In this document: in pieces, positions 1 to 34,867 of the stretch
Layout: every line of letters begins with the position of its first letter
How positions within the stretch are numbered: position 1 is the first letter of the stretch
IMG/VR virus record: IMGVR_UViG_2684622580_000006
DNA length: 34,867 bases
Direction: 5' to 3' (one strand)
Source of the DNA: a virus
Lineage: Duplodnaviria > Heunggongvirae > Uroviricota > Caudoviricetes
Made by a program: the position numbers and the translations under genes
The notes under the pieces: generated by a model
What the model was told of the DNA's origin: nothing
The model's database searches: none
The model's input: the letters and a program-made list of their open reading frames with translations, nothing else

Positions 1-70
<70 letters not shown>

Positions 71-114
71 TGATAAGCGTAGCGCATCAGGCTATTTTGC
101 ATTTGTCATCAGCC

Positions 115-143
115 GCCGTCACCCCGACAGTATCGGGGTGACG
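115..143. other. Perfect 12-bp stem / 5-nt loop hairpin just 3' of the ybiT stop (REP-like or terminator-like)
   Basis: ccgtcaccccga-cagta-tcggggtgacgg is a perfect inverted repeat; no clear U-tract on either side. Confidence 0.3.
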
Positions 144-152
144 GATAATCAC

Positions 153-1745
153 TTACTCGATCCCTTTACTACGCAGGTAATCTTCGTAATTACCGCTAAA
201 GTCGATCACGCGTTCCGGGGTGATTTCCAGAATGCGGGTCGCCAGGGAGCTTACGAACTCACGGTCGTGTGAAACAAAGATCAGCGTGCCCTGATACAGT
301 TCCAGCGCCATGTTCAGTGACTCGATGGATTCCATATCCAGGTGGTTGGTCGGTTCGTCCATGATCAGAATGTTCGGCTTCTGCATCATTAACTTACCAA
401 ACAGCATCCGCCCTTTTTCCCCACCGGAAAGCACTTTAGCTGGCTTTTTGATGTCGTCCTGGCTGAACAGCAAACGACCGAGAATGCTGCGTACCGCCTG
501 CTCGTCATCGCCTTCCTGCTTCCACTGACTCATCCATTCGAACACGGTCAGATCATTTTCAAACTCATATTCGTGGTCCTGGGCGTAGTAACCAATGCGC
601 GCGTTTTCAGACCATTTTACGGTGCCGCTGTCCGGTTGCAGATCGCCCACCAGCGTTTTCAGCAGCGTTGATTTACCGACGCCGTTGGTACCCAGTACCG
701 CAAGTTTTTCACCGACCTCCAGCAGCAGGTTGAGATTTTTAAACAGTGGACCGTTATCAAACCCTTTGGTCAGACCTTCCACTTCCAGCGCGTTACGGAA
801 CAGTTTCTTATCCTGTTCAAAACGGATGAACGGGTTCTGACGGCTGGAGGCTTTCACCTCTTCCAGTTTGATTTTATCAATCTGGCGCGCGCGCGAAGTT
901 GCCTGGCGAGATTTCGAGGCGTTGGCGCTAAAGCGGCTAACGAAAGATTGCAACTCAGCAATCTGCGCTTTCTTCTTGGCGTTATCGGCCAGCAGACGTT
1001 CACGCGCCTGGGTCGCCGCCGTCATGTACTCATCGTAGTTACCCGGATAAACGCGCAGCTCGCCGTAATCCAGATCCGCCATGTGGGTACAGACCATGTT
1101 AAGGAAGTGACGGTCGTGCGAGATGATGATCATGGTGCTGTCACGCTCGTTCAGCACCTGTTCCAGCCAGCGAATGGTGTCGATGTCGAGGTTGTTGGTC
1201 GGTTCGTCGAGCAGGAGAATATCCGGATCAGCAAACAGCGCCTGCGCCAGAAGCACACGCAGCTTCCAGCCAGGAGCAACTTCACTCATCGGGCCGTAGT
1301 GCTGTTCCACTGGAATTCCCACGCCAAGCAACAGTTCACCGGCGCGAGCTTCCGCAGAGTAACCGTCCATTTCGCCGTATTTCACTTCCAGATCGGCCAC
1401 TTTATAGCCGTCTTCTTCACTCATTTCCGGCAAAGCATAGATGCGGTCGCGCTCCTGCTTCACTTCCCACAACTCTTTATGCCCCATGATCACCGTATCC
1501 AGCACAGTGAACTCTTCAAAGGCAAACTGATCCTGACGCAGCTTACCAATGCGCTCGTTGGGATCGAGGGAAACGTTACCCAGCGTCGGCTCAAGGTCGC
1601 CGCCGAGAATCTTCATAAAGGTGGATTTACCACTACCGTTCGCGCCAATCAGGCCGTAACGGTTGCCGCCGCCGAATTTGACGGAAATGTTTTCAAACAA
1701 CGGCTTACTGCCGAACTGCATGGTGATATTGTTGCTAAGAAGCAA
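153..1745 (-). CDS. ybiT: ABC-F family ATPase (YbiT-like), host chromosomal gene
   Basis: 530 aa with two ABC cassettes: Walker [10 protein letters not shown] and GTNGVGKST, signature LSGGE, Walker [12 protein letters not shown] / [12 protein letters not shown]; sequence matches my recollection of E. coli YbiT except the first ~8 residues; GC-rich unlike the rest of the window; reported ORF begins with TTG. Confidence 0.9.
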
Positions 1746-1790
1746 AATTGATACTCTCTGCTAAGTGATTGAAAGGATTAGATTATGCAA
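1715..1790. other. Candidate attL / host-prophage junction overlapping the 5' end of ybiT
   Basis: Abrupt GC-rich to AT-rich transition around 1720-1745; only 39 bp separate the ybiT start from the serine recombinase start; small palindrome ttgctaagaagcaa (1731-1744) and a second tgctaag at 1760-1766. Confidence 0.3.
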
Positions 1791-3290
1791 AAGCAAAACG
1801 GGTTAGCTTACTCATACATACGATTTTCGAGCAAGAAACAAGAACAAGGGGACTCAGTAAGACGACAGACTGAACTTGCTGAAAAATACGCTTCATCGAA
1901 CAATCTTACACTATCTGAAAAGAACTTTCAGGATCTGGGGATCTCAGCGTTCAAAGAAGGAAACAGACCTTCACTCGGTGACATGCTTTCTGCTATCGAG
2001 CAAGGAGCAATCGAATCAGGCAGCACGATAATCATCGAATCACTTGATCGCTTGAGTCGTCGGGGTATCGATGTGACTCAACAGATAATCAAGTCAATCT
2101 TACAACACAACGTCTTTATAGCGAGCCTGACAGACGGTCTGTTACTCAATAGAGAATCAGTTAACGACCTTGTAAGCGTGATTAGAATCGCTCTGGCTGC
2201 TGACCTTGCGCATAAAGAATCGGAGAAGAAATCACAGCGTTTGCGTGAGACAAAACAGCAACAAAGAAAAGCTGCTCTTGAGGGTAAAGTAATCAACAAA
2301 ATACTGCCTTTCTGGTTATCAAGAGAAAAAGACCAGTTTGTTTTCTCTGACAGATTTGACGCAGTGAAAAGAATTATCGAACTAAAGAAAAAGGGACTTG
2401 GGACAAATAAAATAGCTAAGACATTAAACGATGAAGGATTTAAACCATTGCGTTCTGCTGGCTGGAATCATACAACTGTTGGTAAAACTCTAAGTTCAGT
2501 TGCTTTATACGGTGCTTATCAAACATCAGAAACGACGAAAGATAGAAAAGTTATTCTGTTGGATATTATCGATAATTATTATCCAGCAGTAATTAGCAAA
2601 GAAGATTGGATGTTATTACAATCAGACGCAAAGCAGAATAAACCGGGGTATAAGTCAGACAAAAATGCTTTCACAGGGTTATTAAAGCACTCTTGCGGAG
2701 GTGCGTTAGTCAGAAAATTCCATGTTGTTACTGGTAAAACGTATCAATACCATGTTTGTGCTAATGCTCGCGATGGTAAATGCACCGTTACGCAGAATTT
2801 TAAAAACATGGAGATTGCTCTTTATAAAATCTTAAAGCACTTAAAGATGGAGAAGAAAACCTCTGTTGATGCGACAATTGCACAAGAACGCGCTCAATTA
2901 AAAGAGCAAATCGACAACTTGAACGGAATGCTTCTAACAATGAAAAAAGTTCCTATGAGTGTTCTTGAGACAATCGGCAATCTTGAGGAAAAGTTACAGG
3001 AACTCGACCAGCAGTTTAAACAACAATCTGATATGGTATTAGCTGAACAATCAGTCGATTTCAACCTCCTGTCGGAAATCAAAGATCCTATCGAATTAAA
3101 CATGATGCTTAAACGAGTTATAAAAGAAATCACGGTATTTAATCTTAAAAAATCTTGGCGAATAAAAGTTCAGTATCTGAATGGTCATTCTCAGAGTTTC
3201 CGATGGGATGGATATAGTATGAGTTTTGTTTCTGACAGCAAAAAACTACTGGAATACATGAACGCTGAGAAAGAGCAATTGGATAACTAA
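1785..3290 (+). CDS. Large serine recombinase (phage integrase, serine type)
   Basis: N-terminal resolvase-like catalytic domain with the serine motif AYSYIRFSSKKQ...RQ; Cys cluster HSCGG...YHVCANARDGKC (zinc ribbon) and C-terminal coiled coil typical of large serine integrases; sits at the element boundary. Confidence 0.85.
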   Translation: MQKQNGLAYSYIRFSSKKQEQGDSVRRQTELAEKYASSNNLTLSEKNFQDLGISAFKEGNRPSLGDMLSAIEQGAIESGSTIIIESLDRLSRRGIDVTQQIIKSILQHNVFIASLTDGLLLNRESVNDLVSVIRIALAADLAHKESEKKSQRLRETKQQQRKAALEGKVINKILPFWLSREKDQFVFSDRFDAVKRIIELKKKGLGTNKIAKTLNDEGFKPLRSAGWNHTTVGKTLSSVALYGAYQTSETTKDRKVILLDIIDNYYPAVISKEDWMLLQSDAKQNKPGYKSDKNAFTGLLKHSCGGALVRKFHVVTGKTYQYHVCANARDGKCTVTQNFKNMEIALYKILKHLKMEKKTSVDATIAQERAQLKEQIDNLNGMLLTMKKVPMSVLETIGNLEEKLQELDQQFKQQSDMVLAEQSVDFNLLSEIKDPIELNMMLKRVIKEITVFNLKKSWRIKVQYLNGHSQSFRWDGYSMSFVSDSKKLLEYMNAEKEQLDN

Positions 3291-3399
3291 CTACAACCAT
3301 AAATGTAACAATACGTATTGCATTTAACTAAATGTTAACCACATTAATATTTTACGTAGCATCCTTGACAAGCTAACATAAGAAAAAATCAGAACTTCG

Positions 3400-3408
3400 T
3401 GTTTTAAT
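3400..3408 (+). promoter_or_regulatory. Possible extended -10 promoter (TGtTTTAAT) for the 3449 gene
   Basis: TGnTTTAAT about 40 nt upstream of the ATG; AAGGAA Shine-Dalgarno precedes the start; a TTGACA hexamer at 3365-3370 is badly spaced. Confidence 0.25.
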
Positions 3409-3448
3409 CTATTGAGTTTCTTACTCATTAACTTCAAAAGGAATCGAA

Positions 3449-4186
3449 ATGAAATTACCAATTGTTGATGTATTTGAGAACCCATACGAATCCTGGACCT
3501 ACAGAAATGCCAGTCAGGAAGAAATGATGGCTGTCTACAGGGCTACTGGCAAATTTGAAACTCATATCAAAGATAAACTGATTGCAAAAATTAAAAATCA
3601 TTTAGATGCAGCAAAACACATGGCAAAAAGAGGTTCGGATAATGGATTAGAGAATTTCATTGACCGATATCTTGACAATAGCGTCAATTATAAAGAACTA
3701 AGACGCGCTATGCCTTCAAAAACTCCAAAAGTGTTATTTGACTATCAACAAAAATATCCTAATTACTCAGTAACCGAGGTGGATAAAGAAATCAATAGCA
3801 TCGGTCATACACTAAGCGAAGGTCAATATCTTTTTCATGGTGGTGCATGGGTAAATGGAGCATCAAATCAATTCAAATTAACAGCACCACTTTCAACAAG
3901 TTTTTGTCCTCAAGTTGCATTAAGAAATGCTGAATGGAGAGGGAAAGCATATGATAACAATAAAATAGAGTTATTTGTATTACATACAGTGAATCCTATC
4001 ACTAATGTTTTTGCTTTTCCTAGAAAGAATGCAAGTATGGGAAATGAAAAAGAGATTCTTTTTGCATCAGGGGCGACCCTGATTAGGCGAGCCACTCATT
4101 TAATACGTGATGACTATCCGGCTGGAAAATATGAACATAAGGATAAAAAAATCCCAATCTATGTAGTAGAAGTTGACATTTCATAA
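3449..4186 (+). CDS. Hypothetical protein (cargo gene next to the integrase); weak STS...ExE pattern
   Basis: 245 aa ORF with a good SD; contains PLSTSF and NEKEILF spaced as in R-S-E ADP-ribosyltransferases, but the Arg motif is not convincing (FHGG instead). Confidence 0.6.
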   Translation: MKLPIVDVFENPYESWTYRNASQEEMMAVYRATGKFETHIKDKLIAKIKNHLDAAKHMAKRGSDNGLENFIDRYLDNSVNYKELRRAMPSKTPKVLFDYQQKYPNYSVTEVDKEINSIGHTLSEGQYLFHGGAWVNGASNQFKLTAPLSTSFCPQVALRNAEWRGKAYDNNKIELFVLHTVNPITNVFAFPRKNASMGNEKEILFASGATLIRRATHLIRDDYPAGKYEHKDKKIPIYVVEVDIS

Positions 4187-4197
4187 TACAATTCATG

Positions 4198-4220
4198 AGG
4201 GAGTTGTTGCTCCCTTATTT
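4198..4220. terminator. Bidirectional intrinsic terminator between convergent genes
   Basis: agggag-ttgttg-ctccct hairpin followed by tatttt; lies between the stop at 4186 (+) and the stop at 4215 (-). Confidence 0.5.
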
Positions 4221-4862
4221 TACGCTCGTCCACTTAGATTCTGAGTTCCATTTACCGATTCGAGAAAAAAACGTATCTTGTTCATTTCCTTTATAACTAC
4301 GATGAACACCATCAGAAGCGTGATTTCTTGCCGATTTCTCAAGAACCTCCCAGATTGAGTTCATAACAGCTTCGGTTTCGTTTTTAGATTCATTATCATC
4401 GTATTCGATATTAACTGTTAATTTATCCATAGAACCAGTAAACAGATTAAAACTCTCTGTTAGACTGCCAGTATTCGGATTCAGAAAACAAATATCAATT
4501 TTAACGTCTGCTCTGTTCAAAGCTTTTGTTCGAATCAAGTTAATATATTCTTTTCGGATATTAGCCAGCTTAACGGTCATACCGATGTTGCTAATTTCTT
4601 TTTCTTCGCTGATTGAACTGATATCAGTAAAGTCACCAGCGGCAATATAATTTTTACCTTGATATTGCAAGTCGTAATAAGCATCAGTTAACAACAGTTC
4701 TGCGCCGTTATGCATCTTAATCTGAACAAGATGAAACAACGTGCCAACACTGAACAACTGACCAGTAGTCAGTTCAGTATAAGCAGTGCCGTTAAAATCG
4801 TTATACGCTTCGATGAAGTCGGGGTCTTTTCTCAGTCTGTTAAATTGGTCTTTTACTGACAT
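4215..4862 (-). CDS. Hypothetical protein (second gene of a minus-strand pair)
   Basis: 215 aa ORF; start overlaps the upstream gene stop by 1 nt (translational coupling); no motif I recognise. Confidence 0.6.
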   Translation of the reverse strand: MSVKDQFNRLRKDPDFIEAYNDFNGTAYTELTTGQLFSVGTLFHLVQIKMHNGAELLLTDAYYDLQYQGKNYIAAGDFTDISSISEEKEISNIGMTVKLANIRKEYINLIRTKALNRADVKIDICFLNPNTGSLTESFNLFTGSMDKLTVNIEYDDNESKNETEAVMNSIWEVLEKSARNHASDGVHRSYKGNEQDTFFSRIGKWNSESKWTSVK

Positions 4863-5437
4863 TACACCACCTCTGTTGCAGTGAGTTTAATATTTGAAAT
4901 TGATGCTAAGTCTAACGGGATAGTATCGTTCGTTAGGATGAATCGTCCTTTTGTTCCTCTGTAACTGACAGTTTCACCAGCTTGAACGTTCTGCAACAGA
5001 TTCGGAAATAGTTTCATCTCTCCACCTGCTTTGACATCCTCCGTCACGGTGTACAGCTTGGAGTGATTCTGAAACTGAACAAGTGCTCCCGCTTCTAAAG
5101 TATCTGCAAAGCTGTTCAGAGTGACCTTACGCGCTCCTTTGTTAGCTGTAACAGATGCTTGGATAAGTCCCTGAGCCGAGCCTTTATAGTCAGTCAAGTA
5201 GCTTAACGGAAAGTCAAACGGTTGACCTTGTTGATGCATCGCGATAAAGCGTTGAACGTGTCTTGTGTCCTGCGACATATAATTCACAGTGAAATTCAAT
5301 TCGAAATATTGAACGCCTGTATAACGTTTCTGAAAACGTCCTGATACTGCTCTGTTAGAGAAAAACGGAGCATTTGATTTAAGCTGAACATCGGTCAGCC
5401 TAACGTCTGTGTCTAATAGATTCATAAGTCCTCTCAT
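4862..5437 (-). CDS. Hypothetical protein (first gene of a minus-strand pair; start may be the internal Met at 5425)
   Basis: 191 aa ORF; AGAGGA precedes the ATG of MNLLDTD at 5425, whereas the ATG at 5437 has no SD. Confidence 0.6.
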   Translation of the reverse strand: MRGLMNLLDTDVRLTDVQLKSNAPFFSNRAVSGRFQKRYTGVQYFELNFTVNYMSQDTRHVQRFIAMHQQGQPFDFPLSYLTDYKGSAQGLIQASVTANKGARKVTLNSFADTLEAGALVQFQNHSKLYTVTEDVKAGGEMKLFPNLLQNVQAGETVSYRGTKGRFILTNDTIPLDLASISNIKLTATEVV

Positions 5438-5470
5438 AAATAAGATTTTAACTATATTTATGAGGCCAAT

Positions 5471-5956
5471 ATGGAACTAAACGCAATGCTTCGTTATGAC
5501 GAAGGCGAAAAACTCACGATGTATAAAGACACAGAAGGATATTTCACAATCGGTGTCGGACACTTGATTACAAAAAATCCATCAAGAGACTACGCTTTGA
5601 AAGAACTTGATAAAGCTGTTGGTCATCCTTGTTATGGATATATCACAGCGAAAAAATCTGATCAGTTACTGAATATTGATGTTAACTCAACTCTGCGTCA
5701 GCTTAGTAAAACAGAACTGCATCCAGCTTATATCAGAATCGATACAGCCAGGCGTTCAGCGTTAATCAATATGTGTTTTCAACTCGGCGTTTCTGGCGTA
5801 TGTCAGTTCAAGAAATTCTTGGGATACATGGCTGTTGGAGATTATCAAAATGCGGCTGATGAAGCTTTAGACTCAAGATGGGCACGTCAGACTCCTAATA
5901 GAGCAAAACGTGTAACTGATGTTATTAGATATGGCGATTTCAGAAGTTATAATTAA
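5471..5956 (+). CDS. T4-type lysozyme (endolysin, glycoside hydrolase family 24)
   Basis: 161 aa; N-terminus MLRYDEGEKLTMYKDTEGYFTIGVGH aligns to T4 lysozyme [26 protein letters not shown] with catalytic E11, D20, T26 conserved; C-terminal RWARQTPNRAKRV also matches. Confidence 0.9.
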   Translation: MELNAMLRYDEGEKLTMYKDTEGYFTIGVGHLITKNPSRDYALKELDKAVGHPCYGYITAKKSDQLLNIDVNSTLRQLSKTELHPAYIRIDTARRSALINMCFQLGVSGVCQFKKFLGYMAVGDYQNAADEALDSRWARQTPNRAKRVTDVIRYGDFRSYN

Positions 5957-6000
5957 AAATTTATATTATCTAATTTGAACAGCATCAAGTTGATGAATCG

Positions 6001-6038
6001 GACTAAGCAGATATGTAATTAACACCATCAGCTTAGTC
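6001..6038. promoter_or_regulatory. Operator-like inverted repeat GACTAAGC-N22-GCTTAGTC just upstream of the -10 element
   Basis: Perfect 8-bp inverted repeat at 6001-6008 and 6031-6038; a third half-site GACTAAGCA at 6248-6256 in the leader. Confidence 0.35.
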
Positions 6039-6049
6039 TACATATAGCT

Positions 6050-6058
6050 TGTTATAAT
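6050..6058 (+). promoter_or_regulatory. Extended -10 sigma70-type promoter (TGtTATAAT)
   Basis: Perfect TATAAT at 6053-6058 preceded by TG at 6050-6051; about 250 nt upstream of the 6310 ORF. Confidence 0.45.
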
Positions 6059-6309
6059 TTTTTACGACTCAACGAAGTCTTGTTAGGATAATGTAAACAA
6101 ATCCGTTTTTTTAGATGTGAGTAATATTAGCAATGTTCATCTTAGAATGTGATATCGAAGGAAACTCGAAAATGATAATAGCTTTACACTATTGAGAAAA
6201 TTTGGTTGAGGCTTCAAAATAGAGCATTCATACGTGATCAATAGCCAGACTAAGCAAGCAACAGCTAAACCCCGTAACGTACTGATTAAATTGATAATTG
6301 AAGGTGCAT

Positions 6310-6597
6310 ATGTTAAAAGTTACTGGTCTTGATAAGCTTCAGAAAGAACTCAAGGATGCAAAGCGTATACTGAGTGAGCTGGATGGCGAGCTAGGAGTCG
6401 TAAAGTTTAACCCTAACGACCCTGCTAGCATCGAGTCGGCAATTCAAACAGTTAATCACATGATTGATGAACGCATTGGCGGATGTTCAACCAACTCCAT
6501 AGTCGGCTCGCTTGCGCAGCAGATGAAGGAAACATACAGAGAAGGCATTCTTAAAAAAGCTGCCGAAGCCAGATTGACTTCAAGTGAGGATGAGTAA
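6310..6597 (+). CDS. Small protein (95 aa), first gene of a two-gene cargo operon
   Basis: ATG at 6310 preceded by GAAGGTG; the track ORF starts at TTG 6298; stop overlaps the next ATG by 1 nt (TAATG). Confidence 0.6.
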   Translation: MLKVTGLDKLQKELKDAKRILSELDGELGVVKFNPNDPASIESAIQTVNHMIDERIGGCSTNSIVGSLAQQMKETYREGILKKAAEARLTSSEDE

Positions 6598-7493
6598 TGG
6601 CTCAAGATATTTTTTCTGAAATGAACAATGCTGTTCTGGATTTACAGGCTTCACAATACCAGACCTTTGAACGTCCACTCAAAAAGCTTGCTCAGCTTCT
6701 AAAACATTCCGATCTTGAATCATACAATGCAGACCTGACTGAAGGACTCAATCTTACAGAGTTTCTCGCAGAAAGTGAGAAGACTGGAGGAAGTATGGCT
6801 GGGAGTGCCCAGCTTGTCTGGCCAGATGATGCAAGAAAAACACTAGGCCTTACATTACTTTTGATTTTTAAGTTAGCAGAAGATCCTAATTATGCAATCA
6901 ACTTTGGACATCATTTTTTCTATTCCGGAAGTAAAGTTATAGCAGGCATTCATTCGATTACAGGACAACTTATCATTCCTTTCGTTAGAGATTACAAAAA
7001 TTATGTTCAGTCTAAGGGAAGCACAGAAACTATGTTGAAGCCGCAGTTTTCGAACAAAGTTTTCATTGTTCATGGTCATGATGATGGCGCCCGTGAAACA
7101 GTCGCAAGGTTTCTTGAACGTATAGGTTTAGAAGCAATCATATTACATGAGCAAGCTAATCAGGGACGAACTGTCATTGAGAAAGTTATAGCAAATAGTG
7201 ATGTTGGATTTGCTGTTGTATTGCTAACACCAGATGATGAAGGTTGTGCTAAAGGAGGAATACCAGAACCAAGGGCAAGGCAGAATGTAATGCTAGAATT
7301 AGGATATTTTATCGGGCGTTTAGGCAGAGAGAAAGTATGTGCACTAAAACGCGGCTCACTAGATATTCCAAGTGATTTTGCTGGGGTTGTTTGGGAAAAT
7401 ATGGATAGCAGTGGAGGCTGGAAGCAAGCACTCGCACGAGAACTTGAAGCTGCTGGTCACAATATTGATTGGAATAAAGCAATGCGGAGTTGA
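6597..7493 (+). CDS. Protein with a C-terminal TIR-like nucleotide-binding domain (COG4271 / PF10137-like); candidate defence effector
   Basis: C-terminal segment KVFIVHGHDDGARETVARFLERIGLEAIILHEQANQGRTVIEKVIANSDVGFAVVLLTPDDEG matches the consensus I remember for the 'predicted nucleotide-binding protein containing TIR-like domain' family; the N-terminal ~150 aa are unrecognised. Confidence 0.55.
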   Translation: MAQDIFSEMNNAVLDLQASQYQTFERPLKKLAQLLKHSDLESYNADLTEGLNLTEFLAESEKTGGSMAGSAQLVWPDDARKTLGLTLLLIFKLAEDPNYAINFGHHFFYSGSKVIAGIHSITGQLIIPFVRDYKNYVQSKGSTETMLKPQFSNKVFIVHGHDDGARETVARFLERIGLEAIILHEQANQGRTVIEKVIANSDVGFAVVLLTPDDEGCAKGGIPEPRARQNVMLELGYFIGRLGREKVCALKRGSLDIPSDFAGVVWENMDSSGGWKQALARELEAAGHNIDWNKAMRS

Positions 7494-7832
7494 TTTTATA
7501 TAGCTCCATTTTTAGCGATACTGGCGTTTCATCGACAATTAAAAATTTGGCTGCTGATTAGCCTAAAACGCAGCCAAATATAAATCATTAATGATATTGC
7601 TTAAATAAGTTTTAACGACTCATCTTCAGCGCCCCCCTCTAACAAAAAATAATAGTTACTCTGGGACTTCTGAAACACCGAGATGTTTCGAACGCTCAGC
7701 TTTTTTCTCGCGAGTGAAAATCCAAATCGTGTTCAGTTCATCATCGATAGACAGGAACTATCCCGAATTCCTCCCGCTGTAGAGATAAATACAGAGATAA
7801 ACCCTTATTCCCTCTACACTTGGAGATATTTA

Positions 7833-8372
7833 ATGGCTCGTAAAACTTATGTAAGCATGACTGAAATGGCTAAACGTTATGGTTATAGCCTCAACGCTAT
7901 CAAGAGCTGGCGTGCAGAAGGACTGCCCTACTCTGATAATCCTTCTGGTATTCCAGAAGACGAAGGCACTTTATGGATTGTTCAGAACAAAATTAACCCA
8001 ATGCGAAATATGTCCATCAAGGACGAATTCGAACGAGAAAAACTCCGTGAACAGGTGGCTAAAGCTGACTTGGCAACTTATGCAGCACAAGAAAAATCTG
8101 GTGAATTAATACCAGTGGATTATGTTCAAGCTGAGTTGAACCGTTTTTGTTCGCAACTGAAAGACAAAATCAGATTAATTCCGAAACAACACGCTTTGGA
8201 GATTCTTGAATCTGCCGTTTCAGTTGAAGAACTTCGTGATTGTCTGAAAGAGAAAATCGACCAGACGTTACGTGAGGTTGACAGTTTGTTTGAAGAACCT
8301 CAGTTACAGGACAATTCCTCAGACGAGTACAAAGAAAAGACAGAGAATGATACTGAGATTGACCTTGATTAA
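7833..8372 (+). CDS. Terminase small subunit (lambda Nu1-like)
   Basis: From the ATG at 7833 (GGAG 7 nt upstream) the product is 179 aa; N-terminal wHTH MTEMAKRYGYSLNAIKSWRAEGLPY resembles Nu1 LADIFGASIRTIQNWQEQGMPV; EREKLREQV resembles Nu1 ENEKLRREV; the track ORF is extended to 7683. Confidence 0.65.
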   Translation: MARKTYVSMTEMAKRYGYSLNAIKSWRAEGLPYSDNPSGIPEDEGTLWIVQNKINPMRNMSIKDEFEREKLREQVAKADLATYAAQEKSGELIPVDYVQAELNRFCSQLKDKIRLIPKQHALEILESAVSVEELRDCLKEKIDQTLREVDSLFEEPQLQDNSSDEYKEKTENDTEIDLD

Positions 8373-8387
8373 GGGAGCATCGCTCCC
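8373..8387. terminator. Stem-loop gggagc-atc-gctccc right after the terS stop
   Basis: 6-bp GC-rich stem immediately after the stop at 8370-8372; weak U-tract; same stem sequence as the hairpins at 4198, 13232 and 13505. Confidence 0.35.
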
Positions 8388-8600
8388 TTATCGCACAGCA
8401 CTTTTGAAGATCTGTTTCAGACGGTTGATAGAGACACGATCTGGTGAAAGATGTCGGATTTGTATACCACAATATTTCATTACATCATGATTACAAAGGA
8501 TTTGATGGCAGTTGTAATGCGATTCAACGCGATGCATCACCGTGTCCGTTCTTTTCAAAGAGCATTTGCAGTTTGCACACTGATGGTCAAATTTTGTCAT
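8388..8600 (-). CDS. Small Cys/His-rich protein (about 70 aa), possible zinc-binding
   Basis: Minus-strand ORF; ATG at 8600 preceded by GAGGAAG; TATAAATA on the minus strand at 8622-8629; product has QCANCKC and HYNCHQILCNH clusters. Confidence 0.4.
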   Translation of the reverse strand: MTKFDHQCANCKCSLKRTDTVMHRVESHYNCHQILCNHDVMKYCGIQIRHLSPDRVSINRLKQIFKSAVR

Positions 8601-8768
8601 AGATACTTCCTCTAAAACTGTATTTATACACTGTGCACAGTGATGATATATTACTATGCATGAACTTGATTTCATGCTTTATAAGTTTTATTGAGTCTCA
8701 CAAAATGATAGATTATCCTATGTGAATACAAACAGTTATAACCGACAGATTAATGGGTTGAGGACGTA

Positions 8769-9245
8769 ATGGACAATGAACTGAAAAAACTTATACACGC
8801 ATTCAGAAATGCTCTCGTTATGGCTGCGGATACACATTCATTTGGGTGTTTCAGTATGCCAAGATGGTCAGAGTTAAACAGTTTTCCACATGGTTGCTGT
8901 GACTTAGCAAGTAATTTTCTGGCTCAATATCTCACAGACTATGGATATGAGCCTGAAATAATTTGGTTTGAATGCTGCGAAGAACTAAACAAATATATCA
9001 AATCACACGTAGTTGTTAGGATTAACGATTACTATGTTGATTTAACACGAAATCAATTTGATGATCATAATGGAAGAGTATTGATTGAAGACAAATTCGG
9101 TTCCATTCCACGATTAATTAAACAAATAAAATCAATGAACTCAAATAATGTTGAGGATAGAAATATCAATATTAATACATTTAATTCAAGTGGGTATGAA
9201 CTCTACAGCTATATCAAAAAAATTGCGAATAATTTGATTAACTGA
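8769..9245 (+). CDS. Putative Cys-His-Asp fold protein (papain/transglutaminase-like), paralog 1
   Basis: 158 aa; Cys in FPHGCCDLASNFLAQYL, then SHVVVRINDYYVDLT; shares the H-x2-V-x-[VI]-x2-Y-x2-DL[ST] pattern with the next ORF; GAGGA SD; very AT-rich. Confidence 0.5.
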   Translation: MDNELKKLIHAFRNALVMAADTHSFGCFSMPRWSELNSFPHGCCDLASNFLAQYLTDYGYEPEIIWFECCEELNKYIKSHVVVRINDYYVDLTRNQFDDHNGRVLIEDKFGSIPRLIKQIKSMNSNNVEDRNININTFNSSGYELYSYIKKIANNLIN

Positions 9246-9341
9246 ATAAAATTATTTTAAAAAGGAAAAGAACCAGCATTGGAAATTTATTAAACATGTT
9301 GGTTTTATAATCGATAAAACAATCTGATTGGTGAGAATAAA

Positions 9342-9848
9342 ATGAATAATAATGAAATGAAGCAACAAATAAATGAATTGTCTTCTTATGTTCTGGACAA
9401 GACAATCAAAAAAGAGAAGGCATGTCTCTACATGAGTGCATATCTTTGCGCACTTATCAATGACAACATGAGAATAACCGCAAGATTGATTTCTGGGTCA
9501 CTTGTTATAAAAAACACTAAGATTTTCTCACATGAGCCTATACTGCCGATACTTACTTCGGGGAGCAATTATACCGGAGAATGGGATGGTCATGCTTGGG
9601 TTGAGGTCGCTGGATATATATGCGATTTATCAATCTTTTGTACAATTTTTTCAGAAAGTACATCAACTGAATTGCAGGATGTTTTCATGCAAACATTTGA
9701 TAGATACTATGAATTCTTAATCGCACCAAGAGAAAAACTAGAAGCAGCAGATATTTGCTATAAAGAATGCGAAGAATTAGGTAATGAACAAATAGATATT
9801 CTGATTCACTCAGGAATCAAATCAGGTATCTTAGTCAATCCAGAATGA
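9342..9848 (+). CDS. Putative transglutaminase-like cysteine peptidase fold protein, paralog 2
   Basis: 168 aa; KACLYMSAYLCAL (Cys), then GHAWVEVAGYICDLS, which matches the transglutaminase-like HAWxEV...D signature; stop overlaps the next start (ATGA). Confidence 0.5.
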   Translation: MNNNEMKQQINELSSYVLDKTIKKEKACLYMSAYLCALINDNMRITARLISGSLVIKNTKIFSHEPILPILTSGSNYTGEWDGHAWVEVAGYICDLSIFCTIFSESTSTELQDVFMQTFDRYYEFLIAPREKLEAADICYKECEELGNEQIDILIHSGIKSGILVNPE

Positions 9849-10567
9849 TTACAGAGGATAAAATGGAAGCAAACACTTTTATCGACCGTTTTTTTCATAG
9901 TTCTTATGAATTGACAGATTTTCGTCACGTTGGCGAACGAGACATTAACTCATTGTATACATTTCTGAATTTACTCCATTCTCTAAATGATCGTTTCAGC
10001 AAGGAATTTGGGATAGCTCAACTGGCCAAAAGGCCAGAGTTTAAATTATTACGTTTGATACGTAATTATTTTCAACATGTAGGGGATGTGGACGAATTCC
10101 GTCTATTTCAGACTCGTGATGCCATTTTGACTTCACATATGGAAATGATCATCATCCCAACAGCTTTAGTAGCTCGTGCCATCGAAAGTTTTCGAAACCA
10201 ACCACATAATAAGAAAGATCCAGTACGGGCTGAAAAAGAACTTTCATCCATTGCATCAGCTATCAGCGATTTTGAATATCTTTGTGATAATACGGATCTT
10301 TTTAGAGAAAACCCTCCTTTTCATGATACTGATAATACATATTTCTTAGGTTTTGACCTTTATAAATCCGTGTATAATATTACCAATATCGTAGCAGATA
10401 TATGCAGGAAAAGGGATGAATTTGCAATAAAAAAATGCGTTCAAGAGCTTGAAAAAGAATACACCGAAATGAATAACATACCAAAAGAAAATATATTATT
10501 ACTTGCGGGAAGTCCACCGCCACTACTAACAACCCAAGGTTTTGTGTTTCCTAAAAGGGATAGATAA
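9845..10567 (+). CDS. HEPN-motif protein (Abi-like putative RNase)
   Basis: 240 aa; contains LIRNYFQH, i.e. the R-[N]-x3-H (Rx4-6H) HEPN motif in its usual hydrophobic context; translationally coupled to the preceding gene. Confidence 0.45.
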   Translation: MITEDKMEANTFIDRFFHSSYELTDFRHVGERDINSLYTFLNLLHSLNDRFSKEFGIAQLAKRPEFKLLRLIRNYFQHVGDVDEFRLFQTRDAILTSHMEMIIIPTALVARAIESFRNQPHNKKDPVRAEKELSSIASAISDFEYLCDNTDLFRENPPFHDTDNTYFLGFDLYKSVYNITNIVADICRKRDEFAIKKCVQELEKEYTEMNNIPKENILLLAGSPPPLLTTQGFVFPKRDR

Positions 10568-10608
10568 ATTAAAGTAATTATAGTTCGTATAGATTTTCTT
10601 TTACCAAA

Positions 10609-10650
10609 TATTGTTGATTCGCTATTATACCTTAATAGCAATCAACAATT
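10609..10650. terminator. Imperfect 17-bp palindrome between convergent stops (bidirectional terminator or protein site)
   Basis: ttgttgatt(c)gctatta - tacct - taatagcaatcaacaa; lies exactly between the stops at 10567 (+) and 10656 (-). Confidence 0.4.
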
Positions 10651-10655
10651 GATTT

Positions 10656-11264
10656 TCATATTGCTTTGGTCGGCTTTGAAATTTCAATTTTCACAATTAA
10701 CAGTTCTTCGTCAAAAGATAACTTATTCCCCTTCATTACTTTTCTCATAACGCCGTTCTCATTTTCGAGAGCAGCGTTTTTTAGTTTTAAGGCTTCAATC
10801 TCCTTTCTCAATTCTTCCAATTCGTTGGTGATAACATCAACTTTCTGTTCAGTAGGAAATTCAATTTCTTCTTTAATCTCTACAAAACTCCCAACATATT
10901 GCTGAACAAAGTTATCGGTGTCTTTTTTGTGAATCATAGTCAAGTCTGAACCTAAAGCTTTCCAGTTACGACCTTCACAGCAAACGATCACAGCTTTTGT
11001 CATATCACTTGAATAAGCAACGATAGCAGGCTTGTCGTTCAGTTCTGACATACCGATTTGGAATTTACGCATATCTTTTACAGTCAACGCGTTTTCAACT
11101 TTGCTTAACATCTTTGCTCTGATGTTACGGTGAATCTCTGTAAAGCTACCGATAAAACTTTTCAGCTTGTTTCTGTTATTGGTCATTTCGTTAGTCTTAA
11201 CGATTTTTTTATTCAAGCTAACGTTAGTAGTCCCGTTCAAGTTTTCAAAGATTGAGAAATTCAT
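10656..11264 (-). CDS. Hypothetical protein with C-terminal coiled coil (possible regulator / antirepressor-like)
   Basis: 202 aa; C-terminal ELEELRKEIEALKLKNAALENE heptads; start overlaps the stop of the upstream small HTH ORF. Confidence 0.55.
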   Translation of the reverse strand: MNFSIFENLNGTTNVSLNKKIVKTNEMTNNRNKLKSFIGSFTEIHRNIRAKMLSKVENALTVKDMRKFQIGMSELNDKPAIVAYSSDMTKAVIVCCEGRNWKALGSDLTMIHKKDTDNFVQQYVGSFVEIKEEIEFPTEQKVDVITNELEELRKEIEALKLKNAALENENGVMRKVMKGNKLSFDEELLIVKIEISKPTKAI

Positions 11265-11428
11265 TATTTGATGTCCTTTTTAACAGGTTGAGTTCTGATA
11301 TTTCGTTTCTTGCAAGCGTTATATAGCGTTGCTTTGTTCATCTGTTTAGATTCTGCAATCTGCTGAAATGTCTCACCAGCATCTAGACGTGATTCGATTT
11401 CAAATTTGTTTGGAATAAACTTTGCCAT
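11264..11428 (-). CDS. Small HTH DNA-binding protein (54 aa), below the ORF-track size cutoff
   Basis: Hand translation MAKFIPNKFEIESRLDAGETFQQIAESKQMNKATLYNACKKRNIRTQPVKKDIK; resolvase/Hin-type HTH; stop overlaps the ATG of the 202-aa gene (TAATG). Confidence 0.5.
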   Translation of the reverse strand: MAKFIPNKFEIESRLDAGETFQQIAESKQMNKATLYNACKKRNIRTQPVKKDIK

Positions 11429-11451
11429 TTGGTTGCCTTTTTATGATGTTG

Positions 11452-11477
11452 AAAAAAGAGCGCTCTTGCGAGCGCTT
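11452..11477 (-). terminator. Intrinsic terminator oriented for minus-strand transcription
   Basis: Stem agcgctc / gagcgct with loop ttgc; plus-strand A-run at 11452-11457 gives a U-tract on the minus-strand RNA; sits in the leader of the HTH operon. Confidence 0.45.
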
Positions 11478-11491
11478 CAAACTTTAAGGAA
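11476..11491 (+). repeat. 16-bp direct repeat ttcaaactttaaggaa, copy 1
   Basis: Identical to 12404-12419; contains an AAGGA ribosome-binding site followed by a 7-codon micro-ORF. Confidence 0.6.
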
Positions 11492-12403
11492 TTTTTAAAT
11501 GAACTTATCGTTGTTCACATAGCTATTTTATATCGGCTATTCGATAGCGTAAACAAAGAGAGAAAACAACGAGGAGAAGAAACTCTCTATTGTTCTTCAT
11601 AGGGTATTTAGTGCCCTCACCGAAAGTGTAAGCAAAATTTTTAAAATAATTTGAAAGCAATCGGAGCAAACGTATCGATGCACTGATAAAACGCATCGAT
11701 AGCGCATCGATGCTTCTCGGCAAAGCGCATGGACCTTGAAGAAAATCGCCCTATAAGAACAATTGGATAAAGATGATATGGAAGGATATAGAAGCAGTAA
11801 ACACTACAAAACCAGATCTGAAAAACAGATTTCGCGAAGCGCGGGCGAAGCCCTAATTAATAACATTAGCGCGTAAGCGCGACAGATAGAAGTTAATCAA
11901 CATCGCTATGATCATAGATGTTGAACTTGATGATCAGTAATTATTACTAGATACGATTATTAGCGCTTCGCGCGTTCGCTACGCTCACAATATTGTTTTC
12001 TGATCATAATCAATAACTTCTAACTGCATTATAACCAGATCTGAAAACCTGATAAACTTAACTATCGTTAATTAAATCAGATAGCGTTAGTGAGTTCTCC
12101 ATCGCTTCGCTCAGTCGAACGGGCAAGCGCCGTCTTTGATAGAGATCTGGTCTTTATCGTTTTAGCTGACCTTATCGTCCCTCCTCGCTTCTCCCTGCTC
12201 TACTGACCATCTTGATACACCTTGTTCATCTATACCAGCCAAATTGAACCTGATGCACCCTGCTTTGATACCGACCTTGATTGTTGTCGCTTCGCCTGCG
12301 GCTCGCTTACCACCGTTATTGAATCGGACCAATAGAGATTCCTAGTTTACTAAATACAAGCGTGATTCAGAGAAACATCTGAAAGTCAACACTTCTATTC
12401 AAA
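11492..12403. other. About 0.9 kb non-coding, repeat-rich region (candidate ncRNA, iteron origin, or insertion remnant)
   Basis: No credible ORF; three GCATCGAT palindromes at 11676-11716; two aaccagatctgaaaa repeats (about 11810 and 12035); several CGCTTCGC-like motifs. Confidence 0.4.
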
Positions 12404-12419
12404 TTCAAACTTTAAGGAA
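12404..12419 (+). repeat. 16-bp direct repeat ttcaaactttaaggaa, copy 2 (RBS of the homing endonuclease gene)
   Basis: Identical to 11476-11491; immediately precedes the ATG at 12427. Confidence 0.6.
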
Positions 12420-12426
12420 ACTCAAA

Positions 12427-13041
12427 ATGTACAAAAGAACTATCAACAACGTAACTTACAAAACCCGTTCTGAACTGGATACTGAGCCAACCGGATTCAG
12501 CGTTTATAAAACCGTTTTCAGTATCAACAATGAATCATTCGTTTATTACGGCAAACAAGCTTTCAACGGTCAGCCTGATATGTCGTATATCGGTTCTGGT
12601 CGCAGAGTTCAGGAAAAACTCGCTGAAATGACCGAGTCAGATATCGTTTATAAAATCGTTCTACAGAATTTTGAATCAGAACAAGAAGCGTATGACTTCG
12701 AATCTGAATGCATTCAATCAGCACGCAAATCGAAGGTTAATATTTTAAATATATCTAAAGGAAACTCCGGTGGTAAGGTCTTTGACAAAATGACAGAAGA
12801 ACAAATTAAACAACGTAACGCGAAAATCTCTATGAGCATGATGGGTCACGAAGTCTCTGATGAAACTCGTCGTAAAATCTCAGAAGCGAAATCTGGTCAG
12901 ACTCGCTCTGATAATACGAAACAAAAAATCGGTGATGCTCTGCACGGTCGCAAAACTGGACCTAAATCAGAAGAAACCAAACGCAGAATGTCAGAAGCAC
13001 ATAAAGCACGTCACGCTAACAAGGAGACAGCGAATGTCTAA
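12427..13041 (+). CDS. GIY-YIG homing endonuclease with NUMOD3-like repeats (Seg / I-TevI-like)
   Basis: 204 aa; N-terminal GFSVYK...FVYYGKQ...YIGSGRR (GIY-YIG spacing) and C-terminal repeats HEVSDETRRKISEAKSG / SEETKRRMSEAHK typical of NUMOD3. Confidence 0.75.
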   Translation: MYKRTINNVTYKTRSELDTEPTGFSVYKTVFSINNESFVYYGKQAFNGQPDMSYIGSGRRVQEKLAEMTESDIVYKIVLQNFESEQEAYDFESECIQSARKSKVNILNISKGNSGGKVFDKMTEEQIKQRNAKISMSMMGHEVSDETRRKISEAKSGQTRSDNTKQKIGDALHGRKTGPKSEETKRRMSEAHKARHANKETANV

Positions 13042-13285
13042 AACTCAGCAGTTTCTAAGACCTGTTATCGTTGCGCTTGTTGTCGTAGGAGGTTGCGCTA
13101 TTGAATCGTGTAGCAGCACAGTATCAAAAGAATCGATTATAAAGCGTGACATCATATGCGCAAATCAGGAGTACAATCCTAAAACTGCAAAGCATGACAT
13201 TGAAATGTGCCGAAAGGGATTCAACAAAAAAGGGAGCATCAGCTCCCTTTTATCATTTAAATCCATGAACCAGCAGCTGCTCTAA
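13034..13285 (+). CDS. Small lipoprotein (83 aa), candidate superinfection-exclusion or spanin-like protein
   Basis: ATG at 13034 preceded by AAGGAG; signal peptide MSKTQQFLRPVIVALVVVGG followed by the lipobox Cys (VVGGC); the track ORF 12860-13285 is an artefactual upstream extension. Confidence 0.6.
   Translation: MSKTQQFLRPVIVALVVVGGCAIESCSSTVSKESIIKRDIICANQEYNPKTAKHDIEMCRKGFNKKGSISSLLSFKSMNQQLL
13226..13253. terminator. Bidirectional terminator hairpin gggagc-atca-gctccc embedded in the 3' end of the lipoprotein ORF
   Basis: 6-bp stem flanked by an A-run (13226-13231) and a T-run (13248-13251); for the minus strand it sits right after the stop of the 59-aa ORF. Confidence 0.45.
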
Positions 13286-13432
13286 TCTCTTCTCTAGCAA
13301 CTTGTTCGCTGAATCTTCGCTGAAGATGATTGATTGAACGTCACAGTCGGTTTTCAGTCTTAATGCTGCATCATCAACCGACATACGTTCGTTTTGTACA
13401 TCACCATTTTTGTAAATAACTTTAACAATCAT
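13253..13432 (-). CDS. Small protein (59 aa), convergent with and overlapping the 3' end of the lipoprotein gene
   Basis: Hand translation MIVKVIYKNGDVQNERMSVDDAALRLKTDCDVQSIIFSEDSANKLLEKRLEQLLVHGFK; AAGGAG 6 nt upstream of the ATG; terminator right after the stop. Confidence 0.4.
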   Translation of the reverse strand: MIVKVIYKNGDVQNERMSVDDAALRLKTDCDVQSIIFSEDSANKLLEKRLEQLLVHGFK

Positions 13433-13500
13433 GCTTGCTCCTTAGCATTGTTTGAAACATGATGATTTCACATTTCAACTTATATCTCAATCTACATACA

Positions 13501-13528
13501 GAAAATGGGAGCATTAGCTCCCATTTTT
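13501..13528. terminator. Intrinsic terminator downstream of the minus-strand HTH gene
   Basis: atgggagc-atta-gctcccat hairpin flanked by aaaa and ttttt. Confidence 0.5.
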
Positions 13529-13929
13529 CATTGTGAACCTCCATTTGTTTTATTGGTACAGCGTAAAAACTGATCGCGTATATACGCTTTTGATTTACCT
13601 GTCATTCGCTTACCGAATTCAATGAAATCTCCTTTCGTCTGACGATAAACAATCAAACTGATTTCAGAAGGTTTTTTGTGAGCACTATTTGATGCTAGCT
13701 GTTTTTCAATGTTCGGGATTTCTGATTCTTTAACTTCACCAGCTTCAATTTCAGAAGCAATAACTTCCTCTTCAACTGGCTTCACAGTGTATTTTTCAAT
13801 ATTTGCTTTAACGCGACGAACAACAGAGCGGGAAACTTCAAATTGTTCAGCAATCTTACGTTCTGATAAATCTGTTCCTGCGTTAATCATTGCAGCTATT
13901 TTATTTTCGATAGTCGGTTCAGTTTTCAA
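13528..13929 (-). CDS. HTH DNA-binding protein (133 aa), divergent from the large terminase gene
   Basis: N-terminal HTH AGTDLSERKIAEQFEVSRSVVRRV; TTG start with GGAG 8 nt upstream. Confidence 0.55.
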   Translation of the reverse strand: MKTEPTIENKIAAMINAGTDLSERKIAEQFEVSRSVVRRVKANIEKYTVKPVEEEVIASEIEAGEVKESEIPNIEKQLASNSAHKKPSEISLIVYRQTKGDFIEFGKRMTGKSKAYIRDQFLRCTNKTNGGSQ

Positions 13930-14039
13930 TTCGATGTTCTCCGTGTTGAGATGGATTGAACTTTAACAATCCAGGTCCGAGGTGCAAGCGTCCTGAAAAT
14001 TATTTGTTGGATTCTTCATAAATACACTCAGAGGTGACT

Positions 14040-15923
14040 ATGAAAAGTATCAACAAATTAAAGAAAATCATTAAAGCATCAAAAATTTTTATCATGCCTC
14101 CTGCTGATTACACGCCGTCAGAATGGGTCGAACAGAACTTAATCTTCCCTGATGGACCATATGCGGATCAGCCAATGCGACTTTTTGAGTTCCAGCGCGG
14201 AATGATTGACGCTATCAAAGGCAATAAGAAGAAAATCGTTCTTATGACTTCTGCACAGATCGGCAAAACGACGATTCTGAACGGTGTTCTGTTCTATAAA
14301 TCAGCTATAGATCCAGGCAACGCGGGTGTTTTACAGTCTACAGCGAAAGAAACGACACAATGGTTATCAGGTAAAATTAAACCGATGATTGATGCATCGG
14401 AAGAAATGCAGAAAATCGTTACTGATAAAAACGACAGAAATGCAGTTAATAACACCAGTCAGATTCAGCTACGAAATGGTGGTTTCTGGTATTTCATGAG
14501 TTTGAACTCTCCTTCTCACTTGCGTGGTAAAACTCTGCCATTGCTTCTGCTTGATGAAGTTGATGCTGTCGATACTGATACAGAAGAAGGCAACCCAATA
14601 ATGATTGCCGAACAGCGTGCAACAACTTTCGGTTCAGACGCTCGAATCTTTATCAGTTCGACGCCTACTGGCAAATACGGTGCCATCAATACTCAATACG
14701 AAGCATCCGATAGACGTAAATTCCATATCGATTGTCCTCATTGTGGTCGTTCTCATGAACTCGTTTGGGAAAACATTAAATTCGATTGGATTAAACATGA
14801 TGGTAAATCAGTACCAGATCCAGAAACTGCGCGTCTTGAATGTCCTTCTTGTAATGAAGCAATCTCAGAAGCACAACGAGCAAGAGCATTAGCAAACGGT
14901 AATTGGATTGTGACTAATCCAGAAGCTGATACAGCAGGATTCCATGTAAGTCGTTTATACAGTCCTATGAGTTCAATAAAATCTGTCGTTCAAGATTTCA
15001 AAAATGCTTATCAAACATTCAGTTTGTCAACGTTCTATAACACCGTATTAGGTCTGCCTTTTGATGATCTGAACGAGGATGTGGAAATCAGTAAATTAAA
15101 CGAACTGAAAACTGATATCAGTATCAGAAATATTCCAGAAGATTGTCTTTTCTTAACTGCGGGTGTTGACCAACAGCAAGACCGTTTAGAAGTAACCTTG
15201 ATGGGTCACAACGAACGAACCGTTTATATTCTTGCACATCGTAGCTTTATGACAATGAACGCTGAGGTTATCGATTCCCCTGCTTATAAAGAACTTCTTG
15301 CATACGTTAAAGCACCGTTCAGAACAGCTTTGGGAAGAAAGGTTCCTTTAGCGTGGGTGAACGTCGATAGCTCAAACGGTCGAGCAACTAAAACAATCTA
15401 TCGTTTCTGCTCTCAGTGGACAAACCTGAAAGCAATTAAAGGTGCCAGCTCAGTTGATGCCCCTTATGTTCCAACGAAAATCACGAAAACCGGTGGTTAT
15501 GAACTTTATATGATTGGTGTAAACCAAGGAAAAAACTTAGTTCGTGAACTGCTAAACAGAAGCGTGAAATCTGGAAATACACCAGTCAGAGTCGAAATCT
15601 CTGATGATGTTCCAGATGATTACTGCGAACAGCTTATGTCCGAAGAATTAAAACGCTCTGGCAATACTGTTAGATGGGTTATTAAACAAGGCGGTGTTCG
15701 TAACGAAGGTCTTGACTGCTTTAACTACGGTTATTGTGCGCGTCTGCAAGTTCTAGAGAAAATCAAATTTCACGAGTGGAGGAAACTCGCTGCTAAATCT
15801 GATATTGAAATGCCAGAAGAACAAAACGAAACAAATTCTCCTGTTATTCAAACTCCTGAACCACGTCGAAACATTATCAAACGAAACAGACCAGTTAATA
15901 AGCCTCGTGGTTTCGGATTATAA
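14040..15923 (+). CDS. Terminase large subunit (lambda gpA family)
   Basis: Walker A-like SAQIGKTT; FHIDCPHCGRSHELVW...ECPSCNEAI aligns to the lambda gpA zinc-ribbon region FHVACPHCGEEQYL; NEGLDCFNYGYCARL aligns to gpA NEALDCFVYALAAL; ATG 14040 with a GAGGTG SD (track start is GTG 14034). Confidence 0.9.
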   Translation: MKSINKLKKIIKASKIFIMPPADYTPSEWVEQNLIFPDGPYADQPMRLFEFQRGMIDAIKGNKKKIVLMTSAQIGKTTILNGVLFYKSAIDPGNAGVLQSTAKETTQWLSGKIKPMIDASEEMQKIVTDKNDRNAVNNTSQIQLRNGGFWYFMSLNSPSHLRGKTLPLLLLDEVDAVDTDTEEGNPIMIAEQRATTFGSDARIFISSTPTGKYGAINTQYEASDRRKFHIDCPHCGRSHELVWENIKFDWIKHDGKSVPDPETARLECPSCNEAISEAQRARALANGNWIVTNPEADTAGFHVSRLYSPMSSIKSVVQDFKNAYQTFSLSTFYNTVLGLPFDDLNEDVEISKLNELKTDISIRNIPEDCLFLTAGVDQQQDRLEVTLMGHNERTVYILAHRSFMTMNAEVIDSPAYKELLAYVKAPFRTALGRKVPLAWVNVDSSNGRATKTIYRFCSQWTNLKAIKGASSVDAPYVPTKITKTGGYELYMIGVNQGKNLVRELLNRSVKSGNTPVRVEISDDVPDDYCEQLMSEELKRSGNTVRWVIKQGGVRNEGLDCFNYGYCARLQVLEKIKFHEWRKLAAKSDIEMPEEQNETNSPVIQTPEPRRNIIKRNRPVNKPRGFGL

Positions 15924-15926
15924 ATA
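15919..15926 (+). promoter_or_regulatory. TATAAATA (T4 late-promoter-like octamer) upstream of the 15944 gene
   Basis: Exact TATAAATA overlapping the terL stop, 18 nt before the next ATG. Confidence 0.35.
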
Positions 15927-15943
15927 TAAGAAAGGAGAACTCA

Positions 15944-16438
15944 ATGCAAAAATCAAATTCAGAAATTTACATCGGTGAAAAACTCGCTGTTTATAATCCT
16001 GAAGGTGCAACAGTCTCCATAGGCTCAACTGAAACTAAATTGTTTTCTCAAACTGATTGTCCAGCGAATATCTCGGTGGACACATCAGATTTTATCGAAG
16101 GAACTTTTTCTGCTGTTGTTCTCTATGAAGGTGCGCTTATCAGTAACAGCATTATCAAAGTGAAATCACCATTCGTTTCAAAAACGAAAAAAGAACAACT
16201 CAGGGAAATGATTAACGATATCGATATGGTTATTCAGTATCGTCTGACAAGTAACGAAGAAGCTATTCAGCAAATGAGCATTAACGGTAAATCATTCGTA
16301 TATGAAACCCTTGATTCTCTGCTATTAGCTCGCAAACGTCTATTAGCAAACTTGGCGAATCTGATTAAGTCAGAACAAATGGCAAACGGTAAATCTCCGA
16401 TTGTTACTATTAAAGCGAGGTTCACGAATCCATCATGA
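15944..16438 (+). CDS. Hypothetical protein between terminase and portal (possible head-assembly protein)
   Basis: 164 aa; AAGGAG SD; overlaps the portal start by 4 nt. Confidence 0.6.
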   Translation: MQKSNSEIYIGEKLAVYNPEGATVSIGSTETKLFSQTDCPANISVDTSDFIEGTFSAVVLYEGALISNSIIKVKSPFVSKTKKEQLREMINDIDMVIQYRLTSNEEAIQQMSINGKSFVYETLDSLLLARKRLLANLANLIKSEQMANGKSPIVTIKARFTNPS

Positions 16439-18000
16439 CATTAAAAGAATTTTTCACATTTAAAAAACCAGAACCTGAAAAGCGTTCGAAGGGTTACAGA
16501 TTAGTAAATTACAAACAACCGAAGCTTATTATCGATAACGACAAAGCTTATGGTTCAGAAATGAAACGTCTTATGGGTCCTCGTGTTGACCGTTTGGATG
16601 GTGATTTCAATACTAATCTGATCAGAACTGCAACGATTAATAACGAGATTCGAGGCAACGTTGAAAAACTGCGTGATATGTCCCGAACTCTGACAGTTAA
16701 CAGTCCGTTTGCAAAACATGCAGCACAATATCAGATTGATAACGTTATTGGTGAAGGTATTAATCCTCAACTGCGTATTCTTCAATCTAATGGTAAACCG
16801 AATAAGAAACTGAACTCTGCTATTTCAAATCAGTTTTATTTCTGGGCAGACTCTGCAAAACGTTTCAGTAAAAACGAGCGTATGAACTGGCGCAGATTCC
16901 AAGAAATGGTTGAACGTTCTCGTTTCGTTGATGGTGAAGTTTTTATCCGTATCTATGAAACAGAAACTGAATTTAAACTCGAACTAATTGAAGCTGCTCG
17001 CTGTAAATTCGGTGAAAGAGCAACAACTGAAAACGGTTATATTCTTGACGGTATCGAATACGACGCATCGAATACACCGATTCGTTATTACTTTGACAGC
17101 GTAAACCAATCGACTCAGACAGCATCAGGAAAGTCTTATTCTGTTGAAGCATCAGACATTATTCACTATTTCAAAGACGAGTTCCCTGATCAGCGTAGAG
17201 GTTATCCAGAGATAACTCCTAATATTGACGTAATGAATCAATACGACGCTTTCACAAAAGCCACTCTTGTTCAAAAACGTGCTGCCGCAAGTTCTATGGG
17301 TTTCATCACTCAAGATAAAGACGGTCAGGATAATATCGAACTCGATGACGATAACGAAATGCAAGAAACTCCTGAAATCATTCAGAACTTTGAATCAGGA
17401 ACAATTCATCAATTACCTGCTGGTTACGATATCAAGCAATTTAGCTCTACTCAGGGCGGTGATGATTACTTGAATTTCACAAGTCGTCTGGAAGATATGC
17501 TTGCAATGGGTTACGGCTTTTATAAGCAAGGCTGGAAAGGTGATACGTCAGGTATTAACTATTCTGCGGCTCGTTTTGGTGACTTAACTCAACGTAATAA
17601 ATTCCGTTCTGTTCAGCGCAATGTCAAAGAGCAAGTTTTTGAAACTATCTTCGAACGTTGGTTGACTTGGATGATTATGCAAGAGCGAATTCAAATGCGC
17701 ATGACTGCTATTCCAGAAGTGTTAAGACAGACTGTTTGGACATATCCAAAATGGGCATCAATCGATCCAAGCAAAGACGCACAGAAAGACGCGCTTGATG
17801 TTGAAAACGGTTTTAAATCTGCTGCTGACGTAATTATTGAACGCGGTGAAGATCCAGAACTGGTGTTTGCTCAGATTGAACAAGAGAAAACTCGTTTTGT
17901 TCCGAAATACAGTAATCAAATTGCGGTTGCTTCTGTTGCTGCTGATGCACAAGTGGAAGTTGCTGAAATTAATTCGGATAACAGCCAGGAAAACATCTAA
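16435..18000 (+). CDS. Portal protein (lambda gpB family)
   Basis: 521 aa; RLDGDFNTNLIRTATINNEIRGN...QYQIDNVIGEG and the C-terminal KDAQKDALDVENGFKSAADVIIERGEDPELVFAQIEQEK align to corresponding lambda gpB segments. Confidence 0.85.
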   Translation: MTLKEFFTFKKPEPEKRSKGYRLVNYKQPKLIIDNDKAYGSEMKRLMGPRVDRLDGDFNTNLIRTATINNEIRGNVEKLRDMSRTLTVNSPFAKHAAQYQIDNVIGEGINPQLRILQSNGKPNKKLNSAISNQFYFWADSAKRFSKNERMNWRRFQEMVERSRFVDGEVFIRIYETETEFKLELIEAARCKFGERATTENGYILDGIEYDASNTPIRYYFDSVNQSTQTASGKSYSVEASDIIHYFKDEFPDQRRGYPEITPNIDVMNQYDAFTKATLVQKRAAASSMGFITQDKDGQDNIELDDDNEMQETPEIIQNFESGTIHQLPAGYDIKQFSSTQGGDDYLNFTSRLEDMLAMGYGFYKQGWKGDTSGINYSAARFGDLTQRNKFRSVQRNVKEQVFETIFERWLTWMIMQERIQMRMTAIPEVLRQTVWTYPKWASIDPSKDAQKDALDVENGFKSAADVIIERGEDPELVFAQIEQEKTRFVPKYSNQIAVASVAADAQVEVAEINSDNSQENI

Positions 18001-18019
18001 ATACATTCAGTAAAACAAA

Positions 18020-18037
18020 GAGCGTCGAAAGACGCTC
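18020..18037 (+). other. Stem-loop with GAAA tetraloop in the 5' leader of the capsid gene
   Basis: gagcgtc-gaaa-gacgctc perfect 7-bp stem 17 nt upstream of the ATG; no U-tract after it. Confidence 0.35.
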
Positions 18038-18053
18038 AACAAGAGGAATCGAA

Positions 18054-20030
18054 ATGCTAAAACTAAAACGCGATTTCGAAGCCCAAGAAATTAAAATTAC
18101 TGATGATAGTTATGAAATTGCGTTCTCAAGTGAAACTCCTGTTGAACGTCAAATTCTCGATAGTTACGGTCAACCAATAACAGTTAATGAAATTCTTTTG
18201 CATGACGGTCCTCAAAATGCTGACCTCGAGCGAATCAATAACGGCGCTGCTCTGTTGTTTAACCATAATTTCGACAATCATCTAGGCGTTGTAATTCCCG
18301 GGTCTGTAAGAATCGATAATGACCGTAAAGGTCGCGCTGTTGTTAAATTCAGTAAAGTTGGTCAATTAGCTAACGAAATTAAATCAAAAATCGACGAAGG
18401 AACAATTTCTAAAATTTCTTTCGGCTACGACATTATTGAATATGAACTCAAAGGAGACGACTTGTTAGTTTCTCGTTGGAGTCCGTATGAAATTTCTTTC
18501 GTTACTGTTCCTGCTGACGACAAAGTTGGCTTGGGAAGACTTCTAAATACAGATGACAAAACAATTAACGTTGAAGGAAAAAGAATGAATTTTGGTGAAA
18601 TCACTCTCGAAGAACTTCAAACACTTTCTCGCGAACAACTTGCGGAAATGAATGTTGAAGAAATTGAAGCGATGCCAGAAGAACTTCGTTTGAAGCGTGA
18701 AGAACTATTAGCGGAAGAAGCTGATATTCAGGATATCAAAGAAGAAGTTCAAGAAGCATCCGAAGAACAGACTGTTCCAGAAAAACAGGAACAAGAAGTA
18801 CAGAAAACCGAAGCTGAAATTGAGGCTGAAAAAGCTGCTGAAATGGAAGCGCTAAATAAAGAAAAAGAACGAGTTGAAGAAATCGAAGATATTTCGGTTC
18901 GATACAAAGTTCCTTACGAAAAAACGAAATCTGCTATTGAAGACAAAATGTCTGTTTCTGATTTCAAACGCTCTATTAAACCTAATAACGCTCCTACGGT
19001 GGTAAGAAAAATGACTAAAGATACTCAAATTGAACTTGAAAACAAATTTAATCTGGCTAACGCAATGCGCGCAATTGCTGACGGTAAAGCACTGACTGGT
19101 GCAGAAGCTGAATATACTCAAGAAATGATTTCTAAACGTCAGAAAGCTGGTCGCGGTATCGTTTCTAACGGTCTGTATCTGCCTCTGTCAGTTCTGAAAG
19201 GCAAACGCGCTATTAACACTGTCCCGACTGTTTCCGCGATTCAGCAAGTTGAACAGCGTTATGACAGCTTTGTTGAAATGCTGCTTGCTCCGACTGTTCT
19301 AGGTCGTATGGGTGTTAACTTCCTGACTGGTCTGAATACTCCGATTTCTGTGCCTAAGCAAACTGCTAGTTCTGTTGATGCTTTCGGTTTCGTTGATGAA
19401 AACGGTGCTTCTCCAGAAGGCGAAAGCAAATTTGCTAACGTTCAGTTCATGCCGAAAACATTTACTGGTGGTAACCCGATTTCTCGTCAAGCGATGCTGA
19501 CTATGCCGAATCTTGAACAGTTTATTTCTGATCATATCGTTAAGCACTCACGCGCTAAACTGGAAGCTCTGATTCTGGGTTCTGCAACTGACGCTAAAGC
19601 TCCTGAATCTCTGGACGCTCAATTGACCGCTACTTCTATGGGCATGACCTATAAAGAATTCGTTAAAGCTGCTGCTAAAGCGAAAGGTAAAGGCGTTGAC
19701 ATGGACAAGTTCATGTATCTGATGGATGCCGAAACTGAAGGTGATCTGAAAACCACTCTGCGTGACGCTGGTGTTGCAGGTTACATCGTAGGTGAAGACA
19801 ACAAACTGGGTGGACACGAAGTTGTTGGTTCCGGTCTGGTTAAAGATGGCACTATCTTTGCTGGTGATTTCTCTGCTCTGACTGTTGCTGAGTGGGAAGG
19901 TATCGGTATTGATATCGACGACACAACTTATCGTAACGCAGGCGCTATCGTTCCTCGTGTTTGGGCTGACATCGACTGGAAAGTTACTGCTGACGACCGT
20001 CTGTTTAAATACGTAAAAACGGGAGCTTAA
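18054..20030 (+). CDS. Fused prohead protease - scaffold (coiled coil) - HK97-fold major capsid protein
   Basis: N-terminus carries U35/HK97-protease-like motifs (NHNFDNHLG; ISFGYD; YEISFVTVPAD); a central acidic coiled coil (about residues 190-290); the C-terminal 350 aa look like an HK97-type capsid protein. Confidence 0.75.
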   Translation: MLKLKRDFEAQEIKITDDSYEIAFSSETPVERQILDSYGQPITVNEILLHDGPQNADLERINNGAALLFNHNFDNHLGVVIPGSVRIDNDRKGRAVVKFSKVGQLANEIKSKIDEGTISKISFGYDIIEYELKGDDLLVSRWSPYEISFVTVPADDKVGLGRLLNTDDKTINVEGKRMNFGEITLEELQTLSREQLAEMNVEEIEAMPEELRLKREELLAEEADIQDIKEEVQEASEEQTVPEKQEQEVQKTEAEIEAEKAAEMEALNKEKERVEEIEDISVRYKVPYEKTKSAIEDKMSVSDFKRSIKPNNAPTVVRKMTKDTQIELENKFNLANAMRAIADGKALTGAEAEYTQEMISKRQKAGRGIVSNGLYLPLSVLKGKRAINTVPTVSAIQQVEQRYDSFVEMLLAPTVLGRMGVNFLTGLNTPISVPKQTASSVDAFGFVDENGASPEGESKFANVQFMPKTFTGGNPISRQAMLTMPNLEQFISDHIVKHSRAKLEALILGSATDAKAPESLDAQLTATSMGMTYKEFVKAAAKAKGKGVDMDKFMYLMDAETEGDLKTTLRDAGVAGYIVGEDNKLGGHEVVGSGLVKDGTIFAGDFSALTVAEWEGIGIDIDDTTYRNAGAIVPRVWADIDWKVTADDRLFKYVKTGA

Positions 20031-20101
20031 TTAACACAGGAGAACAAGCTTCTCCTGCTAAAGTTAAAAAGCCACGTGCTCTTAAGGTGAAATAAAAACG
20101 A

Positions 20102-20126
20102 AGGACTCCGAAAGGGGTCCTTTTTT
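20102..20126 (+). terminator. Intrinsic terminator after the capsid gene
   Basis: aggactcc-gaaa-ggggtcct stem with GAAA loop followed by tttttt. Confidence 0.6.
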
Positions 20127-20136
20127 CGTTTCTGGA

Positions 20137-20147
20137 CTAAATAAAAG
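20137..20147 (+). promoter_or_regulatory. Late-promoter-like motif CTAAATAAAAG
   Basis: One of several copies of CTAAATAAA(G) lying 13-30 nt upstream of late-gene start codons. Confidence 0.4.
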
Positions 20148-20161
20148 AAAAAGGAGACAAC

Positions 20162-20458
20162 ATGATTTTCCCATATACAGAAAAACAAAAACAGTCTTTC
20201 TTAACTCGTTTCGGTCAAAAAATTAAAATCAACGATAAAGACGCTCTCGGCATTGTTGAGATTGAAATTAATAACGATAACGGACAAGTAAGCGAGACAC
20301 TTTATATAACCGCTGATATTAATTCAATTAAGCAAGACGATTCTATTTTGTTAAACGAGATTTTGTATAACGTCGCTTATCTGACAAACGATGGTTCAGG
20401 ACTCGTGAATTGTTATCTTGCTTATAAAACTGAACAGGAGACCTCATTCTATGATTAA
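20162..20458 (+). CDS. Hypothetical structural protein (98 aa), possible head completion / adaptor
   Basis: AAGGAG SD; position between the capsid gene and the tail genes. Confidence 0.55.
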   Translation: MIFPYTEKQKQSFLTRFGQKIKINDKDALGIVEIEINNDNGQVSETLYITADINSIKQDDSILLNEILYNVAYLTNDGSGLVNCYLAYKTEQETSFYD

Positions 20459-20849
20459 TATGCCACGCTTGGGAATTAAACGAGCACTGGAAGAAATAAT
20501 TGTAAAAGAGCTAAAACTGAAATACGTAAAAAATGCTTTTACAACTGGAGTTACAGAAACAGTTCAAGTGATGATTCCAGAAATGACAGAAGAATACACA
20601 AGAATTAATCTTCAATCGAAGCTATCAGCCGTTTTGAATATTACGATTAACGTTTTCTCTGAGAAAAAAGAAACAGACGTTCACAAAGCTGTTTACGACC
20701 TGATTTCTATTAAAGCTGATGATCCGAAACTTCGAGAATTTAAAATCAATAAAATTTATCCGAGTTCGAGTTTTACCGATTACGACGGTGAAGCATCAAA
20801 TGGTCATGTTAGCGCACAAGTAATTTTAACTTTCGAATACATAATGTGA
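20451..20849 (+). CDS. Hypothetical structural protein (about 132 aa)
   Basis: The ATG at 20451 (AGGAG upstream) overlaps the upstream stop; the track start 20418 lies inside the previous gene. Confidence 0.5.
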   Translation: MINMPRLGIKRALEEIIVKELKLKYVKNAFTTGVTETVQVMIPEMTEEYTRINLQSKLSAVLNITINVFSEKKETDVHKAVYDLISIKADDPKLREFKINKIYPSSSFTDYDGEASNGHVSAQVILTFEYIM

Positions 20850-20856
20850 GGCAGAA

Positions 20857-21885
20857 ATGACAAATGATATTTTTGTAGGAAATAACGTAAGAGTTTCAGT
20901 AAACCCAGAAGTCGTTGAACAACCCGGCTATCACGACCCAGGATATATTTCAACTGCTAATCTTGCTGCTTTTCCTGTTATCGGTTTCAAGAAAGATGTC
21001 CAATCGCTAGAAGACTTTCGCGATGACTTTACGGTTAAATTATCCGGTGACGTAACAGTTAATGACACTTTTATAAGTCTTTTTGAAACTTCTGATGACC
21101 CAGTTTATCAGTTGCTTGATGAAGCGTTAATGGAAAAGAAACTAATCAGATTCAGAAACCTTTATGTTATCGATGGTGAATCGAAAAAAGAAAATGAATC
21201 CGGTCTGTATCATATTTTCAACGCTTGGGTAACTAAGAAAGAAACAACAGGCTCCGAAAACTCAGTTGTTACTACCACTTTTAATCTTTCTCCTGATGGT
21301 CAGATTTTCACTGGCTTTGCTGAATTCACTGCTCCGTTAAACGTTGGTGATTATGGCGTTGGTGCTGGTACAGAAGAAATCGAAGGTGTTAAAGATTTAG
21401 GTCTGTTGAGTGGTAATAGATGGGTAACAGTTGACGCAACGAACAGCGATAACCCTTATAACTCTGGCACGTCTGCTATGGCTATTCAGCATCCTGATGG
21501 ACAAGGTTGGGAGCTTATTGGTTCGTCAGTCGGTAATCCAAGTATCAGAATCAGAAATAAACAAATTGCACACGACGAATCTGTTACAGAATCTCCGTGG
21601 GTGAAAGTCTATACAGAACTTGAACGCCCTACTCCTGAAGATATTAACGCATTGCCAATTACTGGTGGAACTCTGAAAGGTTCACTTGTTATTGAGGAAT
21701 ATCTAACAGTACGTAAAAAGATTTCTGCTCCGCAAGGTGAAATTCTGGCTCTAAATAGTAATGAAATTAACTCAACTTCTGTAAAGGTCAAAGGCTCAGA
21801 AGTCTATTCTCCAAGTAACAAACCAACACCATTAGAGATTAATTGTGTAGCGTTAGGAGAAACTTTAGATGCAGGAGTTTTTTAA
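20857..21885 (+). CDS. Structural protein with a fiber-like C-terminal segment (342 aa)
   Basis: Contains LPITGGTLKGSL, a motif type common in tail fiber/tube accessory domains; lies between head and fiber genes. Confidence 0.55.
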   Translation: MTNDIFVGNNVRVSVNPEVVEQPGYHDPGYISTANLAAFPVIGFKKDVQSLEDFRDDFTVKLSGDVTVNDTFISLFETSDDPVYQLLDEALMEKKLIRFRNLYVIDGESKKENESGLYHIFNAWVTKKETTGSENSVVTTTFNLSPDGQIFTGFAEFTAPLNVGDYGVGAGTEEIEGVKDLGLLSGNRWVTVDATNSDNPYNSGTSAMAIQHPDGQGWELIGSSVGNPSIRIRNKQIAHDESVTESPWVKVYTELERPTPEDINALPITGGTLKGSLVIEEYLTVRKKISAPQGEILALNSNEINSTSVKVKGSEVYSPSNKPTPLEINCVALGETLDAGVF

Positions 21886-21897
21886 CGGATAAAGAAA

Positions 21898-24729
21898 ATG
21901 GCAAATAACAAAGTTAAACATTATAGAACAGACGTCGCCGGAAGAAAGCCAGAAGCAAAAAACATGCTTGATGGTGAAATCGCTATTAACTTAGCCGATC
22001 GAAAGATTTTCACTAAATTCGGTGACGCTGTTATTAACATCGGTAATGGTGCCGACGCTGTTGTTGAAGGTAGTCAGACCTTTACTGGCAAAATTAAAGC
22101 AAGTGATATTGAATCCGATTCGAATCTGACTTTAAAAAATCTTGATAAAAGCGATATTGTTTTTGCTGATGAACACGGTAAAGCAAAAGCACGTATTAGT
22201 TCTCCTGCTCAGACAGACTCTAAAGGTGAACTTCGTGTTACGGTAGCGAAAGGAAAAGCTACAGGAGAGAGTTCTGACTTCGTGCTTAACGGTAATGGTC
22301 AGTTATCTTTGCCTGCTGCTCCTGTTGCTCCTGATAGCGCTACGCGTAAAGATTACGTTGATTCTGAAATCAGCAAAGTTCAAACAGGTTCAAGTGCTGA
22401 CCTGACGAAACTCGAACAGAAAGTTGATGCTAACGACGCTGCTATTAACACTCGCGTTGATAATCTGAATTCAAAAGTTGACCAGAACGACACGGCTATT
22501 AATACGAAAGTTGATGCGAATAAAGCTGATGCTGACGAAAAGATTAAAGCAGTTAATGACCGTTTGACTGTTGATAATCAGACTCTGAAAGACATGATTG
22601 ACACCAAAGTTAATAAAGCTGGCGACACGATGACTGGCGACTTAACTGTTCCTAAGTTAAATGCTACTGACATTAGAACCACAAAGATGCTCGTTACAAC
22701 TAATCCTGTTGAAGCTAACGCTCTTGGTGATAACTCTATTGCTATGGGTGATGGTGATACAGGTCTGAAATGGCAATCTGATGGCAAATTGCAATCATGG
22801 TCGAATAATATTCCTGTAACAGAACTTGATAAGTCTGAAATCAAATTTAATAGAAACGCAACCTTTCGTTTCAGAAGCGATAACGGTGAAATTGACTTGA
22901 TGACTCCTGATGGTATGAGTCTTGTTAAAATTGATACTACGAAAGACGGTAATAACACTGGCGATTCTATCAGTTATCTGGGACTTGTTAACTCAGGAAA
23001 ATATAATCACTATCTGAGAGGCACAGGCAGAACTTATATTGATACTCACGAAGGTCTCGGTGTTGCTGGTCCTACAAGTTTCTATCAGACTATTTTTAAC
23101 AACAAAGGACACGGAAGCTACGATAGTGAATCATTGCCTATTTGGACTGATGCTGGATTTCAGACAAATCATCTTCGTAAACTTAGAGCTAGAGACGCCG
23201 CTACAATTTTTCATGAAGCTGTTGTTGGTGATCATGAAGATCCTAGAGCTAGACAATCGATAAGTTGGTGGCATGGCAATGGTCCTGAAACTTTCATTGC
23301 CTCGATGCAACAGGATGGAACAATTAACGCATATCGTTTTAATACGTCGGCTGAATATGAAGCGATTAATCTAAAAACGAAAAATCGCGAAGCTGCATAT
23401 ATTAGAGGCACAGACGGTGACAAAACCTCATGGTTATTTGGTCGTTTGAATCCCGGTGATAACAGGTTAATTGCTCGTTCTACTATCGACCAAGACGGAA
23501 GTTCTACTGTTGACTTGGAGTTGGATTCAGGAAGCAAATACTTCGGTGTTAATGTTGGTGGGAATAGAATTGCAAGATTTCATGAAAAGAATATTATTAT
23601 CGACGGAAGAAAATGGGCTGCAGACAATAGTCACGCGTGGGCAGACCAATGGAATCAACTTCCTCCTGTTGCTATAGAATTTGGTGCTGTTCCTGCTGCG
23701 AGTGATTATTATCCTGGTTATGCGTTACAAAGTAGCTCTGTTGGTTTTGGTTATTCAACTCGATTCGAACTTGGTATGATTCGTGCTCCTGCTGATCAAT
23801 TCGGTAAAGGTATTCTTCGTGTAGGAACATATGAAGAAGGTGCGTCGAAGAGAATGGCGAATTACGAGTTTGATATTGACGGAAGATTCGCAGTTCCTGG
23901 TAAAATTAATACTCCTTACGTGGAAACCGATCGTTTAACAAGCTTTGGTGTTCATACTAATAACTTGCTTGGTGGAAACTCTATTGCTTTCGGTGACCAA
24001 GATACGGGTATTCGTCAAAGATTCGACGGAAACTTAGAGATTATTACAGATTCGCTTCATCTGGCTACGTTTAATCCTTCAGGCTTAACTATTAATGATC
24101 GTATGATTTCAGTTAACGCTCCCAATAATTCTCGCGGTATTTACGTTGGAAATGTGAGAACTGGTAATGCTAATGCGATGATTCAAGGTCAAGTCGATGG
24201 ATGGGCTGATTGGGGTGCATGGCGTGATCGTCCTGCGGGAATGACCGTTGAAGCTCCTACTCGTTCGAAATGTATTAATATCTGGAAACATGTTCACTGG
24301 GGCACTGAATGGGGCGCTGCGATGGACGTTTATAATCCCGACGGTGCAGGTCCTGAAGCCCAATTACACGTTGGTGGTGCAAACTATCATTTCAGCGGTA
24401 ACGGAACAGCAAACGCCATTTCTTGGGTTAGCACTTCTGATAAACGTCTGAAATCAAATTTTGAAGAAATTGAAAACGCGGTTGATAAAGTCGAGAAACT
24501 TACTGGTTACGTATACGATAAGAAATCTGATTTAGTCGAAACTGAATATTCATTCGAAGTTCGTGAAGCAGGTATTATCGCTCAAGAATTGCAAGAGGTT
24601 CTTCCAGAAGCTGTTAGTTCTTTCGGACCTGACAAAATTCTTGGTGTTAACTCTGCTGCTGTAAACGCGTTGTTGGTTAATGCTATCAAGGAATTAAGTG
24701 CTCGCGTTAAAGAACTTGAAGCTAAATAA
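21898..24729 (+). CDS. Tail fiber / tailspike with a C-terminal S74 intramolecular chaperone (self-cleaving) domain
   Basis: 943 aa; imperfect repeats VDANDAAINTRVDNLNSKVDQNDTAINTKVD and GDTMTGDLTV; C-terminus SWVSTSDKRLKSNFEEIENAVDKVEKLTGYVY...GIIAQELQEVLPEAVS...LLVNAIKELSARVKELEAK is the classic peptidase S74 chaperone signature. Confidence 0.8.
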   Translation: MANNKVKHYRTDVAGRKPEAKNMLDGEIAINLADRKIFTKFGDAVINIGNGADAVVEGSQTFTGKIKASDIESDSNLTLKNLDKSDIVFADEHGKAKARISSPAQTDSKGELRVTVAKGKATGESSDFVLNGNGQLSLPAAPVAPDSATRKDYVDSEISKVQTGSSADLTKLEQKVDANDAAINTRVDNLNSKVDQNDTAINTKVDANKADADEKIKAVNDRLTVDNQTLKDMIDTKVNKAGDTMTGDLTVPKLNATDIRTTKMLVTTNPVEANALGDNSIAMGDGDTGLKWQSDGKLQSWSNNIPVTELDKSEIKFNRNATFRFRSDNGEIDLMTPDGMSLVKIDTTKDGNNTGDSISYLGLVNSGKYNHYLRGTGRTYIDTHEGLGVAGPTSFYQTIFNNKGHGSYDSESLPIWTDAGFQTNHLRKLRARDAATIFHEAVVGDHEDPRARQSISWWHGNGPETFIASMQQDGTINAYRFNTSAEYEAINLKTKNREAAYIRGTDGDKTSWLFGRLNPGDNRLIARSTIDQDGSSTVDLELDSGSKYFGVNVGGNRIARFHEKNIIIDGRKWAADNSHAWADQWNQLPPVAIEFGAVPAASDYYPGYALQSSSVGFGYSTRFELGMIRAPADQFGKGILRVGTYEEGASKRMANYEFDIDGRFAVPGKINTPYVETDRLTSFGVHTNNLLGGNSIAFGDQDTGIRQRFDGNLEIITDSLHLATFNPSGLTINDRMISVNAPNNSRGIYVGNVRTGNANAMIQGQVDGWADWGAWRDRPAGMTVEAPTRSKCINIWKHVHWGTEWGAAMDVYNPDGAGPEAQLHVGGANYHFSGNGTANAISWVSTSDKRLKSNFEEIENAVDKVEKLTGYVYDKKSDLVETEYSFEVREAGIIAQELQEVLPEAVSSFGPDKILGVNSAAVNALLVNAIKELSARVKELEAK

Positions 24730-24753
24730 CGAAAATGGGAGAAATCCCCTTTG

Positions 24754-24763
24754 CTAAATAAAC
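24754..24763 (+). promoter_or_regulatory. Late-promoter-like motif CTAAATAAAC
   Basis: 28 nt upstream of the ATG at 24791. Confidence 0.4.
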
Positions 24764-24790
24764 TATATTAACTCAAATAGGAAATTAAAA

Positions 24791-25270
24791 ATGGCAGACA
24801 AATTTGATATTTTTGCTGGCTCTTACGTCAGTGTGTTCTATAACTCAGAAATCACAAACACTGATATTAATTCAGAAAAGTTTGTTGAAATTCCTGAAAC
24901 TGGTGCATTCCCTTCTACGGGTATTGAGCGAGAAGTTATTACAGCTCCTAACTTCTCTCACAAATATTCCCGTAAACTGGTTGGTCGTGGCTCTGTTCCT
25001 GATATCGACTTGACTGTTAACTATATTCCAGAAAGCGTTCATGATGTTCTGATTAAGCTTGCGGAAGATGGCAAACGTGGTCAGTTCAAAATCGTTTATT
25101 GGGTCGATGCTTCTAAAGATCTGGGTGTTGCAAAAGTCTATAACGGCTTCTTGTCAAGCGCTGTTCACAATGGTGGAGAATCAGAAGTTTCTGGTCTGAC
25201 TCTGACTCTTTCTGTTGACGGTGGTCCAGTTGCTTCAGGCGTTATCGATACAACTACTCCTACTCCGTAA
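24791..25270 (+). CDS. Putative major tail (tube) protein
   Basis: 159 aa, beta-rich, size and pattern of siphovirus tube proteins; preceded by the late motif and followed by a strong terminator. Confidence 0.5.
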   Translation: MADKFDIFAGSYVSVFYNSEITNTDINSEKFVEIPETGAFPSTGIEREVITAPNFSHKYSRKLVGRGSVPDIDLTVNYIPESVHDVLIKLAEDGKRGQFKIVYWVDASKDLGVAKVYNGFLSSAVHNGGESEVSGLTLTLSVDGGPVASGVIDTTTPTP

Positions 25271-25286
25271 TATCGAAGTTGAACGA

Positions 25287-25311
25287 AGGACTCCTTGTGA
25301 GTCCTTTTTTT
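25287..25311 (+). terminator. Intrinsic terminator after the tail-tube-like gene
   Basis: aggactc-cttgt-gagtcct followed by ttttttt; same AGGACTC stem family as the terminator at 20102. Confidence 0.6.
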
Positions 25312-25315
25312 GGCT

Positions 25316-25325
25316 CTAAATAAAG
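25316..25325 (+). promoter_or_regulatory. Late-promoter-like motif CTAAATAAAG
   Basis: Exact 10-mer also at 29449 and 30938; 13 nt upstream of the ATG at 25339. Confidence 0.4.
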
Positions 25326-25338
25326 TCAGAGGTGAAAC

Positions 25339-25755
25339 ATGTTTAAATTTCAAGCTGACTTATCAAAATTACTGAATCGATATATCAACAAAGAACATCA
25401 ATTCGGTCAAAACGACTGTAATATCCTTGTTGCTGAATATATCGACCTTGTTTGTGTTACTGAATACACAGACAAATTAAAAGACAAATATACGAGTATT
25501 CCTGAAGGTCTCAAGATTTGCAAAAAACTCACTGGTTTTAACAACGTTCTCGAAGCTTGTGAAAATCATCTTGAGAAATCAGAAAAGATAGAAACTGGCT
25601 CGGTTATCTTAATTAAGAAAAAACATAAAAACCGTGTCTATTACGTTGCGTCCATCGTTTTCAATAATCAAGCATTAGTTGAACACGAAAACAAATACAA
25701 ACTAGTGAACGTCAACGATTTTAACTTTGAATTAATTTTTAACAGGAGAAAATAA
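25339..25755 (+). CDS. Hypothetical protein (138 aa), translationally coupled to the gpJ-like gene
   Basis: Stop overlaps the next ATG (TAATG). Confidence 0.55.
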
Positions 25756-28700
25756 TGGCCATTGCTGCTATTGGTGCAATTATTGCGGGTGCTTCCGCTG
25801 CTGCTGCTGCATATGCCGCTGGTGCTGCAATTGCTGTTGCTATCGGTATTGGTGTTGCTGTTGCTGCTGTTTCGGGATTAATGTCCTATTCGATGAAAGA
25901 ATCTGTTCCTCGATTTAATAGCGCAGACACTGCAACGACATTAGGAACAACGTCTGACCCTGCAAGCGTAATTCCTATTATCTACGGCGAACAACGCACA
26001 GGGACAATTAACGTTTGGAAAGCTGTTGGTGTCGATACGACTTATCTGGTGCAAGTCTTTGCAATCTGTGAAGGAGAAGTTGATAGCTTCAAAAACCTGT
26101 ATATGGATAATCAGAAAATCTTACTTGATGGAACTTACAGAGATGGAATTTTAGATAAAGGCTCTATCGCTGCCGAATATCAGAATTTCGTTGAAATTGA
26201 ATTCTCAACTGGTAAACCATACGGTCACGTTTTCACGCTTGCTCAAAAATATCTGGGTAATGATGTTGCTGGTTGGCCTGATTCTGCAACTGGTAATGGT
26301 ATCGCTTCTGTGTGTGTTGTTATGCGCAAACGTAACACAGACTTAGAAAACCAAGCTGATATTCTGCAACCTAACAGTCAAGTAGCTGTTGACGTTAGAG
26401 GACGTTTGATTACAGACCTGAACACAGGAGGCATCGTCCCTTCAAACAATGGTCCTAGTCAAGCAGTCGATTATCTGACGAACGAACGTTACGGTCTGGG
26501 TATTCCACTTGATAAAATCAATCTTGATAGTTTCAAGCAATGTGCAGAACACGCAAAACTGAACAGTCTGTTTTCTAACGGTGCAACTGACCCGAATGGT
26601 TCATTCAAAGAAAACTTAACTCAGATTGCAGGTGCTTTTAACGGTATTATCACTGAATCTTTCGGACTGGTTACTTGCGTTATCGATGGTCCTGGTGTTG
26701 TTCAATATGATTTCAACGAAGATAATATTAATGCTGGAACTGTTAGCTTGAATGATGGCGGAACAGAGAATTACTACAATACTCTGAACGTGAAATATCA
26801 AGATCCTGAAATCGATTATTCTGACCAAGTTCTTCGTTATCCGTCTGACGTAACAAATGATGGAACTATCGCGAAAGACAAACGTATTATCGCAAAAGAT
26901 ATCAGTTACAGATTCGTTAAAGGAAAAGACCAGTTAGACAAAATTGCTTCAATCGAACGAAGCAAATCACTGTTACAACAGGTTATTAGTTTTTCTTCTA
27001 CTGATGCTTATACCGTACAAGTATGGGATATTATCAGAGTTAATTTCGAAGAACTGGAACTGACTGATTCATTATGGCGAGTAACTAACGTTGATCGCAC
27101 GATGGAAAAAGGTGCTGCTGGTATCGTTACTATTACCGCTGCTGAATATATCGAAGAAGTTTATACCGATCTTGACTACGCGAAAGACCCGGATAACTCA
27201 GGAAGTAACATTCCAAACAAAGCTGTTCTTATTCCACCGAAGAATCTGACAGTTAAAGCAGTTGCTGAAACAGCACTCGGAAGAACTTTGAAAGTGCAAT
27301 GGACGTCTGAACCTGATTATAACCGCGCAGGTTATTATATTCAGTATAGTCTTGCTGGCAAGAACTCCTGGACTCAAGCAGGTTTCACATCAGGCGATTA
27401 TTTCTTGATTATGAGTCTTGATCCTAATCAGAAATTTGATATTCGTGTTTGTGCTTCTGGTGTTGTGTATCGTTCAGATTGGGTATATGTGAATAACGTT
27501 AACCCTGATGTTACGTATAACTTACCAAGCGTCACAGGATTACGCCTAGTGAACGCGGTTGAAAATCAGTACACCACTAACAAGACTCAATTTGAATTCG
27601 CTTGGGACGACCAGAGCGCACAGAAATTCTATGTTGACGACACGTTACAGACATTCGGTGAAGTTTTTCAATATTACGAAATTAAACTCGAAGGTCAACG
27701 TCCTGTAATTTGCAAGACTAAAGATTTAGGTTTTGTATATGACTTTAATATGAACTTGGGTAATGGTCTGAGTCGTGAACTGAAAGTTTCTGTTACTGCA
27801 TACGGTCACGCTGGTATGAAATCAGATCCGAGTATTATTACTGTTAAGAACAATCAAGCTCCTGCGATTCAAGGTTTCACAGCTTCTAATGGTCCTGGAA
27901 TGCTGATGTGTTCATGGAATGACCCACGCGATAATATTCCTGAAGTTCCTGACTTCAAAGGCACAATCGTTCATATTGCGAAAGACCAAAGCTTTAATGA
28001 AATTGTCCACGTTTATTCAAGCTCAAGTCCGTTTTTAGACAACTTCCCGTTAGAAGATGGTCAATTCTATGTTCGTGCAGCATGGTATGACGTTTTCGGA
28101 CAAGACCAGATTACTTGGTCACAGGCGACTTATATCGATATGAAATGGGATATTCCATGGAACGACGATATGAAAGACCAGTTGGAAGACTTGTTAGATC
28201 TGAACAACCGAGTTGATGGTGCTATCGATGAAGCGTTGAAACTTGCTAAGGAATATACTGACACCGAGGTTATTGCTTCTGAACAAAAAGTTGTTACCGA
28301 ACTGAATCAGACAATCACAACGAAAAACACCGAACTGTATACACAAATTACAGATGAAACGAATGGCGCTATTAATCAGGCTATTACGATTCAAGAGGCG
28401 AATTTCGATGGAAAACTGAATTCAGCAATCACTAAAGTTGAAAAAACTCAAGCTGATGATAGAGAGGCAACTGCAAGTTCTATTAGCCAACTGAAAGCTG
28501 AAACTGACTCGGCAATTGCAAGTGTTTCAACAGAAGCAAAAGCAAGCGTTGACGAACTGACAGGAACTATTAACAGCAAATGGGCAGTTCAGACTAATGC
28601 CGACGGTGTTGTTGCTGGTATCAGTATGCTCGCTAATAAAAATGCTGACGGTTCGAAATCATCAAGCATTATTTTCAACGCTGATAAAATCGCTATTACG

Positions 28701-29444
28701 AATAACAACACTCCTGAAGGTGCTGTTCCTCCGTTCATGGTTGCAGATAATAAGACTTATCTTCAAGATGCTATGATTCGCGATGCTTCAATCGGTAATG
28801 CGAAAATTGGTTATGCTGCTATTGATACAGCGAAGATTCAAGACGCTGCTATTAACAACGCTAAAATTCAAGATGGTGCTATTACATCAGCGAAGATCGG
28901 TAATGCTCAGATCGGTAATGCTCAGATTGCTTATGAAATATCGTCTGATAACTGGTTCCCTTCCGGTGGTACTCAAGGTTGGACAATCAGAAAAGACGGT
29001 TGGGCTTCTTTCCAAAACGTTAATATCAGAGGTAACATTCAAGCAGATTCTGGTTATTTCGCAGGTGAAATCAGAGGCGGTTCAGGTTATTTCACAGGAA
29101 CTGTATACGCTGACAGAATTGAAGGTGACGTTATCAAAATGGGTCATATAGATCCGTGGACAACAGTTCATATTCCTGCTGTTAACTGGAACAGAGTAAT
29201 TGCTATTCCAAACCTTGCGATTTCAGGCAGAACTTATTCTGGTGGCGCTTGGGGCTACGGAACTGCATGGATTAATATGACGAACGGTCAAGAAATCGTA
29301 AGAACAGTTACCAGTGCAATGAGTGGTTCAAACGGTGGTACGGCTATTATCTATGCGGGACAAGCTGTTGATTTGAGTTACGGTGCTGACTTGAATCATG
29401 CGACCGCAGCAAGAGCAGTTTACTTTATCAGTAAACAACAATAA
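25755..29444 (+). CDS. Host-specificity / central tail fiber protein (lambda gpJ-like) with an unusual hydrophobic N-terminal segment
   Basis: 1229 aa; [23 protein letters not shown] resembles gpJ ISEGPIEGPVDGLKSVLLNSTPVLD; FN3-like block ([13 protein letters not shown]...); [13 protein letters not shown]...[10 protein letters not shown] resembles gpJ GIGLSMEDTEEGK...FVAQGNQIF; first 45 residues are Ala/Gly/Ile-rich. Confidence 0.6.
28783..28932 (+). repeat. Tandem hexapeptide-coding repeats inside the gpJ-like gene
   Basis: Encodes [52 protein letters not shown]; the nucleotide repeat atcggtaatgctcag is directly duplicated. Confidence 0.6.
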
Positions 29445-29448
29445 CGTT

Positions 29449-29458
29449 CTAAATAAAG
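29449..29458 (+). promoter_or_regulatory. Late-promoter-like motif CTAAATAAAG
   Basis: Exact 10-mer; 30 nt upstream of the ATG at 29489. Confidence 0.4.
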
Positions 29459-29488
29459 ACAAGGAGGTCTTTAAAAAGGAGATTCAAG

Positions 29489-29773
29489 ATGGTCGATATG
29501 GCACTGATCATTTCCATCTTGGGTGCTCTAGGAGGTTTCTTGGCTTGGGTTTATGCCGAAATTAAATCAAACAATGAAAAACGACTTGACCTTGAGAAAC
29601 GTTTCTCAGACATCGAAAAAAGCATTGCCGTTAATGACGCAAAAGATGCTTCGCTTATAAGCGATATAACCAGACAACAGGATGAATTTCGAGAGGTCAA
29701 ATCTGATTTGAAGAATTTAGAAGGAAGGACATCAAAGCTAGACATCGACCTAGCAGTTCTAAGAGGAAAATGA
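29489..29773 (+). CDS. Membrane-anchored coiled-coil protein (holin / i-spanin-like topology)
   Basis: 94 aa; N-terminal transmembrane helix MALIISILGALGGFLAWVYA followed by a charged coiled coil; AAGGAG SD. Confidence 0.5.
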   Translation: MVDMALIISILGALGGFLAWVYAEIKSNNEKRLDLEKRFSDIEKSIAVNDAKDASLISDITRQQDEFREVKSDLKNLEGRTSKLDIDLAVLRGK

Positions 29774-30246
29774 AAAGAAAAGAGATTCCGATTTATAAGC
29801 AAGAACTCTTTCAAAAGCAAAAAGGTCTTTGTGCGTTAACAGGCATAAAGATTCACGAAGTTAATAAAGCCCATCTTGACCATGACCATATTTTAACAGG
29901 CTCTAACGCAGGCAGATGCAGAGGATTATTAATCGCTCAAGCAAACGTCCTCGAGGGTAGAATAAAACATCAGTTTAAACGTTCAGGTCTCGATGGGAAA
30001 ATTGACTACATCGAGTTTTTAAAGAATCTTGTTCAGTATCTTGAAAAAGACTACTCAGACAATCCTACGCATCCACAACTTATTCCCGATTTAAAGAAAG
30101 CGTTCTCTCGAAAAAATCTTTCTGAGATGAAAGCTATTACAGGTTCAAACCTTAAAACGAAAAAGGAGCTTGAAAAAGTCTACTCAAACCAAATAAAGGT
30201 GAAATATGAAAATGAAATATCTCCAAGCAATGGCAAAACACGCTAA
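29770..30246 (+). CDS. Endonuclease VII (T4 gp49-like Holliday junction resolvase) homolog
   Basis: 158 aa; HLDHDHILTGSNAGRCRGLL...EGRIKHQFKRSGLDGKIDYIEFLKNLVQYLEKDYSDNPTHP aligns closely to T4 Endo VII HLDHDHELNGPKAGKVRGLL...EGQMKHKFNRSGLKGQGVDYLEWLENLLTYLKSDY. Confidence 0.85.
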   Translation: MKRKEIPIYKQELFQKQKGLCALTGIKIHEVNKAHLDHDHILTGSNAGRCRGLLIAQANVLEGRIKHQFKRSGLDGKIDYIEFLKNLVQYLEKDYSDNPTHPQLIPDLKKAFSRKNLSEMKAITGSNLKTKKELEKVYSNQIKVKYENEISPSNGKTR

Positions 30247-30403
30247 AGATTATCTTATTGTTCTATTTCTCGTTACTGTAACTTATAACACTGTTGCTGT
30301 TCCTGTTCTGCAAGCTTTCGATATTAAAGCGCCTAAAATGATTCTTATCAGCGAAGAACAGATTAAAACATTCGGGGCACTTCTGATGTCAGGAGTGAAC
30401 TAA
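30206..30403 (+). CDS. Small membrane protein (65 aa), holin/antiholin-like
   Basis: AGGTGA SD 5 nt before the ATG; one hydrophobic helix YLIVLFLVTVTYNTVAVPVLQAF; overlaps the 3' end of the Endo VII gene. Confidence 0.4.
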   Translation: MKMKYLQAMAKHAKDYLIVLFLVTVTYNTVAVPVLQAFDIKAPKMILISEEQIKTFGALLMSGVN

Positions 30404-30945
30404 TGGCAAAAGCAAAAGATGTTATGAAAGACCTTGAAAAATGGCGAATCAAAGAATCTGACGTGTTCAGTAAGAAAGTAACCAAAGCGTCTAAACTCGC
30501 TTCTGTTGAGTTGCAAAGAAAAATCAATAGACGTGTTGACGGACCAGTTAATTTCACTAAGAACGCAGTAGGTTTCAGTTTCAGATACGATCAGAACGGG
30601 TCACGAAATAGAATATTCATCAAAGACAAGCAGGCTGATTATCTTGCTCCGTTGATTGATGATAACAAAGGAATTAACAAGTTTGTTCCAACTGGCGTAA
30701 GAGGTTCAAAGAACAAATTCGGTAACATTCCTAACTTGAAATCAAGAAATAATCTTGAAGCTGTCAAACAGAAAAAAGATGGCGTAACTCGAACGATCCT
30801 CATTAAAACTAACGTTAAAAAGCAAGACCGTCGTTTAATTGCTGTGTTCAAGAAAAATCAACATAGAAGAAAAACTCTGGGTTCATGGAATCAAATCTCT
30901 GACGATTTTTTCAAAACCGTTAAGCGTGTTGCGGGCACTAAATAA
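30403..30945 (+). CDS. Basic hypothetical protein (180 aa)
   Basis: Lys/Arg-rich; coupled to the preceding ORF. Confidence 0.55.
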   Translation: MAKAKDVMKDLEKWRIKESDVFSKKVTKASKLASVELQRKINRRVDGPVNFTKNAVGFSFRYDQNGSRNRIFIKDKQADYLAPLIDDNKGINKFVPTGVRGSKNKFGNIPNLKSRNNLEAVKQKKDGVTRTILIKTNVKKQDRRLIAVFKKNQHRRKTLGSWNQISDDFFKTVKRVAGTK

Positions 30946-30947
30946 AG
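30938..30947 (+). promoter_or_regulatory. Late-promoter-like motif CTAAATAAAG
   Basis: Exact 10-mer overlapping the stop of the upstream gene; 16 nt before the ATG at 30963. Confidence 0.4.
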
Positions 30948-30962
30948 TCAAAAGGAGAACAA

Positions 30963-31280
30963 ATGAACATTCACGATTTTGATACTTACAGATTAGACGA
31001 ACTTGCCGACATCTACGTTAACGAGATTAATCCCGAGTCAATGACTGTTCCTTACGGTTGCGAACACATCAAAGATAAGCGCATTAAAAAATATCTGTTC
31101 AACGATAAAAACGTTTTTATTGTTTCAACACAAAAGAAAAAACCTAATTGTCATTTCAAATTAGGACAGACAGTTCGACTGCAAGGTCCATTTTTTGAGA
31201 CCGAAGCGAAGAACTTAGGAATGATTGAATATATCCACAAAGGTTTCAGAATGTACGGATATTTCTTTCAATGGAAATAA
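30963..31280 (+). CDS. Hypothetical protein (105 aa)
   Basis: AAGGAG SD; followed by an imperfect hairpin plus T-tract at 31286-31307. Confidence 0.55.
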   Translation: MNIHDFDTYRLDELADIYVNEINPESMTVPYGCEHIKDKRIKKYLFNDKNVFIVSTQKKKPNCHFKLGQTVRLQGPFFETEAKNLGMIEYIHKGFRMYGYFFQWK

Positions 31281-31307
31281 CAAAAGGAAGCCTCGCGCTC
31301 CCTTTTT

Positions 31308-31319
31308 CATAAATAAAAG
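31308..31319 (+). promoter_or_regulatory. Late-promoter-like motif CATAAATAAAAG
   Basis: Variant of the CTAAATAAA motif, 25 nt upstream of the ATG at 31344. Confidence 0.35.
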
Positions 31320-31343
31320 AAAACTCAACAAAGGGAAACAAAA

Positions 31344-31652
31344 ATGAATTTCGATGAAATGTTAGCATCATTATCACCAAAACGCGAAGCTGTTGAAATC
31401 AACGGTTATAAATTCTATGCACGTCCGATGACTGTATCCGAGTTTGGTGAATTCTATTTCAAAAATGAAAACACAGAAGAACGTAATGACCGAATGATTC
31501 TGAATTGTATTCAGCACGAAGACGGAACAAGCGTTTTTAAAGAAATCTCTCAAGTTCAGAAACTTTATACAACTGTTCGTTCGCAACTCGCAAGCGCTGT
31601 TTCAAACGCTAGTATTCTGACTAAGGATTCAGACATTCTGGAAAAGAACTAA
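31344..31652 (+). CDS. Tail assembly chaperone (lambda gpG-like)
   Basis: 102 aa ORF immediately upstream of the tape measure gene; the next ORF overlaps in the -1 frame. Confidence 0.6.
   Translation: MNFDEMLASLSPKREAVEINGYKFYARPMTVSEFGEFYFKNENTEERNDRMILNCIQHEDGTSVFKEISQVQKLYTTVRSQLASAVSNASILTKDSDILEKN
31640..31646 (+). other. Candidate -1 programmed frameshift site G_GAA_AAG (G to GT fusion)
   Basis: In the chaperone frame ...CTG GAA AAG AAC TAA; the -1 frame is open from 31625 and continues into the 31688 ORF, which has no SD of its own; the Lys tRNA can re-pair on AAA. Confidence 0.45.
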
Positions 31653-31687
31653 GACAGAACTGGGCAAAATCATTTCAGTATCGAACA

Positions 31688-32050
31688 ATGTTACGTCGCG
31701 GATTATCTAACGAAGAAATTCAACAGATGTCCGTAATGATGTATTATGAATTATGGTTTTTCGATTCGTTTATTGAACCACAAAGTCCTGTCTATAACGA
31801 TTTCTATCAAGCTCGATTGATTCACACTATCGAAGCAAATAACCCGAATCTGACCAAAGAGTACAGGAAAAAGTTGAACATGAAAGACCATCAGCTTATT
31901 AAAGATTCTGTGTTTAAGTCTCAAGAAGAAATCGAAAAAGAGAAAGAACAACAGGAGATTAAACGTAAGAAAGCTATTGAATCGATGTTCGACCCAGCTC
32001 TGTTAGATAAAGTTAAACTGAGAAAAACAAAAAAGGTGAATAATGGCTAA
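31688..32050 (+). CDS. Tail assembly chaperone C-terminal extension (gpT-like), probably expressed as a G-T fusion
   Basis: 120 aa ORF in the -1 frame relative to the chaperone ORF; no ribosome-binding site upstream of its ATG; overlaps the tape measure start by 8 nt. Confidence 0.5.
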   Translation: MLRRGLSNEEIQQMSVMMYYELWFFDSFIEPQSPVYNDFYQARLIHTIEANNPNLTKEYRKKLNMKDHQLIKDSVFKSQEEIEKEKEQQEIKRKKAIESMFDPALLDKVKLRKTKKVNNG

Positions 32051-34442
32051 ATCACGTTATGACGTTGAGATTAACGGAGATAACAAAGGCCTTTCAAAAT
32101 CTATTGATAAGTCTATGGAGCAACTGAACGAACTTGATTCGGTTGCTAATGGACTTTTTAGTAATATGACAGGACCGTTGAATAATCTCAACAGTGGAAT
32201 ATCAGGTATTGCAGGAATGTCCTCGGGTATGCAAGCTCTGGGGATTGCAGGAATGGCAGCAGGTGTAGGTGTCGCCGCTCTTAATACCGCTTTAGAAAAA
32301 ACAAGAGAACTTAATCAGATCTCTACGTCAACTGGACTTTCAGTTGAATATCTGCAACAGCTTCAAAAAGAATTTCGCACTACAGGAATGGAAATTGACC
32401 GATTCGGGGATCTTAACAAAGATACTCTCGACCATCTCGGTGATTCATTCAGAGAAGGCGCAGGTGGTATTGGTGATGACCTTGAAAAATGGGGTATTGG
32501 TCTTGAGCGATACACTCAATATGTTAACGACGCTGAAGGCGGTATTAAAGCACTTGTTCAGACGTATTATGACCTGAAAAAAGCTGGTGCAAGTCAAGCT
32601 GAAATCGTTAACGGAATGGAGTCTATGGCTTCTGACGGTTCTCACTTGATTACTGTTCTTGAAAAATACGGCTCAACTCAAGAAGCATTAAACGCTATCA
32701 ATAACCAATCAGCTAGTATTACAAACGAAACAGCAAGAGAATACCAAGGATTCGATGAAAACATGAAAACGCTTTCGGTGAACTTGGATAATTTAACTGT
32801 TAACGTTATGGGTCCTCTCGTTTCGAAAATGAATAATCTTTATGATATTGCGAATAAAGATTGGACAGCTAGTAATATCCTCGATTTCTTTACTAAGATT
32901 GATAGCTTACGTCCTGATAAGATGTTAGCAGATTGGGCGGCTGACACAGTTGTTGATGCTTACGCAGACGCTAATCCTACTTCTGGCGCAGGTCAACGTA
33001 AACAGCAAAAAGATTATCTTGATACGACAGAACGTTTTCTGAAACAGACCAAAGCTCAAGGCGATAAAGCTTATGAAAAACGTAAGCAAGACGAAATAAC
33101 ACGAGCGAAGTTACAGAAACAGCGTAATGAGAAAGCCGCTGAGGATGCGAAAAAAGAAGCTGATAAAGCTAAACGCGAAGCTGACAGAATAGCAAGAGAG
33201 CAAGAACGCGCTGGGAAAGAAAAGCTACGCTTACAGGAGCAAGCCGCAAGAGAATCTAAAGCTGCTTACGATAAGATGATGCAAGAAAGGGAGACAGCGT
33301 TACAGAGTCTTTCCAGTCTTGATGCTGCAATTCTGAGTCAAGAAGGTCGCACGATTTCAAATCAGGTTAGTCAAGTTCAACAGGCTATTAAAACTATCTC
33401 AGAACTTGAGAAAAAAGGAATTATCTCCGCTGAACAGGCTAAGCAACGTCGAAACATGCTGTTTAAAACATCTAATGCAGAATTTAAACAGACTCTTATG
33501 ACGAGTCCTGAAGAAATTGGAGCAATCACGACAAGTCTTGAAGTTGTATATCAGCAACAGCTTGAACAACTCGAAGCGAAGAAAGCCCAGTCGTTAATCA
33601 GTCAGCAAGAATACAACACACAGGTTGAAGCATTACAGCAAGACCATCAGTCACGTCTTGAAGCTATTAAAGCAACGAGCGGTGACGGTAATATGGCTAA
33701 TATGAAAAATCTCAGTGCGTTGGGTTTTGCAACTGACGAAGAACAGATGGCTATTCAACAAGCCGCGTTAGATGAACAATTTCAGAAAATGCGTGAACAG
33801 AACCAGAAATTATATGATGGTCAGTTAATCAATCACGAGCAATTCCTGCAACAGAAAGCACGTCTTGACCAAGCGTATGCCGCGAAGTCGAAACAAATTA
33901 CTTTCTTGGAAACTCAGACGAAACTCCAGATGTATAACGGGTTGGCTTCTGGTATGGGTTCAATAATCGCTGGTATCGCAGGTGAAAGTTCGGACGCTGC
34001 TCAAGCTGTATTTGCTATTCAGAAAGGAACAGCAATCGCAAGCGGTATGTTAAACGCTTATGAATCCGCGACTGCTGCAATGGCTAAATATCCTGGTCCT
34101 ATGGGTTACGCTATGGCTGCTTCAAGCTATGCGCGTGTTATCGGACAAGTCTTGCAGATGAAATCAGTGAATATTACTGGTATGGCTCACGATGGTATTT
34201 CAGAAGTGCCAAGAGAAGGGACATGGTTGCTTGATGGTGGCGAACGTGTTGTTGATGAACGCACTAACGGCGACTTAAAAGAATTCTTAGACAATAACAA
34301 AATAGGAGAAGCAACAAAAATCGATGCAAGTATTCACGTAAATGGAAATGTTACTGATCAGCGTTGGTTTGCTGAACAATTAAAACGTCAGCAACAGAAC
34401 ATCGCGGCTATTGTGCAAGACTGCAACAGACGCAAGATGTAA
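32043..34442 (+). CDS. Tail tape measure protein
   Basis: 799 aa, alpha-helical; Gly/Ala-rich hydrophobic segments (GIAGMSSGMQALGIAGMAAGVGVAAL; GLASGMGSIIAGIAG); long charged coiled coil (KAAEDAKKEADKAKREADRIAREQERAGKEK); follows the G/GT pair. Confidence 0.75.
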   Translation: MAKSRYDVEINGDNKGLSKSIDKSMEQLNELDSVANGLFSNMTGPLNNLNSGISGIAGMSSGMQALGIAGMAAGVGVAALNTALEKTRELNQISTSTGLSVEYLQQLQKEFRTTGMEIDRFGDLNKDTLDHLGDSFREGAGGIGDDLEKWGIGLERYTQYVNDAEGGIKALVQTYYDLKKAGASQAEIVNGMESMASDGSHLITVLEKYGSTQEALNAINNQSASITNETAREYQGFDENMKTLSVNLDNLTVNVMGPLVSKMNNLYDIANKDWTASNILDFFTKIDSLRPDKMLADWAADTVVDAYADANPTSGAGQRKQQKDYLDTTERFLKQTKAQGDKAYEKRKQDEITRAKLQKQRNEKAAEDAKKEADKAKREADRIAREQERAGKEKLRLQEQAARESKAAYDKMMQERETALQSLSSLDAAILSQEGRTISNQVSQVQQAIKTISELEKKGIISAEQAKQRRNMLFKTSNAEFKQTLMTSPEEIGAITTSLEVVYQQQLEQLEAKKAQSLISQQEYNTQVEALQQDHQSRLEAIKATSGDGNMANMKNLSALGFATDEEQMAIQQAALDEQFQKMREQNQKLYDGQLINHEQFLQQKARLDQAYAAKSKQITFLETQTKLQMYNGLASGMGSIIAGIAGESSDAAQAVFAIQKGTAIASGMLNAYESATAAMAKYPGPMGYAMAASSYARVIGQVLQMKSVNITGMAHDGISEVPREGTWLLDGGERVVDERTNGDLKEFLDNNKIGEATKIDASIHVNGNVTDQRWFAEQLKRQQQNIAAIVQDCNRRKM

Positions 34443-34468
34443 GAGTTTTTGCAAGCGATTTACGATAA

Positions 34469-34493
34469 TACGGGGTGAATAAAATCCCCCCGT
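34469..34493. terminator. Stem-loop between the tape measure gene and a convergent minus-strand gene
   Basis: acgggg ... ccccgt stem with an A-rich loop; followed by ttaattg. Confidence 0.3.
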
Positions 34494-34510
34494 TAATTGT
34501 TCTAAAAAAA

Positions 34511-34867
34511 CTAAAGCACAGCTTGAAAACTCTGCCATTCAGGTGCATGCATTAGTACCGCGCTTTGTTCATTTCTATTCCAGATAGATACAGCTTTTCC
34601 CATATAGAAAAAATGCGATGTAGCATCGTTACTTTTCTTTTCGCTGCTTTTCCCTGTTTTTGTATATACGACAACAAGATCGCCAGCACGAACAGACTTA
34701 TCCGGAAACCAAAATGTTTCATAAATGCCAGTGTTCACTGACTCATTCTCAAATCCTGTTTGTAGTAGGATAAATTCACCAATATTGCATGAACTGTCAA
34801 CTCGAATGACAATTCGTTCCTTCTCTAAGTTTCCTGGTTCGCGAATTGCTGTAATATTAACTTTCAT
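34511..34867 (-). CDS. Hypothetical protein, convergent with the tail module; may be truncated by the window edge
   Basis: 118 aa ORF whose ATG is the last 3 nt of the window; no recognisable motif. Confidence 0.5.
   Translation of the reverse strand: MKVNITAIREPGNLEKERIVIRVDSSCNIGEFILLQTGFENESVNTGIYETFWFPDKSVRAGDLVVVYTKTGKSSEKKSNDATSHFFYMGKAVSIWNRNEQSAVLMHAPEWQSFQAVL

Follow-up and report, generated by a model that had tools for sequence, protein, structure and literature searches.

Structure of the locus

The window, i.e. the whole stretch of 34,867 nucleotides analysed here, contains near its left end the gene of the ABC-F translation factor YbiT and, divergent from it, the gene of a large serine integrase, behind which lies the body of a prophage (Table 1). 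A preliminary description had proposed that this prophage was inserted by its serine integrase at an attB site inside the 5' coding end of ybiT, and that the attP arm rebuilt the N-terminus of the gene and supplied new upstream regulatory DNA. The gap of 39 bp that it gave between the two open reading frames was confirmed, as was the switch from GC-rich to AT-rich DNA (GC content 0.52-0.56 over positions 1-1500, 0.33-0.41 from position 2000 on), whose boundary, initially set at about 1720-1745, was refined to 1726/1727 by alignment to prophage-free ybiT loci.

Table 1. Coordinates of the features at the ybiT-integrase junction and in the prophage
Feature	Position	Strand	Remarks
Hybrid ybiT CDS	153..1745	-	530 aa, TTG start, ABC-F translation factor (from the list of open reading frames)
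attL	1699..1760	.	host half-site left of the core, phage half-site right; from alignments of the empty site and 6 attL variants; outer limits approximate
Common core GTGA	1723..1726	.	sole sequence common to attL, attR, attB and the reconstructed attP
Phage replacement of ybiT codons 1-7	1727..1745	-	TTG CTT CTT AGC AAC AAT A(TC), M L L S N N I
Prophage body	1727..34867	.	~38% GC; runs off the window; ~33.7 kb in total up to attR
Phage intergenic spacer between divergent ybiT and int	1746..1784	.	39 bp
Phage-supplied Shine-Dalgarno (SD)-like AGAGAG	1754..1759	-	6-8 nt upstream of the hybrid TTG
Large serine integrase (int)	1785..3290	+	501 aa; start 39 bp from the ybiT start
Last-but-one prophage gene	34511..34867	-	118 aa, no family match

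Positions 1400-1790 were compared by megablast with 5426 complete E. coli genomes, all but three of which (5423) aligned. Host identity ends sharply at 1726/1727, and the prophage-free matches listed all stop at position 1726 (query base 327). In two empty loci the match is perfect up to ...CATGGTGA, beyond which only scattered matches are found. Positions 153-1726 of the hybrid gene are thus host-derived or shared core, and positions 1727-1745 are phage-derived. The phage half-site of attL includes the near-invariant block AATTGATACTCTCT at 1746-1759, and this arm is conserved across 16 distinct integrases, in 28 loci in all.

The native gene begins with a GTG-encoded methionine followed by LVSSNVT, both in the empty loci and in the YbiT structure PDB 9njf, and the window reads a TTG-encoded methionine followed by LLSNNIT; the K-12 N-terminus MLVSSNVT given in the preliminary description was correct, and the rest of the protein is identical. 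The hybrid protein matches the NCBIfam equivalog PRK15064 with 1067 bits (cut-off 762) over residues 1-529 of 530, N-terminus included. Its full-length alignment with 9njf_Y shows V3L, S5N and V7I, besides the E-to-Q changes of the construct, and the three substitutions are conservative changes in a full-length YbiT.

The other junction was searched for and found approximately 590 bp past base 34867, in two genomes with the same prophage, where attR reads ...AAAAAGCATA-GTGA-CGTTACTGGAAACTAACAC...; in L004 its core lies near 32082. It was also present in two island-bearing genomes (the attR sequences were taken from L004, L029, L017 and L028). At attR, adjoining ldtB, lies what integration displaced: the promoter, SD, GTG and codons 1-7 of native ybiT. 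A junction located elsewhere is rejected by the attR data, and the finding of the native 5' end there likewise rejects MLLSNNIT as a natural ybiT allele. That N-terminus occurs in one of 120 YbiT cluster representatives, in a gene that also lies 38 bp from a divergent serine integrase, i.e. in a lysogen; apart from this apparent case, no native orthologue among the 120 clusters has MLLSNNIT or MLLCNNIT.

GTGA, which spans codons 7-8, is the only stretch common to all four att sites, and the crossover must therefore lie there, with GT (1723-1724), corresponding to the first two bases of the Thr8 codon ACC, as the predicted central dinucleotide. The best centre of dyad symmetry coincides with GT in the prophage-type attP (13/24), the island-type attP (14/24) and attB (9/24), and a GTAA core variant keeps GT alone among the core dinucleotides. 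The attP sequences were reconstructed from attL and attR. Phage, IMG/VR, metagenome and assembly collections yielded no free phage, circular or attP form, and an exact degenerate attP pattern had 0 matches in IMG/VR. The loci reached through the integrase (6 in IMG/VR, 8 close relatives in metagenomes and 8 places in assemblies) were all attL forms in ybiT.

The integrase, the prophage and their distribution

The integrase contains a Resolvase domain (PF00239, E = 3.1e-21, residues 8-163, 76 bits against a cut-off of 23) with the motif YIRFSSKKQ near the N-terminus, followed by a Recombinase domain (PF07508, E = 3.4e-14, residues 192-284), and it matches PHROG 95 'integrase' over residues 8-469 (E = 4.6e-74). 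The zinc ribbon PF13408 scored below its cut-off (16.8 bits against 25.3, E = 0.0093, residues 298-340); Cys300, Cys323 and Cys332 and a heptad-rich stretch at approximately 350-420 are visible in the sequence. The protein is at most 25-30% identical to any integrase of isolated phages, the nearest proteins there being YbcK-like recombinases (30% identity over 81% of the protein, E = 4e-42). The anatomy of the locus suggests that it is the enzyme responsible for this integration. No candidate for a recombination directionality factor (RDF) was identified, and the 245-aa gene next to int had no Pfam, PHROG or PADLOC assignment.

Positions 20448-34867 correspond to L004 47091-32671 at 99.99% identity, and PGAP annotates on this copy the terminase gpA, a portal, a major capsid protein, a tail tip fibre and a tail fibre domain protein. 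A Phage_lysozyme domain (Pfam) lies at 5471-5956 of the window, and att sites are defined on both sides of this block of structural and lysis genes. Together with the integrase domains, these genes bear out the earlier claim of a serine-integrase prophage. No relative was found among 50,697 phage records, which a megablast with 22 kb of the prophage matched just once, over 3% of its length and with 75% identity. The element is probably an uncharacterised temperate phage.

Integrase relatives occur in at least three genera. The 28 loci, which encode 16 different integrases of 74-100% identity, come from E. coli, a divergent Escherichia, Enterobacter chuandaensis, Leclercia adecarboxylata and metagenomes; every one of them is an attL at ybiT and reads TTG-LL[S/C]NN[I/V]T. 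The ybiT site is occupied in 59 of the 5426 complete E. coli genomes, either by a prophage of approximately 34 kb or by an island of approximately 9 kb that lacks structural genes; the latter, which belongs to the same cassette family, is present in EHEC O111:H- 11128 and about 50 other genomes. The window and 16 distinct related loci all have the full hybrid frame of 530 aa, and PGAP annotates ybiT as intact in all 30 lysogens listed. The frame is altered at its 3' end in Leclercia NCTC13032 (495 aa), which could be decay or an assembly error. A literature search for ybiT as a prophage or integrase site, and for the RefSeq protein accessions, found nothing relevant to Enterobacteriaceae; the sole match, a Campylobacter Mu-like prophage listed beside a ybiT homologue, is unrelated.

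These data bear on whether the element is a defective, immobile remnant, its junction being a fossil and not part of a working integration and excision system. Copies in several strains carry IS3, IS4-like or IS1 insertions, the collections hold no free phage or attP form, and the 9-kb island is devoid of structural genes. However, the copy in the window is free of IS elements, its integrase is intact and its head, tail and lysis genes form a full set, and a divergent Escherichia, whose ybiT is 97.9% identical and followed by a different downstream gene, carries at ybiT a phage segment 99.5% identical to this one, the integrase being 100% identical. This very protein is moreover listed in 229 blocks of the assembly collection. 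Together with the relatives in several genera, these observations argue for recent horizontal spread and make a fossil unlikely.

Coding capacity and expression signals of the attachment arm

We consider it probable, at roughly four chances in five, that a serine-integrase prophage has inserted into ybiT and that its own attachment arm rebuilds the start of the gene and spares it. Recombination between attP and attB would have occurred within the GTGA of ybiT codons 7-8, most likely at GT. The native promoter, SD, GTG and first seven codons would thereby have moved approximately 34 kb away to attR, beside ldtB, and the int-proximal attP arm would have become the new 5' end, with AGAGAG, a TTG at the native position and the LLSNNI codons. 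Since the arm supplies a ribosome-binding site, a start codon and seven similar codons, ybiT stays whole after integration. The arm would then act as a built-in 'repair patch' that saves a conserved ABC-F translation factor from destruction, and preserving YbiT may be the selective reason for its coding capacity. Integrase and arm would form a portable cassette, found in other strains and genera with different cargo at the same site.

The main evidence comes from the arm itself. The native codons 1-7 are GTG TTA GTT TCC AGT AAC G(TC), encoding M L V S S N V, and the arm-encoded LLSNNI scores 19 against LVSSNV in a BLOSUM comparison, which is far above expectation when the 9/18 matching nucleotides are redistributed randomly (P = 3.9e-4) or when random sequence of 38% GC is used (P = 4e-5). 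The other attP arm, of similar DNA identity, gives P = 0.066, which is not significant, and contains a stop codon in the island type. Agreement at the protein level goes with disagreement in the DNA: for Ser4 the host uses TCC and the phage AGC, with 3/3 bases different, and for Leu2 TTA and CTT. Among five arm variants, synonymous differences are found at Leu (CTT/CTC/TTG), Asn (AAT/AAC) and Cys (TGC/TGT), and the only replacements are S/C at position 4 and I/V at position 7. In the 120 orthologue clusters the N-terminus is M-L-[VS]-[ST]-[SN]-N-[VI]-T. The invariant L2, N6 and T8 are all kept in the hybrid, whose N5 and I7 also occur naturally. Integrase binding, and not coding, could account for part of the arm's conservation. 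Capture of the arm from the ybiT of another, more distant AT-rich host is neither supported nor excluded by these comparisons.

Signals for translation accompany the new codons. The predicted duplexes with the 3' end of 16S rRNA are -3.3 kcal/mol for the window type, -5.0 for the island type and -4.1 for the native AGGA, with a like spacing of 6-7 nt, so that by this calculation the SD of the arm matches the native one in strength. None of the 16 distinct integrase loci departs from AGAGAG, and the only changes in the 14-nt block around this hexamer lie outside it. No SD was seen ahead of Met9. The spacer also holds the SD of int, AAAGGA, at 1772-1777.

Signals for transcription are less clear. 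A GCATAAT on the ybiT-sense strand overlaps the ATG of int; in the native locus TGgCATAAT ends 35 nt before the GTG, and in the phage arm TTGCATAAT ends 36 nt before the TTG. The similarity of the two upstream regions is marginal (shuffle P = 0.0125), and the GCATAAT motif is absent from the island type, whose intergenic sequence differs from that of the prophage type. A strict sigma-70 scan found no promoter on the ybiT strand near 1746-2100, and a looser weight matrix gave only weak candidates (~5.5), not conserved between the two intergenic types; the native region scores 4.8-5.8. The first 20-60 integrase codons show no excess of synonymous conservation and hence no sign of a conserved embedded promoter. 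The 'new upstream regulatory DNA' of the preliminary description stands as a replacement of sequence; a phage-side promoter within it is putative, the candidates being no better or worse than the weak native ones. The hybrid gene may nevertheless be transcribed from the phage side and translated from the TTG.

The scarcity of promoter candidates raises the alternative that integration silences or cripples ybiT, the gene being cut off from its promoter and its product either absent or started at Met9, and that the in-frame similar codons are a by-product of the resemblance that attP and attB need to be bound by one integrase. No upstream promoter is convincing, TTG is a weak start codon, and PGAP begins the gene at Met9 (522 aa) in some lysogens and at the TTG (530 aa) in others. 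The near-invariant AATTGATACTCTCT block sits in the attP arm, and partial identity between attP and attB arms is common among serine integrases. As ybiT is one of four E. coli ABC-F paralogues, its loss might be tolerated. We nevertheless regard silencing as quite unlikely. The protein similarity exceeds the DNA-based expectation and is confined to the arm that becomes coding, the non-coding arm failing the same test; the variants differ mostly by synonymous changes; a start signal of native strength stands at native spacing; and the native promoter region is equally weak by consensus. Furthermore, ybiT is still intact in old, IS-decayed island lineages such as O111 and KOr024.

The displaced promoter could also have a function of its own. 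A 148-aa gene with C-terminal membrane segments, predicted to be membrane-anchored, lies just past the end of the window; this gene and the 118-aa gene are co-oriented and directly downstream of the native ybiT promoter at attR. No terminator-like site was predicted on their strand between the promoter region and the two genes, and they may thus be transcribed from it. In a reciprocal exchange of promoters, YbiT would come under phage control and the host promoter would drive this terminal two-gene operon, coupling it to the host signals that regulate ybiT. Such an exchange is very unlikely, as the genes next to attR are not shared by the island type (its first co-oriented gene lies approximately 1 kb away, or IS1 is found instead), the phage arm upstream of the 148-aa gene, read by eye, contains an extended -10-like TGgTATTAT of its own, and neither gene has an assignable function (no Pfam, PHROG or PADLOC assignment). 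Least probable of all is the joint reading of the attP arm as an evolved exchange of 5' control, by which the prophage would tune YbiT, a ribosome-associated factor, place a phage-specified N-terminal strand on it, read ybiT regulation through a captured promoter driving an operon with a small membrane protein, and spread this rewiring with the cassette, in prophages and islands, across Enterobacteriaceae.

Comparison with known systems

In the order of its resolvase, recombinase, Cys-rich and heptad-rich parts, the integrase resembles the large serine integrases of phages such as phiC31, Bxb1, TP901-1, Listeria A118/LI and SPbeta (SprA). Large serine integrases recombine attP with attB without host factors, and excision requires a phage RDF. 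As in systems of the phiC31/Bxb1 type, the att sites are short, with few shared bases, a non-palindromic crossover and imperfect dyad symmetry (attP being reconstructed here), attB lies inside a conserved gene and int is immediately beside attP. A difference lies in the host range, here Enterobacteriaceae, in which serine-integrase prophages are to our knowledge uncommon. The YbcK-like recombinases of lambdoid E. coli phages and DLP12 are far too distant for site specificity to be predicted from them; the phage records listed call them hypothetical, YbcK or recombinase-family proteins and nothing more specific, and we know of no evidence that they act as the integrase of lambdoid phages.

The locus defines a natural attB for a large serine integrase, and practically all E. 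coli genomes, those of K-12 and B derivatives among them, have this site in intact form. Should the integrase prove active, it and its site would provide a host-factor-independent, unidirectional integration system for enterobacteria that spares its target gene. The arm is a clean example of an attachment sequence that appears to be under selection to encode part of a host protein; as an internal control, the same attP has one arm that is protein-like and one that is not. The case illustrates how even a serine integrase, which needs no homology, may insert into a conserved gene with little harm to the host. The case also reveals that annotation pipelines are inconsistent on the start of hybrid ybiT.

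Serine-recombinase elements within host coding sequences are also known from active lysogeny, for example the A118-like phi10403S in comK and skin in sigK. As described for SPbeta in spsM (PMC5499854), the element splits the gene and excision is needed to restore it. The ybiT element shares with these its position within a coding sequence, but the hybrid frame is complete in the lysogen and not interrupted, so that the model of an active-lysogeny switch does not apply and was rejected.

The closest parallel is integration that reconstitutes the target gene, as by phage 21 and e14 at the 3' end of icd, by phages that target tRNA or tmRNA genes, and by Streptococcus pyogenes prophages that duplicate gene ends. 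The classical cases involve tyrosine integrases and a long core that is identical by homology, and mostly 3' ends are rebuilt. The ybiT prophage likewise brings a surrogate gene end that is similar but not identical to that of the host, and the target frame stays intact: an in-frame TTG, seven codons and an SD are supplied, and the native end is found at the other junction. Unlike the phage 21/e14 type, it uses a serine integrase and few shared bases, its surrogate is conserved at the protein and not the DNA level, and it rebuilds the 5' end, so that the phage must also supply signals for translation and transcription. General understanding of integration is unchanged by this case, which adds a well-documented instance to a known kind of integration but no new mechanism.

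Junctions and attachment sites at ybiT

A 391-bp probe spanning the left junction (window 1400-1790) was compared with 5426 complete E. coli genomes and matched 5423 of them. Among the matches listed, all those from prophage-free genomes stopped at probe base 327. In only 59 genomes was ybiT joined to the recombinase gene. Two empty loci showed perfect identity through ...CTGCATGGTGA and merely scattered matches beyond. The alignment to prophage-free ybiT loci proposed in the preliminary description thus places the breakpoint, where host identity ends, at window 1726. The GC content (0.52-0.56 over 1-1500, 0.33-0.41 from approximately 2000 to the window end) bears out the switch from GC-rich to AT-rich DNA described there, and the ORF coordinates confirm that the ybiT and integrase starts (1745 and 1785) are separated by a 39-bp spacer.

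The right prophage end lies approximately 590 bp past the last base of the window, as window 20448-34867 matched the L3Cip3 lysogen at 99.99%, reaching to 590 bp short of the junction. The attR site sought at the other end was located next to ldtB in L3Cip3 and 2017.06.05CC, and reads ...TTGCTTTGAAAAAGCATA-GTGA-CGTTACTGGAAACTAACACAGGCG...; in both, its host side consists of the native ybiT codons 1-7, Shine-Dalgarno sequence (SD) and upstream region. GTGA (window 1723-1726) is the only sequence common to attL and attR, and the attP reconstructed from both reads ...TTGCTTTGAAAAAGCATA GTGA TATTGTTGCTAAGAAGCAAAATTGATACTCTCT... When inverted-repeat symmetry was scored for every possible central dinucleotide, the best dyad centre was GT (13/24 in attP, 14/24 in the attP of the second element type and 9/24 in attB). 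In addition, a metagenomic variant with a GTAA core keeps GT as the only one of the core dinucleotides. Together, these features place the crossover in ybiT codons 7-8, probably at the first two bases of Thr8, in line with the proposed attB within the 5' coding end of ybiT.

The displaced native ybiT promoter, SD and GTG at attR face directly into two co-oriented phage genes (148 and 118 aa), neither of which belongs to a Pfam or PHROG family. A hybrid ORF of 23 codons (MLVSSNVTMLFQSNDFYVNLELI) would also begin at the native GTG.

Coordinates of features in the window and in related loci (L001 and L004, L3Cip3; L002, closest empty-site strain; L007 and L008, further lysogens; L010, Leclercia adecarboxylata NCTC13032; L017, KOr024; L028, EHEC O111:H- 11128; L029, 2017.06.05CC; L032, E-93)
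Feature	Coordinates	Strand	Remarks
ybiT (hybrid)	window 153..1745	-	530 aa, TTG start
Serine recombinase ORF (integrase)	window 1785..3290	+	501 aa
Prophage in window	window 1727-34867		38% GC vs 51% GC in host
245-aa gene directly downstream of int	window 3449-4186	+	PHROG 30303 (unknown function), E=3e-61
Small ORF beside TIR gene	window 6298-6597		
TIR-domain protein	window 6597-7493	+	PADLOC PDC-S35 (candidate defence family), E=1e-70; TIR effector models
118-aa attR-proximal gene	window 34511-34867		starts at the final window base
148-aa attR-proximal gene	just beyond window end		C-terminal membrane segments
attR-proximal region	just beyond window end; L004 32040-33027; L029 1527-2480		
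Inconsistently annotated hybrid ybiT	L007/L008 753-2321 vs L001 20153-21745, L028 16810-18402		
ybiT of the Leclercia lysogen	L010 2476-3963		495 aa, C-terminus altered by frameshift near 3' end
~9-kb island loci	L017 1-7900; L028 18437-27200		
IS3-family copies (two), L3Cip3 prophage	L001 24788-26016 and 41803-43031		
DDE_Tnp_1 element, E-93 prophage	L032 5301-6731		within the 245-aa gene
IS621 (IS110-family) transposase	L001 18894-19874; L002 495-1475		just left of window base 1

The rebuilt 5' end of ybiT

The native gene starts with GTG TTA GTT TCC AGT AAC GTC ACC ATG, encoding M-LVSSNVT-M, and the PDB YbiT sequence agrees; the K-12 N-terminus given in the preliminary description is therefore correct. 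V3L, S5N and V7I are the sole differences between the hybrid protein and K-12 YbiT. The integrase-proximal half of attP (the arm) reads TTG CTT CTT AGC AAC AAT A|TC, in frame and with its start exactly at the native position, which supports the idea that it rebuilds a slightly different N-terminus. Over codons 2-7, 9/18 bases are as in the host, and LLSNNI compared to native LVSSNV shows 3 identities and 3 conservative changes (BLOSUM62 score 19). This score, without a stop codon, was reached in 4e-5 of trials with random 38% GC sequence, and in 3.9e-4 of trials in which the same 9 matches were placed randomly. At Leu2 (TTA in the host, CTT in the phage) and Ser4 (TCC and AGC, respectively) the residue is kept and the DNA changed. 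As an internal control we used the other attP arm, which would carry on the same frame: with 7/18 matches, LFQSND was not significantly similar to QFGSKP (P=0.066), and in the island-type attP this arm has a stop codon within the frame. Five variants of the integrase-proximal arm differ mostly by synonymous changes (CTT/CTC/TTG for Leu, AAT/AAC for Asn, TGC/TGT for Cys), the replacements being S/C and I/V at positions 4 and 7, respectively.

The native N-terminus follows the pattern M-L-[VS]-[ST]-[SN]-N-[VI]-T across 120 representatives of YbiT clusters. The hybrid retains the invariant L2, N6 and T8, and its N5 and I7 are natural alternatives; MLLSNNIT itself occurs in one representative, which adjoins a serine integrase. 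HMMER alignments to the paralogue YheS begin at residue 3, indicating that the rebuilt residues are part of the conserved domain. In ABC ATPases they form the first beta-strand, immediately preceding the aromatic A-loop residue.

The arm carries AGAGAG 6-8 nt before the TTG, with a predicted 16S 3'-end duplex of -3.3 kcal/mol in the window type and -5.0 kcal/mol in the island type, compared to -4.1 kcal/mol for the native AGGA at the same spacing; no SD was found before Met9. A strict sigma-70 scan of the ybiT strand found no promoter, and a PWM scan yielded weak candidates only, e.g. TTGCTT-17-TTCAAT (score 5.5), the native upstream region being equally weak (4.8-5.8). GCATAAT is common to the prophage-type spacer and the native upstream region, at equal distance from the start, and is absent from the island type. 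Overall, spacer and native upstream region are marginally similar (P=0.0125), and the 5' end of the integrase gene shows no unusual conservation at synonymous sites. Since promoter signals are weak or missing, we only infer that the hybrid ybiT is transcribed. PGAP calls its start inconsistently, giving 530 aa (phage TTG) or 522 aa (Met9) depending on the lysogen; in every case the arm is in frame, whichever start was called.

Integrase and prophage cargo

The 501-aa protein contains a Resolvase domain (E=3e-21), a Recombinase domain (E=3e-14) and a sub-threshold zinc-ribbon match (E=0.009) at the expected position. Residues 8-469 match the PHROG 95 integrase family (E=5e-74), and the protein's closest relatives among 50,697 phage records are YbcK-like recombinases (30% identity). 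By sequence-level criteria the element would belong to the large serine integrase family.

The inserted DNA codes for terminase, portal, major capsid and tail fibre proteins and a T4-type lysozyme, and has no isolated-phage relative, its sole DNA match covering 3% at 75% identity. The element is therefore a prophage, so far uncharacterised, with a length of about 33.7 kb. That match is a 740-bp segment (17538-18279) similar to Escherichia phage DCP80. The TIR-domain protein is likely an anti-phage cargo gene, judging from its profile matches. PHROG 30303 is the sole match of the 245-aa gene, which adjoins the integrase in all prophage-type copies; this position alone makes it a candidate accessory or directionality factor worth testing. 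Annotated products of an identical prophage copy include a NUMOD3 DNA-binding protein, an endonuclease-domain protein and a regulator of the GntR family; the last might be the prophage repressor. E-93, EN-1077, 2017.06.05CC and L3Cip3 are among the lysogens. The prophage copies are otherwise near-identical and differ by IS insertions, the window copy having none; that of 2017.06.05CC has approximately 1.3 kb of additional sequence. Both the lysogen lineage and the closest empty-site strain carry the IS621 transposase gene directly downstream of ybiT. Window 1-152 contains REP-like sequence, which IS621 usually targets.

Distribution and comparison with known systems

The 28 loci collected, which carry 16 distinct integrases sharing 74-100% identity, stem from IMG/VR and metagenomes as well as from E. 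coli, a divergent Escherichia background, Enterobacter chuandaensis and Leclercia adecarboxylata. Each of them has attL at the same ybiT position and the arm TTG-LL[S/C]NN[I/V]T, and the 14-nt block AATTGATACTCTCT shows just two single-base variants. The prophage type was present in 7/5426 E. coli genomes, and a ~9-kb island occupies the same site in about 50 other complete E. coli genomes, including EHEC O111:H- 11128. Many of these are STEC or EHEC. Besides an integrase of 89% identity and an attR with the same GTGA core, the island has genes for an HTH protein, an HNH endonuclease, a resolvase-type recombinase of 213 aa and a DNA methyltransferase, with IS1 in one strain. Since site and arm are the same over 28 loci with either prophage or island cargo, integrase and arm form a portable cassette. 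Another host carries a phage segment of 99.5% identity, its integrase being identical, next to a ybiT that is only 97.9% identical and has a different neighbouring gene, which argues for recent horizontal spread. The ybiT frameshift in the Leclercia lysogen reflects either gene decay or an assembly indel error.

Junctions, domains and arm support the overall interpretation of a serine-integrase prophage that rebuilds the ybiT 5' end. A literature search found no paper on ybiT as an enterobacterial attachment site. Conceptually, the element is a neat instance of coding selection acting on an attP arm; in practical terms, it offers a native E. coli attB together with its integrase as a candidate pair. 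It would function like classical large-serine-integrase prophages, with which it shares an intragenic attB. It is unlike the switch prophages of 'active lysogeny', a model that does not fit because the ybiT ORF is kept intact. The element is similar to gene-reconstituting integrations such as those into icd and tRNA genes, but differs from them in that it rebuilds the 5' end, does so without a homologous core, and supplies a surrogate conserved at the protein level.

Follow-up and report, generated by a model that had tools for sequence, protein, structure and literature searches.

A two-gene cassette in a low-GC prophage

The window, by which we mean the whole 34.9-kb stretch of DNA analyzed here, belongs to a rare, low-GC E. 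coli prophage that adjoins ybiT and carries, as cargo, a two-gene cassette. The first-pass annotation had described this cassette as a translationally coupled operon, and we found both open reading frames, encoding proteins of 95 aa (6310–6597) and 298 aa (6597–7493), as well as the TAATG stop/start overlap at 6595–6599. For the small ORF, which ends at 6597, two starts are possible, TTG 6298 and ATG 6310; the latter is the conserved start and also the one given by PGAP. The cassette comprises the following features:

6310–6597, plus strand: yuaX-family gene (95 aa), encoding a three-helix protein and preceded, 5 nt upstream, by the ribosome-binding site AAGGTG
6597–7493, plus strand: gene for a 298-aa protein composed of an N-terminal domain (NTD) and a TIR-like domain, its start overlapping the yuaX stop
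6597–7031, plus strand: conserved all-helical NTD (aa 1–145), with no match in any profile library searched
7056–7406, plus strand: PF10137 TIR-like domain (aa 154–270), a profile match, with predicted active site R228, N230, E234 and D260
7296–7298, plus strand: codon of E234, the predicted catalytic Glu
7486–7515, plus strand: terminator-like hairpin with T-run, overlapping the stop codon of the 298-aa gene

Rfam and tRNA searches returned no match in the window, and its genes at 3449–4186 and 7683–13929 yielded no PADLOC matches except one to a homing-endonuclease model. Consistent with the initial description, neither a cyclase nor another known signalling partner is encoded among the neighbouring window genes. 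That the window neighbours lack known defence matches counts against the explanation we favour below.

Upstream of the cassette, a dedicated promoter and operator had been proposed. The intergenic region contains three candidate elements:

6001–6038, plus strand: inverted repeat with 12-nt arms (6001–6012 and 6027–6038), a candidate operator holding two of the three GACTAAGC motifs
6050–6058, plus strand: extended -10-like element TGTTATAAT, a candidate promoter read by eye, with no good -35
6248–6255, plus strand: third GACTAAGC copy, 55 nt 5' of the start codon

The proposal was upheld in part. The inverted repeat, the TGTTATAAT element (about 250 nt 5' of the first gene) and the clustering of GACTAAGC, whose three copies in the window are all intergenic here (0.77 would be expected across the entire 34.9 kb), speak for it, but a consensus promoter scan found no more sites than chance predicts (3 versus 5.3 expected) and did not report TGTTATAAT. 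The inverted repeat is largely kept in two sister prophages, and in strain PSS-15 the -10-like element has decayed to TGTGATAGT. In other hosts, DNA similarity to the cassette stops at 7486–7493, and the inverted repeat is absent upstream. This similarity begins only at 6294–6310; the promoter and operator features are limited to the present prophage lineage and lie outside the conserved module.

A TIR-like domain with a predicted NADase site

The large protein had been suggested to end in a TIR-like domain, and a profile search confirmed this assignment: PF10137 matches aa 154–270 with E=4.8e-38 (130.3 bits against a gathering cut-off of 24.7; profile positions 1–118 of 119). The peptide segments originally quoted map to aa 156–167, 183–186 and 207–216. 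Structure prediction with AF2 likewise gave a TIR fold, with pLDDT values of 78–93 in the TIR region, and the best Foldseek matches of the model are TIR domains (TIR-STING 9lmq/7un8, SPARTA TIR-APAZ, TLR1, PdTIR and SARM1, probability 1.0); DNPH1/Rcl and nucleoside 2-deoxyribosyltransferase-like proteins rank lower. In an alignment with SfSTING, residues R228, N230, E234 and D260 correspond to R78, N80, E84 and D110, which in the cryo-EM structure represent phosphate/ribose ligands, the catalytic Glu and a residue donated by the dimer mate (PMC9402430). Family-wide, conservation of each of the four is 95% or higher. The NADase-site residues of TIR-STING are retained, which suggests that the domain may act as a NAD+ glycohydrolase. 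For mutagenesis, the Glu of the LHEQ segment (E185) had been recommended. This residue is likewise conserved; however, the catalytic Glu is probably E234 (within RARQNVMLELG), the position aligned with SfSTING E84, and E185 is probably not catalytic.

A conserved helical domain in front of exchangeable effectors

The N-terminal half had been noted as unrecognised, and about 135–145 aa indeed have no match in Pfam, NCBIfam, PADLOC or PHROGs. Pfam scans of 62 NTD members gave noise only, a PDB profile search with the NTD and a BFVD viral fold search returned nothing, and no similarity to STING, SAVED, CARF, SLOG, Macro or cNMP-binding domains was detected. The domain carries two signatures, the loop GGSMxGSAxLxWP (G69, L73, W75, P76) and PFxRDY (R131). 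We considered a HEPN identity based on 'RDYxxH' in some homologues and rejected it because the position is mostly Tyr, which does not fit conservation of a HEPN Rx4-6H motif.

Across the family, the NTD precedes a variety of C-terminal domains. A PF10137 TIR follows it in 28 of 75 NTD cluster representatives; the other tails are TIR_2, Ymh or DUF4145 HEPN, two-TM, C-terminal-TM and several unknown domains. The yuaX gene is also found 5' of the DUF4145, TIR_2 and unknown-tail variants. In two independent lineages, the effector gene has been interrupted or shortened by IS elements, with yuaX left whole. A similar design, one NTD before varied toxic C-terminal domains, characterizes the AbiJ-NTD-type Abi proteins: the mostly helical, ~140-aa NTD of AbiJ-NTD/AbiTii proteins is combined with HEPN (Ymh, DUF4145), TIR or other toxic C-termini, and AbiJ-NTD has been proposed to take on sensing or regulation in these abortive-infection proteins (Anantharaman et al. 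2013, PMC3710099). The Pfam AbiJ_NTD models used, which represent types other than AbiJ-NTD1 and AbiJ-NTD2, gave no match at E<=0.5 to the 62 NTD members, and AbiJ-NTD/AbiTii systems differ from the cassette in that no YuaX-like partner is described for them.

YuaX is the constant partner of the NTD

The 95-aa protein was assigned to Pfam PF27363, the YuaX family, via precomputed annotation of its homologues, which is present on all 120 homologues listed, down to 99% identity. Pfam scans detected no DNA-binding domain in YuaX. In a genome scan using a narrow YuaX alignment as query, yuaX lay directly 5' of the NTD gene in 21 of 21 species-representative loci in which YuaX was at least 55% identical. 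The same immediate juxtaposition, with the genes overlapping by 1–17 nt or separated by at most 25 nt, was seen in every other context checked, among them Pseudomonas ICEs, Vibrio, Serratia, IncF and Klebsiella plasmids, and metagenomes. Gene order and coupling are kept in all paired loci. YuaX is not exclusively tied to the system, because the scan also retrieved six homologues without an NTD partner (five of 40–47% identity, and one of 65% from Oxalobacter).

In three proteins (P0295, P0304, P0336), YuaX, NTD and TIR are fused in a single polypeptide. An artificial concatenation of YuaX and NTD was modelled confidently by AF2, with a pLDDT of 92 and a pTM of 0.73; the full-length model reaches a pTM of no more than 0.44, and pLDDT falls to 54–83 in its YuaX portion. 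Together, gene linkage, natural fusions and this one model of an artificial concatenation suggest that YuaX and the NTD may be in physical contact. A common origin of the two was rejected, with an hhalign probability of 0.9%.

Comparisons of YuaX with phage families gave weak and inconsistent results. Its N-terminus (h-h-K-h-x-G-L-D-x-L-x-x-x-L) faintly resembles the start of phage tail-completion/Neck1 proteins; phrog_13883 was matched in 4 of 10 cases (E 0.03–0.13) and phrog_5 Neck1, again weakly, in 1 of 10 (E 0.0018). A tblastn search of YuaX against phage records found no match.

Mobility confined to the two ORFs

The cassette travels as precisely these two ORFs among prophages, ICEs, islands and about 1,000 IncF/Klebsiella plasmids. 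Between hosts, DNA similarity is limited exactly to them, at 72–78% nucleotide versus 83–85% amino acid identity, and the GC content of the cassette stays at 41–50% even where that of the host is 63–70%. Megablast detected no match to the region among 50,697 phage records, and tblastn against phage records found only five partial matches, all to the TIR half. A diverged prototype resides on the F plasmid, where yuaX is followed by a gene for a 299-aa 'nucleotide-binding protein' (NC_002483 41216–42395), with genes and domains arranged as in the window; full-length identity between the two large proteins is 51%, compared with about 46% between their small partners, marking a diverged subfamily. 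The module is neither specific to this phage nor rare, and represents a widespread mobile cassette.

The genes next to the cassette are often defence genes, including PifA, an AriA/PtuA-like ATPase, HEC-04, PDC-S15, ThsB+caspase and SLATT. The ThsB+caspase pair was met in one context only (locus L003), as a separate operon about 4.8 kb away. A sister prophage carries retron Ec67 slightly further downstream. On the F plasmid, the cassette lies beside pifA in convergent orientation and a few kb from ccdAB, and the cassettes of Klebsiella plasmids have vapBC nearby.

A probable role in abortive infection, addiction or both

The pairing of the two proteins had been suggested to be undescribed, and it still appears so: PADLOC and NCBIfam contain no system-level match, and we found no paper in the searchable literature that describes the pair or reports protection, toxicity or NADase activity for any family member. 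We favour, with slightly better than even confidence, a mobile YuaX/NTD-TIR conflict module that serves abortive-infection defence, can act as a toxin-antitoxin or addiction element, and uses the TIR domain as its toxic output. A role in defence or abortive infection, as first proposed, is the best-supported reading based on genomic context, natural fusions and effector swapping; the anti-phage function and NADase activity themselves are inferred. In such a module, YuaX and the helical NTD (aa 1–145) would form the conserved sensing and regulating unit, and the PF10137 domain the toxic output. At rest, the YuaX–NTD assembly would autoinhibit the effector by preventing TIR self-association. A phage-derived trigger acting on YuaX/NTD, either a phage protein or the loss or titration of YuaX, would then let the TIR domains pack against one another, each active site (R228, N230 and the catalytic E234) being completed by D260 from the adjacent subunit. 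The resulting oligomerisation-dependent hydrolysis of NAD+ would arrest or kill the cell before the phage cycle ends. In sister systems, the same YuaX/NTD unit would control a canonical TIR, a HEPN RNase or a tail that inserts into the membrane.

An addiction role would fit carriage on plasmids, ICEs and prophages equally well. The cassette could be a plain type II toxin-antitoxin module, in which a labile YuaX neutralises the NTD-TIR NADase and the pair stabilises its prophage, plasmid or ICE, defence being at most secondary. We regard this as a serious though clearly less probable reading. The layout, a small 5' gene overlapping a larger toxin-like gene, is classic for toxin-antitoxin pairs, carriage is almost exclusively on mobile elements, with ccdAB or vapBC close by in the plasmid cases, and IS disruption strikes the putative toxin and leaves yuaX intact. 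However, the natural YuaX-NTD-effector fusions are difficult to reconcile with a separately degradable antitoxin, no DNA-binding domain through which YuaX could autoregulate was detected, and immune sensors more typically show such swapping of TIR, HEPN and TM modules behind a constant NTD, together with neighbours from defence islands. The toxin-antitoxin and abortive-infection readings are not mutually exclusive. In fused toxin-antitoxin sensors such as CapRel(SJ46), a small antitoxin-like element, fused to the toxin or next to it, doubles as the phage sensor and releases the toxic domain, a pyrophosphokinase acting on tRNA. The cassette resembles them in layout, but its predicted TIR NADase has a different fold and a different chemistry, and direct sensing by the cassette is putative.

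A bolder variant, which we consider improbable, is that YuaX and the NTD constitute a new, self-contained sensor of phage that can be combined with NADase, RNase or membrane effectors placed behind it and may operate by virion mimicry. Because the YuaX N-terminus weakly resembles tail-completion/Neck1 proteins, YuaX might be trapped by virion parts during their assembly, or compete with them, and thereby release the effector.

Relationship to CBASS, Pycsar, Thoeris and PDC-S35

The large protein had initially been aligned with CBASS-, Pycsar- and Thoeris-type effectors, an affiliation that did not hold, as the defining features of these systems are absent. CBASS Cap12 (TIR-STING, TIR-SAVED) and PycTIR belong to the same PF10137 family and share the R-x-N-x3-E motif and the trans-completing Asp; because of this common family and motif, the predicted output, oligomerisation-dependent NAD+ depletion, is the same. 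In contrast to Cap12 and PycTIR, the cassette has no STING, SAVED or cNMP-binding sensor and no cyclase, but instead the helical NTD and YuaX, and its TIR domain is C-terminal rather than N-terminal. We rejected a CBASS assignment on account of the NCBIfam Cap12 equivalogs (36 and 31 bits versus a cut-off of 450), the lack of a cyclase in the window and related loci, and the all-helical NTD. Pycsar was discarded as well, the PADLOC PycTIR profile matching aa 201–270 only (E=1e-8) and neither a pyrimidine cyclase in the window and related loci nor a cNMP-binding domain being found. Thoeris was dismissed since there is no ThsB_TIR match, the helical 95-aa partner often occurs as an N-terminal fusion, and the TIR occupies a swappable effector slot.

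The same data bear on the idea of an orphan effector whose NTD would recognise a signal, a cyclic nucleotide or one derived from ADPR, made by an unlinked CBASS, Pycsar or Thoeris system, which we judge very unlikely. In its favour, the TIR half most closely resembles TIRs of the Cap12/PycTIR type, and one host strain, MS 115-1, is known to carry a CBASS. Yet neither the window nor any of the roughly 35 loci examined contains a linked cyclase, CD-NTase or ThsB-type producer, the NTD is all-helical and unlike the STING, SAVED, CARF, SLOG, Macro and cNMP-binding domains, the Cap12 scores are far below the equivalog cut-off, and the constant partner is YuaX rather than a signal-making protein. 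There is similarly little to recommend a reverse Thoeris, with the TIR making a signal to which YuaX responds, or a nucleoside/nucleotide hydrolase aiding the element in counter-defence or salvage: TIR domains can be signal producers and the lower-ranked structural matches include DNPH1/Rcl and nucleoside 2-deoxyribosyltransferase-like proteins, but YuaX (95 aa) is soluble and helical, lacks any enzymatic or membrane domain and is often fused in front of the NTD instead of occupying an effector position, the TIR slot is the one exchanged for HEPN and TM killing modules, and the conserved residues are those of the TIR-STING NADase site.

A catalogued relative is PDC-S35, an untested single-gene candidate in PADLOC. 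All five PDC-S35 profiles match the C-terminal 160 aa, comprising the TIR-like domain and the terminal helices (E 1e-40 to 1e-71), with aa 136–295 paired to profile positions 115–277 of 278 (E~1e-70), and this similarity of the TIR half counts in favour of the conflict-module reading. Because the first ~70–115 profile positions are unmatched, the N-terminal domain of PDC-S35 is different, and the cassette comprises two genes rather than one.

Implications for TIR-based immunity and the F plasmid

If validated, the YuaX/NTD-TIR conflict module would introduce YuaX plus NTD as a new sensor module for TIR, HEPN and membrane-effector immune systems, and would offer, in about 1.2 kb, a compact, cyclase-free system for studying the switching of TIR NADases. 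The prophage region between the lysozyme and terminase genes, which in the sister prophage has the retron downstream, is marked as a defence hotspot. Validation would also give a function to unannotated F-plasmid genes next to pifA, found as well on about 1,000 clinical IncF/Klebsiella plasmids. Should the phage-sensor reading be true, the F plasmid would possess a second, never-studied phage-exclusion system beside PifA.

A two-gene cassette in an E. coli prophage

The module consists of two plus-strand ORFs between a lysozyme gene, which ends at 5956, and a terS-like gene, which starts at 7683. Both are preceded by a Shine-Dalgarno sequence, and the stop codon of the first overlaps the start codon of the second by one base (TAATG). 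The PGAP gene calls (WP_000922096.1 and WP_000046021.1, the latter labelled 'TIR domain-containing protein') are identical to both ORFs. The two-gene operon described in the first-pass annotation is real. The features in and around the module are as follows.

153-1745, minus: ybiT, E. coli chromosomal gene at the start of the window
6310-6597, plus: 95-aa ORF with ATG start (mechanical ORF calling starts it at TTG 6298)
6597-7493, plus: 298-aa ORF
7486-7507: terminator-like hairpin with T-run, overlapping the stop codon of the 298-aa ORF
7545-7579: strong hairpin (17-nt arms, 82% complementary, 1-nt loop) between the module terminator and the terS-like gene
8769-11264: four ORFs without assignment (158, 168 and 240 aa on plus; 202 aa on minus)
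12427-13041: free-standing NUMOD3 homing-endonuclease-like gene, within the cargo region that precedes terL
13528-13929, minus: GntR-family gene

The hairpin at 7545-7579 may act as a terminator or be linked to packaging. The prophage is entered at about 1785 (GC content 38.8% vs 52.9% in ybiT), and starts with a large serine recombinase gene; further genes encode lysozyme, terminase, and tail, portal, capsid and fibre proteins. Its layout between 1785 and 5437 is unusual, with the recombinase directly adjoining ybiT and two DUF2163-like tail/baseplate genes on the opposite strand placed after the recombinase and before the lysozyme gene. We found the prophage in 7 of 5,426 complete E. coli genomes, all seven of which contain the region of the module. 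Among 50,697 deposited phage genomes there was no close relative, the sole match being a partial one to the 141-kb phage DCP80, at 69% identity. In several hosts the prophage seems to be undergoing decay. The prohead protease/capsid fusion gene, unbroken in the window (18054-20030), is interrupted by an IS3-family insertion in strain 2017.06.05CC (locus L001, 34092-35320), and other carriers have IS50R or IS3 close to the recombinase.

The effector carries a TIR-like domain

Residues 154-270 of the 298-aa protein match the PF10137 (CAP12/Pycsar TIR) profile with E=4.8e-38. In the AF2 model, this part (pLDDT 78-93) most closely resembles the TIR domains of TIR-STING (9lmq, 7un8), SPARTA TIR-APAZ, TLR1, PdTIR and SARM1, bearing out the earlier assignment of a TIR-like C-terminal segment. 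In a phmmer alignment, R228, N230, E234 and D260 correspond to SfSTING R78, N80, E84 and D110, and each is at least 95% conserved among diverged family members. According to the SfSTING cryo-EM structure, R78 and N80 are phosphate/ribose ligands, E84 is the catalytic glutamate, and D110 comes from the other subunit of the dimer, completing the active site (PMC9402430). Taken with the profile and structure matches, these conserved residues make the domain look catalytically competent; by analogy with its relatives, TIR-TIR packing is probably required for activity. The first-pass annotation had singled out the glutamate of the 'LHEQ' motif (E185), which is conserved, yet it is E234 that aligns with the catalytic residue.

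YuaX and the N-terminal domain form a constant unit with variable tails

Homologues of the 95-aa protein are annotated as PF27363, named 'YuaX' after the F-plasmid gene. In all contexts examined, the yuaX gene lies directly upstream of a gene encoding the all-helical N-terminal domain (NTD, residues 1-145 of the 298-aa protein). This order holds in Pseudomonas ICEs, Vibrio and Serratia islands, and IncF and Klebsiella plasmids, and likewise in metagenomic contigs whose effector is DUF4145, TIR_2 or unknown. When one genome per species was scanned (27 YuaX loci), an NTD gene followed immediately downstream in 21 loci, all of them at least 55% identical; 19 of these partners were TIR-like, one carried another effector and one was truncated. 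The six further homologues without an NTD partner (loci L037-L042) comprise Oxalobacter at 65% identity and five at 40-47% identity, from Bosea, Falsiroseomonas, Sphingomonas, Rhodopila and an Acidobacteria MAG. Because some homologues stand without an NTD gene, YuaX may serve other partners as well. Residues 1-21 of YuaX (6310-6372) follow the motif h-h-K-h-x-G-L-D-x-L-x-x-x-L. As a lead only, this N-terminus shows a weak likeness to the beginning of tail-completion/Neck1 proteins (phrog_5, E=0.0018, one of ten homologues); phrog_13883 gave weak matches (E 0.03-0.13) in four of ten. Next downstream of one partnerless homologue is a RecB-like protein of ~540 aa.

The NTD, noted earlier as unrecognised, indeed matched nothing in Pfam, NCBIfam, PADLOC, PHROGs or, by sequence, the PDB, and an exhaustive NTD-only HMMER search yielded just 256 clusters at 50% identity. 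Scanned with local HMMs, some of these relatives are NTD-PF10137 proteins and others (cluster representatives P0295, P0304 and P0336) are natural one-chain YuaX-NTD-TIR fusions, while many are YuaX-NTD or NTD proteins with different C-termini. Of the representatives, 75 had a tail of 90 aa or more. This tail was a PF10137 TIR domain in 28, a domain of ~125 aa whose end is hydrophobic and rich in Gly/Ala in 17, and in nine a domain of ~110 aa that has a transmembrane helix at its C-terminus. At least four carried a canonical TIR_2 domain (three in one cluster, P0390 alone), and the remainder Ymh or DUF4145 HEPN, two-TM or unknown domains.

The cassette moves between replicons and keeps company with defence genes

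When the window was compared with other hosts, nucleotide similarity started at 6294-6310 and stopped at 7486-7493. Across hosts, the cassette is 72-78% identical in DNA vs 83-85% in protein, and its GC content stays at 41-50% even where that of the host genome is 63-70%. A diverged pair is present on about 996 plasmid records, including the classical F plasmid (NC_002483 41216-42395, equal to L045 11217-12396), where it is convergent with pifA/pifC and lies a few kb from ccdAB. There, YuaX (WP_000538310.1) precedes a 299-aa 'nucleotide-binding protein' 51% identical over its full length to the 298-aa protein. Outside the window, the genes next to the cassette include those for PifA (E=1e-290), AriA/PtuA-like ATPases, HEC-04 and PDC-S15, as well as a ThsB-caspase-ThsB cluster and a gene for a SLATT protein. 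A sister prophage (strains 2021CK-01361 and MS 115-1) has identical module proteins, with the retron Ec67 RT/endonuclease just downstream (L044 6459-8228). The four ORFs at the equivalent position in the window had no match in Pfam, PHROG or PADLOC; 8769-11264 looks like a variable defence hotspot, with these ORFs as candidates. In two independent lineages, insertion sequences hit the effector gene and spared yuaX: IS2 separates the NTD and TIR parts in E. coli PSS-15 (L016 2248-4480), and ISEc23 removes the last ~25 codons on an O25b:H4 IncF plasmid (L010 6275-7126).

Upstream elements are local to the prophage

The first-pass annotation had also proposed a dedicated promoter and operator. 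Candidate elements do exist upstream:

6001-6038: 12-nt inverted repeat
6001-6008, 6031-6038 (minus) and 6248-6255: octamer GACTAAGC
6050-6058: extended -10-like element TGTTATAAT

A consensus promoter scan did not rise above chance. All three copies of GACTAAGC in the window lie in the 350-nt spacer that precedes the module (0.77 expected in the whole window), and the octamer may be an operator for a prophage regulator, which perhaps controls this region. The spacer is 97% conserved across three prophage variants, with the -10 degraded in PSS-15, and its features do not accompany the cassette into other hosts, which marks them as local wiring outside the system proper.

A proposed modular immune or abortive-infection system

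Because the YuaX/NTD unit is constant and sometimes fused, the toxic domains are swappable, and the cassette travels on mobile elements in the company of defence genes, we infer a modular immune or abortive-infection system. YuaX and the NTD, sometimes as one chain, would sense or regulate, and the interchangeable C-terminal domain would kill; in the window this would be a TIR NADase, most likely needing induced self-association. A role purely in toxin-antitoxin function or addiction, the main rival, is compatible with defence; the fusions count against YuaX being a simple labile antitoxin. PDC-S35, a PADLOC candidate that is itself putative, has only its TIR half in common with the window protein. 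Membership in CBASS, Pycsar or Thoeris was rejected, there being neither cyclase nor nucleotide-binding sensor and the partner not being an effector. The architecture parallels the AbiJ-NTD logic (Anantharaman et al. 2013, PMC3710099); membership of the NTD in AbiJ-NTD families could not be demonstrated by sequence. A search of the accessible literature found no description of the YuaX and NTD-TIR pair. The first reading of the kind of system was largely right. For the module itself, a widespread and uncharacterised YuaX/NTD-TIR cassette is a more fitting description than a phage-specific oddity.

Follow-up and report, generated by a model that had tools for sequence, protein, structure and literature searches.

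Prophages hold defence systems in hotspots that are flanked by core genes (10.1101/2021.01.21.427644). In P2-like prophages and P4-like satellites these hotspots lie between gpA(rep) and Q, adjacent to cos. Their alternative cassettes are 2 - 3 kb long; retrons and Septu are among them, as are many unknown systems, and their presumed role is protection of the lysogen (Rousset et al., 10.1101/2021.01.21.427644; PMC9122126). Of 16 P4-hotspot systems tested, 11 showed activity (10.1101/2021.01.21.427644). The genes of the small and large terminase subunits, terS and terL, are usually linked, and in the Nu1-gpA operon of phage lambda they abut or overlap. The linkage is not obligatory, however: 15 ORFs lie between the two genes in Burkholderia phage CSP3 (PMC10269572), and 58 kb separate them in Pseudomonas phage E217 (PMC9611059). 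Both are single genomes, in which the separation was given without a stated reason.

The DNA analyzed here, called the window, is a stretch of 34,867 nucleotides (IMGVR_UViG_2684622580_000006). It represents a 34 - 35 kb E. coli prophage, located next to ybiT and inserted by a serine recombinase. Its terS and terL genes are separated by 5,667 bp (positions 8373 - 14039), and the gap contains genes on both strands and about 1 kb of non-coding DNA; both the separation and the mixed gene orientations had been recognized in a preliminary description of this DNA. Unlike in CSP3 and E217, the split can be mapped to one node of a series of TerL similarity, and the gap can be divided into a conserved backbone plus slots with exchangeable content (Table 1). 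Slot 1 is a variant of the known prophage defence hotspots in a new position. Like the P2 and P4 hotspots, it has a fixed position, conserved flanks and alternative cassettes, and lies next to the packaging machinery. Unlike P2 and P4, the window phage has a gpA/Nu1 terminase, a serine integrase and a siphovirus-like tail, and its hotspot is situated between terS and terL. We consider it likely that the split occurred once, at the base of the clade, that the backbone is a control region and that the slots are exchangeable. The three-gene cassette A-B-C of slot 1 would be protective, probably with gene C encoding an RNase effector.

Table 1. Features of the terS-terL gap and of the genes that flank it (window coordinates)
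Feature	Position	Strand	Product	Description
terS	7833..8372	+	179 aa	small terminase subunit, probably Nu1-type; PHROG 57 'terminase small subunit' at 4.1e-20
Hairpin GGGAGC-ATC-GCTCCC	8373..8387	+		directly 3' of terS stop codon; read from sequence
Variable slot 1 (hotspot)	8418..10655	.		between convergent 3' ends of terS and coiled-coil gene; contains A-B-C cassette
Gene A	8769..9245	+	158 aa	transglutaminase/papain-fold; Cys44-His80-Asp91 triad
Gene B	9342..9848	+	168 aa	possibly also transglutaminase-like
Gene C	9860..10567	+	235 aa from RefSeq start	possible HEPN protein; RxxRNYxHH motif
Coiled-coil gene	10656..11264	-	202 aa	second of leftward operon; homologues 54-97% identical in all subclade relatives
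Small resolvase-type HTH gene	11264..11428	-	54 aa	first of leftward operon; weak PHROG 125 match
Conserved non-coding region (~1 kb)	11429..12426	.		blocks conserved in seven relatives
Intrinsic-terminator hairpin	11452..11476	-		stem 11459-11476, then T6 run; called by terminator scan
Promoter-like site TTATCA-16-TATAAT	12028..12055	-		10/12 consensus positions match
Variable slot 2	12284..13218	.		homing-endonuclease gene and overlapping small predicted lipoprotein gene
Homing-endonuclease gene	12427-13041	+		NUMOD3 1.6e-9; PHROG 314 4.8e-18; PADLOC homing-endonuclease model 7e-8
Small predicted lipoprotein gene	13034-13285	+		lipobox VVGGC by eye; ORF conserved in relatives
Small backbone ORF	13253..13432	-	59 aa	in RefSeq; 64-97% identical in L003, L005, L096, L102
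GntR-like winged-helix regulator	13528..13929	-	133 aa	divergent from terL; Pfam GntR 3.6e-6
terL	14040..15923	+	627 aa	gpA-type large terminase; Pfam and PHROG 15 matches; own GAGGTG ribosome-binding site, read from sequence

The terminase genes

Judged from sequence, the gene upstream of the gap encodes a small terminase subunit, as had been proposed, probably of the Nu1 type. In addition to the PHROG 57 match, the profile of its protein family matches RppC at 1.8e-4 and lambda Nu1 (1J9I) at an E value of 0.094. The window protein alone has no Pfam match at threshold; four of ten family members match Pfam Phage_Nu1, the best at 6e-7. The family has an acidic C-terminal tail and probably a Nu1-like N-terminal winged HTH, and the gene is homologous to the one that abuts or overlaps terL in sister-clade prophages (53 loci). 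The tail, after about residue 128, differs among relatives, and its type tracks the N-terminal type of TerL, whichever cargo slot 1 holds. TerL itself carries both Pfam domains of lambda gpA, GpA_ATPase (PF05876, 1.4e-61) and GpA_nuclease (PF20454, 4.9e-47), each far above threshold, and matches PHROG 15 at 1.4e-144.

Unlike in lambda, the two window genes are divided by genes on the opposite strand and would be transcribed as separate units. Separate expression would follow from the position of the putative control-region backbone between them: terS ends in the hairpin behind its stop codon, and terL has its own ribosome-binding site and the divergent GntR-like regulator. The hairpin, which may be a weak terminator closing the terS unit, was not called by the terminator scan; the sequence through position 8417, hairpin included, is kept in locus L094. 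The 'several terminators' attributed to the gap earlier did not stand out, since eight terminator-like sites compare with 3.7 ± 2.3 expected, not clearly above chance.

History of the split

Ninety-five informative related loci were compared and grouped by the identity of their TerL to that of the window. Where TerL is at least 49% identical, terS lies 4.4 - 8.6 kb upstream of terL in 42 of 42 loci; at 46% identity or less, terS abuts or overlaps terL (-79 to +47 bp) in 53 of 53. The adjacency expected for lambda-type phages is thus the state of the sister clade, whereas every member of the window's own clade is split. The split clade spans Escherichia, Enterobacter, Citrobacter, Kluyvera, Atlantibacter, Buttiauxella and Salmonella-type prophages. 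Its loci have the backbone genes and a motif-bearing non-coding region in common, neither of which occurs within 10 kb of terL in sister-clade loci. Because of this clean partition of the 42 and 53 loci, the split, as read from these sequences, is a derived trait of the whole clade and not a recent insertion. The two genes would have been separated once, at the base of this enterobacterial prophage clade, by a module that now measures 4.4 - 8.6 kb.

Read literally, the preliminary description makes the whole 5.7 kb a piece of accessory cargo, one that would have landed recently between an adjacent terS-terL pair. The adjacent or overlapping pair of the sister clade, the mixed orientation and slightly lower GC content of the gap, and the differences among relatives in parts of it do fit such an event. 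It is nevertheless very improbable and largely refuted, because all 42 clade members, across genera, share the gap, the backbone genes and the motif-bearing non-coding region. About half of the gap is conserved in every clade member, and only the remainder varies. Since the split is conserved in 42 of 42 loci, it is the established gene order within this lineage, though only there; a conserved split in related phages had been named as evidence against the earlier reading, and in part the loci provide it.

The element could also be a decaying, non-functional prophage, with terS a relic and the gap neutral debris left after the loss of packaging. No replication module is recognizable, and in six of the seven complete E. 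coli copies an IS element has inserted into terL or into a capsid, tail or TIR gene, because of which many copies of the prophage may be defective. Decay is quite improbable, however. terS, terL and every backbone ORF are unbroken, in the window as in the other genera; between E. coli and Enterobacter the block from terS to terL has 93% identity and its flanks about 70%; the TerS tail and TerL N-terminus stay matched; genes A and C are under purifying selection; and the non-coding region is conserved in blocks.

Slot 1 and its alternative cassettes

Alignment with relatives located the junctions of slot 1. In five comparisons homology breaks at 8182 - 8417 on the left and at 10649 - 10704 on the right; in L003, L096 and L098 the left break (8182 - 8221) falls inside terS. 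The description of the gap as AT-rich is true to a modest degree (36.5% GC compared to 38.8% in the prophage), and only slot 1, the lowest at 33.6%, stands out. A Cys-rich ORF on the minus strand (8388 - 8675) evolves like non-coding DNA, with 5 synonymous and 14 non-synonymous changes.

At least six arrangements of slot 1 occur among related prophages; those located at ybiT, like the window, account for Septu, the retron, two small genes or no extra gene, and A-B-C. L094 - L096 have Septu, whereas L003, L004 and L107 have an RT-Toprim retron of type I-C; the PADLOC matches are 2.2e-155 for PtuA, 3.8e-94 for PtuB and 6.8e-216 for the type I-C RT-Toprim protein. Two small genes, a 106-aa and Zn-ribbon pair, are present in L005 and L183 - 186, other single genes in L110 - 112, and no extra gene in L098. 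The A-B-C cassette itself is found in slot 1 of Enterobacter hormaechei prophages with 94 - 98% amino acid identity, and sister Enterobacter prophages contain Septu in its place. Septu (PtuAB) and the retron, which is of the Ec67 type, thus belong to sister prophages and not to the window, and their presence defines slot 1 as a defence locus. The notion of a cargo insertion hotspot therefore applies to slot 1, which holds Septu, retron, A-B-C or small genes, and not to the entire gap.

Slots 1 and 2 would tolerate insertions because these disrupt no operon there, and the cassettes of slot 1 might be exchanged by homologous recombination in the conserved flanking genes. The commonest E. coli variant has only the two small genes and a distant subclade has little cargo, so that, on present sequences, slot 1 is active as a hotspot mainly in one subclade.

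The A-B-C cassette

The product of gene A has fold similarity to solved members of the transglutaminase-like/papain-fold group, with SseI, Cif and SpvD among the transglutaminase-fold matches. Across 30 homologues Cys44 and His80 are invariant and Asp91 is nearly so. Gene A shares the fold and the Cys-His-Asp triad with deamidases and proteases of this group; it is below the curated thresholds. Transglutaminase-fold deamidases and proteases are common effectors.

Gene B possibly encodes the same fold. A 19-column His-Asp motif aligns with the gene A profile at 27% probability, and there are sub-threshold matches to DUF2026 (0.013) and Transglut_core (0.023). Only two homologous clusters were found, so gene B is almost confined to this prophage lineage, and with 9 synonymous and 10 non-synonymous changes it is weakly constrained.

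Gene C is a possible HEPN protein. In 24 homologues Arg68, Asn69, Tyr70 and His73 of its RNYxHH motif are invariant, and the R-x4-6-H feature is present. It has in common with HEPN abortive-infection and toxin proteins the RN-x3-H motif and a helical core that matches HEPN toxins weakly; unlike these families, it contains an extra β-rich part and is below curated thresholds. A Foldseek search with gene C gave no significant match.

Genes A and C stay below every threshold of the curated families. None of the Pfam and NCBIfam models identifies A, B or C, no PADLOC-DB v2 family matches them at E values up to 0.1, and they have no detectable homology to Septu or the type I-C retron. Homologues of gene C occur singly elsewhere, with PLD/Mrr-type, FRG-domain or toxin-antitoxin genes as neighbors, and gene A has a homologue that stands alone next to a prophage integrase. 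Because of these solitary homologues A, B and C need not constitute one system.

We infer that A-B-C defends against phage. The cassette, or at least gene C, would be expressed from the lysogen and shield it from other phages, probably through abortive infection in which gene C supplies the RNase effector. The three genes might instead be independent morons, an addiction module of the toxin-antitoxin type, or counter-defence or host-takeover genes. The solitary homologues of C and A, the lineage-restricted and weakly constrained gene B, the lack of a PADLOC match and the frequency of effectors among transglutaminase-fold enzymes speak for such a non-defensive role, but we regard it as rather unlikely. 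The three genes travel together between E. coli and Enterobacter, an alternative ATG of gene C at 9845 overlaps the stop codon of gene B, the cassette lies exactly where relatives carry Septu or the retron, and the other contexts of gene C resemble defence islands.

A further proposal, which goes beyond the protective role and which we put forward tentatively, is that A-B-C is an uncatalogued anti-phage system, that the gap is a new hotspot and that the GCGAAGCG region described below might be a packaging site. If the first part is true, the terS-terL gap of this prophage clade is a new defence hotspot that can be mined. If the last is true, the pattern of hotspots next to cos, known from P2 and P4, extends to lambda-type terminases.

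The conserved backbone and slot 2

Both genes of the minus-strand HTH operon of the preliminary description are conserved in relatives. The HTH protein is 92 - 98% identical to those of L003, L005, L096 and L098, compared to only about 55% for the neighboring genes; its C-terminal part weakly matches PHROG 125 (DNA invertase). L006, L007 and the distant subclade have a small HTH ORF at the equivalent position, and throughout the split clade the place of the coiled-coil gene is taken by genes for coiled-coil proteins. On the other side of slot 2, the GntR-like protein, whose Pfam match is exactly at the gathering threshold, is 54 - 84% identical in relatives; other subclades have endonuclease VII or HNH_3 genes in its place. 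The 110 bp between its gene and terL contain a 7 bp inverted repeat, TGGATTG-N8-CAATCCA, read from the sequence.

In the whole 34 - 35 kb element no regulatory or replication genes were recognized outside the backbone of the gap. Judged by gene content, and since regulator-like genes are missing from the rest of the element, the backbone probably serves as the control region of the phage itself.

Slot 2 is absent from L003, L096 and L107, and is present at 58 - 93% identity in L005, L094, L098, L099 and L102. Its nuclease had been called a GIY-YIG homing endonuclease. The homing-endonuclease assignment agrees with the three model matches of Table 1, but the protein has no match to the GIY-YIG Pfam family PF01541 at E values up to 5, nor a PDB sequence match; by eye, a VY-x9-YYG ... 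R ... E ... N pattern can be made out.

It could be argued that the gap is nothing but the phage's own early or regulatory region, oddly placed, with nothing accessory in it and with its variation a matter of ordinary mosaicism. The backbone does hold the only HTH regulators of the element, and in other subclades the gap contains Rha-type regulators and nucleases associated with packaging. This explanation is improbable, however, because in otherwise syntenic prophages slot 1 holds Septu and the type I-C retron, which are not life-cycle genes, because the homing endonuclease of slot 2 comes and goes among relatives, and because the GC content is lowest in slot 1. A control region interrupted by exchangeable slots accounts for the locus better.

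The non-coding region

RefSeq annotates no ORF in the non-coding region, and none is conserved among the relatives. All four window copies of CGCTTCGC/GCGAAGCG (at 11834, 11964, 12103 and 12288) are located here within 460 bp, opposed in orientation, compared to 0.69 copies expected in the window. The GCGAAGCG cluster recurs in the equivalent gap of every split-clade locus, with 29 copies in 97 kb of gap sequence compared to 5 in 230 kb outside. The region may act in control or as a leader RNA, or it may contain an origin or a packaging site. Candidates for cos, from sequence, are the GCGAAGCG array and 190 bp upstream of terS that are conserved.

An Rfam search of the region gave no match, and no covariation beyond the terminator was detected in the aligned relatives. 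The terminator, which is conserved, lies on the strand of the HTH gene, about 25 nt ahead of its start codon. One pair of the terminator stem is changed on both sides, from G-C to A-U, in three relatives, and the GCAA loop is swapped for UUCG in relatives. The TATAAT of the promoter-like site is kept in seven of eight aligned relatives, and together the site and the terminator would delimit a transcript of ~570 nt in front of the HTH operon, either a leader or a non-coding RNA.

Identity and separation of the terminase genes

The product of terL is of the gpA type (GpA_ATPase, 1.4e-61; GpA_nuclease, 4.9e-47; PHROG 15, 1.4e-144). Its start in the databases is the ATG at 14040, not the GTG of a 629-residue version. 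The terS product has no Pfam match by itself, and matches PHROG 57, 'terminase small subunit' (4.1e-20). TerS homologs directly adjoin terL in more distant prophages. The TerS family profile matches RppC (1.8e-4), lambda Nu1 (1J9I, 0.094) and other TerS N-domains, and four of ten family members match Pfam Phage_Nu1, the best at 6e-7. By homology, the gene at 7833-8372 is the small terminase. The labels 'Nu1-like' and 'gpA-like' used in the preliminary description are supported by the PHROG, Pfam and family-profile matches, and the separation of the two genes, by 5,667 bp, is real.

About 190 bp on the 5' side of terS (7642-7832) are kept in all members of the subclade, even where the DNA further to the left is unrelated. 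This segment contains the inverted repeat GAAACA-N6-TGTTTC and could serve terS as a promoter or leader, or it could be a cos region like that of lambda.

Age and distribution of the split

IMG/VR and a set of species-representative genomes each supplied 80 loci for comparison, retrieved with a TerL alignment, and loci from public assemblies and from complete E. coli genomes were added. TerS was located in each locus by tblastn using eight TerS queries. Where TerL is at least 49% identical to that of the window, terS lies 4,364-8,602 bp upstream of terL in all 42 informative loci, whereas in all 53 loci with a TerL of at most 46% identity terS lies at -79 to +47 bp from the terL start. About ten further loci of the group with at least 49% identity, each with only 1.9-6.2 kb of upstream sequence, contain no adjacent terS. 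The split clade is found in Escherichia, Enterobacter, Citrobacter, Kluyvera, Atlantibacter, Buttiauxella and Salmonella-type prophages. Because the dichotomy is so clean, the split appears to be a derived trait that the members of one clade share; judged from this distribution, it is as old as the clade and not a recent event in the phage of the window. The entire 5.7 kb had been taken for an accessory insertion between terS and terL, a view that the check for adjacency among relatives does not support.

Adjacency of terS and terL is treated as the rule in the literature, and exceptions are rare (PMC9611059, PMC10269572). The two genes are 58 kb apart in Pseudomonas phage E217 (PMC9611059), and 15 ORFs separate them in Burkholderia phage CSP3, an arrangement called 'rather unusual' (PMC10269572). 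The present clade is a clean natural case in which lambda-type terminase genes were apparently uncoupled once and are still uncoupled throughout. It permits asking how the stoichiometry and specificity of TerS:TerL persist without translational coupling.

The phage database contains no DNA match to the interval and no tblastn match to TerS. The closest TerL there, 52% identical, belongs to Escherichia phage DCP80 (PQ671644), and the upstream region of that record did not align. The record (PQ671644.1) is 141 kb long and is classified as a T4-like Gaprivervirus. Its first 1.3 kb are non-coding and bear two copies of the TCGCTTCGCT motif; a gpA-type TerL follows, and then connector, portal and capsid genes as in the prophage of the window (positions 1-7800 of the record). 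No TerS homolog was detected in it. It is possible that the record is a chimera or that it begins at a physical end of the genome.

Anatomy of the interval

The interval was compared by blastn with the loci of strains MS 115-1 (L003) and PSS-15 (L005), an E. coli draft genome (L096), Kluyvera (L098) and Enterobacter (L094, L099 and L102). It divides into conserved and replaceable parts, listed in the table. The preliminary description had called all of it a cargo hotspot; this holds for about 3.2 kb, the two slots that vary among relatives, but the rest of the 5.7 kb is conserved.

Features of the region between terS and terL (window positions; empty cells, nothing recorded)
Feature	Position	Strand	Remarks
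terS	7833-8372	+	small terminase gene
Slot 1	~8418-10655		replaceable; flanked by terS and the coiled-coil gene, whose 3' ends converge
Gene A	8769-9245	+	slot 1; transglutaminase/papain-fold Cys-His-Asp protein
Gene B	9342-9848	+	slot 1
Gene C	9860-10567	+	slot 1; possible HEPN protein, conserved RNYxHH motif
Coiled-coil protein gene	10656-11264	-	conserved
54-aa resolvase-type HTH protein gene	11264-11428	-	conserved
Non-coding region	11429 to ~12283		conserved
Intrinsic terminator	stem 11459-11476	-	hairpin then T6 run; 25 nt before the HTH start codon
Promoter-like site TTATCA-16-TATAAT	12055-12028	-	-10 element conserved
Slot 2	~12284-13218		replaceable
59-aa ORF	13253-13432	-	conserved
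GntR-like regulator	13528-13929	-	conserved; divergent from terL
terL	14040-15923	+	gpA-type large terminase gene

The plan common to the split clade has the coiled-coil gene and the small HTH gene on the left, both pointing leftward, and on the right 1-1.3 kb of non-coding DNA, rightward genes and a terL-proximal gene. The last is GntR-like in the window, HNH_3 in L110-112 and endonuclease VII in the Atlantibacter and Buttiauxella relatives, where it lies directly upstream of terL (L006 9351-9806 and L007 9302-9760). A Rha-family regulator is found among the gap genes of several subclades. The 54-residue HTH protein is 92-98% identical in L003, L005, L096 and L098, where its neighbors are about 55% identical, and only 32-36% identical in the three Enterobacter loci.

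The backbone genes have no homologs within 10 kb of terL in the sister clade, so the possibility that the backbone was displaced from a position upstream of terS there was rejected. No repressor, CI/Cro or replication module is recognizable in the whole 34-35 kb element, from which we infer that the backbone would be the element's own control region.

The non-coding region

Relatives share the non-coding region as a series of conserved blocks. All four copies of the CGCTTCGC/GCGAAGCG motif in the window fall within 11834-12295, compared to 0.69 copies expected in the entire window. In every split-clade locus that was examined, distant ones among them, the homologous gap contains a cluster of this motif, with minus copies usually on the left and plus copies on the right; 29 copies occur in 97 kb of gaps, versus 5 in 230 kb outside. 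A cluster is also present at the start of the DCP80 record. Operators, an origin and a packaging site are candidates for the function of the array, and this conserved, motif-rich 1 kb is amenable to direct testing.

Among relatives, one pair of the terminator stem has changed on both sides and the GCAA loop is replaced by UUCG. A leader or non-coding RNA ending at this terminator is plausible from the sequence. An Rfam search of 7400-14200 gave nothing credible. RNAalifold, run on the minus strand of the non-coding region, gave a covariation term of about zero and a compensatory pair in the terminator only, so a structured RNA beyond the leader and terminator was dropped from consideration. 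The long GC-rich inverted repeats never vary among relatives and are thus uninformative about RNA structure. In L096 a tandem array of the 7-mer CTTATAT has expanded inside the region (~8005-8110).

Slot 1

Slot 1 holds different cargoes in different relatives. Septu (PtuA, 2.2e-155; PtuB, 3.8e-94) occupies it in L096 and in two Enterobacter hormaechei loci (L094 and L095), and a type I-C RT-Toprim retron (6.8e-216) in L003, L004 and L107. The commonest E. coli variant (L005 and L183-186) consists of a 106-residue gene and a 69-residue zinc-ribbon gene only. In Kluyvera, terS is followed by an elongated coiled-coil/zinc-ribbon gene with nothing extra between them. The A-B-C cassette is present in the window and in six E. 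hormaechei loci (L099-L102, L105 and L106), with 94-98% amino-acid identity. The variable proteins of other subclades are mostly without PADLOC or Pfam matches. In the IMG/VR relative L110, a single minus-strand gene of 242 residues (5280-6008) makes up slot 1; it contains the R-x4-H motif LRNIMVH, has neither a Pfam nor a PADLOC match, and may be another HEPN-type cargo.

Alignment of the island boundaries placed the junctions of slot 1 on the left inside the 3' region of terS (8182-8221) or just past its stop codon (8417), and on the right at 10649-10704, where the coiled-coil gene has its 3' end. Such junctions fit an exchange in which the cargo would be swapped by homologous recombination in the flanking genes. 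On a larger scale, E. coli and Enterobacter share 93% identity over the block from terS to terL (7642-15779, with its left mosaic boundary at 7642) but about 70% over its flanks, which argues that the block travels as a unit.

The C-terminal tail of TerS and the N terminus of TerL occur in two types, matched within each type whatever the cargo. Identity within a type is 94% for the TerS tail and 90-93% for the TerL N terminus; otherwise it is 28-40% and 60-78%, respectively. The window type occurs with A-B-C or Septu and the other type with the retron or Septu; since each type pairs with different cargoes, slot 1 cargo is independent of terminase type. The matched types are a starting point for the question of TerS:TerL stoichiometry and specificity.

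Slot 1 matches the defining features of the P2/P4 prophage hotspots (10.1101/2021.01.21.427644). A prophage-encoded defense hotspot is a known kind of feature; what is new here is its position inside a lambda-type packaging gene pair, together with an uncatalogued cassette. Prophage hotspots are a productive source of new anti-phage systems, and this one can be mined using simple anchors: it is flanked by terS and, at its other end, by the coiled-coil and HTH genes. Septu, a retron and one or more uncatalogued cassettes have already come from it in Escherichia, Enterobacter, Citrobacter and Kluyvera.

The A-B-C cassette

None of the three proteins has a match in PADLOC or NCBIfam. Gene B (168 residues) has almost no relatives outside the prophage lineage of the window, and its DUF2026 and Transglut_core matches are both below threshold. 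A paralogous relationship of B to A was rejected, because BLASTP found nothing and hhalign gave 27% probability over 19 columns. Between the window and the Enterobacter copies, synonymous and non-synonymous changes number 11:3 in A, 15:9 in C and 9:10 in B. A Cys-rich, unannotated minus-strand ORF at 8388-8675 was rejected as a gene since its 5 synonymous and 14 non-synonymous changes resemble those of non-coding DNA.

Homologs of C without A or B are found in Serratia beside PLD/Mrr-type genes, in a Pantoea lambdoid prophage beside FRG and ABC-ATPase genes, and in Alloalcanivorax beside toxin-antitoxin genes. Homologs of A alone adjoin the integrase of another prophage type. An obligate three-gene system is therefore unsupported; the genes move together in these prophages and need not form one machine. 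On an unrelated viral contig (L195, 2592-4423), a distant homolog of A lies two genes downstream of a 207-residue protein with an RNQLTH (R-x4-H) motif, which hints that transglutaminase-like and HEPN-like genes are perhaps associated elsewhere. From its position and domain content, A-B-C might defend against phage, a possibility to which we give somewhat less than an even chance.

Slot 2

The endonuclease of slot 2, previously described as a GIY-YIG homing endonuclease, matches NUMOD3, PHROG 314 and the PADLOC homing-endonuclease model; no GIY-YIG Pfam domain is detectable. Its gene overlaps an 83-residue ORF with a lipobox, and both are missing from L003, L096 and L107. A 29-nt direct repeat (83% identity) occurs at 11476-11504, beside the conserved terminator, and at 12404-12432, where it covers the ribosome-binding site and start codon of the endonuclease gene. 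The first copy is present even in relatives without the endonuclease. The repeat may be a trace of the insertion of the endonuclease cassette.

The element as a whole

Host DNA of 52-56% GC makes up the first 1.75 kb of the window and ends in ybiT. The prophage (38.8% GC) extends from 1785 onward, starting with a large serine recombinase gene, and in complete E. coli genomes the element occupies 34-35 kb between ybiT and ldtB. Genes outside the interval are those for the integrase, a lysozyme and a TIR protein and those of the head and tail. The tail region includes an endonuclease VII gene (29770-30246; PHROG 423, 5.7e-36), and the tape measure gene lies at the extreme right (32043-34442). 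The minus strand carries the Dit/distal-tail and hub genes (4215-5437) at the left end, on the other side of the integrase. A segment at 4224-5929, which includes the lysozyme gene along with those for the hub and distal tail, has the opposite orientation in the E. hormaechei relatives, at about 70% identity, and may be an invertible or rearranged segment beside the serine recombinase.

Just upstream of terS, 6310-7493 contains a YuaX-like gene of 95 residues and a gene for a 298-residue protein with a CAP12/Pycsar-type TIR domain, which matches the PADLOC candidate system PDC-S35 (9.6e-71). The TIR protein is identical in the E. coli relatives and absent from the Enterobacter ones. This is probably a second defense locus flanking terS.

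Insertion sequences are found in this prophage family in six of seven complete E. coli genomes. Strain E-93 (NZ_CP112988) is an example of a lysogen free of them. The genes hit in E. coli relatives (L002, L003, L004, L005 and L086) include terL and those for the protease-capsid, the hub and the TIR protein, the last interrupted by IS2 in strain PSS-15. In MS 115-1, IS3 lies in terL; in strain 2021CK-01361, ISEc68 lies in terL and the 5' part of the gene is lost. Many copies of the prophage are probably defective yet retained.

Follow-up and report, generated by a model that had tools for sequence, protein, structure and literature searches.

A gene-free control region in an enterobacterial prophage lineage, tentatively read as an iteron origin with opposed DNA mini-hairpins and an attenuated leader

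GCGNAGC/GCGNNAGC DNA mini-hairpins are found at the primase origins of phages G4, St-1 and alpha3 and in ssiA of RSF1010 (PMC13037366). The ssiA site contains a CCGAAGG mini-hairpin, which belongs to the same G-N-A class (PMC13037366), and the oriV of RSF1010 combines iterons with ssiA and ssiB on complementary strands (PMC8567376). As for control by short leader RNAs, c4 is one whose target is the ant mRNA (PMC12197685).

We analysed a repeat-rich, gene-free region of a viral DNA stretch of 34,867 nucleotides, hereafter the window. Our leading reading, held tentatively, is that the region is an iteron origin with ssi-type priming hairpins, similar to RSF1010 oriV, next to an attenuated leader. 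With the same reserve, we regard the gap as the principal cis-acting regulatory region in a lineage of temperate phages, made of two functional units.

A conserved gap in a low-GC prophage

The window represents a ~34-kb low-GC prophage adjoining ybiT in Enterobacteriaceae, of a lineage found in E. coli, Citrobacter, Enterobacter, Kluyvera, Pantoea and Serratia. The family is little known and uncharacterised; among isolated phages, the collection searched has a single record of it, and this one looks chimeric. Defence cargo, namely a TIR protein and an AAA/HNH pair, adjoins the region.

A gene-free gap of 1.0-1.7 kb occupies the same position in all relatives found, down to 61% TerL identity. 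Its sequence is homologous among 11 variants, which come from E. coli, Enterobacter, Kluyvera and metagenomes and carry individual L numbers below. A comparison of related phages, proposed with the original prediction, finds the 0.93-kb segment in every one of them. The G+C content of the region is that of the window (39.7% against 39.5%), so that what sets it apart is its repeats rather than its composition.

The original prediction saw no credible reading frame here, and we agree. The longest ORF within 11429-12426 does not exceed 66 aa, and none of the short ORFs compared with the relatives, the micro-ORF described below included, is conserved. The 3-base periodicity of substitutions, present in the neighbouring p202 gene in a comparison with three relatives, is absent from the region. 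Two candidate hidden proteins were rejected: a 25-aa hydrophobic ORF on the minus strand (ATG at 11600) lacks the ATG in L012 and shifts its frame in both L005 and L007, and the plus-strand MIWKDIEAV ORF (11773) is found in three clades only.

Searches by similarity gave no match to the region among isolated phages (blastn, near and distant modes) and no sequence similarity among plasmids (PLSDB, blastn). The pattern AGCGCTTCGCGCNNTCGCT, sought across genome contigs, returned chance matches only, in high-GC genomes, and a tRNA/tmRNA search returned nothing real.

The leftward leader and the 16-bp repeat

The features of the leftward transcription unit and of the endonuclease cassette are the following.

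10656-11428, minus strand: operon behind the terminator, encoding a 54-aa Hin-like HTH protein (HTH54, 11264-11428) and a 202-aa coiled-coil protein (p202, 10656-11264)
11451-11476, minus strand: intrinsic terminator, with a stem-loop at 11459-11476 (AGCGCUC-GCAA-GAGCGCU) followed by U6 (T-run 11451-11458)
11453-11518, minus strand: predicted leader RNA or sRNA of ~65 nt, from P3 to the terminator, both ends being predicted
11476-11491: copy 1 of the 16-mer, which reads UUCCUUAAAGUUUGAA in minus-strand RNA, the perfect antisense of the endonuclease ribosome-binding region (copy 2)
11499-11522, plus strand: micro-ORF of 7 codons after copy 1 (ATG AAC TTA TCG TTG TTC ACA TAG)
11525-11553, minus strand: promoter P3 (TTTACG, 17 nt, TAAAAT)
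11605-11632, minus strand: possible third promoter P2, weak (CTTACA, 16 nt, TAAATA)
12028-12055, minus strand: promoter P1 (TTTATC, 17 nt, TATAAT)
12283-13219, plus strand: homing-endonuclease cassette, present or absent between relatives
12366-12383: upstream hairpin of the cassette
12427-13041: GIY-YIG/NUMOD3 endonuclease ORF
13034-13285: small lipoprotein-like ORF

P1 and P3 are probably sigma-70-type promoters, to judge from their conserved hexamers and from spacers that are free in sequence and fixed in length. The P3 spacer measures exactly 17 nt in 10/10 aligned variants, with a column identity of 92% in the -35 element and 93% in the -10 element, compared with 69% in the spacer. P1, found in 9 of the 11 variants and absent from L189 and L195, always keeps a 17-nt spacer; here the identities of the -35 element, the spacer and the -10 element are 98%, 55% and 100%, respectively. 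The weak P2 lies within a ~78-bp direct duplication of the GTTTGTTTAC block (families D1/D4/D5 in relatives).

Both P3 and P1 run into a single terminator just ahead of the HTH54 gene, at the left edge of the region, where the original prediction had placed it. In L007 and L191 one of its stem pairs changes from G-C to A-U and its loop from GCAA to UUCG; both are RNA-type tetraloops on the minus strand. The terminator ends 22 nt before the HTH54 ATG, which leaves no room for a promoter in between. If the two promoters fire, as their sequences suggest, they would mostly yield untranslated RNAs of ~65 nt or ~565 nt, the latter predicted from P1 to the terminator, and the HTH54-p202 operon would then be expressed by read-through only. 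We refer to this putative leftward transcription unit, at 11451-11553 with an upstream start at 12028-12055, as Unit A. The layout of promoter, short leader, terminator, small HTH gene and coiled-coil gene recurs in a second group of relatives with dissimilar gap sequences. The structure model of p202 gave no fold match.

As expected of an sRNA, the predicted ~65-nt RNA has its own promoter (P3) and an intrinsic terminator with a U-tail. Its predicted fold consists of a 5' hairpin (GUGAAC/GUUCAU), ~22 unpaired nucleotides that include the antisense of copy 1, the terminator hairpin and the U-tail. Covariation of this structure over 10 sequences is no better than in shuffled controls.

The window has exactly two copies of the 16-mer TTCAAACTTTAAGGAA, in plus-strand orientation at 11476-11491 and at 12404-12419, and no third copy appears even if 2 mismatches are allowed. 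Two or more matches were obtained in 0/100 dinucleotide shuffles. The perfect direct repeat of the original prediction is thereby borne out. The similarity around the two copies reaches 29 nt at 83%. Both have a ribosome-binding site and an ATG, that of the micro-ORF after copy 1 and that of the endonuclease (12427) after copy 2, again as predicted. The 16-mer resembles a strong ribosome-binding site of the T7 gene-10 type, which could itself explain the similarity of the two copies.

To call the region bracketed by this repeat is nonetheless misleading: copy 1 lies in the leader that precedes the leftward operon, whereas copy 2 is part of the endonuclease cassette. The limits of the cassette (12283-13219) are those of the endonuclease indel, defined by comparison with the endonuclease-less relative L007, which retains copy 1 together with the entire 0.8-kb interior. 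Copy 1 is invariant or nearly so across all 10-11 family-1 relatives, L007 included.

In every endonuclease-carrying variant, the seed within the leader RNA is perfectly complementary to its target, over 16 nt in the window and 11-13 nt in the relatives. The duplex with the endonuclease start has an energy of -24.7 kcal/mol in the window and of -18 to -25 across variants, against -8.4 +/- 2.4 kcal/mol for shuffled targets; nothing else in the window is a good target of the ~65-nt RNA. Of 5 variants folded, 4 are predicted to leave the seed unpaired, and in the other, L012, a weak predicted hairpin encloses it. The same one-base difference occurs in both copies of the 16-mer, with CTTTAAGG in the window, L005 and L009 and CTTAAGG in L012 and L180. 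This co-variation amounts to a single indel event separating two clades, and L191 is one base off.

The unpaired middle of the ~65-nt RNA would thus pair with the ribosome-binding site of the endonuclease and lower its translation in trans; the complementarity itself is plain, while the action of the short RNA on the endonuclease is what it suggests. Since copy 1 is kept in L007, which has no endonuclease, silencing of the endonuclease cannot be its sole role. A search for the endonuclease in IMG/VR returned the same prophages only. Its distant paralogues elsewhere in related phages have different start regions, without a start of the copy 2 type. The literature searched yielded no account of a homing endonuclease under antisense control; the predicted leader RNA would exemplify such control for a free-standing enzyme.

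Phased repeats, opposed mini-hairpins and their possible roles

Between the leader and the cassette we distinguish the following elements.

11670-11734: array of four direct repeats RCGYATSGAY (also written RCGYATCGAT), starting at 11670, 11691, 11702 and 11725
11747-11763: conserved block CGCCCTATAAGAACAAT; the stretch around it (11736-11832) is 68% A+T, with the plus strand rich in purines
11833-11880, plus strand: three mini-hairpins with G-N(N)-A loops (CGC-GAA-GCG, GGGC-GAA-GCCC and GCGC-GTAA-GCGC)
11881-11958: spacer of 78 bp, 69% A+T, at which both the hairpin polarity and the purine strand switch
11963-11984, minus strand: mini-hairpins GCGC-GAA-GCGC (11963-11973) and GC-GTA-GC (11978-11984), the most conserved block of the whole region
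12104-12302, minus strand: further G-N-A hairpin cores, GCGAAGC at 12104-12110 and 12289-12295 and GCC-GCA-GGC at 12294-12302
12178-12199: conserved tract, pyrimidine-rich on the plus strand; the minus strand reads AGCAGGGAGAAGCGAGGAGGGA

The repeats of the array are spaced by 21, 11 and 23 bp, in helical phase, the pattern expected of an iteron origin (three or more direct repeats with a period of 17-22 bp). They contain GCATCGAT at 11693 and 11704 and its reverse complement ATCGATGC at 11674 and 11706. The array is the GCATCGAT motif of the original prediction, whose list of dense short repeats could be located in full. In relatives the copy number varies from 3 to 5 by steps of 11 or 21 bp, with 21-bp tandem units in L191, and the GCATCG core is conserved within family 1. 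An additional array in L009 consists of four GGTGCC(C) units spaced by 10, 20 and 11 bp, and the dissimilar gaps of L014, L181 and L182 hold arrays of their own, with 3-7 repeats. We looked for an iteron-binding protein by co-variation with HTH54, p202, the small terminase TerS and HTH133, and no sequence type of these four follows the array type; L180, for instance, joins a window-type HTH54/p202 to an L012-type array. The array could also be a plain operator or activator array; it lies ~30-95 bp upstream of P2 and P3 (~30 bp from the weak P2).

The mini-hairpins are strongly enriched in the gaps, at 3.7/kb compared with 0.26/kb outside (15 loci). Their loops are almost only GAA, GTA, GCA or the complements of these in the gaps, whereas the loops outside are random. 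GCGAAGC/GCTTCGC is found at 11834, 11845, 11965, 12104 and 12289, and these are five of the nine copies that the 34.9-kb window contains; AACCAGATCTGAAAA has copies at 11810 and at 12033. The plus-strand stems covary, with TGGC/GCCA in L005, GCGC/GCGC in L180 and GACGC/GCGTC in L009, and their loops vary between GAA, GTA and GTAA. The hairpin stems contain only G-C and A-T pairs, and a role at the RNA level is possible as well.

All 9 family-1 gaps, and that of L182, have plus-strand hairpins on the left and minus-strand hairpins on the right. The polarity of L181 largely fits, with one minus-strand hairpin out of order, upstream, and that of L196 and the phage record DCP80 is mixed. The order of iterons, plus-strand hairpins and minus-strand hairpins is common to family 1, L181 and L182, the gaps of the latter two having no detectable sequence similarity to that of the window. 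In L189 and L195, which lack P1, the hairpin clusters persist and have even been duplicated, suggesting a function independent of the P1 transcript. Two TGATCA sites and an imperfect palindrome (11897-11924) are found in the spacer between the two polarities. While the palindrome covaries in L005, it is absent from L007 and L012, so that it is not essential.

The elements, their pattern of conservation and the enrichment and polarity of the hairpins are observed; from them we infer that Unit B (~11670-12300) is most likely a replication origin. The four phased iterons would bind an initiator, and opening of the adjacent A+T-rich DNA would expose the G-N-A triloop DNA mini-hairpins. These would then act as single-strand initiation (priming) signals, with synthesis directed outward both ways. 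The analogues that we propose are ssiA/ssiB of RSF1010 oriV and hairpin I, used by DnaG, at the phage G4 origin. At the sequence level, hairpins of the priming type are indeed present on complementary strands. The A+T-rich spacer is ~9 points above the window average (60.5% A+T), and neither A+T-rich segment (68% at 11736-11832, 69% at 11881-11958) carries 13-mer-type repeats conserved across the relatives.

Iterons of an origin were among the explanations offered by the original prediction. Phased repeats, strand-switched hairpins and the recurring module order favour this part of it, and the gene content speaks against it: no initiator, helicase or primase gene is recognisable in the ~34-kb element (Pfam, PHROGs, NCBIfam). 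The region contains no DnaA boxes, and the sign of its local purine/GC skew is opposite to the usual origin-replication skew. A ColE1-type, RNA-primed origin was discarded, given that P1 is missing in 2 of 11 variants and that its transcript runs into a canonical intrinsic terminator. A bolder version, in which a lineage without recognisable replication genes relies on iterons and opposed G-N-A hairpins to recruit the host primase directly, the leader doubling as an antisense RNA that silences the endonuclease, appears rather unlikely when taken as a whole.

The main rival is a purely transcriptional control region, which we consider somewhat unlikely. Leftward promoters, an operator or activator array of CGCATCGAT repeats and an attenuating terminator would together govern HTH54-p202, and the GC hairpins would act in RNA, as processing, stability or protein-binding sites; antitermination at lambda PR'-6S-tR' and the leader-based immunity of P4 or of P1 immI would be its models. 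The promoters and the terminator are the best-supported elements of the region, and their layout with the leader and the HTH gene is kept across families of dissimilar sequence. The array is close to P2/P3 and consists partly of inverted repeats, with compensatory changes in L012, and the minus strand folds better than shuffled sequences. In addition, no CI-type repressor is recognisable, which makes a switch based on RNA or termination plausible. The hairpins themselves argue otherwise: their G-N-A loops are on opposite strands, so that any one transcript would have half of them as U-N-C loops, and no conserved rightward promoter was found upstream of the plus-strand cluster. P1, the sole promoter to transcribe the hairpins, is missing from L189 and L195, where the hairpins are nevertheless retained and amplified. 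Moreover, the four GGTGCCC repeats of L009 have no complementary partner, which suggests DNA sites rather than RNA helices, and ~1 kb is very large for an operator region.

We judge it improbable that the gap is the packaging site (cos or pac) of a phage with a gpA-type terminase, with the repeats as small-terminase sites, as in cosB, and the GC-rich cluster as the cleavage region. The large terminase is indeed of the lambda gpA type, which cuts at cos, and the gap is located between the genes of the small (7833-8372) and large (14034) terminase subunits; within family 1, the small-terminase HTH and the GCATCG core of the array are both conserved. However, L014 and L181 have near-identical small-terminase HTH sequences and quite different arrays, and other genes, over 1.1-2.6 kb, separate the gap from the large-terminase gene. 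The gap holds strand-switched mini-hairpins, and its central palindrome is not conserved. Such hairpins are not known from cos sites. The DCP80 record begins with an equivalent gene-free stretch, possibly a physical genome end, but it looks like a chimeric assembly, and we dropped its start as a guide to genome ends.

A single large structured non-coding RNA of 700-950 nt, of a prophage type such as GOLLD or ROOL, seems very improbable. It would agree with a conserved, gene-free, repeat-rich region that minus-strand terminators flank in L007, with minus-strand folding at a z-score of -5.2 for the whole region (-3.9 for the P1 RNA) and with the compensatory changes in local hairpins. The covariance-model scan and the folding suggested with the original prediction were both run, and no Rfam family was found at gathering or relaxed thresholds: the whole window has 0 matches at gathering (GOLLD, ROOL, HEARO and the group I intron being included), and only chance matches below it, with E up to 10. 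Covariation was seen for no long-range RNA helix; I8 and I9, inverted repeats that would pair at long range, are disrupted in the relatives L005 and L007, and the RNAalifold covariation term is about zero over 7 sequences. Internal promoters, whole modules inserted or deleted by lineage and helically phased direct repeats, which point to DNA-protein contacts, do not suit one RNA either. The structured RNA of the original prediction is not supported as one large molecule, and persists as the short RNAs of ~65 and ~565 nt predicted from Unit A.

Least probable of all is the remaining proposal of the original prediction, that the 16-bp repeat is an insertion scar, a target-site or start-region duplication made by the cassette or by a 0.93-kb segment with a decaying interior: a perfect repeat with RBS and ATG in both copies, adjacent to a mobile endonuclease gene, would suit it, but the indel at 12283-13219 is not flanked by the 16-mers (11476, 12404), L007 has copy 1 without the endonuclease, the interior has been kept in 11 variants under promoter-like and hairpin-specific constraints, and no relative was found to lack the 0.93 kb.

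If the origin reading is true, an enterobacterial prophage lineage can replicate although no replication genes are recognisable in it. The GCGNAGC DNA mini-hairpin, which is extra-stable and has until now been linked to the origins of single-stranded phages and to IncQ ssi sites, would then have a function in a temperate phage with double-stranded DNA. Origins in unannotated prophages could be sought by a simple signature, the order of modules that recurs in gaps of dissimilar sequence: leader and terminator, iterons, plus-strand hairpins and minus-strand hairpins. Should the region be a transcriptional switch only, control of an uncharacterised prophage family with defence cargo would still be exerted there.

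Comparison with described systems

In phage T4, the ribosome-binding site of endonuclease genes is occluded in cis by a hairpin of the same mRNA. As for I-TevI and the seg/mob genes, the ribosome-binding site would be the control point here; unlike the T4 hairpin, the complementary sequence is on a separate RNA. In this it is similar to c4 of P1/P7, a leader RNA complementary to a ribosome-binding region; the proposed target here is a homing-endonuclease gene ~0.9 kb away, on the other strand.

Unit A, as predicted, would be similar to lambda PR'-6S RNA-tR' and to the units of leader-derived regulatory RNAs such as P4 CI RNA and P1/P7 c4 in its constitutive-looking promoter, short untranslated RNA, intrinsic terminator and read-through-dependent genes. 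Contrary to lambda-type units, no Q-like antiterminator or processing signals were identified here, and the genes downstream are two small ones, not late genes.

The hairpins of Unit B are of the GCGNAGC type, as in G4, St-1 and alpha3 and in G4-type plasmid ssi sites. Those phages have a single-stranded genome with the signal on one strand only; here the DNA is double-stranded and the putative signals are on both strands. G4-type priming would need no primase other than that of the host, in line with the lack of a recognisable phage primase.

RSF1010 is a plasmid, whereas the present element is an integrated phage. RSF1010 encodes its initiator RepC, helicase RepA and primase RepB', none of which has a recognisable counterpart in the phage element, and it has one 40-nt ssi where several short hairpins per side occur here. 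In layout the region resembles RSF1010 oriV: 3-4 direct repeats with a ~20 bp period (in L191, tandem units of 21 bp) are followed by a candidate A+T-rich segment and this by hairpin-forming signals on complementary strands, arranged as an inverted pair.

A non-coding region shared by a prophage lineage

As originally predicted, the ~1 kb between positions 11429 and 12426 holds no credible gene: no open reading frame exceeds 66 aa, and the short ones are not conserved in relatives. Substitutions against three relatives fall evenly over the three codon phases, while the neighbouring gene p202, encoding a 202-aa coiled-coil protein, shows the expected bias. The region is thus truly non-coding. 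It has no Rfam family, no homologue found in plasmids or isolated phages and no RefSeq annotation in the seven complete E. coli genomes that carry the element.

The prophage (~34 kb, 39.5% G+C) sits in E. coli between ybiT, an ABC-F ATPase gene, and ldtB. Among 5,426 complete E. coli genomes, seven (MS 115-1 is one) carry it, each as a single chromosomal copy. Its genes encode a large serine integrase, a lysozyme, a TIR-domain protein (CAP12/Pycsar-effector-type, 6597-7493), a small terminase whose true start is near 7833, and a gpA-type large terminase (TerL), followed by portal, protease-capsid and tail genes. Nothing in the element (window; L186/L187) can be recognised as a replication protein, CI/Cro-type repressor, holin or antiterminator, yet the element is conserved with its integrase in several enterobacterial genera. 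TerL homologues at 57-100% identity occur in E. coli, Citrobacter, Enterobacter, Kluyvera, Pantoea and Serratia. In strain 2017.06.05CC (L186, NZ_AP027790.1), an IS3-family element lies within the protease-capsid gene (28228-29456), so that this copy is probably defective.

Features of the window
11670, 11691, 11702, 11725: iteron-like array RCGYATSGAY, spacings 21, 11 and 23 bp
11810-11824, 12033-12047, 12143-12150: CAGATCTGG elements/GATC-related sites
11833-11880, plus strand: G-N-A hairpins, three to five per family-1 gap
11963-11984, 12104, 12289-12302, minus strand: G-N-A hairpins, right of the spacer
14034-15923: gpA-type large terminase

Related loci were gathered via the large terminase from IMG/VR, metagenomes and exact-protein look-ups. 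With nhmmer, 11 distinct versions of a homologous gap were found (family 1: the window, L005, L006, L007, L009, L012, L180/L193, L194, L189, L191 and L195). A second set (L014/L178, L181, L182, L192, L196) has an ORF-free or gene-free gap of 1.1-1.7 kb at the equivalent position, with no detectable sequence similarity to that of the window. A long gene-free gap between a leftward small HTH/coiled-coil operon and the pre-TerL genes is therefore a lineage-wide hallmark. In L009 the gap is more conserved than its flanks, with patches that reach 80-85% identity in DNA, whereas p202 and the 54-aa Hin-like HTH protein HTH54 are 30-42% identical as proteins.

The only close record among isolated phages (TerL identity 52%) is Escherichia phage DCP80 (L001/L002/L188, PQ671644.1; 141 kb, filed as a T4-like Gaprivervirus). 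Its first ~25 kb are related to the prophage structural module and the remainder holds T4-like genes (motA, rIIA, ndd, topoisomerase); the record looks like a chimeric assembly. It starts with an ORF-free 1.29-kb stretch, rich in G-N-A mini-hairpins. Homologues of tape measure, Dit, hub and tip fibre are collinear there (L188 14463-18118), whereas in the window the minus-strand genes for the distal tail protein and the hub (DUF2163; 4215-5437) are neighbours of the serine integrase, and a tape-measure-like gene lies on the plus strand at the far right end (32043-34442). It thus seems that an integrase/attP cassette sits inside the tail operon, or that an inversion took place.

A cargo hotspot between the small-terminase gene and p202 (window 8388-10567, L007 947-2716, L189 995-2795) contains four unknown ORFs of 95, 158, 168 and 240 aa in the window, one 589-aa ORF in L007, and in L189 an AAA_21/AAA_15 ATPase with an HNH protein, apparently a defence pair. 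Divergent from the large terminase, a 133-aa HTH protein (13528-13929, minus strand; HTH conserved across family 1) has weak matches to GntR/HTH_11 and to sigma-70 region 4 chains (E 0.5-0.8); it may regulate late genes or act as the repressor. In family 1 this GntR-like gene occupies the place of an HNH_3 endonuclease gene found directly upstream of the large terminase in the second group (L014 5385-5873, L182 5368-5874, L192 6419-6976), an order typical of HNH-assisted cos cleavage. A GC hairpin at 13222-13259, between an A-run and a T-run (AAAAAAGGGAGC...GCTCCCTTTT), is a predicted two-way terminator between a lipoprotein-like ORF and a 59-aa minus-strand ORF. STnc320, an Rfam hit below threshold, corresponds to nothing more than this hairpin.

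The predicted minus-strand promoter-leader-terminator unit

A consensus scan of the minus strand identified TTATCA-16-TATAAT at 12055-12028 (P1) and TTTACG-17-TAAAAT at 11553-11525 (P3), both sigma-70-type predictions. Re-aligned with relatives, P1 reads TTTATC-17-TATAAT. The hexamers are conserved (-35 and -10 column identity of 98% and 100% for P1, 92% and 93% for P3) and the spacer is free in sequence (55% and 69%), its length being fixed at 17 nt in 9/9 variants of P1 and 10/10 of P3. In L189 and L195, unrelated sequence stands in place of P1. Both promoters lead into the intrinsic terminator noted earlier at the left edge, which lies at 11459-11476 (T-run 11451-11458). In its stem a G-C pair is replaced by A-U, the one compensatory change, and in L007 and L191 the loop goes from GCAA to UUCG; both loops are RNA-type stable tetraloops solely in the minus-strand reading. 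As the U-run ends 22 nt before the HTH54 ATG, HTH54 and p202 (10656-11428, minus strand) would be transcribed by read-through only. L014 and L182, despite their dissimilar gaps, share the layout of strong promoter, 30-65-nt leader, tetraloop terminator, ~57-60-aa HTH gene and coiled-coil gene. Nothing else in the region is, in our view, as well established as this unit.

Between P3 and the terminator stem lies copy 1 of the 16-mer TTCAAACTTTAAGGAA, which occurs exactly twice in 34,867 bases, at 11476-11491 and 12404-12419 (copy 2), both on the plus strand. It is not common genome-wide: there is no third match allowing two mismatches, and two matches arose in 0 of 100 dinucleotide shuffles. The similarity stretches over 29 nt at 83%, a span that includes an ATG in either copy; as in the original prediction, a 7-codon micro-ORF (11499-11522) follows copy 1 and the start codon of the endonuclease (12427) follows copy 2.

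The predicted P3 transcript is ~65 nt long. In the window, L005 and L009 it folds into a 5' hairpin (GUGAAC/GUUCAU), a stretch of ~22 nucleotides left unpaired, and the U-tailed terminator. In L007 a different predicted 5' hairpin takes the equivalent place; in L012 none is predicted, and the seed lies within a weak predicted hairpin. The first pair of the 5' hairpin is G.U in the window and A-U in L189 and L195; read on the plus strand, the former becomes an A.C mismatch, a further point in favour of the minus strand. The unpaired part, UUUAAAAAUUCCUUAAAGUUUGA, is antisense to the start region (copy 2) of the homing endonuclease, a GIY-YIG/NUMOD3 ORF at 12427-13041. Predicted duplexes reach -18 to -25 kcal/mol per lineage, against -8.4 +/- 2.4 for shuffled targets, and the seed has no close alternative site anywhere in the window. 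The two copies share CTTTAAGG in the window, L005, L006, L009, L189 and L195, and share CTTAAGG in L012, L180 and L194; L191 is one base off. The start regions of distant NUMOD3 endonuclease paralogues, located elsewhere in related phages, are quite unlike this one. The seed/target co-variation is one event only, and copy 1 is also present in L007, which has no endonuclease. The motif also resembles strong ribosome-binding sites that carry an upstream enhancer, like that of T7 gene 10, which may account for part of the similarity. In its sequence features the predicted leader fits a trans-antisense control of endonuclease translation.

Phased repeats and opposed mini-hairpins

The short repeats noted earlier are present (GCATCGAT at 11693 and 11704, its reverse complement at 11674; AACCAGATCTGAAAA at 11810 and 12033; GCGAAGC/GCTTCGC at five sites in the region out of nine window-wide), and both iteron-like arrays and G-N-A hairpins recur in relatives. 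The array consists of 21-bp tandem units in L191, gains an 11-bp unit in L194, has three copies in L189 and L195, and a variant core, GCATCGCAAA, in L012 and L180. An additional array in L009 (4x GGTGCC(C), spacings 10, 20 and 11 bp) has no complementary partner anywhere in the locus. Helical phasing, stepwise copy-number change and partner-less direct repeats point to protein binding on double-stranded DNA. Among dissimilar gaps, L014 carries at least six copies of TGTGCAACGTTG, L181 4-6 copies of a 28-bp unit, and L182 a 21-bp tandem pair with one inverted copy. Among relatives, the array variants do not follow the sequence type of any neighbouring DNA-binding protein.

Mini-hairpins with a 4-bp GC-rich stem and a 3-nt loop occur, over 15 loci, at 3.7 per kb in gaps versus 0.26 outside. 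In gaps their loops are nearly all GAA/GTA/GCA or complements; outside they are random. Stems covary (GGGC/GCCC, TGGC/GCCA, GCGC/GCGC, GACGC/GCGTC) and loops vary solely within G-N-A or G-N-N-A. In 9/9 family-1 gaps, plus-strand G-N-A hairpins stand at the left and minus-strand ones at the right of a 78-bp spacer (69% A+T), and the purine-rich strand switches with them. The switch is equally clean in L182; L181 largely fits, with one minus-strand hairpin out of order upstream of its lone plus-strand hairpin; polarity is mixed in L196 and DCP80. The order leader, iterons, plus hairpins, minus hairpins is common to family 1, L181 and L182.

All six GATC sites of the region lie within AGATCT (three) or TGATCA (three), a pattern that may be related to Dam/SeqA. 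The CAGATCTGG elements have lineage-dependent positions and stand in for a GCGAAGC hairpin in the window and L009.

A candidate origin and its alternatives

GCGNAGC and GCGNNAGC belong to Hirao and colleagues' DNA mini-hairpins of extraordinary stability, which their 2026 review places at the primase start sites of phages G4, St-1 and alpha3, in RSF1010 ssiA (CCGAAGG) and in N4 early promoters (PMC13037366). In RSF1010 oriV, RepC-bound iterons precede ssiA and ssiB. Each of these two is a 40-nt inverted repeat able to form a hairpin, the pair lies on complementary strands, and from them both strands are made in leading-strand mode (PMC8567376). Similarly, our region has phased iteron-like repeats, DNA somewhat richer in A+T than the window (68-69% against 60.5%), then opposed clusters of G-N-A hairpins. 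A plus-strand hairpin would prime leftward synthesis and a minus-strand one rightward, both outward from the spacer. Judged by this architecture, 11670-12300 is best read as a putative origin with ssi-type priming signals. The array and hairpin layout thus favour the origin iterons first proposed; what speaks most against them is that the element has no recognisable initiator, helicase or primase. Two further objections are that the array variants follow none of the DNA-binding proteins nearby and that a structure model of p202 gave no informative fold match.

The chief rival is that everything serves HTH54-p202 transcription, the array being an operator and the hairpins RNA elements. However, half of the hairpins would have the 'wrong' loop in a single transcript, L189 and L195 keep and even duplicate hairpins while missing P1, and 1 kb is a long stretch for an operator. 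Less likely still are a cos site and, given the lack of an Rfam family, a single large structured RNA; of the suggested non-coding RNA, the predicted transcripts from P3 (~65 nt) and P1 (~565 nt) are left. The idea of an insertion footprint fails: compared with L007, the endonuclease cassette spans 12283-13219, and the two 16-mers do not flank it.

In the boldest reading, a temperate dsDNA phage devoid of recognisable replication genes would combine a host-primase-dependent origin with antisense silencing of a homing endonuclease; in our view this is possible but rather unlikely. Contrary to IncQ-type origins, the region belongs to an element without recognisable cognate replication proteins; since these were looked for and not found, and the small RNA is predicted from sequence features, we place it in neither family. 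Its proposed workings nonetheless bear two likenesses, one to an IncQ-type origin and the other to a promoter-proximal terminator unit whose leader yields a regulatory RNA.

Follow-up and report, generated by a model that had tools for sequence, protein, structure and literature searches.

Two small genes converge in the 34,867-nt stretch of phage DNA analysed here (the window), and the plus-strand gene reads across a strong hairpin into the 3' end of its partner. This arrangement raises the question of whether the overlap is a control device, as a preliminary description of the DNA had suggested, and of what the small lipoprotein-type product of the plus-strand gene might do. Taken as a whole, the probable explanation is a two-way terminator in a prophage, an unnamed lipoprotein family and a lost stop codon that led to an accidental overrun.

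The prophage locus and its two proposed converging units

The window represents the integrase-proximal arm of a temperate phage, a prophage of E. coli and Enterobacter. We assign it to a prophage because positions 153-3290 hold an ABC-F gene of the host together with a large serine recombinase, because the region is 100% identical in four complete E. coli chromosomes, and because homologues are carried by contigs of several hundred kb to 5 Mb from Enterobacter and Serratia. A megablast search of positions 12400-14000 against phage records gave no match. The closest phage by TerL is Escherichia phage DCP80, just 52% identical, whose record begins at the terminase and thus offers no useful context. 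No tRNAs were found in the window, and nothing in it reached an Rfam gathering score.

The layout of the locus (Table 1) suggests two transcription units that face each other just upstream of the terminase gene and would meet at a single two-way intrinsic terminator. The plus-strand unit would consist of the GIY-YIG/NUMOD3 gene and, behind it, the small lipoprotein gene, which has a strong ribosome-binding site to itself. The minus-strand unit, of which the HTH gene is the first gene, would continue into variable cargo, here the 59-aa gene with a terminator copy on either side. The last 8 nt of the 204-aa ORF are shared with the beginning of the lipoprotein ORF, and no promoter of its own is evident for the lipoprotein gene. 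A GIY-YIG/NUMOD3 gene lies upstream of the lipoprotein-family gene in all relatives with sufficient flank, although direct adjacency is not constant. The lipoprotein gene is flanked by the GIY-YIG/NUMOD3 gene on one side and, towards the terminase region, by the 59-aa gene, the HTH gene and TerL; the tail-fibre gene (21898-24729) is 8.6 kb away, and the sole lysozyme-like gene in the window (5471-5956) is 7 kb away. The same accessory-gene arm also holds a PDC-S35/TIR-like candidate defence gene (PADLOC), and AAA_21/HNH genes occur in this arm in relatives.

Table 1. Positions of the genes, signals and hairpins at the convergent junction, with the basis for each.
Feature	Position	Strand	Basis
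GIY-YIG/NUMOD3 homing-endonuclease-like gene, 204 aa	12427-13041	+	Pfam NUMOD3 1.6e-9; PHROG 314 homing endonuclease 4.8e-18; PADLOC HEase
AAGGAG Shine-Dalgarno, 7 nt ahead of lipoprotein ATG	13021-13026	+	read directly; invariant in alignment A1
Lipoprotein ORF, ATG start, 83 aa	13034-13285	+	read directly
Putative signal peptide, lipobox VVGG followed by Cys21 (codon 13094-13096)	13034-13096	+	regex match to PS51257 pattern
Conserved 68-codon body: signal and two-cysteine core (C42...C59)	13034-13237	+	family alignments A4, A5
Two-way intrinsic-terminator-type hairpin, AAAAGGGAGC-ATCA-GCTCCCTTTT, 10-bp stem	13228-13251	both	folding and motif enrichment
Clade-specific tail, 15 codons (ISSLLSFKSMNQQLL) and stop	13238-13285	+	missing in every other clade
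59-aa protein gene, convergent with lipoprotein gene	13253-13432	-	homologues; dN/dS; PGAP WP_053264338.1
AAGGAG Shine-Dalgarno of 59-aa gene, 5 nt ahead of ATG	13438-13443	-	read directly; invariant in A1
Second terminator copy, core GGGAGC-ATTA-GCTCCC (13507-13522), directly past HTH gene stop	13502-13532	both	repeat search family D1; folding
GntR-type HTH gene, 133 aa as listed (relatives called 126-130 aa)	13528-13929	-	Pfam GntR 3.6e-6; PGAP name

The minus-strand ORF and its Shine-Dalgarno sequence are present as first described. Its homologues in Escherichia, Enterobacter, Citrobacter and Serratia are always 59 aa long, and its dN/dS is 0.06-0.17; because of this ratio and this constant length, the ORF is, by comparative criteria, a genuine gene. 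A borderline PADLOC match of its product to REase_II (E = 0.0023) was not credited.

A lipoprotein-type gene of an unnamed family

The preliminary description had read an 83-aa lipoprotein with the lipobox VVGGC, and the ORF is found where it was placed. We looked for a charged n-region, an uncharged hydrophobic h-region and a lipobox of the form [LIVMFWSTAG]2-[LIVMFYSTAGCQ]-[AGS]-C with the cysteine at residues 15-35; the test for PROSITE PS51257 was our own regular expression of the pattern. The 83-aa ORF has all of these features. Its signal sequence, MSKTQQFLRPVIVALVVVGG followed by C21, carries K3 and R9 in the n-region and the hydrophobic core VIVALVVVGG, and the expression matches at Cys21. 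With Ala at +2, the lipoprotein should be destined for the outer membrane; we infer its lipidation and localisation from this signal. The AF2 model of the 83-aa protein is poor (pLDDT 50, with the tail below 50), and that of the 68-aa core, built with 15 sequences, is a helical hairpin of only moderate confidence (pLDDT 66). The core of roughly 30 residues is thus predicted to form a helix-loop-helix that one disulfide could staple.

The protein belongs to an unnamed family of envelope mini-proteins, 54-70 aa long in all 15 other members, which combine a lipobox or membrane anchor with a two-cysteine core of about 30 residues. Both core cysteines are invariant across the family. Most relatives carry the lipobox LTAC at the family-wide Cys26, whereas the window protein has its lipobox at Cys21; P0002 has both sites and represents an intermediate. 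A lipobox has been kept although its position shifted. The regular expression matches 12 of the 17 family members and a looser lipobox is seen in two more, while three distant members have no cysteine in the signal region and only a hydrophobic anchor, indicating that lipidation is not family-wide. Between clades, the dN/dS of the core is 0.07-0.41, mostly 0.1-0.3. Because of this low ratio, the invariant core and the retained lipobox, the identification of the 83-aa ORF as a real lipoprotein-type gene is supported. Every related prophage examined has a family gene. Contig counts place the family on more than 300 contigs; in IMG/VR it is carried by only three.

Comparison with known proteins gave the family no name. 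Pfam, PHROGs, NCBIfam and PADLOC returned nothing at significance or at curated cut-offs; matches to smalltalk (0.048), EexN (0.1) and DUF1240 (0.026) are at chance level and far short of the cut-offs. In an exhaustive HMMER search, P0015 (2657 aa, 41 stretches, signal region only) and P0022 (1019 aa) were dropped as spurious. Searching phage records by tblastn with both small proteins gave no match at E <= 1, and none of the 78 matches to lipoprotein peptide patterns in GTDB representative genomes was confirmed. The family profile found no match at E <= 10 among all PDB chains, a set that should include the published FhuA-Llp structure. Finally, Foldseek with the 68-aa core model (pLDDT 66) gave nothing under E = 4 against the PDB and BFVD, a search in which so small a helical hairpin is unlikely to match specifically.

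Within the window clade, the dN/dS of the lipoprotein gene is about 1.0 between the window and L011 and 0.67 between the window and L002; most values for the neighbouring genes are 0.15-0.20, and the HTH gene reaches 0.51 in the comparison with L002. Between the window and L011, the lipoprotein core shows 2 synonymous versus 11 non-synonymous codon differences, compared with 41 versus 29 in three neighbouring genes (Fisher p = 0.006). The lipoprotein dN is not above that of the neighbours; it is the dS that is low. This non-synonymous excess could reflect diversifying selection or decay instead of a stably maintained function. Decay would mean that the gene of the window clade is a relic that has lost its stop codon, its original lipobox and selection, and we regard this as unlikely. 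The high dN/dS, the missing ancestral stop, a Glu at -2 of the ancestral Cys26 lipobox, the frameshifted tails of two alleles (P0028 and P0029) and the failure of PGAP to call the ORF in E. coli RefSeq genomes would all agree with it. However, no amino-acid change falls on a family-invariant position, the 68-codon body is free of stops and frameshifts in all alleles seen, a new pattern-conforming lipobox has arisen at Cys21 with an intermediate that keeps both sites, the strong ribosome-binding site is invariant, and the ratio is raised through low dS and not through dN.

The predicted two-way terminator and the probable loss of a stop codon

The strong hairpin that had been placed inside the 3' end of the lipoprotein gene is confirmed by folding. 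Its core, GGGAGC-ATCA-GCTCCC, lies at 13232-13247, and A/T pairs lengthen the stem to 13228-13251. The predicted energy is -18.8 kcal/mol on the plus-strand RNA (z = -5.4) and -24.0 kcal/mol on the minus-strand RNA (z = -7.8); none of 200 shuffles folds as well. The window contains three occurrences of the motif, where 0.01 would be expected. On each strand the stem is followed by a T-run (TTTTATCATTT on plus, TTTTTTGTTG on minus), so that a stable GC-rich stem-loop with a U-tract is found in each direction. The proposal that the hairpin terminates the 59-aa gene is therefore supported as far as its form on the minus strand is concerned. A simple terminator scanner omitted the hairpin at 13228-13251, probably because the A/T extension of the stem consumes the T-run. 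A sub-threshold Rfam match of the hairpin to STnc320 (22.7 bits, where the cut-off is 50; E = 0.37) was set aside as a terminator-like chance match.

A hairpin is conserved at the convergent junction of the relatives. The stem is kept with a variable loop (ATCA, TAAT, ACTA or AGCAA) across L002, L011, L021/L022 and L028, where it is imperfect, and unrelated hairpins take the same position in L023-L025 and in the Serratia prophages L013 and L016. In the window, the element is also duplicated: positions 13227-13257 and 13502-13532 form a 31-nt direct repeat of 87% identity, spaced by 275 nt and bracketing the 59-aa gene. The hairpin resembles the two-way (A-tract/U-tract) intrinsic terminators known between convergent genes, such as the tonB-P14 terminator (cited in PMC4824070): it has a GC-rich 6-bp stem with an A-run and a T-run and lies between convergent units. 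However, here one ORF crosses the terminator, and the element has its second copy 275 nt away.

The lipoprotein and 59-aa ORFs overlap by 33 nt (13253-13285), as originally noted. Where the lipoprotein gene is the last on its strand, the relatives stop just before the hairpin (L021-L025) or in its loop (L011/L012). In L021/L022, a TAA 4 nt ahead of the stem gives a protein of 68 aa; in L023-L025, a TAA or TGA abuts a different hairpin; and in the sister lineage L011/L012, a TAA in the loop ends the protein at 68 aa, and the ORFs do not overlap. The window clade alone is without that stop and extends 15 codons further; in this clade, the stretch from the Cys59 codon to the stem is also 9 nt shorter. 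The ends vary further among alleles. The tails of P0028 and P0029, which belong to the same 90% cluster, are frameshifted; P0040 of the LTAC clade is consistent with an independent loss of the stop and reads across the hairpin; and P0036 and P0041 have still other, differing ends. Because the tails of close alleles are frameshifted or different and P0040 appears to have lost its stop independently, the tail and the overlap would be unconserved by-products. The combination of overlap and intra-ORF hairpin is restricted to the window clade, so it is not a conserved module.

The partners also differ. In L028 the 59-aa gene faces a 184-aa gene, and in Serratia prophages it sits in another arrangement; in neither does a lipoprotein gene converge on it. 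In L021-L025, the slot opposite the lipoprotein gene is filled by other cargo. Because the 59-aa gene faces other genes elsewhere and other cargo holds this slot, the lipoprotein and 59-aa genes, judged by their gene orders, do not form a fixed pair. Their overlap has the look of an evolutionary accident, a by-product of the lost stop, instead of a control device.

In the sequence of events that we propose, loss of the stop would let translation run through 15 unselected codons, past the hairpin and over the last 33 nt of the convergent gene. Ribosomes crossing the hairpin would partly suppress termination on the plus strand; some transcripts would then read through and be antisense to the 59-aa gene, and others would be non-stop. 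Here we infer both termination at the hairpin and translation of the tail. An engineered counterpart has been described by Li et al. 2016 (PMC4824070): in the construct W38p, a frameshift put the stop codon 38 bp downstream of the U-tract, and about 40% of the termination efficiency was retained. The window resembles W38p in that its stop codon ends 34 nt past the last base of the extended stem; however, W38p is an engineered reporter. In the same study, a terminator a few bp past the stop codon was almost completely repressed (PMC4824070). An effect of the overrun on termination and antisense transcription is thus expected as a physical side effect and not as a conserved switch.

A true control device would go further: translation of the lipoprotein would melt the hairpin and let read-through silence the 59-aa gene by antisense RNA or polymerase collision, while termination would leave a non-stop mRNA subject to tmRNA tagging and degradation. 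The geometry of the overlap and the intra-ORF hairpin is real, terminators in published reporter assays lose efficiency when translation runs up to or across them (PMC4824070), and E. coli and Enterobacter hormaechei frequently carry the extended allele. Nevertheless, we consider such a device improbable: the overlap is missing in the sister lineage and in all other clades, the tails vary by frameshift inside one 90% cluster, and the two genes are unlinked elsewhere. Furthermore, relatives with the hairpin have their stop 0-4 nt from it, where repression by ribosomes is expected regardless of any overrun. The suggestion that antisense or termination-based control is the purpose of the overlap thus finds no support in the comparison. 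The extended allele is nonetheless the common form, its 90% cluster being found on more than 150 contigs, so the extension might bring a benefit.

Since the comparative data make the overlap a by-product of a lost stop, it matters little as a regulatory curiosity. The lost stop has a practical consequence for annotation: PGAP annotated the 68-aa relatives and the 59-aa gene and left the 83-aa ORF uncalled in the E. coli genome inspected, and the overrun thus makes an automated pipeline miss a real gene. The locus is also a natural counterpart of the engineered construct with its stop past the terminator, and a comparison of its natural 68-aa and 83-aa alleles could reveal how far translation affects a two-way terminator in its native context.

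Possible functions of the lipoprotein

T5 Llp and the Cor lipoproteins of T1, phi80 and N15 are superinfection-exclusion lipoproteins that inactivate FhuA. The preliminary description had likened the window protein to them, and the likeness holds for size and for the predicted lipidation but extends no further. Like Llp and Cor, the window protein is a small phage lipoprotein with an N-terminal cysteine predicted to be lipidated at the outer membrane, and the two conserved cysteines of its family could form one intramolecular disulfide, as Cys11 and Cys58 do in Llp (PMC9586334). Exclusion of this kind, in which an outer-membrane lipoprotein binds its own phage's receptor on the periplasmic side and thereby prevents adsorption or DNA entry, is possible but doubtful here. 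It would suit a small prophage lipoprotein with two conserved cysteines, encoded in an accessory arm together with the candidate defence gene (and, in relatives, the AAA_21/HNH genes), with a non-synonymous excess between close alleles and with a family gene in each of the related prophages examined, just as T5-like phages have llp. On the other hand, Pfam, PHROGs, NCBIfam, the PDB profile search and Foldseek revealed no resemblance in sequence or fold to Llp or any other known protein, and the lipid-anchor cysteine is missing from some family members. The window protein is a predicted helical hairpin with a mature core of only 43-48 aa, compared with 61 aa in Llp (PMC9586334). In T5, llp is the next gene downstream of pb5, which encodes the receptor-binding protein (PMC9586334), whereas the lipoprotein gene of the window is not adjacent to its tail-fibre gene or to other receptor-binding or tail-tip genes.

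Two other phage lipoproteins offer comparisons. Lambda bor is a lambdoid 'moron' lipoprotein gene, and the window gene resembles it as a small prophage lipoprotein gene in an accessory position with its own terminator. However, the two share no sequence similarity, the window gene overlaps its upstream ORF and has no evident separate promoter, and its family is present in all related prophages examined and not sporadically. An outer-membrane spanin of the Rz1 type, acting in the phage lysis system, would likewise be a small lipoprotein with cysteines and a predicted outer-membrane location. Rz1 proteins are proline-rich, whereas the mature part of the window protein has one proline; an overlapping or adjacent inner-membrane spanin partner is absent, the neighbours being the endonuclease-like gene and the convergent 59-aa gene; and the only lysozyme-like gene is 7 kb away. 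We therefore rejected a spanin identity, which has very little probability.

Our best guess, offered tentatively, is that the lipoprotein is an envelope factor expressed from the prophage, for example in superinfection exclusion or receptor modification, by a mechanism unlike that of Llp and Cor. A more specific version of this guess, which we think distinctly unlikely as a whole, would make the family a new class of prophage envelope proteins: a disulfide-stapled hairpin of about 30 residues on a lipid or hydrophobic anchor, performing exclusion or receptor modification unrelated to Llp and Cor. An arms race would then lie behind the amino-acid excess and the move of the lipobox, and loss of the stop could couple translation to read-through and antisense silencing of the 59-aa gene. 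In summary, the family comprises widespread, very small prophage envelope proteins of Escherichia, Enterobacter and Serratia, and it provides a clean candidate for new superinfection-exclusion or lysogenic-conversion functions.

Prophage setting of the locus

The window comes from a temperate phage, as follows from the host ABC-F gene and serine recombinase at its edge, its identity to chromosomal DNA and the occurrence of its relatives as prophages. The 1.7 kb around the lipoprotein locus shows 100% identity to four complete Escherichia coli chromosomes, close relatives come from Enterobacter hormaechei contigs as long as 5 Mb, and the more distant ones are Serratia prophages, likewise with ABC-F and serine recombinase genes alongside. 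Among the phage records of the collection searched, no close DNA-level phage match was found, and the best match to the large terminase (TerL) is 52% identical. The ABC-F/serine recombinase pair at the junction occupies 153–3290 in the window and 941–4074 in the related Serratia prophage loci L016–L019. The prophage appears to integrate by means of this recombinase, beside the host ABC-F ATPase gene.

Positions of the main features in the window
Feature	Position	Strand	Remarks
Host ABC-F ATPase gene	153-1745	-	window edge
Large serine recombinase	1785-3290		next after ABC-F gene; accessory genes follow
204-aa ORF, endonuclease-like	12427-13041	+	NUMOD3 motifs; matches homing-endonuclease families
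83-aa lipoprotein ORF	13034-13285	+	ATG eight nt before the stop of the 204-aa ORF, overlapping its end
59-aa ORF	13432 to 13253	-	AAGGAG 5 nt upstream of ATG
GpA-type large terminase (TerL)	14034-15923		then portal, protease-capsid, tail fibre and tape-measure genes
Long tail fibre gene	21898-24729

Upstream of the endonuclease-like gene, some otherwise near-identical prophages carry an AAA_21/AAA_15 ATPase gene instead (L003, 1360–3193; L007, 195–1370), beside which L003 has an HNH gene; the L007 locus ends inside the adjacent ORF. From these replacements, this arm can be seen as an exchange hotspot for accessory and defence genes. The 298-aa product of 6597–7493 (+) is hit by PDC-S35, a candidate defence family of PADLOC (E = 1e-70), and by TIR effector models (E = 6e-13); its gene is probably a prophage-borne anti-phage defence gene. 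About 1.1 kb directly upstream of the endonuclease-like gene (11265–12426) is without any ORF of at least 60 aa, is 74–88% conserved in related Enterobacter prophages and in part in Serratia (77% over 216 nt), and gave no Rfam or tRNA match; it may contain a cos/pac site, act in regulation or encode an unknown RNA. The endonuclease-like ORF itself shows, by our reading by eye, a GIY...YIG-like spacing (FVYYGKQ...SYIGSG). Its position upstream of the lipoprotein-family gene is constant from Escherichia to Serratia prophages (10413–11036 in L013). Such constancy is unusual among mobile endonucleases and suggests domestication.

The lipoprotein family

Every sequence detail of the preliminary description proved correct on re-reading: the 83-aa ORF with its lipobox, the hairpin in its 3′ end, and the convergent 59-aa ORF with its Shine–Dalgarno sequence and 33-nt overlap. 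The lipoprotein ATG is preceded at 7 nt by AAGGAG, and the N-terminus (MSKTQQFLRPVIVALVVVGG, then Cys) agrees with a lipoprotein signal pattern at Cys21. Alanine at position +2 directs lipoproteins to the outer membrane in enterobacteria (the Lol rule), so outer-membrane sorting is predicted here. Word-indexed and exhaustive HMMER searches gave about 20 distinct relatives of 54–70 aa. In the family alignment (A5), C42, Y47, P49, A52, I56, C59 and R60 are invariant and L15, T51 and D55 nearly so; between-clade dN/dS is 0.07–0.41, mostly 0.1–0.3. These comparisons mark the 83-aa ORF as a genuine gene, the member of a family that has no name as yet. The family gene was found in every related prophage examined, each time downstream of the endonuclease-like gene. 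In the RefSeq/PGAP annotation of E. coli NZ_AP027790.1 (L029), the endonuclease-like, 59-aa and HTH genes are called and the 83-aa ORF (3135–3386) is not; its 68-aa relatives carry WP_ accessions. The omission is probably due to the double overlap.

In most members the lipobox is a canonical LTAC, placed at the family-wide Cys26. In the window clade, which has the extended 83-aa type of protein, Glu occupies position -2 of Cys26 and a new lipobox, VGGC, lies at Cys21 (13094–13111 spans the two cysteines). P0002, compared alongside P0007, is an intermediate allele in which both sites are usable, and three distant members have a hydrophobic N-terminus alone. That the lipid-anchor signal was retained although it moved from Cys26 to Cys21 is good evidence that lipidation is under selection. 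An AF2 model from 15 sequences (pLDDT 66) places helices at 32–43 and 52–60, bearing both invariant cysteines; one disulfide could staple this small helix-loop-helix.

A probable two-way terminator and its overrun

The hairpin AAAAGGGAGC-ATCA-GCTCCCTTTT at 13228–13251 spans lipoprotein codons 65–72 and ends 2 nt, in its extended stem, from the 59-aa ORF. The folding energy of its RNA is -18.8 kcal/mol for the + strand and -24.0 kcal/mol for the - strand (z = -5.4 and -7.8; 0/200 shuffles as stable), and the window has three copies of its core motif where 0.01 would be expected. In L021/L022 (~50% aa identity), the 68-aa gene ends with TAA 4 nt ahead of the same stem, whose loop is ACTA; in L023–L025 the stop directly adjoins a longer, unrelated hairpin with the same A-run/T-run layout; in Serratia another hairpin, AAAGGGACTC-AATC-GAGTCCCTTT, lies between the two convergent units. 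In L026–L028, a co-directional gene follows the lipoprotein-family gene and no hairpin comes after the latter. The position is kept while the sequence changes and the stem is kept while loops change, a pattern that speaks for selection on the structure itself. The proposal that the hairpin terminates the 59-aa ORF is supported by fold energies, motif enrichment and conserved position, with a wider role: it is probably a conserved two-way terminator serving both convergent units.

The 59-aa ORF has homologues of exactly 59 aa in Escherichia, Enterobacter, Citrobacter and Serratia, a dN/dS of 0.06–0.17 and a PGAP annotation, and is a real, independent gene. The terminator element stands on either side of it as a 31-nt direct repeat (13227–13257 and 13502–13532; 87% identity, 275 nt apart), the second copy directly following the HTH gene as its putative terminator; this suggests that the 59-aa gene came in as a cassette, the terminator being duplicated in the process. 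An exact 13-nt repeat, AACTTTAACAATC, occurs in its first codons (13418–13430) and in the divergent HTH/TerL intergenic region (13959–13971), beside a second partial repeat (13328–13339 and 13950–13961). Elsewhere the partners differ. In L028 a 184-aa gene lies opposite the 59-aa gene, with a similar hairpin between the two, and in Serratia the 59-aa gene lies between genes for a secreted 134-aa protein and a 65-aa protein. The slot opposite the lipoprotein gene in L021–L025 holds 84–86 aa ORFs, 124–127 aa ORFs (with a signal-peptide-like N-terminus in L021/L022) and a YadA-anchor protein.

Outside the extended alleles of the window clade, family members end at 54–70 aa, with few exceptions such as P0040. 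The Cys59 codon and the stem are 21 nt apart in the window clade versus 30 nt in L021, and the 9 missing nt include L021's stop position. In the sister lineage L011/L012 (84% aa identity), the loop TAAT gives an in-frame TAA, hence 68 aa and no overlap. This loop (hairpin 452–467 in L011; cf. 13232–13247) corresponds exactly to the reverse complement of the ATTA loop in the second window copy (13507–13522), and could have arisen by template switch or inversion within the perfect palindrome. Two members of the 90% cluster to which the window belongs, P0028 (77 aa) and P0029 (74 aa), carry tails altered by frameshift. P0040 of the LTAC clade (86 aa, ending STNKKKGSASSLFGIYRISILA) is the expected product of a TAA-to-AAA change, consistent with independent read-through of the hairpin. 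P0036 and P0041 have yet other ends. The G-S-x-S-S-L segment is the palindrome translated, nothing more. The overrun therefore seems specific to the window clade, and the C-terminal end labile and unconstrained.

In E. coli reporters, a terminator a few bp past the stop codon was almost completely repressed by the ribosome, and ~40% of efficiency was kept when the stop codon was shifted to 38 bp downstream of the terminator (PMC4824070). These results imply that translation of the lipoprotein ORF would probably make + strand termination weak in all hairpin-bearing alleles, ancestral-stop ones included; in the 83-aa allele, some transcripts would be non-stop messages that engage tmRNA, and some read-through transcripts would be antisense to the 59-aa gene. 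We regard these as side effects, because the overrun is unconserved and the partner gene changes. The preliminary description is partly upheld: a real lipoprotein-type gene, a hairpin of terminator form and a real 59-aa gene stand, and the overlap as an antisense or termination-based control device does not, given a clade-limited overrun, frameshifted tails and a varying partner. The hairpin within the ORF and the overlap are best read as having arisen by accident in evolution, the two-way terminator being an ordinary one.

Function of the lipoprotein

The suggested kinship with T5 Llp and Cor found no support beyond size, lipidation (predicted here) and a possible disulfide. There was no credible match in Pfam, PHROGs, NCBIfam or PADLOC, none in the PDB by sequence, and none for the model in the PDB or BFVD by Foldseek. 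Llp has 61 mature residues and a Cys11–Cys58 disulfide, and its gene adjoins that of the receptor-binding protein pb5 (PMC9586334); the arm that holds the gene studied here has many accessory and candidate defence genes. Between the window and L011, the lipoprotein core has 2 synonymous versus 11 non-synonymous codon differences, compared with 41 versus 29 in neighbouring genes (Fisher p = 0.006); the numbers are small, and the excess comes from low dS, not high dN. None of the changes falls at an invariant position. This pattern is only suggestive of diversifying selection or relaxed constraint. That the gene is decaying is improbable, and that it encodes a spanin highly improbable, both less likely than an envelope-acting factor. 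For the lipoprotein, an envelope-acting prophage factor, for example in superinfection exclusion, is our best, though tentative, guess.

Follow-up and report, generated by a model that had tools for sequence, protein, structure and literature searches.

The element and its relatives

The window, the whole 34,867-nt stretch of DNA that was analysed, carries one copy of a 34-kb, low-GC element integrated in the E. coli chromosome between ybiT and ldtB. The element encodes an integrase, a repressor-like HTH protein, and complete virion, terminase and lysis modules. The repressor-like HTH gene has a sigma70-like promoter of its own, and its palindromic operator lies at 13953-13972. The initial annotation had described a lambda-like packaging and tail chassis, and profile matches bore this out: the chassis comprises a GpA-type terminase, a lambda-type portal, a protease-capsid fusion, a tape measure and a J-like tip. 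The window genes matched phrog_15, phrog_21, phrog_617, phrog_13674, phrog_31 and PF09327, and the genes of relatives matched PF05876/PF20454 (GpA-type terminase) and PF05136 (lambda-type portal). Rfam and tRNA scans of the window returned no matches.

Relatives are 31-35 kb, low-GC elements of Enterobacteriaceae, with a sister group in hicB; the family's hosts are E. coli, Klebsiella, Enterobacter, Serratia and Citrobacter. The cargo of the window copy is a TIR-domain gene. The MS 115-1 copy, about 34 kb long, lies at the same ybiT-ldtB site and has a reverse transcriptase of the retron Ec67 family as its cargo. A search of 50,697 phage records turned up a close relative of the capsid in DCP80 alone, and the family has no representative deposited as a phage in its own right. 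When the structural region was compared with phages by megablast, one short match only was obtained, again to DCP80, and a search of genome contigs with a capsid-alignment profile recovered only two distant MAG fragments.

The DCP80 record (PQ671644) contains a 30.6-kb, integrase-less relative, which is scaffolded together with T-even contigs encoding gp55, gp33 and gp45. The relative closes on itself as a circular contig: bases 1-111 of the record equal bases 30600-30710, which are followed by N10. Seven of its ten sites for the motif described below have the T-even form, TATAAATA. The association comes from one poorly assembled record, and a mixed lysate could be an alternative source of it.

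A recurrent motif precedes the late genes

The initial annotation had proposed that a 10-mer, CTAAATAAAG, and its variants mark a class of late promoters. The exact 10-mer occurs at 25316, 29449 and 30938, as it had reported, and a fourth copy lies within the capsid gene at 18852. The close variants (20137, 24754, 31308) and the octamers (14017, 15919, 17997) were likewise present as described, as was the distance of 13-30 nt from the end of the motif to the ATG. The layout in which a terminator is followed by the motif was also confirmed, with a hairpin and T-tract directly before three of the sites and a weak hairpin before a fourth. These and the additional sites are as follows.

5435..5442, + strand: CATAAATA, putative late promoter of the T4-type lysozyme gene (5471-5956); predicted +1 at 5448; conserved in L005
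5455..5462, − strand: CATAAATA, putative late promoter of the distal-tail/hub operon (5437 down to 4215; phrog_1302, phrog_2048)
11605..11611, − strand: CTAAATA, ~176 nt 5′ of an operon of a 54-aa HTH gene and a 202-aa gene; function uncertain
12350..12356, + strand: CTAAATA, 70 nt 5′ of a GIY-YIG/NUMOD3 (Seg-like) gene (12427-13041); site also in L008 and L010
14017..14024, + strand: CATAAATA before terL; predicted +1 at A14030; SD GAGGTG; likely true start ATG 14040
15919..15926, + strand: TATAAATA, the canonical T4 octamer; overlaps the terL stop codon and precedes the head-tail joining gene at 15944
17997..18003, + strand: CTAAATA; overlaps the portal stop codon, 50 nt 5′ of the protease-capsid gene at 18054; kept in all relatives
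18852..18861, + strand (sense): exact CTAAATAAAG within the capsid gene
20100..20123, + strand: intrinsic terminator 3′ of the capsid gene (hairpin and T-tract); stem sequence differs among relatives, pairing kept
20137..20143, + strand: CTAAATA after the capsid terminator, putatively serving the gene at 20162; predicted +1 at A20149; orthologous site in 8 loci
24722..24728, + strand: CTAAATA made up of the final codons and stop codon of the tail-fibre gene; may be incidental
24754..24760, + strand: CTAAATA before the major tail protein gene at 24791; preceded by the weak hairpin (24737-24749)
25285..25307, + strand: intrinsic terminator 3′ of the major tail protein gene (hairpin and T-tract)
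25316..25322, + strand: CTAAATA (inside the exact 10-mer) before the DUF6950/J-like tail-tip operon (25339-29444); predicted +1 at A25328
29449..29455, + strand: CTAAATA (exact 10-mer) before 29489, which encodes a 94-aa protein with a hydrophobic N-terminus and is followed by the Endo VII gene at 29770
30938..30944, + strand: CTAAATA (exact 10-mer) before 30963; overlaps the stop codon of gene 30403-30945
31282..31306, + strand: terminator (hairpin and T-tract) before the chaperone/tape-measure operon
31308..31315, + strand: CATAAATA before the tail assembly chaperone (31344) and tape measure (32043-34442) genes; predicted +1 at A31321

To define the motif, we compared its counts with those in shuffled sequence. 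The exact 10-mer was enriched (4 copies versus 0.12 expected, a count reached by 0 of 100 shuffles). An 8-mer, TAAATAAA, was not enriched by count alone (7 versus 4.07), and all seven copies were on the + strand. As the unit of the signal, however, the 10-mer had to be narrowed: the bases 3′ of TAAATA vary, and the functional core is [A/C]TAAATA. The window contains one exact TATAAATA, at 15919, and four copies of CATAAATA; most of its sites have C at −12.

The placement of the core was strongly biased. In the 20.5-kb structural region (13930-34442), 3.2% of which is non-coding, 10 of the 14 + strand copies of [A/C]TAAATA fell within the 655 non-coding nt, and none occurred on the − strand. 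Shuffled non-coding sequence contained 0.53 ± 0.73 copies, with a maximum of 4 in 5000 shuffles. Of the 11 intergenic gaps that measure 15 nt or more, 9 contained the motif. Four of the ten non-coding copies (15920, 17997, 24722 and 30938) share bases with the preceding gene's stop codon and six are clear of stops; the intergenic DNA of this region is 35% GC. Between the divergent lysozyme gene and tail-tip operon, each strand carries one copy, at 5436(+) and 5461(−), and the two sites stand face to face within a 33-nt gap; this pair and the site at 12350(+) lie outside the range given by the initial annotation. The leaders implied by the predicted starts are short, 10-65 nt, and begin just 5′ of the ribosome-binding site. 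Some sites lie only 5-10 nt from an ATG, which is too near to serve that gene.

Conservation and promoter-like signatures of the motif

The motif is present at orthologous gaps in L005, L008, L009, L010, L016, L017, L018 and the DCP80 contig, whose capsids are 47-88% identical. Relatives carrying it come from E. coli, Klebsiella, Serratia and Enterobacter, with capsids that are 47-66% identical. Around the conserved motif, both the flanks and the terminator stems diverge. Preferences at −13/−12 are specific to the lineage (NC, AA, CA or TA), and −12 switches even among elements in one host species.

An alignment of 72 sites was consistent with a '-10 only' arrangement. The −35 region (−52 to −28) contained ≤0.1 bit of information, there was no TGn conservation, and positions −5/−4 were A-rich. 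At the predicted +1, 6 nt downstream of the motif, the base was A in 47 sites, G in 16 and C in 1, with a purine in 63 of 72. Position −1 was T or C in 47 of 72 sites and G in only one. This Y/R signature has a fixed offset of 6 nt, while the spacing from the motif to the Shine-Dalgarno (SD) sequence is highly variable.

Coding sequence provided a further signature. In 160 kb, the reverse complement of the motif occurred once, versus 37.4 ± 5.9 expected from codon shuffling, and sense copies were at expectation (29 versus 26.5). TATTTA ranked 16th of 3294 among depleted hexamers. The reverse complement was likewise depleted in T-even contigs, the positive control (2 versus 12.0), and was not depleted in phage T5, a negative control of equal GC content (17 versus 12.7). 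Antisense copies would be counter-selected because a T4-type late promoter acts autonomously. As in-gene sense copies occur at the expected rate, the copy at 18852 is probably either neutral or a weak start within the gene.

The initial annotation had also assigned the cargo genes to sigma70-like elements. This assignment was not supported: consensus matches in 1700-14050 were not above chance (31 versus 38.9). Matches in the region of the motif sites numbered 37 versus 45.5 after shuffling, and scans of both arms and of the DCP80 contig were all at or below chance; early promoters therefore cannot be assigned from them. The pattern of the MotA box, which marks T4 middle promoters, was not meaningfully enriched in the element.

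Overall, five independent lines of support, namely position and strand bias, conservation in diverged relatives, lack of a −35 element, the Y/R signature and counter-selection of the reverse complement in genes, suggest that [A/C]TAAATA is probably a dedicated T4-class late-promoter element. The proposal of T4-like late transcription is upheld by these data as to the promoter class. The corresponding machinery, gp55, gp33 and gp45, was not detected.

Search for a late-transcription factor

Using phmmer --max with a T-even gp55 query, and with gp33 and gp45 likewise, against every ORF of 40 aa or longer, we found no homologs of the three proteins in the window or in four other complete E. coli copies. 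The gp55/gp33-like genes whose presence the initial annotation had suggested checking were thus not detected in the element. Nor did the three factors have a match at 85 related loci, where the search took in ORFs of 50 aa or more lying up to 10 kb from the capsid gene. PHROGs searches of every element protein and Pfam searches of most gave no sigma match. The PHROGs and Pfam scans also recognized no replication genes in the element; some small ORFs have no assigned function.

Several candidate proteins were considered individually. A family of 202-305 aa is the sole non-structural protein of unknown function common to all lineages. Its AlphaFold model, of low confidence (mean pLDDT 57), has a beta-rich N-domain and a coiled coil, and Foldseek against the PDB returned nothing with E < 0.04. 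As modelled, the family is not obviously sigma-like and lacks an all-helical fold. The 202-aa, 133-aa and 245-aa proteins had no significant match when searched by sequence against the PDB. The 133-aa HTH protein matched sigma70 region 4 only at E ~0.5, which we treated as generic HTH similarity. The HTH gene beside terL was rejected as a universal late activator because it is absent from four lineages (L009, L010, L018 and the DCP80 contig).

Proposed mechanism and alternatives

T4-class late promoters are read by core RNA polymerase with a gp55-family sigma, together with gp33 and the gp45 clamp. We propose that [A/C]TAAATA acts as a '-10 only' late promoter spanning −12 to −6, from which RNA polymerase would start ~6 nt downstream of the motif, usually at A. 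Such promoters would stand before nearly every head, tail, fibre, packaging and lysis transcription unit, and several copies would re-start transcription right after the terminators of the highly expressed capsid and major-tail genes. The reader would be core RNA polymerase carrying a gp55-family sigma, aided by gp33 and the gp45 clamp. Since no readers of T4 promoters are encoded in cis, the element may depend on a co-infecting T4-like phage, of the Straboviridae or Ackermannviridae, to provide the sigma in trans. We give this full explanation, the one we favour, of T4-class late promoters plus a sigma from a T4-like helper a little under an even chance on the present sequence comparisons.

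The element would then be a helper-dependent, virophage-like satellite that has its own virion genes and borrows late transcription and probably replication. We extend this tentatively to the 31-35 kb elements of the ybiT-ldtB, hicB and DCP80 types as satellites of T4-like phages. These elements have genes for a complete siphovirus particle, for terminase and Endo VII, and for lysis; with all of these behind gp55-type promoters, they would be silent until a helper gave sigma, clamp and replication. The variants at −13/−12 (TA, CA, AA and NC) would follow the promoter preference of each lineage's helper. T-even infection degrades cytosine-containing DNA and blocks its transcription, so an integrated element would need to survive this. 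Searches of the literature on a T4-dependent satellite, on DCP80 and on the prophage context of retron-Ec67 gave nothing relevant.

With its integrase, repressor-like HTH gene with palindromic operator, and complete modules, the element resembles an ordinary temperate phage, which speaks against a helper. It might accordingly be an autonomous temperate phage with the same promoter class, in which an unrecognised protein of its own would direct host RNA polymerase to [A/C]TAAATA after induction, either as a very divergent sigma or by appropriating sigma70. We consider this somewhat less likely than a helper. The integrase, the sigma70-like promoter and operator of the HTH gene and the full virion and lysis set fit it. 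The lineage-specific −13/−12 preferences suggest co-evolution with a cognate factor, and several small ORFs without assigned function could include one. In addition, phage rV5 has a T4-like late motif, TggTAaAAtA, and no recognisable gp55, gp33 or gp45 (PMC3606486); absence by homology is therefore no proof that a cognate factor is missing. Against an autonomous phage stand the lack of a sigma match among the element's proteins, the beta-rich and coiled-coil character of the low-confidence model of the 202-305 aa family with no PDB match, the patchy distribution of the terL-adjacent HTH gene, and the lack of any family member deposited as an independent phage.

The remaining alternatives concern the nature of the motif itself. 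It could act in mRNA, as an A/U-rich translational enhancer, a ribosome standby site, or an RNase processing or stability signal 5′ of the Shine-Dalgarno sequence: it is always sense, lies 5-70 nt 5′ of start codons and near the SD, and would be present in read-through transcripts. This is improbable: an mRNA signal gives no reason for the purge of the reverse complement (1 versus 37 expected), spacing to the SD is highly variable, the Y/R signature has a fixed offset of 6 nt, and the same sequence defines a known class of DNA promoters. More doubtful still is that the sites are ordinary promoters of host sigma70 or another host sigma, with TAAATA standing in for a −10 hexamer in degenerate form. 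Its AT-richness, its likeness to a −10 element and a T-A start as in TATAAT would fit, but neither −35 nor TGn is conserved, no register gives both A at −11 and T at −7 as textbook sigma70 rules require, consensus matches fall below shuffle expectation, and −12 switches by lineage within a single host species. Finally, the overlap of some copies with stop codons and the AT-rich gaps might make the motif a functionless by-product of composition or of stop-codon context (TAA-ATAA). We rejected this explanation, to which we attach a negligible probability, on the basis of the shuffles, the majority of copies clear of stops, conservation across relatives of 47-66% identity despite diverged flanks, and the T5 control.

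Significance and comparison with known systems

To our knowledge, T4-type late promoters are known only from large lytic myoviruses with gp55, gp33 and gp45. Here, the same promoter grammar occurs across a broad family of small integrated lambda/T5-like siphovirus elements lacking all three factors. If a T4-like phage supplies the reader, the element would be the first known satellite exploiting T-even-type phages and would represent a new satellite strategy, in which the virion is kept and transcription and replication are borrowed. This would bear on phage therapy cocktails, on defence-island biology (TIR and retron cargo) and on 'contaminant' contigs in lysates. If the element instead has its own reader, an unrecognised class of sigma or appropriator would be implied.

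The 34-kb 'retron-Ec67' element was reportedly described by Hsu, Inouye and Inouye in 1990 near 19 min on the E. coli map. The MS 115-1 copy, ~34 kb and with an Ec67-family reverse transcriptase, is similar to that description; the window copy differs in its TIR-domain cargo.

The T4 late promoter, TATAAATA, spans −13 to −6, has no −35 element and is AT-rich downstream, and the variant of Aeromonas phage Aeh1 is CTAAATA from −12 (PMC1524935; PMC2988020). The element shares with T4 a putative '-10 only' element at about −13 to −6 without a −35, AT-rich sequence downstream, short predicted leaders, sites before virion and lysis genes on either strand and often after terminators, and depletion of the reverse complement in genes. 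Unlike T4, it is a 34-kb integrated siphovirus-type element with a lambda-type terminase and portal and no gp55, gp33, gp45 or replisome genes. In Ackermannviridae, the reported motif is CTAAATAcCcc (PMC7283392), of which the cCcc extension is absent from the element. Late genes of Citrobacter phage Ci1 and of an Ackermannviridae phage are likewise preceded by CTAAATA. In Ci1, the capsid gene is followed by a terminator, the motif and the next gene (GCTAAATA/TCTAAATA), and RPN242 has the matching layout (ACTAAATA/CCTAAATA). Aeh1, Ci1 and the Ackermannviridae share with the element an identical 7-mer, a variable −13 and placement 5′ of late genes; they differ in being 150-230 kb myoviruses with their own, diverged gp55. 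Phage rV5 is alike in having a T4-like late motif without detectable gp55, gp33 or gp45, but it is an autonomous lytic myovirus of 137 kb, many of whose genes are uncharacterised, and its motif is different.

For the supply of a factor in trans, P4 and P2 offer a functional analogy: a mobile element bears helper-type late promoters, and helper infection would therefore turn them on. However, P4 has no virion genes and takes P2 particles, whereas the element has its own; the P4/P2 factor is a zinc-finger activator (Ogr/Delta) that works with sigma70 rather than a replacement sigma, and the helper dependence of the element is putative. Virophages such as Sputnik use their giant-virus host's late promoter motif. 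They are alike, by analogy only, in combining their own capsid genes with a helper's transcription and replication factory through common promoter motifs, and differ in belonging to a eukaryotic system with unrelated proteins.

The element and its chromosomal setting

The host ABC-F ATPase YbiT is encoded at 153-1745 of the window, and ldtB, ybiR, mntR, mntS, ompX and dps were found past its right end. The window is therefore part of an E. coli chromosome, in which an element of ~34 kb and 39% GC is inserted between the host genes.

Features of the inserted element
1785-3290: serine recombinase (integrase)
4215-5437, minus strand: distal-tail and hub genes
from 5471: T4-type lysozyme
6597-7493: TIR-domain protein, CAP12/Pycsar-type, cargo
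7683: small-terminase-like gene
10656-11428, minus strand: operon of a 54-aa HTH protein and a 202-aa protein
11430-12427: ~1 kb of non-coding DNA, after the HTH/202-aa operon and before the GIY-YIG gene
12427: GIY-YIG/NUMOD3 gene
13528-13929, minus strand: HTH gene
right of 13929, plus strand, in this order: GpA-type terminase, portal, protease-capsid fusion, gp37-like fibre, major tail protein
after the major tail protein, plus strand, in this order: DUF6950, J-like tip, Endo VII, chaperone, tape measure

Of 5426 complete E. coli genomes, just 4 contained most of a 23-kb query at ≥99% identity; in the copy of E. coli MS 115-1 (L005), 71% of the query was matched at 88% identity. Variable cargo slots lie at 6298-10567 and 34511-34867 of the window. 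The first contains the TIR-domain protein and genes of unknown function; the second, at the right end, contains a pair of minus-strand genes. The MS 115-1 copy lacks the right-end genes and carries a retron Ec67-family reverse transcriptase as cargo (L005 9191-10945). Many chromosomal copies are damaged (L005 15291-16411; L014 11993-13221; L015 5986-7214; H2 and H3). The terL gene of MS 115-1 is split by an IS3 element, IS elements occur in other copies too, and the fibre region has no PGAP annotation in EN-1077 and PSS-15. No IS element was seen in the window copy.

The tail module of the window is split and partly inverted (4215-5437, minus strand; 31344-34442, plus strand): the distal-tail and hub genes adjoin the integrase at the left end, and the right end closes with the tape measure. 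The related locus L017 and the DCP80 contig described below keep the canonical order of major tail, chaperones, tape measure, distal tail, hub, DUF6950 and J. The programmed frameshift of tail chaperones usually sits at the junction of the chaperone and the next ORF; in the window, this gap (31652-31688) is without the motif, and the ORF at 31688-32050 overlaps the tape-measure start.

In the ~1-kb non-coding region, CGCTTCGC-like units and AACCAGATCTGAAAA recur, together with several inverted repeats. Its position, adjoining the 54-aa HTH and 202-aa operon, is conserved in all family members (1.1-1.8 kb). It is a candidate origin or packaging site. Inside it, six GATC sites cluster in a stretch of 330 nt (11815-12147). 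Across 1785-34867, GATC is under-represented about two-fold (72 versus 146.5 ± 10.9; 13/72 in 1.7 kb of host DNA), and GGATCC, CTGCAG, CGTACG and CTAG-containing words are strongly depleted in family genes. This pattern of depleted words suggests restriction or Dam avoidance.

Distribution and conservation of the motif

In all upstream regions read, the common core was [A/C]TAAATA, occupying −12 to −6 relative to a predicted +1 located 6 nt downstream. The initial annotation had placed the recurring motif correctly. Its exact 10-mer does recur, with four copies versus 0.12 expected; one of the four, at 18852 inside the capsid gene, had been overlooked. The 8-mer TAAATAAA by itself was not significant.

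Within the structural region (13930-34442), 10 of 14 plus-strand copies of the motif lie in the 655 non-coding bases (3.2%), and a search of the minus strand yielded none. After shuffling of the gaps (5000 shuffles), 0.53 ± 0.73 copies were obtained, with a maximum of 4. The motif is present in 9 of the 11 gaps of at least 15 nt in this region. Further copies lie outside the range originally considered: the lysozyme gene and the tail-tip operon diverge from a 33-nt gap with one copy per strand, each directed toward its own gene, and another copy lies upstream of the GIY-YIG gene. No copy was found in front of the integrase, the cargo genes or the HTH gene, which ties the motif to the virion, packaging and lysis genes. 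With gene starts taken from automated calls, a few copies are too near an ATG to serve that gene; copies overlapping stop codons may be incidental.

Capsid homologs formed a graded series, and loci were fetched for these members: E. coli (66%), Klebsiella (65%), a metagenome member (54%), Serratia (53%), Enterobacter (50%) and one further member (47%). All are 38-41% GC; their host genomes are 50-59% GC. In every locus the same gaps carry the motif; they include those upstream of the capsid, major tail and DUF6950/J genes and the one that follows the capsid terminator. The flanks and terminator stems diverge between loci while the motif stays. The preference at −13/−12 is NC in the window, L008 and L017, AA in L009 and the Enterobacter relative L016, CA in L018 and TA in the DCP80 contig. 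In L016, three copies (1681, 2025 (−) and 5310 (+)) lie within a longer repeat, CCTGATTT(T/C)CTGTAATAAATAT. The genes that follow these copies are small non-structural ones and an HNH gene, and the repeat may be a regulator site joined to a promoter.

Signatures of a probable promoter

We aligned 72 intergenic sites for positional conservation. Nothing was conserved from −52 to −28, and there is therefore no −35 element. T was favoured at −14 and A at −5/−4. The base 6 nt past the motif, the start position in T4 late promoters, was A in 47 sites, G in 16, T in 8 and C in 1, and the base just before this predicted +1 was G at a single site of the 72. These frequencies represent a pyrimidine/purine start signature at the T4-predicted distance from the motif, the start sites being predictions.

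Antisense copies were evaluated by codon shuffling (1000 shuffles) of the coding sequences of eight loci (160 kb). In the sense orientation, the motif occurred 29 times versus 26.5 expected. By contrast, the reverse complement occurred once versus 37.4 ± 5.9 expected, the lowest shuffle containing 19. By depletion, TATTTA ranked 16th of 3294 hexamers; similarly depleted words included restriction sites and those resembling internal Shine-Dalgarno sequences. As the eight loci are related, their pooled counts are not fully independent, but the depletion was present in every single locus. In T-even contigs, a positive control with gp55 promoters, the reverse complement occurred 2 times versus 12.0 expected. 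Phage T5, a negative control of the same GC content with sigma70-type promoters, had no depletion (17 versus 12.7). The depletion extends to more distant elements, including a hicB-integrated group (capsid ~42% identical). This sister group, represented by L102 (NZ_CP195351.1 2520212-2560421), comprises ~33-kb low-GC elements that carry a Rha-family regulator and have their serine recombinase at the opposite end; it was seen in many E. coli assemblies.

These data bear on three other explanations of the motif. Antisense purging fits a short self-sufficient promoter, as such a copy would fire antisense. A signal acting only in mRNA is disfavoured by the same counts, since it would not explain why the complement is purged from coding strands. 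Recognition by sigma70 is likewise disfavoured, given the lack of −35 conservation over the 72 sites, as is chance, given the T5 control, the 10 copies observed versus 0.53 in shuffled gaps and the retention of the motif at the same gaps while flanks differ.

A family member in the DCP80 assembly

Among 50,697 phage records, the only one with a close capsid relative (57% identical) was Escherichia phage DCP80 (PQ671644), filed under Tevenvirinae. PQ671644.1, titled 'complete genome', consists of contigs scaffolded through N10 runs, with three copies of rIIA and two of each of the exonuclease, primase and spackle genes. The first contig (record 1-30720) is self-closing at 30.6 kb, bases 1-111 being identical to 30600-30710; beyond 30710 the record continues, after N10, with a stretch that matches SP18-like T-even phages at 100% identity. 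The 30.6-kb genome is siphovirus-like and unrelated to T-even phages. It has the gene set of the window element (27-57% protein identity) in canonical tail-gene order, and no integrase. TATAAATA precedes its transcription units on both strands, and the same form precedes soc, gp22 and gp18 in the co-assembled T-even contigs, which carry gp55, gp33 and gp45. In this single, poorly assembled case, a packaged, non-integrating family member was sequenced with a T-even phage sharing its exact promoter form. Their co-occurrence may reflect a mixed lysate.

Factors that could read the motif

The initial annotation had also placed T4-like late transcription in the element itself, a claim that found no support. 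Scans of all element proteins against PHROGs, and of most against Pfam, detected no late sigma, gp33 or clamp. Searches with phmmer using T-even gp55, gp33, gp45, RpbA and MotA gave no match in any ORF from the window, the DCP80 contig and four other loci, in 85 further loci, or in the complete E. coli copies L005, L014, L015 and L102. No family member has recognisable replication genes.

The only non-structural protein of unknown function common to all lineages is a family of 202-305 aa. Its model, of low confidence, comprises a beta-rich N-domain and a coiled coil without a PDB match, and does not look like a sigma. The 202-aa protein of the window (10656-11264, minus strand) is a shortened version of the proteins of a 283-331 aa family (homologs P0146, P0152 and P0154). 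An FmdB-type zinc ribbon (PF09723) forms the C-terminus of some of the longer members; in PSS-15 the ribbon is a separate downstream ORF. The HTH gene beside terL is missing from four lineages. Between this minus-strand gene and terL, a perfect palindrome, GGATTGAACTTTAACAATCC (13953-13972), overlaps the HTH gene's conserved sigma70-like promoter, TTGCAC-N17-TTAAAGT; the palindrome is probably an operator.

We tentatively favour a reading in which a T4-like helper would supply the late-promoter reader in trans. This reading draws on the lack of reader or replisome genes in any member, the lack of any member deposited as an independent phage among the 50,697 records, and the DCP80 co-occurrence with its matching octamer. 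It also draws on the T4-type accessory genes of the family: Endo VII, gp36/gp37-like fibres, e-type lysozyme, Seg-like and HNH nucleases and, in L018, Cef. The main alternative, an autonomous temperate phage with an unrecognised factor, has in its favour the integrase, a repressor-like gene, a complete virion set and the precedent of rV5; we consider it somewhat less likely.

Comparison with T4-type late promoters

T4 late promoters consist of TATAAATA at −13 to −6, without a −35 element and with an AT-rich downstream segment; of 50 listed sites, 32 are perfect and 9 have A at −13 (PMC2988020). Among T4 relatives T at −13 is poorly conserved, and the Aeromonas phage Aeh1, whose gp55 has diverged, uses CTAAATA from −12 (PMC1524935). 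The motif CTAAATAcCcc was reported in an Ackermannviridae genome paper (PMC7283392). In our sequence checks, TATAAATA, CATAAATA and AATAAATA precede late genes of Slopekvirus phT4A and Krischvirus Phi1. In Citrobacter phage Ci1, gp23 is preceded by TCTAAATA, and GCTAAATA directly follows the gp23 terminator; the Ackermannviridae phage RPN242 contains ACTAAATA as well as CCTAAATAccc. The window and the checked phages have a common layout: capsid gene, terminator, motif, ~20-40 nt, Shine-Dalgarno sequence and ATG.

The cis element was thus consistent with the T4 late-promoter class in every test that could be run. The proposal of a dedicated class of this type is upheld by the position and strand bias, the conservation, the absence of a −35 element, the start signature and the antisense depletion. 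On these sequence-based grounds, the motif is probably a late promoter of the T4 class.
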